DNA of 24,235 nt. Origin: Patellaria atrata CBS 101060 (Eukaryota). Shown here in pieces: positions 1 to 24,235 of the stretch. The number at the start of each line of letters is the position of its first letter. Position 1 is the stretch's first letter. A program made the translations under genes and the position numbers. A model generated the notes under the pieces. That model had not been told where the DNA came from. It worked only from the letters and a program-made list of their open reading frames with translations, and searched no databases. The DNA lies in NCBI GenBank assembly GCA_010093705.1, contig MU006090.1, positions 1,949,817 through 1,974,051 on the forward strand, read 5' to 3'.

Positions 1-862
1 TTTGTACTCCCCCCGGTGGGGATGGCGCGTCCAGGGGAACTGGTACATGATGGGTTGTGTGGGTTGTGCCCCTCGAGAAGACGGCGGAGAGTTCGCGCTT
101 GGAGAGCTCGTAGAAGAGCACGTAGAGACCGGCGAAGGGCGCGTCGCGGACGGCGGTGGCGCCGAAGCCGGCGAAGAAGCCGCGGGGGCCTTCGGCGCGG
201 AGGATGGTCATGAAGGCCGAGGGGAGGGAGGGGTAGGTGTAGAGGGAGGACTCGAAGCGGACTTTGAGGACTGTGATGGGCATTGTGACGAGGCCGGCGA
301 AGGCGCGGGCCAGGCCGCCGGTTGTGAGGTTTGCTAGGGCGCTGAGTTTGGGCAGGGAGGAACTGGTGGCGGTGGGGTTAGGAGGGTGTGTGGGGTTGGA
401 GGGCGTAGGCGAGGTTGGCCGGAGGAGGGCGGCGTGATGACGGAGCGCGTTGAGGGTGCTGAAGTAGAGGGCCGAGCCGAAGCCGGTGCGGAGGGCTGAG
501 GGGAGGGTGCCGCGCCATAGGGCTTTTATGGGGTGTGGGGAGGAGAGGAGGGAGTGGATCGTTCCGCGGAGGGTTAGGTGCGTGGTTACGGTGCCGTGTT
601 GTTGTAGGCGGGTTTTGAGGAGATCGGCGGGTTGGAGGAGGACTGCGGAGGTTAGACCTGAGGAGAGGCCGGCGAGGAAGTGGGATGCTGGCGTGGATTA
701 GTTTGATGGTTGAAGAGAGGCTGTTTGGGGTTTGATGGTTGAAGGGAGGGTTTGGTGGAGAGGTAGATTGTTAGGGAATGAGATGGGAAGGGTACGTAAG
801 GTATGTATGGGAGAGGATGGCTTACTGGAAGACGACTTGCGCTTTTGGCCGCCATTTGACAT
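1..862 (-). CDS. HEM25: Mitochondrial carrier, Hem25/SLC25A38 type (glycine/IPP carrier); 3' end lies outside the window. Exons 862-826 and 687-<1
   Basis: Manual minus-strand translation, absent from the ORF track. ATG at 862 gives [12 protein letters not shown] 138-nt intron follows (GTAAGC donor at 825, ACTAAT branch, CAG acceptor at 688), then [30 protein letters not shown]...[21 protein letters not shown]...[28 protein letters not shown]...[25 protein letters not shown]. Carrier signature PxDxxKTR is present, and [10 protein letters not shown] and RDAPFAGLY match the SLC25A38 subfamily as I recall it. Confidence 0.9.
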
Positions 863-1311
863 TGCAATTCTTGCATGTGAAGGGGAAAAGAACGAAACGA
901 TATTATCTCTGTGATCCAAACATCTTGAGAGCAGCAGGTAAGATGGTTATAAAAGTTGTTGCTCATGGAGCTTCAGTTTTCGAAAGAGATGGCGGCTCGA
1001 ATTGGTGAGGTCATTTTGGTGAGGTGTGCACGGACTCTTTGTCGATGGATTTCACGTCTCATTAGGTTGGAATACAGAGACAACCGGTGAGTGTTAAGAG
1101 TCATTGGGTTCTATGCTTACGGTCTGCTAATATCTATTCCGCTAGTTCCGAGTATGAGGCTTGGATATGGAGATCAATACAGTGTAGTGGATGGGAGACA
1201 TCGGGGCGTACTGTACGGTACTGTAAGGTCCCTCACCGAGTCACTACTCAGAATCTCACCAGCTAACACACGCTGAATATATGAATTGGTGAAATTGAGG
1301 GTCACGCAAGG

Positions 1312-1348
1312 TGGCTGGATATCAGATGGCTGGATATCAGATGGTTGG
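1312..1348. repeat. Short tandem duplication (TGGCTGGATATCAGA x2 plus a partial third copy)
   Basis: Two exact 15-nt copies at 1312-1326 and 1327-1341, followed by TGGTTGG. Confidence 0.85.
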
Positions 1349-1562
1349 GGACCAGGATAAGTGAGATGGTTGAGCAGGCAATACTATAAGATAGCACAGG
1401 CACCCACTCCAGATAGTTGACAATCAATGAACACTCTTACCCTTCTATCTACTACCTTAGCTCATACCTGTGTGGATTTTATCATGAATAGCACGGCATG
1501 TTATTAGGCTGTACGCGCTCCAGTTTGTACAGTACAGTACAGGCCAGGCGTGCAGAGATGGA

Positions 1563-1701
1563 GCCATCCAGTAAGGGCCATCCAGTAAAGGCCATCCAGT
1601 AAAGGCCATTCAGTAAGGGTCATTCAGTGAGGGCCATTCAGTGAGGGCCATTCAGTGAGGGCCATTCAGTAAGGGCCATTCAATGAGGACCATTCAATGA
1701 G
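1563..1701. repeat. Minisatellite, ~10 copies of a 14-bp unit (consensus GCCATTCAGTRAGG)
   Basis: Units start at 1563, 1577, 1591, 1605, 1619, 1633, 1647, 1661, 1675 and 1689, with no spacers. Confidence 0.95.
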
Positions 1702-2142
1702 CATTCAGGGGATTAACGACCCGTACTTGCGCTGTACAGTACACAAGATCATTATGGTACATGTACATGCGAATAGTAGATTCTTTTGAAGTGATAAAAA
1801 AATTCCTTGACAAAGGATAATCGGAGTCGGGTTTTGCAGAGGTTGTCCTTTATACTGTACGCCTTGTCCGTACTGTACCGTACAGTAGACACCTCCGGTC
1901 CTCCGCAACTTAACCACGCATCCGTACATACGTATGTATATGTCCATATCTTACCCATCAAGGAAACCTGTTTCTACCCGTACAGAAGACGCGCGCCTAC
2001 ATAAACCACTGTAGTTACAGTATATCTTCGTATAATGTTCTGGAGACGAGATGAGATGAAGAAAATCAAGAAAATGAGAAACGGTCGGTTCATCTCAAGT
2101 TCCGCCAAGACGAGCTGCCACGTCCACGTTTTTCGGCAATTT

Positions 2143-2152
2143 GACCAATCAG
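2143..2152 (+). promoter_or_regulatory. CCAAT box (candidate Hap/CBC site) upstream of the giant ORF
   Basis: GACCAATCAG matches the extended CCAAT consensus. It directly precedes a C/T-rich stretch typical of fungal transcription start regions. Confidence 0.45.
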
Positions 2153-2572
2153 TGACATCGCCTAACCTTGAATTCCCCTTTTGGCCTTCCCATCTTAAAT
2201 CTTGACAGCCAACAACTCATCCCCGTCAAAGGTCAAGTCAACCTTCAATTCTATCAAACCCTCTTACCCTCCCGCAATGCTGCTCCAACCCGGCAACGCG
2301 TCAAGAAACATCTTGCATACCCAAATTTACCCCTCAGTCTCTCCTTTCGCAGAACTACACTCTCTTTTGTAATACAACTTAATCATCAGCGCGTCAGCTC
2401 TCAACACTCATTACACATCCCCGGACTGAACGCGTCTGCTTGGCTGGACAAGCTCGAATAGCTACAACACCACTATCCTGACCGTATTCGTATGGCCATC
2501 GCAGGTTCCATCTCTCTCCGATAACTATCGTGGGAGGTTTGGACTGCTTCTGTTGAGTAATTGGTCCTTTGG

Positions 2573-5500
2573 ATGCAAGCTCGACGAGCCTTTACCCCCT
2601 CTCCGACCCTACCGTCATCACCGCCTCCTTTCCCTACGAGCCAGGATCGTTCAAACGTAGGTCCTACAGAGGACCGGCTCGATTCTTCCCCCGCGCGGAC
2701 TCTTTGGACGGCTCCCTCGCCTACCCAGACTCTTGGATACTCAAGCCCAGAGCTCCCTGGCTTACCCTCACTCCCCAATCTAGGGGTTGTGTCTAATAGT
2801 CCGTCTTCTTCGGTTCAGCATCCGACTGATACCTCATACTACACTGCCAGTTGGGGTTCGCCATACAGGAGACCACCACCGGGTGTTGCGCGATCGGCGG
2901 AATACGGATCCTGGGGTTTGAATAGTGACGAAGTAGAGGGTGAATCCTCAGAGATACAATTCGGGTTAGATCATCTGCTTCCATCTTTAGTCGAGAGGGA
3001 TCCAGAGTTTGGACTGGAACATCTCTTGCCCTCGCTTCTCCCTGCCGAGATTCAAGCAGAGCTGGTAACACCTACGCGACCGTCCCATCCCACAGCTCCT
3101 GAACAAGTACAAGCTACTCCTCGCCCTATCGATAGATCATCACTCCGAGACCTTGATCAGAGCTTCTTTACTGATTCCGGAAAGGACTGGATCAGAGAAT
3201 ATATTACCAGTCAGTTGGACACAGAGGAGGGAAAACGGTGGAGCGACGAGTCTGGAGACAGTAAAACTCAAGGTGGGAGCACGAGAAGACGTACACCGCA
3301 GGGCAAGGAGTTCTTACTGGCTGAAAATTCGAGCAATACCACATCGCCTTTGGCGCAGCGACAGAAGCCAAAGACACATAAGTCTCGTCAAAGTAATTTG
3401 ACCCTGAGACAAGAAGATTTCTTTGAGCTCCTCAACCAGAAAGGAAAGCAAGAGTTCGAAAAGATGATGTCCTCAAGGTACGCAGATCCTGCGGTAGCAC
3501 AACAAGCACCCACGCGAAAACCAGCTTCTTCTGTTGCGGTTGAAAAACCACTCCCTCCATCCCCCGATGCTGCTGCTCAACCTTCATTGCCTCGCCCGAA
3601 TGGGCGGATTCAACTCTCCAGACACGATCCAAACTTCGGCAAAAGTCAGCCGACTATGCCTCTTGAAAATCACAACTCAGTCGATGCTGTACCCCAAGTC
3701 GCGGAGCCGGTTCCCCAGCAGGTTGAGACTAAGCCTCCGCCCCAGAGTAGCACTCCAGTCCCCCGACTCAAGAAACGTGTTCTTTGGCGAGGTAGGAATT
3801 GCATGATATTGATTCCTCGGGATCCCACTAGGGGCACTGAAGGAGGTCCTCCCAAACCTCTTGAACCGTCAGAAGTAGCTGCTCGCTTGCGAAGATATGA
3901 GTCAGCAGGTTACGATGTCCGAGGTTATGATCACCGTCAAGGTGAAGATGACTTTGTGGAGGAGAAGGGGACTGCTCAGAATCGAGAAATATACCCAACC
4001 CCAGAGGAAGACTATGAAGTTCGAAAGAGCAAAAACTTCGTCGTCCATGTCCCAAACAGAGCAGATTGGGAGGAATATATGAACTTCCTCACCGAGCAGA
4101 AGCTACGAGCATTGGGTGTTTCGTTGGGCGACGACGAACCACAAGAATCACCTGTTCTATCCCGTCGATCATCCTCTCAATACCCACCTTTACCATTCTC
4201 TCCTCCTATACCAACATCATCTTCAGACAGTCAACGACCAGTATTCCCTGGCGTTATTAGGACCGGGTCATTCCCTGTTGGTCCTTCCCCTGGCCATTCG
4301 TCAACCCGCTCAATCGCGTCACCTATATCGATATTTGGTAACCCTAGAGGGGCTATGCAGCATATGCACCGACACTCGACATTCACTTCTCCGGCAAGTT
4401 TCATGCATAAACAATCGAGTTCACCTGGAATTTCGACATGGTCTCCACAGCAGTATCTTAATCAACAGGGTTTTGCGCGAGGGGGTTCACCTGCTCTTCC
4501 TCCGCTTCCTAACAGTAGGCCGGACCTGTCAGACATTGTATCTCCCAATTCTCCATTTGGATCGAAGGCACAGCAACAATTTCCTTTTCCTCAGCAGAAC
4601 GATGTTCTGTTAGCCCAACTTCAGCAGCAGCAACAACTTTTGCAGGCGCAACTCATGCAGCAGCAGCAGCAGCAGCAGCAGCAACATGGTTATTCTAATA
4701 CACGACCATCGTCAACGCTGCAGGAAGTTCCAGAAGCTGAATATGAGGATGAACCACCTGTTCAAAATAATACCGTTGCACGTGAAGATCCGGTAATTGC
4801 GGTTCCTCAGCCACGCGGTCACCAACACAACATCAGTGCAGGTCTTGAACGCGACATTCACAGTGCTGAATATCATCTAGAAAAGGCGATTGATAAGCAA
4901 CTGGATGAAGGTGGTGACTTTAACACTGAGTCTAGATTTGGAGAGCCCGGGCTTGTGAAGAATGCCCAACCGAAAGCAAATGGAGAAATATGGCATGATA
5001 GGACCATGCCTGTGCAACATATCTTACATCAACCACAACCTCACAATAGGGCTCATTCTTTGACTAAGAGACCACAGTCCGGCACGCTTGATTTTGGGAT
5101 CGATGAAGGCCAATCCATTGCCGAAGATGATACAGTCAATGCTAAGAGTCCCTCCGAAGTCGAGACCAACCCTAGCGTAAATGGTGATGCTGATGGTAGC
5201 ACTCTTCACTCAAAGAAGCCGTCAGAGATTATCAACTCTTGGAGTGATGGACAGCTACCACGGGAGAATGCTGAGCCACAGTTAGCAAATCACCACCCTC
5301 GCCCAAGCCATGTATCCAAACCATCAATGTCGAAGCTCAATGTTGAAGCGAAGGAGTTCAAGTTCAACCCAGCGGCATCCTTCAGTCCTAATAGCTTTAC
5401 ATTCTCCGCATCGTCTTTCGAACAGTCGAAGGCTTCTGCGCCATCATCTCATGTGGCAAGTAACCAACACTCCACTAAATCATCCGTGGAGGGTATGTCT

Positions 5501-8500
5501 AGGACTTTGAATGTCGAAGCACCAAGTTTCAAGCCGAGTGGTTTCACAAACTTCAGCATGCCCACCGGCGAATTTTGTTTCTTGTCCAAGGGGCTATCTT
5601 TCAAGCCAACTGCGCCCGAGTTCAAGCCAGGCTCTTCCGTCTCCAAAACAGTGACAGATCCTGTTCCCGAGGAAGCGGAAGATCCTAACCGTATCTTTAA
5701 ACTGAAGTTTGGAGAAATTGTTAGGCCTGCTAAGCAATCGAAAGCTGTCCCGATTGTACGACCCGATCGAAACGCTCATATGAATGATGAATCAATCCAA
5801 GAGGACGAATTTGGCCGGCTAGGTCAAGCTGACGGATATCAAAAACGCGTAAGGAGAGGACCTGGTGGGGATGGAAATGATGTTCCTCAGTTTGCTATTC
5901 CCACTCATCCTCTAAGTGAGACGACCGACTTCCAGACCATCAGGAAGGACGAATCAAGGGATCAGAAAGTAAAACCTTTAGACAAGGAAAATGTTGCGCC
6001 AGATGACGGATCCGATGTTGCTCAACACTCCAGCGCAACGCCGTTCGCGCTTCAAGAGAAAGCGAACATGGGTACGGTGGATATACCTTCTCTCGATCAA
6101 AATCTGCCCAGCTTTCCAGCACCTTCTCAAAGAGCCGCGTCAGCAGAACCTACAGCCCCTATCAAGAAGCATGCAAGCAAGAACTCTTTATCTGCTACTG
6201 CGAAACCATTCGAGTTCAGATCGAACAATGGAGCTTTCGACTTTGGATTGCACGTCACCAAACCTTCATTCGAACAGGCTGATAAGGTTGAGCGGAGCCA
6301 ACAACTGGCGAGCGAAACTCCAACGCGCTTTCAAAGCAGAAGTCCTGCCACAACTTTCCGGCACAGTGATGATGGTTCATACAAGACTGCTCCGGAACCG
6401 AGAAGACACCTTCCGTATCCTGATAGCGAGGAGGGTGATTTCGATTCTTTTGTTCCTCCTACATACCAAGAAATTGATGACGTTATGAAACAGTTGGATG
6501 CAGAAGGATCCGATTTCGGAATCGTACAAGAGGAGGAGTCATGGGATCAGTCAAGTCCAAAGAGATTATCCAGAGATTATGATCCGACTGACCTTAGACC
6601 CGTACAACACTTCCGTAGTGATGCTCCAAGCCCAAGCCCTCGTCGTCTCTATACAAACACGCTAGATACTGGTGCTACCTCCACTCCAGTTACTCATGAT
6701 CCATTCAGTGATGAACGCGCAGGGCAAGCATACGAATCTCCCGTACATCGTCTCAACGATGGAGATGATATTCCTATTAGCGAGTGGGGTGATGTTGTAT
6801 CATCAACCGAGGAAGACAAGTTCCATTCGAGGATTAACTTCTTCGATAGTCACGTTGATAATCTTATCGGTGCGGTACTATCAAAGCGTCTAGATCCTAT
6901 AGAGCAGACACTACAAGCTGTTCAGGAATCAATTGGTCTATTTTCGCAACCTGACTATGCTAGACGTTCTCGGCGTAGTGCTTCTGCTATGGAAAGTGAC
7001 GCCGATGATGAGGATGATGAACTACCTGCAGAATCTAATCTCCGGAACAGATCACCACGGAAGGATCGTAAGCTGGAGAAGATGCGAAGCATTATTGTCG
7101 AGGCTCTTGCAGCTTATCAGCCCCAGCAAGAAATACGCGAATCTCCTTCCATTGATCCCACCGAGTTTTACCAGGCGCTTGCGGATATCAAGACCTCTTT
7201 CGCAAGATCAACTGCGACGAATGACTATATCGAGAATATCAAAGAAGTCATCCAAAGTGCATTGTCTGATCAGCAACTTGCAGTCATTGAGAGTCGCGAA
7301 AATGATATCATCAATGAAAGCACTACACGTATTTCGGAGCTAGAGAACGCTTTGAAGGAGGCCAACCTACGGTTGGAGTCTGAAGTTGAAAATCACCGTT
7401 CTACACAGCAACGACATAATGATACTCAGCGATTACTAGATCTAACCGAAGAAGAATTGAGCCTTCTCAAAGAGTCTTCAAGAGACGACAGGAATAAACT
7501 TCGAGCTGCTACAGAGGAAATACATTCAGTCAGGTTGAATAGTGTAACTTTAGAAGCAGCCCAGGATGATTTACGTAAGAAGCTGTCCGCAGTTACTGCT
7601 CAAAACGAGGCGCTGGAAGCTACACTAGAGGAATATCGGATTTCAAGCGCGCAGTGGCGGAAAGACATTGATGAAGCCGACCAGGAGAAGTCTCGTCTAA
7701 AGAGTGTTACGGCTGCATTACAAATACAAATTGAAGAGGCCATGCAGATTAGAAGTACGATGCGCGACAGACTTGACATTCTGCAAAGAGAGATGATCAC
7801 CGCTGCTGGACAGGTAGCTCATGAGAAATCTCAATGGCAAGATGAGATCCAAGAACACCGCACGAGATATGAGATATTAAGTGCCAGGATCGAAGCCGAA
7901 GCCCGCACTCGGGAGAGATTAGAAAAGGAAATGGAACGGCTTGAGTTACAGGAGCGGGAAGCTATGAGGTTGAAAGTTACGTTGGAACATACTCAACACG
8001 CTTATTCCCGTCTTGAAGAAACCGTTAATACTTTGCGTCTCGAAAATACAGAGCACCAGAAGACAGCTGAACGCTATGAGCGCGAATTCCGCGAAGCTCG
8101 AGATGCTGGCCGTGTAGAAGTAGAACGCACCCGGCGCCTTATGGAGGCCGACGTTGAAAACGCCAACAACCAAGTTAACATGGTCCGTGCAGACCTCGAA
8201 AGAGAGTTGACTAGAGTTCGAGCAGAGCTTGACAGCGTTCGTATGGAAGCTGATACTACTAAAGAAAAACATGCACTCATGCTCGAGCAAGAAGCTGATG
8301 CGCGTAGAGATGCACTACGTGAAGCTAGCAATGCTCGTAACATCGCTTTCAAAGAACAGCATCACAAGTACGAGCAACATGTAAATGAGCTCAAACAGCA
8401 ACATAGCAGGGCTATCCATATCGCACACGAGGACAAGGAACGTGCGGAACTACATCTTAATGAGCGTCTTGCTCTCTCTGATGCTAAGGTTGAACATCTT

Positions 8501-9460
8501 CGAGATAAAGTACTGCACTTGGAGGAAAAGCTTGAAGTCGCCAAGTCTGCTGCACAAGCTGCTGTTGAGGCTGCCAAAGCCGCCAAAGTTCCAGCATCTG
8601 CAGTCTCTTCTGGTTCATATGAGAAGGTCTCTCCTCAAGCGCTCCGTGAATCTATTCTCGTCTTGCAAGAACAGCTTCAGGAACGAGAGGGACGAATCGA
8701 GAGCCTCGAACACCAATTGTCATCGCTTGACACTGAGGCTCCGAACAAGTTGAAGGAGCGTGATACTGAGATCGGTTGGCTTAGAGAGCTCCTTGGTGTT
8801 CGTGTTGACGACTTATCTGATTTGATTACTGCTCTATCACAACCAGCGTATGACCGCGAGGCGGTGCGGGACGCTGCCATTCGCATCCGCTCCAACTTGC
8901 AAATGGAGCAACAAGAGAAGGAAAGATTGATCAATGGTGGTCAAAACTTCCCTACTCTCGCAAGCTTATCCAATTTCGCTTCTCCAAAAGCAGTACAACT
9001 TGCTGCCGCATTCGGGAACTGGCGTAAGGGAAATGGGTCGAGTAAACTAGCACAGACTTCATCTTCGAATTCCAGCCGAACTCAGACGCCATCGAAACCA
9101 TCTCCAGCAGTCTCTACTCCAGGGTTCTTGTCAGGACTCATGACTCCTCCAACATCTAACCTCCGCCGTACACCGGAACCCAGCAGTGCCGGTGCTTCTA
9201 AAGCACCACAAATGCCTACAGGACGGCTTGAGCGTGGATTAGATCTCCCCAGCTTGTCTTCAAGACGACAGGAGAAGCAAGCTATCCCATCAACCCCGCC
9301 ACTGTTACGCAAGGCATCATATGATCGCGATGCCGAAGATGGGGATTACAGCGTCAATGGTTTCTATGACGACGAAGAGAGTACTATGGATGGGAATCCT
9401 GCAGATAGACAGGATAACTTTTCGAGATTTGGTCCAGGACTTCATTCTCAGTTGTCCTAA
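2573..9460 (+). CDS. Intronless ~2295-aa protein: disordered S/P/Q-rich N-terminal part, 4-5 PAM2-like motifs and a long C-terminal coiled coil. I recall this family being auto-annotated as myosin class II heavy chain, but it has no motor domain
   Basis: Continuous 6.9-kb ORF. The first ATG is at 2573 (the track start at 2561 is TTG). Contains polyQ and a heptad-rich E/R/K/L/A region of roughly aa 1590-2130. No myosin P-loop (GESGAGKT). Confidence 0.9.
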   Translation: MQARRAFTPSPTLPSSPPPFPTSQDRSNVGPTEDRLDSSPARTLWTAPSPTQTLGYSSPELPGLPSLPNLGVVSNSPSSSVQHPTDTSYYTASWGSPYRRPPPGVARSAEYGSWGLNSDEVEGESSEIQFGLDHLLPSLVERDPEFGLEHLLPSLLPAEIQAELVTPTRPSHPTAPEQVQATPRPIDRSSLRDLDQSFFTDSGKDWIREYITSQLDTEEGKRWSDESGDSKTQGGSTRRRTPQGKEFLLAENSSNTTSPLAQRQKPKTHKSRQSNLTLRQEDFFELLNQKGKQEFEKMMSSRYADPAVAQQAPTRKPASSVAVEKPLPPSPDAAAQPSLPRPNGRIQLSRHDPNFGKSQPTMPLENHNSVDAVPQVAEPVPQQVETKPPPQSSTPVPRLKKRVLWRGRNCMILIPRDPTRGTEGGPPKPLEPSEVAARLRRYESAGYDVRGYDHRQGEDDFVEEKGTAQNREIYPTPEEDYEVRKSKNFVVHVPNRADWEEYMNFLTEQKLRALGVSLGDDEPQESPVLSRRSSSQYPPLPFSPPIPTSSSDSQRPVFPGVIRTGSFPVGPSPGHSSTRSIASPISIFGNPRGAMQHMHRHSTFTSPASFMHKQSSSPGISTWSPQQYLNQQGFARGGSPALPPLPNSRPDLSDIVSPNSPFGSKAQQQFPFPQQNDVLLAQLQQQQQLLQAQLMQQQQQQQQQHGYSNTRPSSTLQEVPEAEYEDEPPVQNNTVAREDPVIAVPQPRGHQHNISAGLERDIHSAEYHLEKAIDKQLDEGGDFNTESRFGEPGLVKNAQPKANGEIWHDRTMPVQHILHQPQPHNRAHSLTKRPQSGTLDFGIDEGQSIAEDDTVNAKSPSEVETNPSVNGDADGSTLHSKKPSEIINSWSDGQLPRENAEPQLANHHPRPSHVSKPSMSKLNVEAKEFKFNPAASFSPNSFTFSASSFEQSKASAPSSHVASNQHSTKSSVEGMSRTLNVEAPSFKPSGFTNFSMPTGEFCFLSKGLSFKPTAPEFKPGSSVSKTVTDPVPEEAEDPNRIFKLKFGEIVRPAKQSKAVPIVRPDRNAHMNDESIQEDEFGRLGQADGYQKRVRRGPGGDGNDVPQFAIPTHPLSETTDFQTIRKDESRDQKVKPLDKENVAPDDGSDVAQHSSATPFALQEKANMGTVDIPSLDQNLPSFPAPSQRAASAEPTAPIKKHASKNSLSATAKPFEFRSNNGAFDFGLHVTKPSFEQADKVERSQQLASETPTRFQSRSPATTFRHSDDGSYKTAPEPRRHLPYPDSEEGDFDSFVPPTYQEIDDVMKQLDAEGSDFGIVQEEESWDQSSPKRLSRDYDPTDLRPVQHFRSDAPSPSPRRLYTNTLDTGATSTPVTHDPFSDERAGQAYESPVHRLNDGDDIPISEWGDVVSSTEEDKFHSRINFFDSHVDNLIGAVLSKRLDPIEQTLQAVQESIGLFSQPDYARRSRRSASAMESDADDEDDELPAESNLRNRSPRKDRKLEKMRSIIVEALAAYQPQQEIRESPSIDPTEFYQALADIKTSFARSTATNDYIENIKEVIQSALSDQQLAVIESRENDIINESTTRISELENALKEANLRLESEVENHRSTQQRHNDTQRLLDLTEEELSLLKESSRDDRNKLRAATEEIHSVRLNSVTLEAAQDDLRKKLSAVTAQNEALEATLEEYRISSAQWRKDIDEADQEKSRLKSVTAALQIQIEEAMQIRSTMRDRLDILQREMITAAGQVAHEKSQWQDEIQEHRTRYEILSARIEAEARTRERLEKEMERLELQEREAMRLKVTLEHTQHAYSRLEETVNTLRLENTEHQKTAERYEREFREARDAGRVEVERTRRLMEADVENANNQVNMVRADLERELTRVRAELDSVRMEADTTKEKHALMLEQEADARRDALREASNARNIAFKEQHHKYEQHVNELKQQHSRAIHIAHEDKERAELHLNERLALSDAKVEHLRDKVLHLEEKLEVAKSAAQAAVEAAKAAKVPASAVSSGSYEKVSPQALRESILVLQEQLQEREGRIESLEHQLSSLDTEAPNKLKERDTEIGWLRELLGVRVDDLSDLITALSQPAYDREAVRDAAIRIRSNLQMEQQEKERLINGGQNFPTLASLSNFASPKAVQLAAAFGNWRKGNGSSKLAQTSSSNSSRTQTPSKPSPAVSTPGFLSGLMTPPTSNLRRTPEPSSAGASKAPQMPTGRLERGLDLPSLSSRRQEKQAIPSTPPLLRKASYDRDAEDGDYSVNGFYDDEESTMDGNPADRQDNFSRFGPGLHSQLS
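4658..4684 (+). repeat. Coding (CAG)8CAA microsatellite encoding Q9, preceded by a Q5 run
   Basis: Read directly; translates as LQQQQQLLQAQLMQQQQQQQQQH. Confidence 0.95.
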
Positions 9461-10150
9461 ATTGGAACTCAGCAAATATGAAACCCTTTCTTTTGTTAAA
9501 CAATTTCCTATGTAAAGTCTCTTTAGCCGTGTCCATTCATTTCATTTTGGTTTTTGATACCCTGGACAGCGTACAGAATGGACAGAACGGTACAGAAATA
9601 TCCATCAGATTGTATAACTTCTCCTTGCACGTGTACTTGCTTAAATTGATAACTCGCGTCTACGTACGCTTGCTGTTTCTCCTTCTATCTTTGCTCTTGG
9701 AAAAATGGGTGATGGGGGATGGCAGTCTTGTCAAATACTTTCTCTCCTTATGGTGCATAGCGCGGCGAGCTTTTCGGGCGCTGTCCTTCGTTTCGGAATA
9801 TCGATGGTTGGAGGAGGTGCGAAGGTGACTTTTTGTAGCTCAAAATAATAGAGGTCTTATATGTTCTGTGGTTTTTCTGTTAGTACATGTGGTGATTGAT
9901 ATATCTGTGGCACCAATTCCCAACCTAACTAACATTATGCATGTGATATACCATTATAGATTCAATTCAGTACATACAACAAAACTGTGCGGTACAGGTA
10001 TCAGATATCACGGAACTTATTCCGAAGATAGCCGGGCCGAAGGTGAGATGCCGCAAACTCCACCTTACATCCGACTATGATGTAGCCTCTTCAACTTTCC
10101 TTAAACTCTACCCCCAACATTTCTCTTTTAACAAACATCCACCGATAACC

Positions 10151-10718
10151 ATGGATCCAGAAGCGAAATCCAAATACGCAATCCACGAAGCATGCCGGGA
10201 AGGCAGAAGTACGCATCTCAAACGCATCCTCCCCAACCACCTCGAATTCCCCACTAACAATCACTGTCCCACAGCCGCCGAAGTCGAAGCCCTTCTGAAC
10301 GTAAGCGTTCTCCCCCGCGGTCTCACACTCGCCCCAGATCCCTGAGTAAAACTGCAGGCAAACCCGCGCCTCGCGACCCGCCGCGACGAAGACGACCGTC
10401 TCCCCCTCCACTGGGCAGTCAGTTACAACCGGCTCCCCATCGTGCGGTTATTGGTGCTGAGTAAGGAGTTTGACGTCGATGCGCAGGTGCGCCCATGTTT
10501 TCCTTCTTCCACACCCCTTTCCTCGCCCTCCCCCTCCGCCCCGGTGTCTGGTGTACAGTATTGTACTGTACGATACCTAAGGATAGGATAAGGGAACTGA
10601 TAAGGGATAGGACGGTCTAGGTTGGACGCCCCTAATGATGGCCGCGAGTCTACGGGACGGAGAAGAGGTGCTCGAACTGCTGTTATCACGGGGCGCGGAG
10701 GTTAATATACAAAGTAAT

Positions 10719-10750
<32 letters not shown>

Positions 10751-11496
10751 TTTTCTCCATTCTCCCTTACCTCCCCCTCGCATCTTAACCCACTCCCTTT
10801 TCCCCTTCCCTTCTACAACCCAAAGACTAACCCCCTCCCCAAGCACACACAGGCCAAACAGCCCTCCACTTCGCCTCCTCCAAAGCCCTCCTCCAAACCG
10901 CGCGCACGCTTTTAGCGCACGGCGCCTCAACGCGTCTGAAAGACAAACGCGCACAGCTGCCCCTCCACCGCGCCGCCGCCGTCGGCGCCGTGCCGGTTCT
11001 AAAACTCCTGCTCGCGAACCGGAGTCCGCTTGACGCGGGGGACGTCGATGGGTTGACGGGGCTGCACCATGGTATGTACTACCATCCTAGCCTACAATAT
11101 ACTGTACCGTACTATACCGTATACTGGGGTTTGTAGTGGTGGAAGTCCCTAGGGAAGGGAAAGGGGGGGCCCCGCAGTCTTGATAGATGTTACAAAGTGC
11201 TGATGTATACTATACAGCTATATCGGAAGGTCACGCGGACGCGGCCGTGTTTTTGCTTAAGGAGGGCGCTGTGGCGGATATTGTTGATCGGGAGGGAAGG
11301 AGGGCGTTGGAGTTGGCACCGGATGCGAAGGTGCGTATATGCTCTCCTGTACTGTTCTGTGCTGGATCCCGGTTATGCGCTGTGTAGAGATGGTTGGATG
11401 GGGGGTTAGGGTTATTGGGTATGCTGACATTTTGGGTGGTAGGTACGGGATTTCATACTGCGGAGTGCGGAGAGGGAGGGTATAGATCTGGGATGA
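10151..11496 (+). CDS. NAS6: Ankyrin-repeat 26S proteasome assembly chaperone Nas6/gankyrin (PSMD10), ~236 aa. Exons 10151-10208, 10275-10300, 10358-10486, 10611-10713, 10844-11071, 11218-11330, 11443-11496
   Basis: The hand-spliced CDS is 711 nt and stays in frame: MDPEAKSKYAIHEACREGRTAEVEALLNANPRLATRRDEDDRLPLHWAVSYNRLPIVRLL...DGLGWTPLMMAAS...GQTALHFASSK...KDKRAQLPLHRAAAVG...DVDGLTGLHHAISEGHADAAVFLLKEGA...APDAKVRDFILRSAEREGIDLG*. All six introns are GT-AG with branch-like motifs. GWTPL, TALHFAxSK and PLHRAAAVG are gankyrin hallmarks. Confidence 0.92.
10720..10750. repeat. C31 homopolymer in NAS6 intron 4
   Basis: 31 consecutive C beginning 6 nt after the start of the GTAATA donor at 10714. 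Confidence 0.95.
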
Positions 11497-11745
11497 GAGT
11501 GGGGAGTGAAAAATAGGTTGAGAAGTGTACGAAGGTCGGTTGGGTCGGTTGGATGTGTTAAGGATATCTAACAGCGTGAAGTCGGACCGCTTTTCTAAGC
11601 TCTACCTACCTTCCCCATATCCACGCTAAATATGCCCCAAAAGACTTAGAGAGAAATAAGAATATGGCAAGAACCAGAACACGACCAGACGTCAACCTCC
11701 CAAGCACCCCTCTGAACCGGCTTTTCCACCCACACCCACGGAAAC

Positions 11746-14492
11746 TCACTTCACAGTACTCTCAACCAACTCTCTATAAATCCTCTTCAAATCCACCACA
11801 TCCGCCCTGAGTTCCTCAACCTCCTCGCTCTTCTCCCCCAACATCTCAAGCGTAGTCGCATACCTAACGCCCACCTCCTCCAACTCCCTCCTCATGCCCG
11901 CAACCCTCTCCTCAAGGCCCCTCTTCTCCTCCACCTCCCTTAAGAGCGCGACGACCTCTTCCCGCGCCCCGTCCCGCTGCGCCGCCAGCCTCGCCATCTC
12001 CTCTTTCACCACCGCCTTCTCGGACTCAAGCCGGCGGACGGCAGCGGACATGCGCTCGACGAGCTGGACCGAGGGCCCGGCCCCGGAGGCGCTGGTCGAA
12101 AGCATGTCTGCGATTGTGCGGTGGGGAGAGGACGTGGAGTCGAAGGCATCGTCGGGGTCGAAGGCGTGGATGGAGGGGGTCTGGGAGACGGAGCCGAGGT
12201 GGGATGGCGCACCATTGAGGTGTGTGGAGAGGGAGGGGAGGGAGTCTTGTCTCAGGGGTGGGGTGCCGGGGTGAGGCTGGCGGGAGGAGCGGCGCGATTG
12301 GGAGTGTGAGCGTGTGTCAGGGATGGGGGGAGGGGAGAGGGCGCCGACTTCTGAGGAGAAAGTGCGGGGGATGGGGCGGCGGTATGTGTTTTGTTCGCCG
12401 AAGGCCGGGGAGGGGGAGTGGTGCCGGCGATGGGGTTGGGAGAGTGAGGCCCCTGTCGTCGTGGGCGATTGGAGGTATTGCCCCGAGTCGACGAGCCCGA
12501 GGCCCTGATGTTGACTGTTGTTGATGTTGCTACTTTCCAGCCGCCATTTCAGTTTCTCGTCTTCGACCCGTTGCGTCATTTCCGCCTCCCACACCTTCTT
12601 CTCCTGCTCGAAGGTCTCTTTCGCGTCGTTGAGCGCTGTTTCCGCGCCGCTGAGTCGACTTTGCAACTTCGTCATCGCGGCGGCTTGCTCTTGCATATCG
12701 TGCTCCAAAGATCTCGCACGGTCGTGCACCGCTTCCAATTCCTCTTCCAGCCGGCGGGACTTCGAATTTACATCTCTCGCCTTGCGACGCACGTCAGATT
12801 CGCGTTTGACGGTCTCATCACGCTCCTTTTCGAGTGCTGCGACACGGGAGGTAAGTGTGCTTTCGATACCGTGCCAGTTCTCGCTAGCGAGGGCATATTG
12901 AGTCTGCAGGGTTTCGATTTGACGGAGTAGTTTGGTTTGTGTGTCTGTACCGGCGGTGGATTCTTCTGTGCGGGAGCGGAGGAGTTCAAGTTTGGTTTCG
13001 AGGCTCTAGGGGTAGAGATGTTTAGCGTACATAGACAGTAAATAAGGTATGGAATAAACTTACTGTAATTTCACCCCTCAACTCGATCTCCATTACCTTC
13101 GCGTGTTCCTGCTGCCTCATCGCTCCCTCCTTGACATCTTTGATCTCTGCTCTCGCCCGATCTTCTACCAGCTTCTTCTGTATTTTGGTGTCTTCGATCT
13201 CATCCCGCAAGTCAGACACGATTTTCCTCTCCGCTTCCAAGGCACCGATCTGCACCCTCTTCTCCGCCTCCTCAGCCCGCGCGTCCGCTTCCGCGACCTG
13301 CCGTTTCAAATCCACGATAACGCGTGCCGCATCCTCTTTCTCGTTCCGTAAGGCCTCGACATCCTTCTCAATCCGACCCAACACCCTCATCCTTTCCGCT
13401 GCCGCCTTCTCCGCCCCTTCCGCCCTTTTGGCTCTCTCTGTCGCCTCCAGCAGCTGACGTTCGGCATTAGCCAATTTGCGTCTCAGTTCCGCGTTCGCCT
13501 TTTCCTCTTCCCCCTTTTGAGCTCGTAGCTTTTTGATCACGTTCATGTGCTTCAGCTCCGTTTTGGACAACCTCTGACCCTCATCCAGCAGCAGCGCGAT
13601 TTGCTCATCTTTGTCAGCTAGTTTGCGCTCCAGACTACCTGGGTTAGCGTTTAAGGCGGTATTATGAGCGGCTTCTGCGGCGGTGCGGGAGAGGTATTGG
13701 AGTTTAGCTTGCAGTGCGTCGATCCGTTCTAGGTGGGAGTGGATTTCGGATGCCTGCGTTGCGTGGGCTTCGCGGAGTTGGGAGAGTTCGAGGTCAGAAT
13801 CAATAGCGGAGAGTCGGGTAGGGGATGGAGGCGAGGTATCTGCATGCGTTGCGTCCAGGGAGGGGCGGGGAGATTCGAGGGATTGGCGGGGGGAGGCTTC
13901 TGGTTTATTTTCTGCCGGTTGGACTGCGATTGTGATATCTGTGGGTTGCTCAGGAGATGGTTGTTCTGTAGGTGCTGGTAGGGGCTTAAGTGGTTCAACA
14001 GGTTCGGGCTCGATCTTCGGTTCTGATGGTTCGTCATTTGCAGGTTGTGAAGCAGCAGCTTCGGCCGGGGCTTCAGAAGCCTTCGAATCGATGCTAGAGC
14101 GAGTAGTTTCCCCGTCTATCCCTGGTGTAGCTGTCCTGGAGGGCAACTCAGACGACTGCCTGCTGACGGGTCTTTGCCCATCCGCGCCCTTCACCACAGC
14201 CTTCGCCAGCCGTTCTTGTAGTCGATTATTAGTTTGACTTCTTGTCGAAGACGTCCTCGATATGCCTGTTCTTTGCATTAGCCCCTAGTCTTCTCAGCTC
14301 AACTGCAAATTCCGAACCTTGGTCAGTTGCTTTTGACTGACGCGCTGCTACCTCTACCGCTCTACTCTTCGCGGAGGCTTGATCATCTTCCGCTAGAATA
14401 GTGTCGAGCCTCGACTCCAGACCTGCAACGGCGCCGGAGAGTAGGGATCCCCATCTTGAGCCTTTGTTTTGTTTGGTGGGTTGTGCGCTCAT
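11746..14492 (-). CDS. SGM1: TMF1/Sgm1-type golgin (coiled coil with C-terminal TMF_TATA_bd/Rab6-Ypt6-binding domain), ~878 aa. Exons 14492-14318, 14265-13064, 13005-11746
   Basis: Three ORF segments are joined in frame by a 52-nt intron (GTTCGG...GCTAAT...CAG) and a 58-nt intron (GTAAGT...TAG). Motifs: N-terminal WGSLLSGAVAGLESRLDTIL; KDEQIALLLDEGQRLSKTELKHMNVIKKLR (TMF_DNA_bd-like); C-terminal GPSVQLVERMSAAVRRLESE...RYATTLEMLGEKSEEVEELRADVVDLKRIYRELV. Confidence 0.9.
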
Positions 14493-15261
14493 CTTGAACC
14501 TACATCAAGAAGAGCATACGTAGTCCAGGCTACCGAGGCGGATTTGGGGTTTGGGGAGATTGCATAGCTTGCAGCTTGAAGGAAGTAAAGGCAATGGTAT
14601 TCAAAAAATGGTATGTACAGTAGTACGAGTGTCACGATACGGTGGAATCACAGATCTCTTACCAGTATTACAGGGTGGAGAGGAATGTTGGAGTCGCTCG
14701 TTAGTATTTGATGAGCACAAGGATGACAGTTGAGCTCTGGCTAAGTCAATCGTGCGGTAGAACATCGGGATACAAATATAGTAATCAGGAAGTTCCCGTC
14801 TCGGAAGAACTCGAGACACAATTGAAGAGGCTTCCTGGGTAAAGTTTCCGTCTCATCATGTACAATATGTTTGCATTGTTATAAGGAGGTACAACAGCGC
14901 AGATATCTCACGACACGGCTAGAGTGCTGTTATACTTAAAATTAGGTACGTACACATTGCATTCGGAAAATTCATCTCTTTTGTACAGTACCCCTAGAAC
15001 CTAGTTTGAGTGAATATCTCAGAAGCAGAAATTGGACCCTATAAACATGAAATGAATTGCTTTTCTTCCGCACGTGAAATCGTCTCATCGCGGGTATAAC
15101 CAACCACCCGATACCTTGTCCTGGAGAACAGTCCTAATAACCGCTCAAGGAGGAGCTTTTATGCACCGGATTTCCCTATATGATATAAAACAGTATTCTC
15201 AAACCCAAAGTCATAGGATATATTCTATCCAGACGTCCTACCCATGACAGTCAATTTATTG

Positions 15262-18200
15262 TCATTGAGCCTTCTTTGACGCTATGCGCCTTCTTCTCCC
15301 TATCGATGCTGCTGGTCCACCATTCCCGAGTCTGTCTCCTTCATCTTCAATCCTGTCACTCGTTACAGAGACGATCTTAACGGAGTTCCCAAAGGCAATG
15401 GCGATGCTACGTTTATCGAGCCTCGTCGCCGGGCCGGGATTAGCGACTATGATCTGCTGATTGACTTTTCCGGCGCTCAGTGATATGTTTGCGTCGGCGG
15501 TTATATCTGATGACAACGGCTGTGTATGAAACATTCCTGTGGACGATAGTGACCAGGCTTCCCAAACCTGTGGATCCTTTAGTTTTGATTTTTCTTTCTC
15601 ATTTTGATCCTGTTTTGAAAATTTGAAAGGAGATACGTTTCGAGACGTCGTATGGCGTTTCGAGAGACCGGAGTCTTGTATCAATGGCAGCGCGGGTTGC
15701 TCCCTGATACCAAGTACAGACATAGCACCAGAAGTTTCCCAAGCACCAGGGTCATCTATCCGATAAGTCATCATTTTCGCCCTATGAATGTTATTGCAAG
15801 TAGTGTCATTATCATCATCCTGGGGTCGAAGACAGATATTAATATCACCTTCATTGGTGAAAGTGTGCATCATACAACGTTTAGTATCGTAGTCCGTATA
15901 GACTAGAGCTAGAGATTTTACTGCGGGGCCTTGACAAGTCCCACAAGATCGACGCTTTAGATGTATGATCCGCATGGAAACACCTTGGATATGTTCTGTT
16001 TGTATGTTTGCAACGAACTTCTTAGTCTTAACGTCAAACATGTCCACTTCATGTAATCTGACAGCCGCAAACAAGTCCAGGTTCTTTAAAGCCAGGATAT
16101 ATCGCACCTTGCTGACCCTCCTGTCAGCTTGGATTTGAGGTGGTAGAGAGATCAAGGGGCTAGTGTGCCAACGTCCACCTAGAGCGGCTTTTGTGATATG
16201 CATATCTCCATGTTGAGCAAGTGTCAATACTACTACAGAGAATTCAGTAGTACCGCTCAGTTTTGAAGATATCAAAGAGCCACTGTATATACAGTGATGT
16301 TGTATCCGCTGAGTTGTAAGATCAATATCTATCATCCAACCATCAAGAGTGACAATGAGTAAGTGGAGGGTGTTCGGATCTCCAGCTTTGAAAGATGCCA
16401 TGGTGAATAGTAAGGGTTCGATATCCTTCAACGCAACATTATGATACTGTATGAACCGCGCTCTCTCGAGGCTCCAGATTCCAATAAGGCCGGTGTCAGA
16501 ACAGACAGCAAGTCGACAGCTATCCTCATCGATAGTTGATGCAATGACAGGCCAAACGGGTTTGCTTCCGGAGTCACTTTTAATGAAGTGATGGGTATAA
16601 CGGCCAGTCCAACTGTCAAGATACCAACCCGACATTGACCGATCCGTACTGATAGTAAGTAGGTGGCCTTTCCCGTTACCGGTTATATCGGCAATATCTA
16701 GTTTGTGAGATATTGGAAGAGTTTCGATAGTCAGCGTCGGTTCCGCAATTGTAGACATTGATTCATCATTTGGTATCTCATCCCATAGAAGATAATGCAT
16801 CAGCAGCGTTGTGACGGCGATGCAAGAAACCAGTATCAATACAAAGGAAAATATATGATCGGTCATAAGGGAGAAGGTTTTATGTAAGACTGAACCCGAC
16901 ATGTGAGGGGCAGCAGCTCTATCGGCATCTTTAAGGACGATAGTAAGCGGCTCGTAGACTCTAGCAACAAATCCAAAACCTTTTGGTTTGATAAAGCTGA
17001 TGACTTCTTTTCCAGTATCGTATTCTTGCATCCGTAACCATTCACCTGGACTCCTAGCTTGGTTTATGGGTGGCAAAGAGGGCACAATCTCGTCAAGAAC
17101 ATGTTTGTTGCCGCGTCGCCAACCTGGCCGAAGTAGACGCAACAAGGACCTGAGTTTCTCGCCCTCCCAGAAATGGTAATTTAAGACGATGACGAAACAT
17201 ATCAAAAATGCCTGGCCAGCGATCCTTGTACTGCCTGGTACTCGACCTTCGCGGAAAACCATGCTACGGAAAAGGGCAGTGCTCCAGCCTTCCCGCTCGG
17301 TCCTCATGGCATTTGCATTCGTATGGATATCATTAACTCTTTCCAGGGAGTCTCTTAGCTCTGTACGGCGAACATCGACACTCAAGACCGCAACAAAGAA
17401 CGTAAGATGAAACAGAAAATCGAACGTCAATGCGAAGAAAGAAAACATGCAGAACTGTGCAACTCCTTGGTAGCTCAACTTGGAAAGAAGGTATAGTAAT
17501 CCGAGATTTTGACCGACACCAGCAAATGCCAGAGGTCCGACATCACCTAGGGCTCGCGCTACACGCTCCACTGTTGGCAGCTCTGGGGATTGTTCCACGA
17601 CGGTATCGACCAGACGGAACCTAGTCAAAATTGTATGATGAGTATAGCAACGGAGAAACATTTAGCAACCCTTCAGCATTGTTCAGACTTACATATTCTC
17701 CAGTCCTAGGAAGAGGGTCAACGCTGGAAATACCTCTCTCGGAACAGTAGCTAGGTTCACATTGAACAACCCGCAAAGGGTTAGGCTAGCTAAGATAGAT
17801 ATGGCAACCTACGCGACATCATTAGCTTGACTCTAACCGTGCTCACTTTTGTTCTGTTATACCTGGGTACAGAGAGCAATAAGAAGGCCCGCTTGGCTCT
17901 TGACACCCCTTAAACGTCGAAGCCTAGAGAGCACAATCAACGACACGACACTATAGATGATTACCAAGAGAAAATCATCGCCGAATCCCATTGGTTTAAA
18001 CCGGAAATCATATGTCTGGCTCCTAGCTGGTCTTCCATTTTTAGGATATATCGACCATCGGTCTGGGGCTGCCTGAGCGAGGCGCACGGATTGCTCAATC
18101 CATCTCGTTCCGACATCAGCTCCAGGAAACTCGAAAAGGGTAATGACCAAAGCATCTGCTGCCGTGAGTTTACCACTGGAAAATGATTTACCCGCAAATA

Positions 18201-18855
18201 CGGAGCTAGGGCGAAGCGTTATGTTTAACGTCGTGCGATCATGAGTATGGGAGTTTATGGTGTGGAGGATATCGGCGTCTTGTTCGATAGCTGAAACCGA
18301 ACAGTTCCAGTACATCAGAGGAGAATGCAAACCCCAGGACAATGTTGGCTGGTTCAAGCAATGTTCCTGGGATCTCCGCGAATATGAGCCATCACCTGTA
18401 GTGAGAGCAGCATTTGTAGGAGCGCCCAAGAGAACATTTTGGATCCGCAAGGCTTCCTGAAGAACTCCAGAATCCAAGACCTTCATATAACTGCCATGCA
18501 CCCATGCTTGCCTTATGTTTATATCGGGAAGAATATCCACGCTACCTCCATAGAGTTGCGCTGAGGTCCAAGCATGGTGGGCAACCTTGAAAGATCGAAA
18601 GGTCGGACTGTTATTGACGAGAACAACTGGATAACACAGGAAGACTGCGACTACAACGGAGAGGAGTATTGACAATAACCAATGACGCGAAATGGCTAAT
18701 CCATGGTGATAGAAGGCCTGGCGAAGAGGATGTCCAGGAGGTAACTTTGGGGGCTCAGTCGTGCTAGCGCATGGTCAGACGAAGTTGAGGTCAAGCTTAC
18801 AGCTCCTCCATAGGATCGCTTACCCTCGAAATGGATATAATATGTACCAGATCAT
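15262..18855 (-). CDS. SCP1: SREBP cleavage-activating protein (SCAP/Scp1): sterol-sensing domain plus WD40-like C-terminus, ~1135 aa. Exons 18855-18824, 18763-17863, 17808-17693, 17620-15262
   Basis: Spliced start MIWYILYPFRGTTEPPKLPPGHPLRQAFYHHGLAISRHWLLSILL. Sterol-sensing domain motifs VKSQAGL, PREVFPALTLFLGLENMFRLVDTV and QFCMFSFFALTFDFLFHLTFFVAVLSVDVRRTELRD parallel mammalian SCAP GLEN...SIDIRRMELAD. HKLDI starts the WD region. Introns of 60, 54 and 72 nt are all GT-AG, and the CDS is 3408 nt in frame. Confidence 0.92.
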
Positions 18856-19026
18856 CTAGTTGCGAATTGCCCTCTTAAGTCGCGCTACGAGGCAGTTTGA
18901 CTTGCGGGTAAGCGAGAAGACGCGAGTTGCGAGCGCAGCGTCATGGAGTATGTTGAAGTATGAGACGATGTTCTGGGTATGGATACAGGTATCCTCGATT
19001 GCGTGCAATGATATGGCTTGCAGCAT
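18856..19026 (-). promoter_or_regulatory. Candidate 56-aa uORF in frame with SCAP, with its stop codon directly abutting the SCAP ATG
   Basis: The minus strand reads CCCACAATC-ATG CTG CAA GCC...ATT CGC AAC TAG ATG ATC TGG, with no internal stop. It depends on the transcription start lying upstream of 19026, which is not known. Confidence 0.5.
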
Positions 19027-19321
19027 GATTGTGGGTGAAATGGAAAATAATGACTATACAGGGGACCTGCATCTTGGGGGCTTGAGACTTGTGAATACGC
19101 GGGCCGCACTGCTTGGCTCTTCGATGCGGACATGCGGGTTGTTCTTTTACGCCTCTGCGCCTTCTGCACTGGGTGCTGAAGAGCCACTTTTGGGGGTGGA
19201 AGGAGGGGCGCTTAAGGGGGTACTGGGGCGATATACAAACTGGGAACCTCGGTGGCTTTTTCTCCTAGACCTGGTGCAACTTGAATCGGACCAGGAAGGA
19301 CATTGATCTAAAGCTTCAGTT

Positions 19322-19329
19322 TTTATATA
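19322..19329 (-). promoter_or_regulatory. Candidate TATA box (TATATAAA) for SCAP within the SCAP/Pol lambda divergent promoter
   Basis: The minus strand reads GATATATAAAAAC, followed about 100 nt downstream by a C/T-rich tract. Confidence 0.4.
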
Positions 19330-19780
19330 TCTGTACACCTTTACAGGTACTTGTTGTACTGTACTGTACCTCGTCATTTCACATGTCAAGGGCACGGACG
19401 ATGAGCTCGAGCGGGTAATCGAAGCGGGAAGATCATTGAGCATGGGCTCTCCCCAAACTCACTCCCGTCTCGATATAGTTCTACCGTAAGGTACTGTCCT
19501 CGACTGCAACCGCAAAGTAACACAATTCACCAGAGCCTTCGAAGCAGAAAAGATGTCAAAGTCGTCAATCAACAATTCGAGGATGAAGTCTAGGTTGAAA
19601 TACTACACTACCACTCCTTCCTGGCGAATTACATCCCGCAAGACACGTCTTGCTGCCTTCGCGTACTGACTCGTGACAAAGTTCTTTTGTAGCACAGAAG
19701 CCCTGCTCCCCAAGTATAATAAGAGGGCCAGCTCTTTATGTTGCAACTTATATTCCCAGTATATAATACAATCTACCATC

Positions 19781-22233
19781 ATGCCTTCCATTTCTCTATG
19801 CGCTCACAAGAGAAGGGTATTCGACGAGTTGTCTGCTCTTGATGACGATGAGGTCGAAATTGAGCAGGAGGATGACGGTCTTAATGAGTCCATGCAGTTT
19901 CTTAGTGCTTCTCGAAAGAGGAGAAGAATCGCGAAGGAATCCGCAATTGGGAATAAGAACAAGCCCAATGCAGCTCAGCTGGGACAACCTATACTAATCT
20001 CCAACATACGGCGTACAGTTTCGCTGCCCGAACCACACTCAACGGAGGAGACTTTCAAACCTGCGCCTGAAACATTCAGGCGCAAAGAGCCTCGAGAAGT
20101 ACAGCAGGGAGTGACAGTAGTTAAGAATACGCCAGTGCAACCCATCCACAGGCTACGACCGATCCCATCGTCGCACAGCTTCAGCATTGTTAAGGATACA
20201 CCTACTCGGACTGACGCAGATGTTAACCTCGGGGGTACCCTGGTGCATGACGAAGACATAGTGACCAAAGAGACACCTACATCTTCGGTTCCAAAATGGA
20301 ATCCTCCTCGATTGGTTCAGTCAGTTTCCGCACCGGTCTTATCCGCATCCACGCCAACCTCGTCTATCCCGATGATGAAAGGGAAGAGAAACAAGGGTAA
20401 GGAAGAAAAAATAGTAAAGCAACCTGAAGCTCGACAAGTCTTCAAGGGAATGTACTTCTGTAAGCAATCATCAACCCAATCATTGATCCATGCGTTGACA
20501 AAGAGTAAGACTTTTATCCCAATAACACCATCAACGAAGTTCGCCGAGTAAGAATTATCAAGGCCATCGAATTCGGCGCTGAATGGGTCAAAGACTGGCA
20601 AGAAGGTATTACTCATGTAGTAGTAAGCAAAGGTCACACGTACCCACACCTCCTTAAATTTCTCAAGATGCCGTCACTACCTGTAAGTCCCATTGTAACT
20701 AACGATAACAAATAGCTAATGTGTTAGATCGATATCGTTGTGGTTAATGACGACTTCATTCCTGGTTGTATTGAGTATCGAGGCCTGATGAGTATGGAAA
20801 CTCTCAAAGATATTCACCAAGTTGAGGGGCATAAAACAAATATGGCACCTCCTGACATACCGTCATCCAGTCCAGATACGCGAAGATCGTTGCAAATAAA
20901 ACCATCGAAGAAGCAAATGCAACCATCCCAGACCCCGTCTGTGACGGAGCAGAGTAGCCTTGAGGTTGCTCACGCCTTGAGAGCAGCTGATGAACGCTCC
21001 CTCGCTCAACTACCGACGGGAGCAGCTGATCCTTTATTTGAACTTATGAAAGAAGCTAAGGAGCTGCAGGAATTACCTATTGATACTGAGGATGAGGATT
21101 CCAACGCAGCGATCAGCCCTATCGAAGATGACTCAGACGAGTCATCTCCAAAGAAAGGATCTAAGGCTAGTGCATCAAGAGATGGGAACTCGTGGCAAGA
21201 TAATTTTCAATGCATGCACAAGAACACCGGTATGGGTGGTTCGGATAATCCGAATGCTCGCACTATTCAAGTCTTACAGCAAATGTGCGAGTACTATAAT
21301 AAAATGCAAGATCAATGGCGGACTATCGCATATCGCAAGGCAATTGCTAGTCTTCGCAAGGAGACCAAGAAAATCTCTACACGGAAGGAAGCTCGGAATC
21401 TCCCTTACGTGGGGGAACGACTTGCGGCGAAAATCGAGGAGATATTCTTTACAGATAGATTACGCCGGCTGGACAACGCACAGCAAGAACCTACAGACGC
21501 TGTGTTACAGATGTTTATGAAGATTTATGGTGTTGGATTCTCCCAAGCATCCAAGTGGGTTAACCAGGGTTACAGAAGTCTCGAGGATTTATCAGCTCGG
21601 GCAAAGCTTACTGAGAATCAGAGGATCGGTATTCGGCATTTTGAAGACTTCAATAGTAGGATCCCTAGAAAGGAGGTGGAACAGCATGGTAAGATCGTGC
21701 GAGAAACGCTCCAAGCAATGGATCCGGCATTTGAGATTACCATCATGGGATCTTACAGGCGTGGGATGAAGGATTCTGGGGACATCGACCTCATCATCAC
21801 CAAGAAAAACGCTAGTCTCCAAGATATCCGGAGCATAGTCATCACTACACTTGTGCCCAAGCTGTCAGCGTTCGGTTTCTTGAAGGCGGGACTAGCGACA
21901 ATGTATAATGACAGCGGAAGTAAATGGCACGGTGCTTCAGTCCTACCAGGATCTAAAGTGTGGCGGCGAATCGACCTTTTACTCGTCCCTTGGAATGAGA
22001 TTGGGGCGGCCATGCTCTATTTCACAGGTAATGATATCTTTAATCGGAGTATCAGACTTCTGGCCAGCAAGAAGGGCATGCGTCTTAATCAACGAGGGTT
22101 GTACAAGGACGTATCTCGTGGACAGAACCGTCAGAAGCTTACGGAGGGTACCTTGGTGGAGAGCCGAAGTGAGAGAAAGATATTTCAGATCCTGGGTGTG
22201 CCTTGGAGAGATCCAGTACACCGTATTTGTTGA
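19781..22233 (+). CDS. POL4: Family X DNA polymerase lambda (Pol4-like) with BRCT domain, ~785 aa. Exons 19781-20459, 20510-20682, 20728-22233
   Basis: ATG at 19781 in a good context (ACCATCATG). The BRCT region FKGMYFYFYPNN...RIIKAIEFGAEWVKDWQEGITHVVV is restored by 50-nt and 45-nt introns. Also present: lyase domain DQWRTIAYRKAIASLR, HhH LPYVGERLAAKIEEI, and catalytic motifs GSYRRGMKDSGDIDLII, RRIDLL and YFTG. Confidence 0.95.
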
Positions 22234-23223
22234 TAGCCTTTGGAAGAAGCTTTGGGAAGTTTGCCTCCTTGGTTCAGGGTATGGACGGCCTAATCACCTA
22301 ATAGAGTTTATAGGGCATCTTGGATAAGGTAGAAATAGCAGGTTCCTGCATTAGCTGGCAAGCTTCGCCACATATATAGCTCTGAGAGTGGGTGGGCATG
22401 TGATGAATGGATGAACGCTTTGAGAATACATAGGGCTTGAAGCGGAGAGTAGGAGGTGAGCTTTCCAAAATGATAAGCCCCACGATGATCCTTCCAGCAG
22501 CCACTATGGTGTGTATGGTCATGCTTTGCTACCTTGGCCAAATTCACCGTTAAGTACTGGACCGATCTCATCCGTCCCCCTAGTTTGTCTTCTCACCGCA
22601 AGTCAATCCCCAATTCATACTGTTTTGGGTCAGAAAGAGTCGGATATTTTGTACGGAAGTATAGAATATCTCATCCTGATCTCTGTTTCTTCTCCATCCC
22701 ACTTGAAACATGATCGAATACATACTTTCACGCATCTGGGTGTTACCGCCCTCTAACCCTCTTCATCGAGGGACATCAACTCCCCCGCTTAAGGTAGCCA
22801 ACTGTGGCCGCAATAAATAAGCAAAACAAAGGCAACCTAAAAGGTCCCCCGCGCCGTGTTAGTGGTCAAAAGTGATGGTTCTCTCTTCCCTTAGTTCCTA
22901 ATCCCCTAAGCGATTCGCAGTGTGGCCAACGATCCGTATCGATAAGGTATTAGTATTCTCGGTATTTCATCGGTATTGTATCGAATATCATAATACCTTA
23001 ACAATACTCTTGGCATTTTAAGATTTTTTAATATTCTTTAGAATTCAACTAAAATATTATCGTTTTCTTAGAAATTTAATTAAAATAAAGATACTCTTCG
23101 TACGAAGGGATTATATAGCTATGAATAACATCTATAGCTGTTCTAAGATAGAAGGCACGAGGGCGTGCCTACGTGCCTGCCTGTCCACCTGTCTACTGGC
23201 CCACCTGCCTACCTGCCAATTTG

Positions 23224-23351
23224 TATAAAATACATCTTTTTTTTGAATTTCTCTTCTTCTCTTCTTCTCTCCTTCTCAATCTTTGATTTTAGTAACTCAA
23301 AGTGTAAGTACTCAGCTTAAACCTATCGTACGAAGGCTAATAAGACTATAG
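23224..23351 (+). promoter_or_regulatory. Core promoter (TATAAAA and CT-rich tract) plus a 48-nt 5'UTR intron for the DUF3716-like gene
   Basis: TATAAAA at 23224-23230; CT-rich run at ~23248-23277; intron GTAAGT (23304)...GCTAAT (23336)...TAG (23351), ending 1 nt before the ATG at 23353. Confidence 0.65.
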
Positions 23352-23352
23352 T

Positions 23353-23873
23353 ATGGCCAATACGCAAGTAGTTCTCTATAACCCAGCGATCACGGCTGCC
23401 GCTCACGCGAACCGCAACCCGGTGCTACTCGTAACACAGCAGCAATTGGCTCCGTGGTGTCACAGCCCACAGAATAGAGCACTTCTGGCCGTCGGTGGAG
23501 GTGTTGATGTTGAGTTCGTACGTGACTCTATCACACCGAGCAGATTGGATCTCATAGGCAGTCATATGTCAATGGGATTCTTATCCAGTCTCGTGGAGGT
23601 GACGTTGATCCTTGTGCGGCTTGTCGTACGAGAGATTTCCGTCCCTTCCTTAGTTGTCACCGCGCTGAGGGACACTTTGGCGGAACATGCGCCAACTGCA
23701 AATGGCGCGACCATACAGCACGCTGTTCCGTACGAGCTGGTGGTCCAGATAAGCCTGCTCAAGGAGCCAGGGTGCTTGGACCTGGTTCAGGGGTTGACGG
23801 AGCTGACGGCACCGCCCCTGGGAATGCTATTGTGCTGGATGACGATGAGGGGCTACTCCCCAAAATGCTATAA
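23353..23873 (+). pseudogene. DUF3716-like six-cysteine (zinc-cluster-like) small protein gene with the reading frame split near 23537 (frameshift, or a 44-nt intron at 23518-23561)
   Basis: The ATG frame gives MANTQVVLYNP...RALLAVGGGVDVEFVRDSITP. A different frame continues EQIGSHRQSYVNGILIQSRGGDVDPCAACRTRDFRPFLSCHRAEGHFGGTCANCKWRDHTARCSVR...GNAIVLDDDEGLLPKML* (TAA 23871-23873). The SYxNxILIQSRG...PC..C...PF..C....GHFGGxCxNCKWRDH..RCS pattern matches DUF3716 as I recall it; not HMM-verified. Confidence 0.7.
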
Positions 23874-24235
23874 TCATTGGTTGAGCAGAGCTTCGTACGA
23901 AGTATTCTTTGGCGTTTAAGCGTTCTGGCGTTTCGGTGTTCTGCTTTGCCTAGCTATCCAGGGCTGTTGGTAGCACTCAGACGTGATCTGTACCTTTACG
24001 TGTGTCTGAGATCAGTAGCCATTAGGTGAAACTAAACAAATCGTACGAACCTTTCAATAAATTTTTTTGTTTTGCCCAATGTTTAAGACATTCAGTATGT
24101 TCTAACTCTCTTGAACTTAAGCGTGATCTTTCCCATGATACCGTACGACGAGCTGCTGAAAACACTCGTTCTGGTTCATCGCTCATTGCTGGAATTGAGA
24201 GGATCTCAATTGCAAGTATAGATAATCGTGGAAAC

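What the first reader, a model, noticed from the sequence alone, without database searches (positions are those of the whole stretch)
5330..6217. Giant coiled-coil protein carries 4-5 PAM2-like motifs: an ascomycete counterpart of the mRNA-transport scaffold Upa2?
Seen: SKLNVEAKEFKFNP (5330), an overlapping partial KFNPAASFSP, RTLNVEAPSFKP (5501), LSFKPTAPEFKP (5594) and NSLSATAKPFEF (6182), all in a disordered region, followed by a ~550-aa coiled coil and a short Trp motif (AAAFGNWRKG) near the C-terminus. Established: PAM2 (SxLNxxAxEFxP) binds the MLLE domain of poly(A)-binding protein. As I recall, Ustilago maydis Upa2 is a ~2100-aa protein with four PAM2 motifs, a C-terminal coiled coil and a GWW motif that acts in endosomal mRNA transport and was described for basidiomycetes. 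Inference: this non-motor protein is a multivalent Pab1 scaffold, pointing to an uncharacterised mRNP transport or granule system in filamentous ascomycetes.
Basis: partly seen in the sequence, partly recalled or inferred. Interest (0 to 1): 0.75.

Follow-up and report, generated by a model that had tools for sequence, protein, structure and literature searches.

The report
PxdA endosome tether with PAM2 motifs
This gene is the counterpart of PxdA, a known fungal protein that lets cargo ride on moving endosomes, and its floppy middle part carries a conserved row of the short peptides that dock onto poly(A)-binding protein, which suggests how messenger RNA particles attach to it.

Summary
All five strings stand at the stated coordinates in one 2295-aa ORF (2573-9460, +). 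A 136-aa stretch with motifs 1-3 scores 35.6 bits (E 5.3e-9, 3 stretches) on Pfam PAM2. The motifs are conserved islands in a poorly conserved, probably disordered region.

The protein is not uncharacterised. It is the Dothideomycete orthologue of Aspergillus nidulans PxdA (AN1156), the early-endosome hitchhiking tether: BLASTP 744 bits, collinear end to end, with all four motifs aligned to PxdA's own.

The array is family-wide. Of 136 full-length representatives, 135 have at least one PAM2-pattern hit (mean 2.57, against 0.034 in shuffles). This includes an Orbiliomycete.

Two 2026 preprints bear on it. One shows that PxdA is needed for hitchhiking of SsdA/FabM mRNPs. The other notes 'PAM2L motifs' in PxdA in a single sentence.

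My reading is that the array docks the MLLE domain of Pab1/FabM. Binding was not tested, because no Pab1 sequence was available.

Membership in the Upa2 family is not shown. There is no C-terminal GWW and no N-terminal PAM2, and Upa2 sequences could not be reached. The scan reached the same reading earlier on other DNA (e1-7704670).

The parts
2573..9460 (+). Single-exon coding sequence of the PxdA orthologue (2295 aa plus stop)
   Evidence: The ORF is listed. The same 2295-aa protein is in the database as P0003, with precomputed PF26916/DUF8275. BLASTP against A. nidulans AN1156.2 (P0419) gives 744 bits and 32% identity over 2442 columns, collinear.
3764..4120 (+). Conserved N-terminal segment (residues 398-516) inside the otherwise variable N-terminal region, function unknown
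   Evidence: It aligns with A. nidulans PxdA at about residues 375-495. No Pfam family reaches its threshold; the only hit is NOV_C at 15.5 bits.
5330..5371 (+). PAM2 motif 1, SKLNVEAKEFKFNP (residues 920-933), with Phe in place of the consensus Pro
   Evidence: Pfam PAM2 scores 21.1 bits, E 2.3e-4, on the 27-aa peptide. It aligns with SSLNVEAKEFAPTG of A. nidulans PxdA. It is present in 115 of 119 Dothideomycete hits.
5360..5389 (+). Overlapping partial motif KFNPAASFSP, with Phe-to-Phe spacing one residue shorter than in PAM2
   Evidence: No PAM2 hit (fifth peptide). The family consensus keeps FNP..SF.P. In Arthrobotrys the equivalent FNPNAAVFSP has the canonical spacing.
5501..5536 (+). PAM2 motif 2, RTLNVEAPSFKP (residues 977-988), canonical L-N-x-x-A-x-x-F-x-P
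   Evidence: Pfam PAM2 scores 22.4 bits, E 8.9e-5. It aligns with GRLNVAAPSFTP of PxdA. It is present in 100 of 119 hits.
5594..5629 (+). PAM2-like motif 3, LSFKPTAPEFKP (residues 1008-1019), with Phe at the Leu position and FxP kept
   Evidence: No hit as a lone peptide, but it counts as the third matched stretch in the 136-aa scan. It aligns with ASLNVAAPEFNP of PxdA. It is present in 111 of 119 hits, and in Pleosporales it is expanded to up to 8 overlapping copies.
5690..5902 (+). Conserved basic island between motifs 3 and 4 (residues 1040-1110), function unknown
   Evidence: The consensus IF..DIVKP.KKSKAIPIVRPD...EDE.GR...RQKRARR...DDGD.VP.FA.P comes from the alignment of 136 sequences.
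6182..6217 (+). PAM2-like motif 4, NSLSATAKPFEF (residues 1204-1215)
   Evidence: It matches the recalled ELM-like pattern but gives no Pfam hit as a peptide. It aligns with SALSASAKPFSF of PxdA. It is present in 104 of 119 hits.
7157..8947 (+). Long alpha-helical rod (residues 1529-2125), equivalent to CC1-3 of PxdA
   Evidence: Helices in the AlphaFold2 model. The C-terminal halves of the window protein and PxdA share 39% identity over 1003 columns, E 2e-174.
8849..8923 (+). Conserved patch YDREAVRDAAIRIRSNLQMEQQEKE, equivalent to PxdA aa 2034-2058, the endosome-binding determinant of the literature
   Evidence: 16 of 25 residues are identical to P0419 2034-2058, by my own count on the alignment, and the flanking part of the rod is highly conserved (whose printed conservation line stops at residue 2110). 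The role of this patch and of R2044P comes from PMC10295486 (passages).
9002..9031 (+). Trp motif AAAFGNWRKG (residues 2144-2153)
   Evidence: 87 of 136 family members match [FWYLM]G.W[RK][KR], and the commonest form is AAAWGNWRKGR. The motif lies a median 154 aa from the C-terminus.
9032..9457 (+). Low-confidence C-terminal tail, equivalent to UR2 of PxdA
   Evidence: pLDDT is below 50 from model residue 765 onwards. The tail aligns with the PxdA tail.

Best explanation
The gene encodes the orthologue of PxdA, the coiled-coil tether that sits on motile early endosomes in Pezizomycotina and lets other cargo hitchhike.

Its C-terminal helical rod, with the conserved VRDAAIR...LQMxQQEKE patch, anchors it to endosomes. 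This is shown for A. nidulans PxdA and inferred here by homology.

[quoted passage not shown] In its middle it carries a conserved array of three to four PAM2-type peptides with FxP spacing and non-acidic flanks. [quoted passage not shown] A probably dimeric PxdA would then offer six to eight Pab1 sites and tie polyadenylated mRNPs, such as the SsdA/FabM puncta, to PxdA-marked endosomes.

Shown here: the identity of the gene, and the presence, statistical excess and family-wide conservation of the motifs.

Inferred: MLLE binding, dimerisation and the role in mRNP transport.
For: Identity of the gene:
- A search with a Penicillium representative lists AN1156.2 of A. nidulans FGSC A4 (2236 aa, P0419).
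- BLASTP of the window protein against P0419 gives 744 bits, collinear over 2442 columns. The C-terminal halves give E 2e-174.
- The Sordaria hit P0253 is XP_003347059.1/SMAC_05260. It was found with the window's C-terminus at 5.1e-137. It is listed as the PxdA homologue in Table S1 of PMC10295486 (supplement 3).

Motifs:
- Pfam PAM2 scores 35.6 bits with 3 stretches in the window stretch, and 38.7 bits with 3 stretches in A. nidulans PxdA 823-958.
- 135 of 136 full-length representatives have at least one pattern hit, 120 have at least two and 69 have at least three. The mean is 2.57, against 0.034 in shuffles. All hits lie at relative positions 0.1-0.6.
- The motifs are conservation islands in the alignment.
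- They are present in Arthrobotrys conoides, an Orbiliomycete.

Context from papers:
- PxdA lacking the N-terminal region still supports peroxisome distribution, so that region must serve something else (PMC4748578).
- pxdA and dipA deletions nearly abolish movement of SsdA puncta that co-move with FabM. Whether PxdA contacts the mRNP directly is stated to be open.
- Canonical PAM2 has FxP spacing and binds MLLE of Pab1. PAM2L is acidic with FxxP spacing (PMC9249222).
Against: - No binding test was possible.
- The whole protein scores 19.5 bits, just under Pfam's cut-off of 20.
- Motifs 3 and 4 give no Pfam hit on their own.
- Motifs 1 and 4 have Phe where the consensus has Pro.
- Among ten orthologue stretches, only 4 exceed the cut-off. 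Five score 13.4-18.7 bits and one (the Aureobasidium-cluster representative) gives nothing.
- As whole proteins, Penicillium, Coccidioides and Xylona give no PAM2 hit.
- In Upa2 the four PAM2 motifs bind Pab1 but are dispensable for its function in hyphal growth and for endosomal shuttling. Binding would therefore not prove that this is the operative link.
- The disorder and helix calls rest on single-sequence AlphaFold2 models of low to moderate confidence.
Confidence: 0.6

Rival explanations
1. PxdA of Pezizomycotina and Upa2 of Basidiomycota are divergent orthologues of one ancestral endosomal multi-PAM2 scaffold. On this reading the window protein is a true Upa2 family member, not merely an analogue.
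For: The architectures match (Upa2 from the preprint 10.1101/455378, passages):
- Upa2 is 2121 aa. It has a central PAM2 triplet within aa 834-1216 and a C-terminal coiled coil within aa 1712-2121, and its C-terminal part localises it to endosomes.
- The window protein is 2295 aa. Its motifs lie at aa 920-1215, its rod at about aa 1529-2125, and a Trp motif follows the rod.

The two families have complementary ranges in the literature: Upa2 only in Basidiomycota, PxdA only in Pezizomycotina. Both are needed for mRNP hitchhiking. The PAM2 array is already present in Orbiliomycetes. PMC10295486 itself allows for a divergent U. maydis homologue missed by BLAST.
Against: - No sequence comparison was run, because no Upa2 sequence could be reached.
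- GWW is absent (1 of 136 anywhere, 0 of 136 in the last 60 aa).
- No pattern hit lies in the first tenth of any family member, whereas Upa2 has a PAM2 at its immediate N-terminus.
- BLASTp with PxdA found nothing in U. maydis or five other basidiomycetes (Table S1).
- Upa2's endosomal localisation is mRNA-dependent and needs only the last 163 aa. PxdA's needs CC2/3.
- PAM2 peptides and coiled coils both arise easily by convergence.
Confidence: 0.3
2. The motifs are conserved short linear motifs for a partner other than the MLLE domain, for instance DipA, SsdA or another endosomal or peroxisomal factor. Their likeness to PAM2 is then incidental.
For: - Half of the orthologue stretches fall below Pfam's cut-off.
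- Position 12 is often Phe rather than Pro.
- The Pleosporales expansion to FKPDAPxFKP heptad repeats could equally serve another aromatic-proline reader.
Against: - PAM2 is the top Pfam family in 9 of 10 orthologue stretches.
- The residues kept across the family are those of the PAM2 core, spaced L/F-N-x-x-A-x-x-F-x-P.
- A. nidulans motif 1 reads LNVEAKEFAP, the consensus itself.
- Overlapping PAM2 pairs are known from eRF3 and Tob (stated in the Upa2 preprint).
Confidence: 0.2
3. The aromatic-proline repeats act mainly as 'stickers' that drive condensation of the disordered region on endosomes, with no single defined partner.
For: Deletion of pxdA or dipA lowers the number and brightness of SsdA puncta. 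The authors read this as endosome-promoted coalescence. Copy number varies between lineages.
Against: The position, order and exact residues of motifs 1, 2 and 4 are conserved across classes. This is typical of a peptide-domain contact and not of loose stickers.
Confidence: 0.08

Closest known systems
PxdA (Aspergillus nidulans AN1156; A. fumigatus Afu1g11450), early-endosome hitchhiking tether; Pfam DUF8275 (PF26916)
   Same: Full-length collinear homology. Same layout: a long variable N-terminal region, a helical rod of about 600 aa and a short tail. The CC3 patch is conserved. The same four motif positions are present.
   Different: Only 32% identity overall. Motif 1 ends in Phe-Asn-Pro rather than Ala-Pro, and motif 3 starts with Phe-Lys-Pro rather than Leu-Asn-Val. 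No experiment exists for any Dothideomycete member.
Upa2 (Ustilago maydis UMAG_10350), multi-PAM2 scaffold of endosomal mRNA transport
   Same: Similar size. Central cluster of PAM2 motifs at a similar distance from the N-terminus. C-terminal coiled coil. Endosome association through the C-terminal part. Involvement in mRNP hitchhiking.
   Different: No GWW at the C-terminus and no N-terminal PAM2. Sequence homology is untested. Upa2 works with Rrm4 and Upa1, which the literature says ascomycetes lack. PxdA also carries peroxisomes and Woronin bodies.
Canonical PAM2 peptides of PABP partners (PAIP1/2, ataxin-2, eRF3, Tob, PAN3, GW182, Upa1)
   Same: Core L/F-N-x-x-A-x-x-F-x-P with FxP spacing, inside a disordered region. 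Pfam PF07145 matches. In Pleosporales orthologues the copies overlap, as described for eRF3 and Tob.
   Different: An array of 3-4 motifs, and up to 8 or more overlapping copies in relatives, whereas most PAM2 proteins have one. Phe replaces Pro at the last position in motifs 1 and 4.
PAM2L (PAM2-like) motifs of Upa1, bound by the third MLLE domain of Rrm4
   Same: A short aromatic peptide in a disordered region of an endosomal adaptor. This is the label used for PxdA in the 2026 preprint.
   Different: PAM2L has an acidic stretch, FxxP spacing and an extra Tyr, and it does not bind MLLE of Pab1. The window motifs are Lys/Ser-flanked with FxP or FxF spacing, so they are of the PAM2 type.

Membership tests
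PxdA / DUF8275 (PF26916) | Full-length sequence homology to A. nidulans PxdA (AN1156) | tested here: met
   744 bits, E 0, collinear over 2442 columns. C-terminal halves: 524 bits, E 2e-174, 39% identity. Precomputed PF26916 on the window protein.
PxdA / DUF8275 (PF26916) | Architecture: long N-terminal region without known domains, about 600 aa of tandem coiled coil, short C-terminal region | tested here: met
   Pfam finds only PAM2. Helices span residues 1529-2125 and the tail has low confidence. The N-terminal motif region has low confidence.
PxdA / DUF8275 (PF26916) | Conserved CC3 patch (PxdA aa 2034-2058) with the Arg whose change to Pro abolishes endosome binding | tested here: met
   Window residues 2093-2117 match P0419 2034-2058 at 16 of 25 positions, and both Arg of VRDAAIR are kept. 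In P0419, position 2044 is Ile and 2045 is Arg, so the paper's numbering is off by one or refers to R2040. This is unresolved.
PxdA / DUF8275 (PF26916) | Taxonomic range: Pezizomycotina only | tested here: met
   The closest relatives are Dothideomycetes. Every representative that carries a fungal species name is a member of Pezizomycotina; one record, P0178, is filed under an oak (Quercus suber), which I take for a contaminant.
PxdA / DUF8275 (PF26916) | Localises to motile early endosomes and is required for hitchhiking | not testable with these tools
   Known only for A. nidulans.
PAM2 motif (Pfam PF07145; ELM LIG_PAM2) | Match to the PAM2 profile above the gathering score | tested here: met
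   Motif 1 scores 21.1 and motif 2 scores 22.4 bits. The 136-aa stretch scores 35.6 bits with 3 stretches. The whole protein scores only 19.5 bits. Motifs 3 and 4 give no hit alone.
PAM2 motif (Pfam PF07145; ELM LIG_PAM2) | Core residues Leu/Phe-3, Ala-7, Phe-10 and Pro-12 with FxP spacing | tested here: met
   Motifs 2 and 3 have all four. Motifs 1 and 4 have Phe at position 12 (read directly). The consensus xxLNxxAxEFxP is quoted in PMC9249222.
PAM2 motif (Pfam PF07145; ELM LIG_PAM2) | Lies in a disordered region and is conserved in orthologues | tested here: met
PAM2 motif (Pfam PF07145; ELM LIG_PAM2) | Binds the MLLE domain of poly(A)-binding protein | not testable with these tools
   No Pab1 sequence could be obtained. 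No complex prediction was run.
Upa2 family | Sequence homology to UMAG_10350 | not tested
   No Upa2 sequence was obtainable. The searches list only the best 120 or 150 hits, and every hit that carries a fungal species name is from Pezizomycotina. Published BLASTp of PxdA against U. maydis found nothing.
Upa2 family | C-terminal GWW motif needed for endosomal localisation | tested here: not met
   GWW occurs in 1 of 136 family members anywhere, and in 0 of 136 within the last 60 aa. The window has FGNW 152 aa from the end.
Upa2 family | [quoted passage not shown] | tested here: inconclusive
   A central cluster is present (motifs 1-3, plus motif 4). No hit lies in the first tenth of any of the 136 proteins.
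Upa2 family | C-terminal coiled coil acting as a dimerisation domain | tested here: inconclusive
   A long helical rod is present. Dimerisation was not tested.
PAM2L motif | Acidic N-terminal stretch, FxxP spacing, extra Tyr | tested here: not met
   The window motifs have Lys/Ser flanks, FxP or FxF spacing and no Tyr.

The most novel reading that the evidence does not exclude
PxdA and Upa2 are the same ancient gene: one Dikarya-wide endosomal scaffold with a central multi-PAM2 array and a C-terminal endosome-binding rod. On this reading the mRNA-hitchhiking machinery was not lost in ascomycetes but diverged beyond BLAST recognition. It would follow that Upa2 may carry peroxisomes in Ustilago and that PxdA carries poly(A) mRNPs through Pab1 in all Pezizomycotina.
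Probability: 0.3. Interest if true: 0.75.

Novelty: new member of a known kind. Interest (0 to 1): 0.5.

Why it matters
PxdA was long regarded as a peroxisome-specific tether whose 1,400-aa N-terminal region had no known role. A 2026 preprint shows that mRNPs carrying the poly(A)-binding protein also need PxdA to ride on endosomes, and it leaves open whether the contact is direct.

A family-wide array of PAM2 peptides in exactly that unexplained region gives a concrete and cheap hypothesis to test: PxdA binds Pab1/FabM directly. Existing A. nidulans strains lacking the N-terminal region could test it at once.

It would also bring together two hitchhiking systems, Ustilago Upa2 and Aspergillus PxdA, which the literature treats as unrelated.

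The point is not new in kind. One sentence in a preprint already mentions PAM2-like motifs in PxdA. That sentence calls them PAM2L, whereas by spacing and flanks they are of the canonical, Pab1-binding type.

Tried and rejected
- Source names such as 'Myosin class II heavy chain' and 'Prefoldin'. Pfam finds no motor or prefoldin domain, so these are misnomers.
- A spindle-pole-body, TPR or centrosomin reading. The Atlas feature search lists such coiled-coil clusters at scores of 0.87-0.93. I reject this as generic coiled-coil likeness, given the end-to-end orthology to PxdA. The top hit after skipping PF26916 is an unnamed cluster (233 members, PAM2 on 19%) that I could not identify.
- phmmer of the motif region against PDB chains. 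It gave only chance hits at E about 1, to influenza PA.
- The window's own genome is not held. Pab1, Rrm4-like or DipA genes of this organism could therefore not be sought.
- No session protein holds an MLLE signature. No complex prediction was run, and no structure search was run on the low-confidence models.
- Upa2 sequences. Each lists only its best 120 or 150 hits, and every one that carries a fungal species name is from Pezizomycotina. The 52 weaker hits (E between 1e-30 and 1e-3) were not shown, so it is unknown whether basidiomycete proteins are among them.
- Expression. No RNA holder is listed. The two runs laid are probably DNA and may be the window's own source. They show no difference or joint across 2000-10000.
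- The PAM2L label of the 2026 preprint. I reject it for these motifs on spacing and charge.
- Literature on a PxdA-PAM2 link. A search for 'PxdA' with 'PAM2' found 5 papers and listed 3. Only one mentions it in its text, in a single sentence; the other two hold PxdA only in their reference lists.
- Literature on a PxdA-Upa2 link. A search for 'PxdA' with 'Upa2' found 4 papers and listed 3. None proposes homology.
- bioRxiv supplements were not open to me.

Full report
**The observation.** The window holds one uninterrupted reading frame on the + strand from 2573 to 9460, encoding 2295 aa.
- SKLNVEAKEFKFNP at 5330
- the overlapping KFNPAASFSP at 5360
- RTLNVEAPSFKP at 5501
- LSFKPTAPEFKP at 5594
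- NSLSATAKPFEF at 6182

Results on the Pfam PAM2 model (PF07145, gathering score 20 bits):

| Query | Score |
|---|---|
| Whole protein | 19.5 bits, E 7.2e-4 |
| Motif 1, 27-aa peptide | 21.1 bits |
| Motif 2, 27-aa peptide | 22.4 bits |
| Motif 3, motif 4, overlapping partial | no hit |
| 136-aa stretch with motifs 1-3 | 35.6 bits, E 5.3e-9, 3 matched stretches |

An ELM-like PAM2 pattern, which I recalled from memory and did not take from a tool, hits four times in the 48,466 residues of the six-frame translation of the window. Three hits are in this gene. The fourth is in a hydrophobic stretch of the sterol-sensing protein.

**Surrounding structure.** A single-sequence AlphaFold2 model of nt 5201-6340 has mean pLDDT 43.9 and essentially no secondary structure. 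This fits disorder but does not prove it. A model of the last 920 aa gives very long helices at residues 1567-1650, 1663-1845, 1847-2003, 2021-2073 and 2095-2125, followed by a low-confidence tail. The Trp motif AAAFGNWRKG is at residues 2144-2153, 152 aa from the end.

**What the gene is.**
- The closest database relatives are Dothideomycete proteins of 2290-2310 aa at 52-54% identity over the searched part (Lepidopterella, Glonium). They are named 'hypothetical' or 'myosin class II heavy chain' and carry the precomputed Pfam family PF26916. The Atlas names that family DUF8275.
- An exhaustive HMMER search with the last 1200 aa found 336 representatives at E up to 0.001, of which 284 were at E up to 1e-30.
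- One representative is from Penicillium cf. griseofulvum. Searching with it listed 'AN1156.2 [Aspergillus nidulans FGSC A4]', 2236 aa (P0419). AN1156 is pxdA and encodes a 2236-aa protein (PMC4748578, passages).
- BLASTP of the window protein against P0419 gives 744 bits and 32% identity over 2442 columns, collinear from the N-terminal region to the tail. The C-terminal halves alone give 524 bits, E 2e-174, 39% identity.
- Another representative hit by the window's C-terminus at 5.1e-137 is Sordaria macrospora XP_003347059.1/SMAC_05260. That accession is listed as the PxdA homologue, with reciprocal best hit, in Table S1 of PMC10295486 (supplement 3).
- The patch given there as PxdA aa 2034-2058 is kept in the window at 16 of 25 positions. 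The paper's R2044 falls on Ile-2044/Arg-2045 in P0419, a one-residue numbering difference that I could not resolve.

The window gene is therefore the PxdA orthologue of a Dothideomycete.

**The motifs in PxdA and its family.** In the BLASTP alignment all four motifs pair with motifs of A. nidulans PxdA:

| Motif | Window | A. nidulans PxdA (position) |
|---|---|---|
| 1 | SKLNVEAKEFKFNP | SSLNVEAKEFAPTG (829) |
| 2 | RTLNVEAPSFKP | GRLNVAAPSFTP (876) |
| 3 | LSFKPTAPEFKP | ASLNVAAPEFNP (913) |
| 4 | NSLSATAKPFEF | SALSASAKPFSF (1108) |

PxdA 823-958 scores 38.7 bits, E 5.3e-10, with 3 stretches on Pfam PAM2.

Conservation across the family:
- Of the 150 representatives listed, 136 are at least 1600 aa long. 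The 14 shorter ones, mostly C-terminal fragments, were left out.
- Of the 136, 135 have at least one hit to the recalled pattern, 120 have at least two and 69 have at least three. The mean is 2.57 per protein, against 0.034 in 50 shuffles of each. All hits lie between 10% and 60% of protein length.
- An E-INS-i alignment of 136 sequences shows the motifs as conservation islands in an otherwise unalignable region. These were the 135 representatives that have a pattern hit plus P0419; P0196, which has none, fell out.
- Among the 119 other proteins, motif 1 is found in 115, motif 2 in 100, motif 3 in 111 and motif 4 in 104. In Pleosporales, motif 3 is multiplied into overlapping FKPDAPxFKP units in PAM2 register, up to 8 copies.
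- Named members with the array come from Eurotiales, Onygenales, Chaetothyriales, Dothideomycetes, Arthoniomycetes, Leotiomycetes, Sordariomycetes, Xylona, Vezdaea and the early-branching Orbiliomycete Arthrobotrys conoides.

Against this:
- Of ten 136-aa orthologue stretches, only 4 exceed Pfam's cut-off. Five score 13.4-18.7 bits and one scores nothing.
- Several whole proteins give no PAM2 hit.
- One full-length representative (P0196) and the Xanthomendoza protein have no pattern hit.

**How it most likely works.** Published work on A. nidulans shows four things:
- A version lacking the N-terminal region still distributes peroxisomes normally (PMC4748578). The region that holds the motifs therefore has no known task.
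[quoted passage not shown] It says it is undetermined whether PxdA contacts mRNP components directly.
- Canonical PAM2 (xxLNxxAxEFxP, FxP spacing) binds the MLLE domain of Pab1. PAM2L motifs are acidic, have FxxP spacing and do not bind it (PMC9249222).

The window motifs have Lys/Ser flanks and FxP or FxF spacing, so they are of the PAM2 type.

I therefore infer the following. The array docks Pab1/FabM, and the C-terminal rod holds the protein on endosomes. Several weak sites, doubled if the rod dimerises as Upa2's does in two-hybrid assays, tie polyadenylated mRNPs to PxdA-marked endosomes.

None of the binding steps was tested here. The Upa2 precedent also warns against over-reading: its PAM2 motifs bind Pab1 yet are dispensable for function.

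**Comparison with Upa2.** From the preprint (passages), Upa2 has these features:
- It is 2121 aa long.
- It has a coiled coil within aa 1712-2121.
- It has a GWW at the very C-terminus that is essential for endosomal localisation.

The central PAM2 cluster and the rod of the window protein lie at strikingly similar positions. But GWW is absent from the family (1 of 136 anywhere, 0 of 136 in the last 60 aa), and no member has a pattern hit in its first tenth. The family's own Trp motif, most often AAAWGNWRKGR, is present in 87 of 136 members. It sits a median 154 aa from the end.

The literature treats the two families as unrelated. Upa2 is described as conserved in Basidiomycota and 'not present in ascomycete fungi', and PxdA as found 'only in Pezizomycotina'. 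BLASTp with PxdA found nothing in six basidiomycetes.

I could not obtain any Upa2 sequence, so homology is untested. The complementary ranges and matching layouts keep divergent orthology open, at about 0.3.

**Novelty and prior notice.**
- A search for 'PxdA' with 'PAM2' found one text mention, a single sentence in the discussion of 10.64898/2026.03.03.708097 that calls the motifs PAM2L.
- A search for 'PxdA' with 'Upa2' found no proposal of homology.
I re-derived it here independently from sequence.

The finding is thus a further member of a known family, carrying a feature that is barely described in print but bears directly on an open question.

**Neighbours.**
- A mitochondrial carrier at 2-697 (-).
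- A TMF/golgin-like gene at 11746-14278 (-).
- A sterol-sensing SCAP-like gene at 15262-17661 (-).
- A family-X DNA polymerase at 20788-22233 (+).

None bears on the finding.

Noticed in passing
window 5690-5902 (+), residues 1040-1110: A strongly conserved basic island lies between PAM2-like motifs 3 and 4. The family consensus is IF..DIVKP.KKSKAIPIVRPD...EDE.GR...RQKRARR...DDGD.VP.FA.P. It matches no known motif that I tested, and it may be a second docking site or a nuclear-localisation-like element.
   Followed up: partly
window 3764-4120 (+), residues 398-516: A conserved, more order-prone segment sits in the N-terminal region (RLKKRVLWRGRNC...EQKLRALGV). It aligns with A. nidulans PxdA at about 375-495 and has no Pfam family above threshold. 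[quoted passage not shown]
   Followed up: partly
window 9002-9031 (+), residues 2144-2153: The Trp motif AAA[WF]G[NS]WRKG is conserved in 87 of 136 family members. By position it falls inside the A. nidulans CC1-3 construct that suffices for endosome binding, at about aa 2088-2097 of P0419. It is not a GWW.
   Followed up: partly
P0118 and other Pleosporales proteins: The third motif is expanded into overlapping heptad repeats, FKPDAPxFKP, with copy number varying from 1 to 8. Each Phe serves both as the end of one PAM2-like unit and as the start of the next.
   Followed up: partly
window 4619-4684 (+), residues 683-704: There is a Gln-rich tract (LQQQQQLLQAQLMQQQQQQQQQ). The contigs of run X1 break at 4649-4694, which is a repeat-driven assembly break and not a difference in the DNA.
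   Followed up: no
P0009, P0010, P0039, P0060, P0093, P0119; P0387, P0398, P0407 and others: Several database gene models fuse the PxdA orthologue to a neighbouring gene: an MFS transporter (PF07690) in Dothideomycetes, and a glycoside hydrolase family 17 gene (PF00332) in Aspergillus. These are probably annotation mergers and not real fusions.
   Followed up: no
window 11746-14278 (-): A two-piece gene has TMF_DNA_bd and TMF_TATA_bd domains (a golgin of the TMF/Sgm1 type). It is another coiled-coil trafficking protein next door, and probably a coincidence.
   Followed up: partly
P0419 position 2044: In the database record of AN1156.2, residue 2044 is Ile, and Arg stands at 2040 and 2045. The R2044P mutation in the literature therefore does not match this record's numbering by one residue.
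   Followed up: no

Follow-up and report, generated by a model that had tools for sequence, protein, structure and literature searches.

CGTACG arrays accompany DUF3716 genes in fungal transposons and are putative docking sites for the DUF3716 protein

Transposons of the hAT superfamily have short terminal inverted repeats, carry short repeated motifs near their ends, to which the transposase binds, and are flanked by 8-bp target-site duplications. DUF3716 is a widespread fungal domain which, to our knowledge, has no known function. In Arabidopsis, the VANC proteins of the Mutator-like VANDAL elements have been shown to bind a motif and to exert an anti-silencing effect (Hosaka et al. 2017, PMC5735166). 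REP9, an IS3EU-type class II transposon of Zymoseptoria tritici, contains two DUF3716 genes as cargo, and the description of this element gives the domain no function and names no motif array (PMC8232023). In Pseudocercospora fijiensis, a 19-bp element of the Pfcyp51 promoter contains TCGTACGA, and expression rises in proportion to the number of its copies (PMC6637983).

The present study concerns a 24,235-bp stretch of the Patellaria atrata CBS 101060 genome (assembly GCA_010093705.1, contig MU006090.1, positions 1,949,817 to 1,974,051 of the forward strand), referred to below as the window. A DUF3716 gene and an array of the palindrome CGTACG lie at its right end, which bears the following features, numbered from the first nucleotide of the window.

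22910..22917, no strand: possible 8-bp target-site duplication GCGATTCG, abutting the element end and predicted from hAT biology at this one end
22918..24235, no strand: leftmost 1.3 kb of a hAT transposon present in multiple copies, delimited by contig depth and contig breaks and continuing past the right edge of the window
22918..23098, no strand: terminal and subterminal part of the element, CGTACG-free and AT-rich, with short repeats of its own, of the GGTATT / TATCGA type
23099..23104, no strand: site 1, CGTACG within CTTCGTACGAAG, on the upstream side of DUF3716
23327..23332, no strand: site 2, CGTACG in the DUF3716 leader, within a putative GTAAGT...TAG intron (about 23305-23352)
23353..23873, plus strand: DUF3716 gene, frameshifted copy, read in frame 1 between the ATG at 23353 and about 23538 and then in frame 3 to the stop codon at 23871-23873
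23517..23522, no strand: site 3, CGTACG in coding sequence (Phe-Val-Arg, codon phase 2)
23625..23630, no strand: site 4, CGTACG in coding sequence (Arg-Thr, phase 0), directly past the CxxC of the domain
23729..23734, no strand: site 5, CGTACG in coding sequence (Ser-Val-Arg, phase 2), past the last Cys
23894..23899, no strand: site 6, CGTACG within CTTCGTACGAAG, in the interval separating the convergent genes
24022..24234, minus strand: C-terminus of the hAT transposase, 70 codons plus stop, with the dimerisation domain; the rest of the gene lies past the window edge
24042..24047, no strand: site 7, CGTACG in transposase coding sequence
24142..24147, no strand: site 8, CGTACG in transposase coding sequence, with a contig loose end at 24142

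The carrier of the array is a transposon of the hAT superfamily. The single-copy contig to its left (depth 321 in run X1 and 445 in run X2) stops at 22946, and the exact-match contigs found rightward have depths of 2135-3303 (X1) and 4378-5309 (X2), i.e. approximately 7-12-fold the depth of the single-copy neighbour, a ratio that serves as a proxy of copy number and not as a count. Two contigs of each run diverge before 22918, from which the sequence begins with CAGTGTGG, a CAG-type start like those at the ends of three hAT loci from metagenomes (L004, L025 and L047). The terminal part contains an imperfect 29-nt inverted repeat at 22936-23007. On the minus strand, 24022-24234 matches PF05699 (E = 3.1e-12, 46.5 bits for a cut-off of 21.4) and shares 67% identity with the hAT ORF of L004; the transposase gene (minus strand) is convergent with the DUF3716 gene (plus strand). 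The stretch of the gene that would encode the DDE/RNase-H-like catalytic core and the BED-type DNA-binding region falls past the right edge of the window, as does the second end of the element. The first-pass annotation had considered the segment as part of a larger mobile element running beyond the window, and the hAT end at 22918 together with the transposase C-terminus bears this out.

CGTACG occurs nine times in the window, at 9663 and at the eight sites listed above, and this recount returned exactly the positions of the cluster and of the lone extra copy first noted by eye. None of 100 dinucleotide shuffles of the window attained nine copies (mean 2.75, maximum 8). Eight of them lie in the 1,318 bp that begin at 22918 and extend to the right edge of the window, versus 0.21-0.25 expected under Markov models of order 0 or 1, 0.64 under order 2 and 1.77 under order 3, and the remaining 22,917 bp hold one versus 2.5 expected (order 1). 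Five of the eight element sites read TCGTACGA and seven fit YCGTACGR; a single variant with one mismatch lies in the element part of the window, at 23168. The hexamer itself comprises two CpG dinucleotides and a central TA. Successive sites are separated by 228, 190, 108, 104, 165, 148 and 100 bp (CV 0.30), and only 0.25% of 20,000 random placements were as even. The array had been thought to cover and bracket a zinc-cluster-like gene. It does not: the sites fill the whole interior of the transposon, transposase gene included. The copy at 23517 proves to be coding, like those at 23625 and 23729, and the copies at 24042 and 24142, assigned to a 3' flank, lie in the minus-strand transposase coding sequence. 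Likewise, the perfect CTTCGTACGAAG palindromes supposed to flank the gene are both present (23096-23107 and 23891-23902, with an 83% copy at 23324-23335), but are ordinary members of the array, with no special bracketing role.

On balance, we favour the interpretation that such arrays are putative docking sites, at which the DUF3716 protein encoded by the element would bind and thereby keep the element active. The eight sites would represent the first third of an element-wide YCGTACGR array, mostly TCGTACGA, with about one site per 140-150 bp, filling the interior of a multi-copy hAT transposon of approximately 3.4 kb and running straight through both of its genes. This array would be the cis partner of the carried DUF3716 gene, and unrelated classes of fungal elements would each have evolved the same one. 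The DUF3716 protein, whose six-Cys core is basic and whose tail is acidic, would recognise the palindrome, many copies would then load along the entire element, and this loading would keep the element transcribed or shield it from host silencing, as VANC does on VANDAL. We infer that the DUF3716 protein is the putative reader of the word; activation or anti-silencing as the outcome is suggested more weakly, and the first-pass annotation had named marking, anti-silencing and autoregulation as candidate outcomes. The cis-activity of TCGTACGA in the Pfcyp51 promoter also speaks for this interpretation (PMC6637983).

The DUF3716 gene of the window matches Pfam PF12511 over profile positions 2-59 of 59 (E = 1.4e-12, 47.8 bits for a cut-off of 22). 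In the alignment with the homologue P0004, its frame 1 corresponds to residues 74-132 and its frame 3 to the sequence from residue 133 onward, and other element copies of the same runs contain one extra base at 23535-23538. An intron at 23518-23588, starting from the GTACGT of the site at 23517, was considered and ruled out, as the homologues show continuous coding and a one-base frameshift. Since this gene copy is frameshifted, the sites present here could be read only in trans.

All six cysteines are present in the protein (CxxC-x10-C-x10-CxxC-x8-C), and in two alignments of homologues (A1 and A2) the Cys columns are invariant or near-invariant, together with N-C-K-W. The likeness to the Zn2Cys6 zinc cluster is nevertheless limited to the number of cysteines: at E<=1 the Pfam scan returned DUF3716 and a weak Agouti match only, and no match to Zn_clus (fungal Zn2Cys6, Gal4-type), and the cysteine spacings differ from the short ones of that cluster. 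The AlphaFold2 model is a single compact domain with a pLDDT >90 across residues 15-125 approximately. The net charge is +6 for the core (positive in all 75 sequences) and -6 for the tail (negative in 66 of 75). With this model, Foldseek found no match in the PDB at E<=0.001 and VIA-align none with Z>=2 among 48,161 chains, and a search of the ESM Atlas with DUF3716 returned DUF3716 clusters only. Prediction of a homodimer of the core with zinc gave a score of 0.00, which counts neither for nor against dimer formation. The domain tree, whose 60 columns are too few to trace how often the gene passed between transposon classes, puts the genes carried by hAT elements in four or more places, with most deep forks lacking resolution.

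Eighty metagenome loci, totalling 514,851 bp, were fetched by a DUF3716-domain peptide pattern alone; as they were selected by the presence of DUF3716, arrays without the gene fall outside this sample. They contain 949 copies of CGTACG versus 64.7 expected, and CGTACG is the top over-represented palindromic hexamer in 52 of the 80. After removal of redundancy, 55 clusters were obtained, 38 with an intact six-Cys ORF and 17 without, and arrays with the consensus YCGTACGR were present in 35 of them: 32 of the 38 versus 3 of the 17. The association between the palindrome and the six-Cys gene, which the first-pass annotation had proposed from the one locus, is thus shown statistically, and across unrelated element classes. 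The six intact-gene clusters lacking a CGTACG array were L011, L019, L043, L050, L058 and L066. Arrays were found in hAT loci (L004, L024, L025, L037, L041, L044 and L047), in Ty3/Gypsy (L014, L018 and L053) and Copia (L023 and L051) retrotransposons, in a Crypton-like NDC10_II locus (L038), in an IS3EU-like rva_4 locus (L028) and in loci with an OrsD+DEAD-helicase ORF (L039, L048, L060 and L076). In L014, L018 and L051 the DUF3716 ORF is antisense to pol and lies past its 3' end. The sites of the pogo-like locus L001 are grouped near its DUF3716 gene, with a single one in the DDE ORF. More than 5 kb away from the DUF3716 gene, the flanks still hold 70 sites versus 15.1 expected; these are for the most part further arrays (e.g. 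L076, 422-7186), and any DUF3716 gene belonging to them would be situated outside the contig. The link between DUF3716 genes and CGTACG arrays is new; no description of such a pairing was found in the literature searched.

The reader of TCGTACGA could instead be a host DNA-binding protein, such as a transcription activator, with transposons accumulating the word for transcription or open chromatin and DUF3716 working away from the sites as a cofactor, an adaptor or a silencing inhibitor. We regard this as rather unlikely. The dose-dependent activation by the word-bearing element of Pfcyp51 speaks for it, indicating that the word is recognised at a host promoter by some factor of the fungal cell, which may be a host protein (PMC6637983). 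In addition, the DUF3716 model resembles no known DNA-binding fold in the PDB searches, and all eight sites of the window are perfect although its DUF3716 gene is broken. However, a host reader does not account for neighbours that have neither the gene nor an array: in L053, an adjoining Gypsy element has 44 sites and a LINE without a DUF3716 gene has 2 in 3.3 kb. Nor does it explain why the arrays track intact DUF3716 ORFs in the proportions given above, and a single conserved host factor leaves unexplained that one DUF3716 clade has a different palindrome.

This clade of the DUF3716 tree, formed by L058 and L066, has no CGTACG arrays, and L066 has 24 evenly spaced copies of TGTACA at a normal CpG content. 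The switch to TGTACA rests on this one clade, i.e. on one evolutionary event. The KWHD residue of L058 and L066 was tried as a correlate of motif type and failed, as the relic in L072 has KWRD beside five copies of TTGTACAA. Other palindromes were rejected as arrays: GTGCAC (L020), ATCGAT (L013) and AACGTT (L067) are short tandem repeats and not dispersed, and TGATCA in L058 is irregular.

On long contigs the arrays stop with the element. Inside 9429-12766 of L004 lie 17 of its 19 sites; L025 has 21 of 22 within its inverted repeats (2644-6356), and in L047 all 24 are comprised between 660 and 4085. The terminal 131-499 bp of these three loci are free of CGTACG and contain family-specific subterminal repeats instead. 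This bears on the possibility that the sites are hAT subterminal transposase-binding repeats, which has in its favour that the window shows one end region only and that hAT ends are known for short binding motifs. Since the sites avoid the hAT termini, namely the terminal 181 bp here and the corresponding parts of the three related loci, they are not transposase subterminal sites; they run through the entire interior, and the same word occurs in elements without a hAT transposase, so that we judge this explanation very improbable.

The even spacing seen in the window was also found across the loci. The 615 gaps between sites have a CV of 0.634 versus 1.006 in simulations (minimum of 1000: 0.880), gaps shorter than 40 bp make up 5% versus 22% in the simulated data, and the median spacing is approximately 140 bp. 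Within coding sequences, 16 of 17 array-bearing transposon ORFs of the metagenome loci exceeded all 300 shuffles of their synonymous codons, one of them having 45 sites where the shuffles averaged 6.7 and never exceeded 12. Five control ORFs had site counts at or near chance under the same shuffling. Coding sites are distributed over the three codon phases as 109:59:101. The DNA word itself is thus shown to be under selection, over and above protein coding, and the earlier remark that the sites are not a product of codon usage is upheld. We give practically no credence to chance, base composition, codon usage or common descent as explanations. Common descent could be invoked for the three sites in the DUF3716 coding sequence, which fall on the conserved motifs FVR, CRT and SVR and were perhaps inherited with the gene: a site homologous to site 3 (at -34 from the first Cys) recurs in many DUF3716 loci, and the xVR position of site 5 is encoded as nnC-GTA-CGn in 21 of the 22 distinct DUF3716 domains having xVR. 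But the window count was never reached by its shuffles, the spacing is far more even than random, and the ORFs that exceed shuffles preserving both protein and codon usage encode unrelated proteins.

The sites might also be signals for an enzyme, either for cleavage or recombination, or within a DNA-modifying or repeat-sensing genome defence, as its targets or as obstacles to it; recombination or methylation signals had also been raised in the first-pass annotation. Three contig breakpoints fall exactly at sites, namely the loose ends at 23096 and 24142 and the 23017->23096 joint of a 78-bp deletion variant, which ends exactly at site 1; a spacing of about 140 bp puts a site in every short stretch of element; and the copies in the P. 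atrata genome are near-identical, with no visible mutation by RIP. Aligning diverged copies to a reference is nonetheless expected to produce breakpoints at conserved words, since the shared motif is where the alignment begins, and no nuclease or methyltransferase domain was seen in DUF3716 in the Pfam scan. We hold such a role to be improbable. In the 40 listed out of 64 variant positions among the element copies, none was inside a CGTACG site. RIP was also considered as the maker of the word and rejected: the element is unremarkable in its composition indices (TA/AT 1.0, (CA+TG)/(AC+GT) 1.05, with variants that are transitions in both directions), and L066 has a normal CpG content.

Docking of the DUF3716 protein could be part of a wider scheme, which we put forward tentatively as possible but doubtful. 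DUF3716 and YCGTACGR may form a portable self-marking module, acquired independently by at least six kinds of fungal retrotransposons and DNA transposons, in which coating at about one site per nucleosome length would block heterochromatin, methylation and repeat-induced point mutation. Changes of the word (CGTACG to TGTACA) would keep lineages private, and action in trans on host promoters would be conceivable, for example on the fungicide-linked repeats of the Pfcyp51 promoter. DUF3716 now has a concrete cis partner, an 8-bp palindrome kept through the coding sequences of otherwise unlike transposons, and the array shows the extent to which a DNA-level signal can overlie protein-coding sequence. 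If DUF3716 reads the word, it would be a fungal counterpart of the anti-silencing by plant VANC, moving between retrotransposons and DNA transposons, with consequences for the survival of transposons in genomes with strong repeat defences; it would also allow active elements to be found by a simple sequence signature, and might explain why multiplying a word-bearing promoter element raises the expression of a host gene.

Compared with the systems described so far, the arrays resemble hAT subterminal repeats in that a short motif is repeated many times in a hAT element, but they are palindromic, absent from the ends, spread over the whole interior and identical in non-hAT elements. The Pfcyp51 element differs by its location in a host promoter and by its tandem units of 16-20 bp, as opposed to a dispersed transposon array (PMC6637983). 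REP9 has a parallel in L028, where a DUF3716 gene is carried by an IS3EU-like (rva_4) element. The closest resemblance in organisation is to VANC, a transposon-encoded accessory protein that is not a transposase, with a short motif concentrated in its own element, related proteins with different motifs and escape from silencing as the proposed outcome (PMC5735166). As is typical of VANC, the element contains both the DUF3716 gene and the motif, which does not extend beyond its limits. No homology of DUF3716 to VANC was detected, Pfam finding DUF3716 only and the PDB searches giving no fold match. VANC targets are non-coding and often tandem repeats within one transposon family (PMC5735166), whereas the DUF3716 arrays consist of single palindromes about 140 bp apart, which run through coding sequences in elements of both class I and class II; the DUF3716 system would be, at most, an analogue of VANC.

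CGTACG occurs nine times in the window and eight of these copies lie within 23099-24147, so that the cluster near the right window edge reported in the first-pass annotation is real; dinucleotide-preserving shuffles of the whole window gave a mean of 2.75 copies, and 0 of 100 reached 9. Eight sites fall in the unit from 22918 to 24235 (1,318 bp), where base or dinucleotide composition predicts 0.21-0.25 and a third-order model 1.77; the remaining 22.9 kb hold 1 against 2.5 expected. Five of the eight sites are the 8-bp palindrome TCGTACGA, seven fit YCGTACGR, and the two perfect 12-bp palindromes noted before are both present; only one near-miss (one mismatch) was found in the unit. The seven gaps between sites measure 100-228 bp (CV 0.30), and 99.75% of random placements are less even. 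CGTACG is absent from the outermost 181 bp of the element, where other short repeats occur.

Genes and sites in the window
20728-22233: family-X DNA polymerase, host gene upstream of the element
23353 to stop 23871-23873, + strand: DUF3716 gene (PF12511, E 1.4e-12)
24234 down to stop 24022-24024, - strand: C-terminal 70 residues of a hAT transposase (PF05699, E 3.1e-12)
23517, 23625, 23729: CGTACG within DUF3716 codons
24042, 24142: CGTACG within hAT transposase codons
23099, 23327, 23894: CGTACG, non-coding

The two genes of the element lie on opposite strands and are therefore convergent; the sites at 24042 and 24142, formerly assigned to the 3' flank of the DUF3716 gene, fall inside the transposase codons. 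An intron proposed at 23518-23588 was rejected, as coding is uninterrupted in an alignment with 35 database homologues. One of these homologues, P0004, is matched by frame 1 through residue 132 and by frame 3 from residue 133, which places a one-base frameshift at about 23536-23540 in this copy. Since the extra base at this position is present in other element copies among the run contigs, the genome probably holds intact copies of the element's DUF3716 gene. The genes upstream of the element, including the polymerase, a sterol-sensing-domain protein and a TMF homologue, are ordinary host genes. We also observed an uninterrupted 2,299-codon open frame (2561-9460, + strand) for which Pfam gave nothing at E up to 1e-5, and at the left edge (1-1000) a G+C of 0.60 with a very strong GC skew (+0.48).

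The end of the element was mapped by comparing assembled contigs of four public runs with positions 19000-24235. In both runs of the likely source organism a single long contig covers 19000-22946 and then stops (depth 321 and 445); to the right of the break, contigs with exact matches have depths of 2135-3303 and 4378-5309, and further contigs diverge by 11-13%. Two contigs per source-organism run match from 22918 rightwards with unrelated sequence on their left, and one contig from a differently labelled run begins at 22918 with zero mismatches. From the contig breaks and the jump in depth, 22918 is therefore the end of a repeat, with roughly ten near-identical copies, depth being a proxy and not a count, and diverged ones besides. 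Reading CAGTGTGG..., the end is similar to those of related hAT loci, which are of CAG type. With this end, and a hAT transposase gene running off the right window edge, the earlier suggestion of a larger mobile element continuing beyond the window is borne out. In one or two source-run copies part of the AT-rich subterminal region is missing, a 78-bp deletion (23017-23096) that terminates exactly at the first CTTCGTACGAAG. Contigs of the two runs labelled as other organisms match parts of the element with zero mismatches, at 22918-23499 and 23583-24235 in one and at 22948-23102 in the other, which reflects either close relatives or recent movement of the element between species.

A search of 1.84 billion representative proteins yielded 175 DUF3716 relatives at E up to 0.001 (best 52% identical), all small proteins with a conserved N-terminal part, a six-Cys domain and an acidic tail. 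Metagenome loci were fetched solely by the peptide pattern of the DUF3716 domain, giving 80 loci in 55 non-redundant clusters. These loci (514,851 bp) contain 949 CGTACG against 64.7 expected, and it is the top over-represented palindromic hexamer in 52 of the 80. Arrays, defined as at least 5 sites within 2 kb of the DUF3716 gene with Poisson P < 1e-4, were found in 35 of the 55 clusters: 32 of the 38 whose six-Cys ORF is intact versus 3 of the 17 with only a partial or degenerate match, which statistically ties palindrome clusters to DUF3716 genes as had been proposed. The six array-less clusters with an intact gene are L011, L019, L043 and L050 (3 sites each), L058 and L066. Beyond 5 kb from the gene, the flanks carry 70 sites where 15.1 are expected, an excess due in large part to further arrays (e.g. 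L076, 422-7186), and the flanks are therefore no clean background. Pfam typing of 67 long ORFs of these loci placed the arrays in several element classes.

Element classes carrying CGTACG arrays in the metagenome loci
L004, L024, L025, L037, L041, L044, L047: hAT
L014 (41 sites), L018 (35), L053 (46): Ty3/Gypsy
L023 (13 sites), L051 (57): Copia
L038 (26 sites, 25 within 9394-13039): Crypton-like NDC10_II recombinase element
L028 (18 sites): IS3EU-like rva_4 element
L039 (41 sites), L048 (30), L060 (42), L076 (23): giant OrsD + DEAD-helicase ORF elements
L039:2971-7359, L048:816-5483, L060:1-4065, L076:494-6017 and 11365-15345: their OrsD-type + DEAD/Helicase_C ORFs

The pogo-like locus L001 has 7 sites, 6 of them around the DUF3716 gene. 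Relative to the main ORF, the DUF3716 gene usually occupies the opposite strand, directly beyond the ORF's 3' end; the window element has this layout too, and in L025 and L001 the two share one orientation. The arrays stop where their element does: 17 of the 19 sites of the hAT locus L004 lie inside 9429-12766, 21 of the 22 sites of L025 fall within its inverted repeats at 2644-6356, and all 24 of L047 are inside 660-4085. In L053 the Gypsy element has 44 sites, and the LINE adjoining it only 2 over 3.3 kb. No CGTACG was found in the Helitron locus L065. The OrsD/helicase ORFs measure about 1,350-1,560 aa where complete (L076 is split into shorter ORFs), and each adjoins a convergent DUF3716 gene and is filled by 23-42 sites; they may belong to a helicase-based mobile element or a telomere-linked helicase family.

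A second word replaces CGTACG in one clade.

L066:1-4477, L058:4139-9028, L072:7677-10088: clade with evenly spaced TGTACA / TTGTACAA arrays in place of CGTACG

In L066 only 4 CGTACG occur but there are 24 TGTACA, most of them within TTGTACAA and spaced by some 150 bp, and its CpG observed/expected ratio is normal (0.93), so TGTACA is no decay product of CGTACG. GTACAA occurs 15 times in L058 against 1.7 expected. The DUF3716 domains of these two loci form a supported clade (96/84), and the change to TGTACA is one evolutionary event. A residue correlate of the change within the domain was rejected, as it fails in L072. A long additional region at the C terminus is common to the proteins of L066 and L058, and the main ORFs of the three elements gave no Pfam match. 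L019 and L050 show a modest excess of CGGACG / GGACGA (6-10 versus 0.5-1.5 expected), which may be another word.

Across 699 sites the flanks are T (63%) or C (25%) before and A (58%) or G (22%) after, with little beyond. For the 615 gaps of 36 arrays (651 sites) the median is 139 bp, and site density is 6.7 per kb; the gap CV is 0.634 versus 1.006 for random placement (minimum 0.880 in 1000 simulations), and gaps below 40 bp make up 5% versus 22%. Each ORF was subjected to 300 shuffles of its synonymous codons, which leave both the encoded protein and the codon usage of that ORF unchanged. Sixteen of 17 array-bearing transposon ORFs of the metagenome loci exceed all 300 shuffles, the pogo ORF of L001 being the sole exception, which upholds the earlier view that codon usage does not explain the sites. 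The Copia ORF of L051 has 45 sites against a shuffle mean of 6.7 (maximum 12) and the Gypsy ORF of L018 has 28 against 3.8; five control ORFs (LINE, Helitron, an NLR-like gene, two window host genes) have 0-2. For both short coding pieces of the window the count is 2, where about 0.16 would be expected; 2 of 300 shuffles reach that count. Coding sites are spread over all three codon phases (109:59:101) and are read as Arg-Thr, x-Tyr-x or x-Val-Arg, and the x-Val-Arg after the last Cys is spelled nnC-GTA-CGn in 21 of 22 distinct DUF3716 domains. Composition, codon usage and descent are ruled out as causes by the shuffles and by the unrelated ORFs. Subterminal binding sites of the hAT transposase are likewise ruled out: the ends are avoided, the interior is filled, and elements without a hAT transposase also carry sites. 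The array is very probably a selected, DUF3716-associated feature.

An AlphaFold2 model of the homologue P0006 (86-row alignment) is a confident single domain (mean pLDDT 81.5, above 90 over about residues 15-125), and Foldseek and VIA-align found no resembling solved structure. The DUF3716 core is basic (median net charge +6, positive in 75 of 75) and the tail acidic (median -6, negative in 66 of 75), which would fit a core that binds DNA and an acidic tail acting as effector region. The four-base centre of the word is also recognised by plant SBP-box zinc proteins, a likeness that we take only as a lead. Short hydrophobic motifs amid acidic sequence form the end of many tails (e.g. NPIVL, AIVLDDDE; P-[IVL]-[IVLMT]-[IVLM] in 24 of 75) and resemble SUMO-interaction motifs.

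DUF3716 is the sole gene common to the array-bearing elements, the arrays must have arisen separately within each element's own genes, and one clade has changed its word; the simplest account would be that the DUF3716 protein reads the word, one site every roughly 140 bp giving the element an advantage. From these sequence patterns we consider such a reader somewhat probable. Alternatively, a host factor may read the word. PMC6637983 reports that transcription in P. fijiensis rises proportionally when a 19-bp promoter element containing TCGTACGA is present in additional copies; the result described there shows that a fungal cell can read the word as a signal for activation, and it supports a host-factor reader equally. 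A search of paper texts found no description of the DUF3716 and CGTACG-array pairing; the relevant passages of PMC8232023 describe two DUF3716 genes in REP9, an IS3EU transposon of Z. tritici, and assign the domain no function. Activation or anti-silencing would be the favoured effect of reading the word, because each of these elements depends on being transcribed and on evading silencing; we propose this tentatively, by analogy with VANC (PMC5735166).
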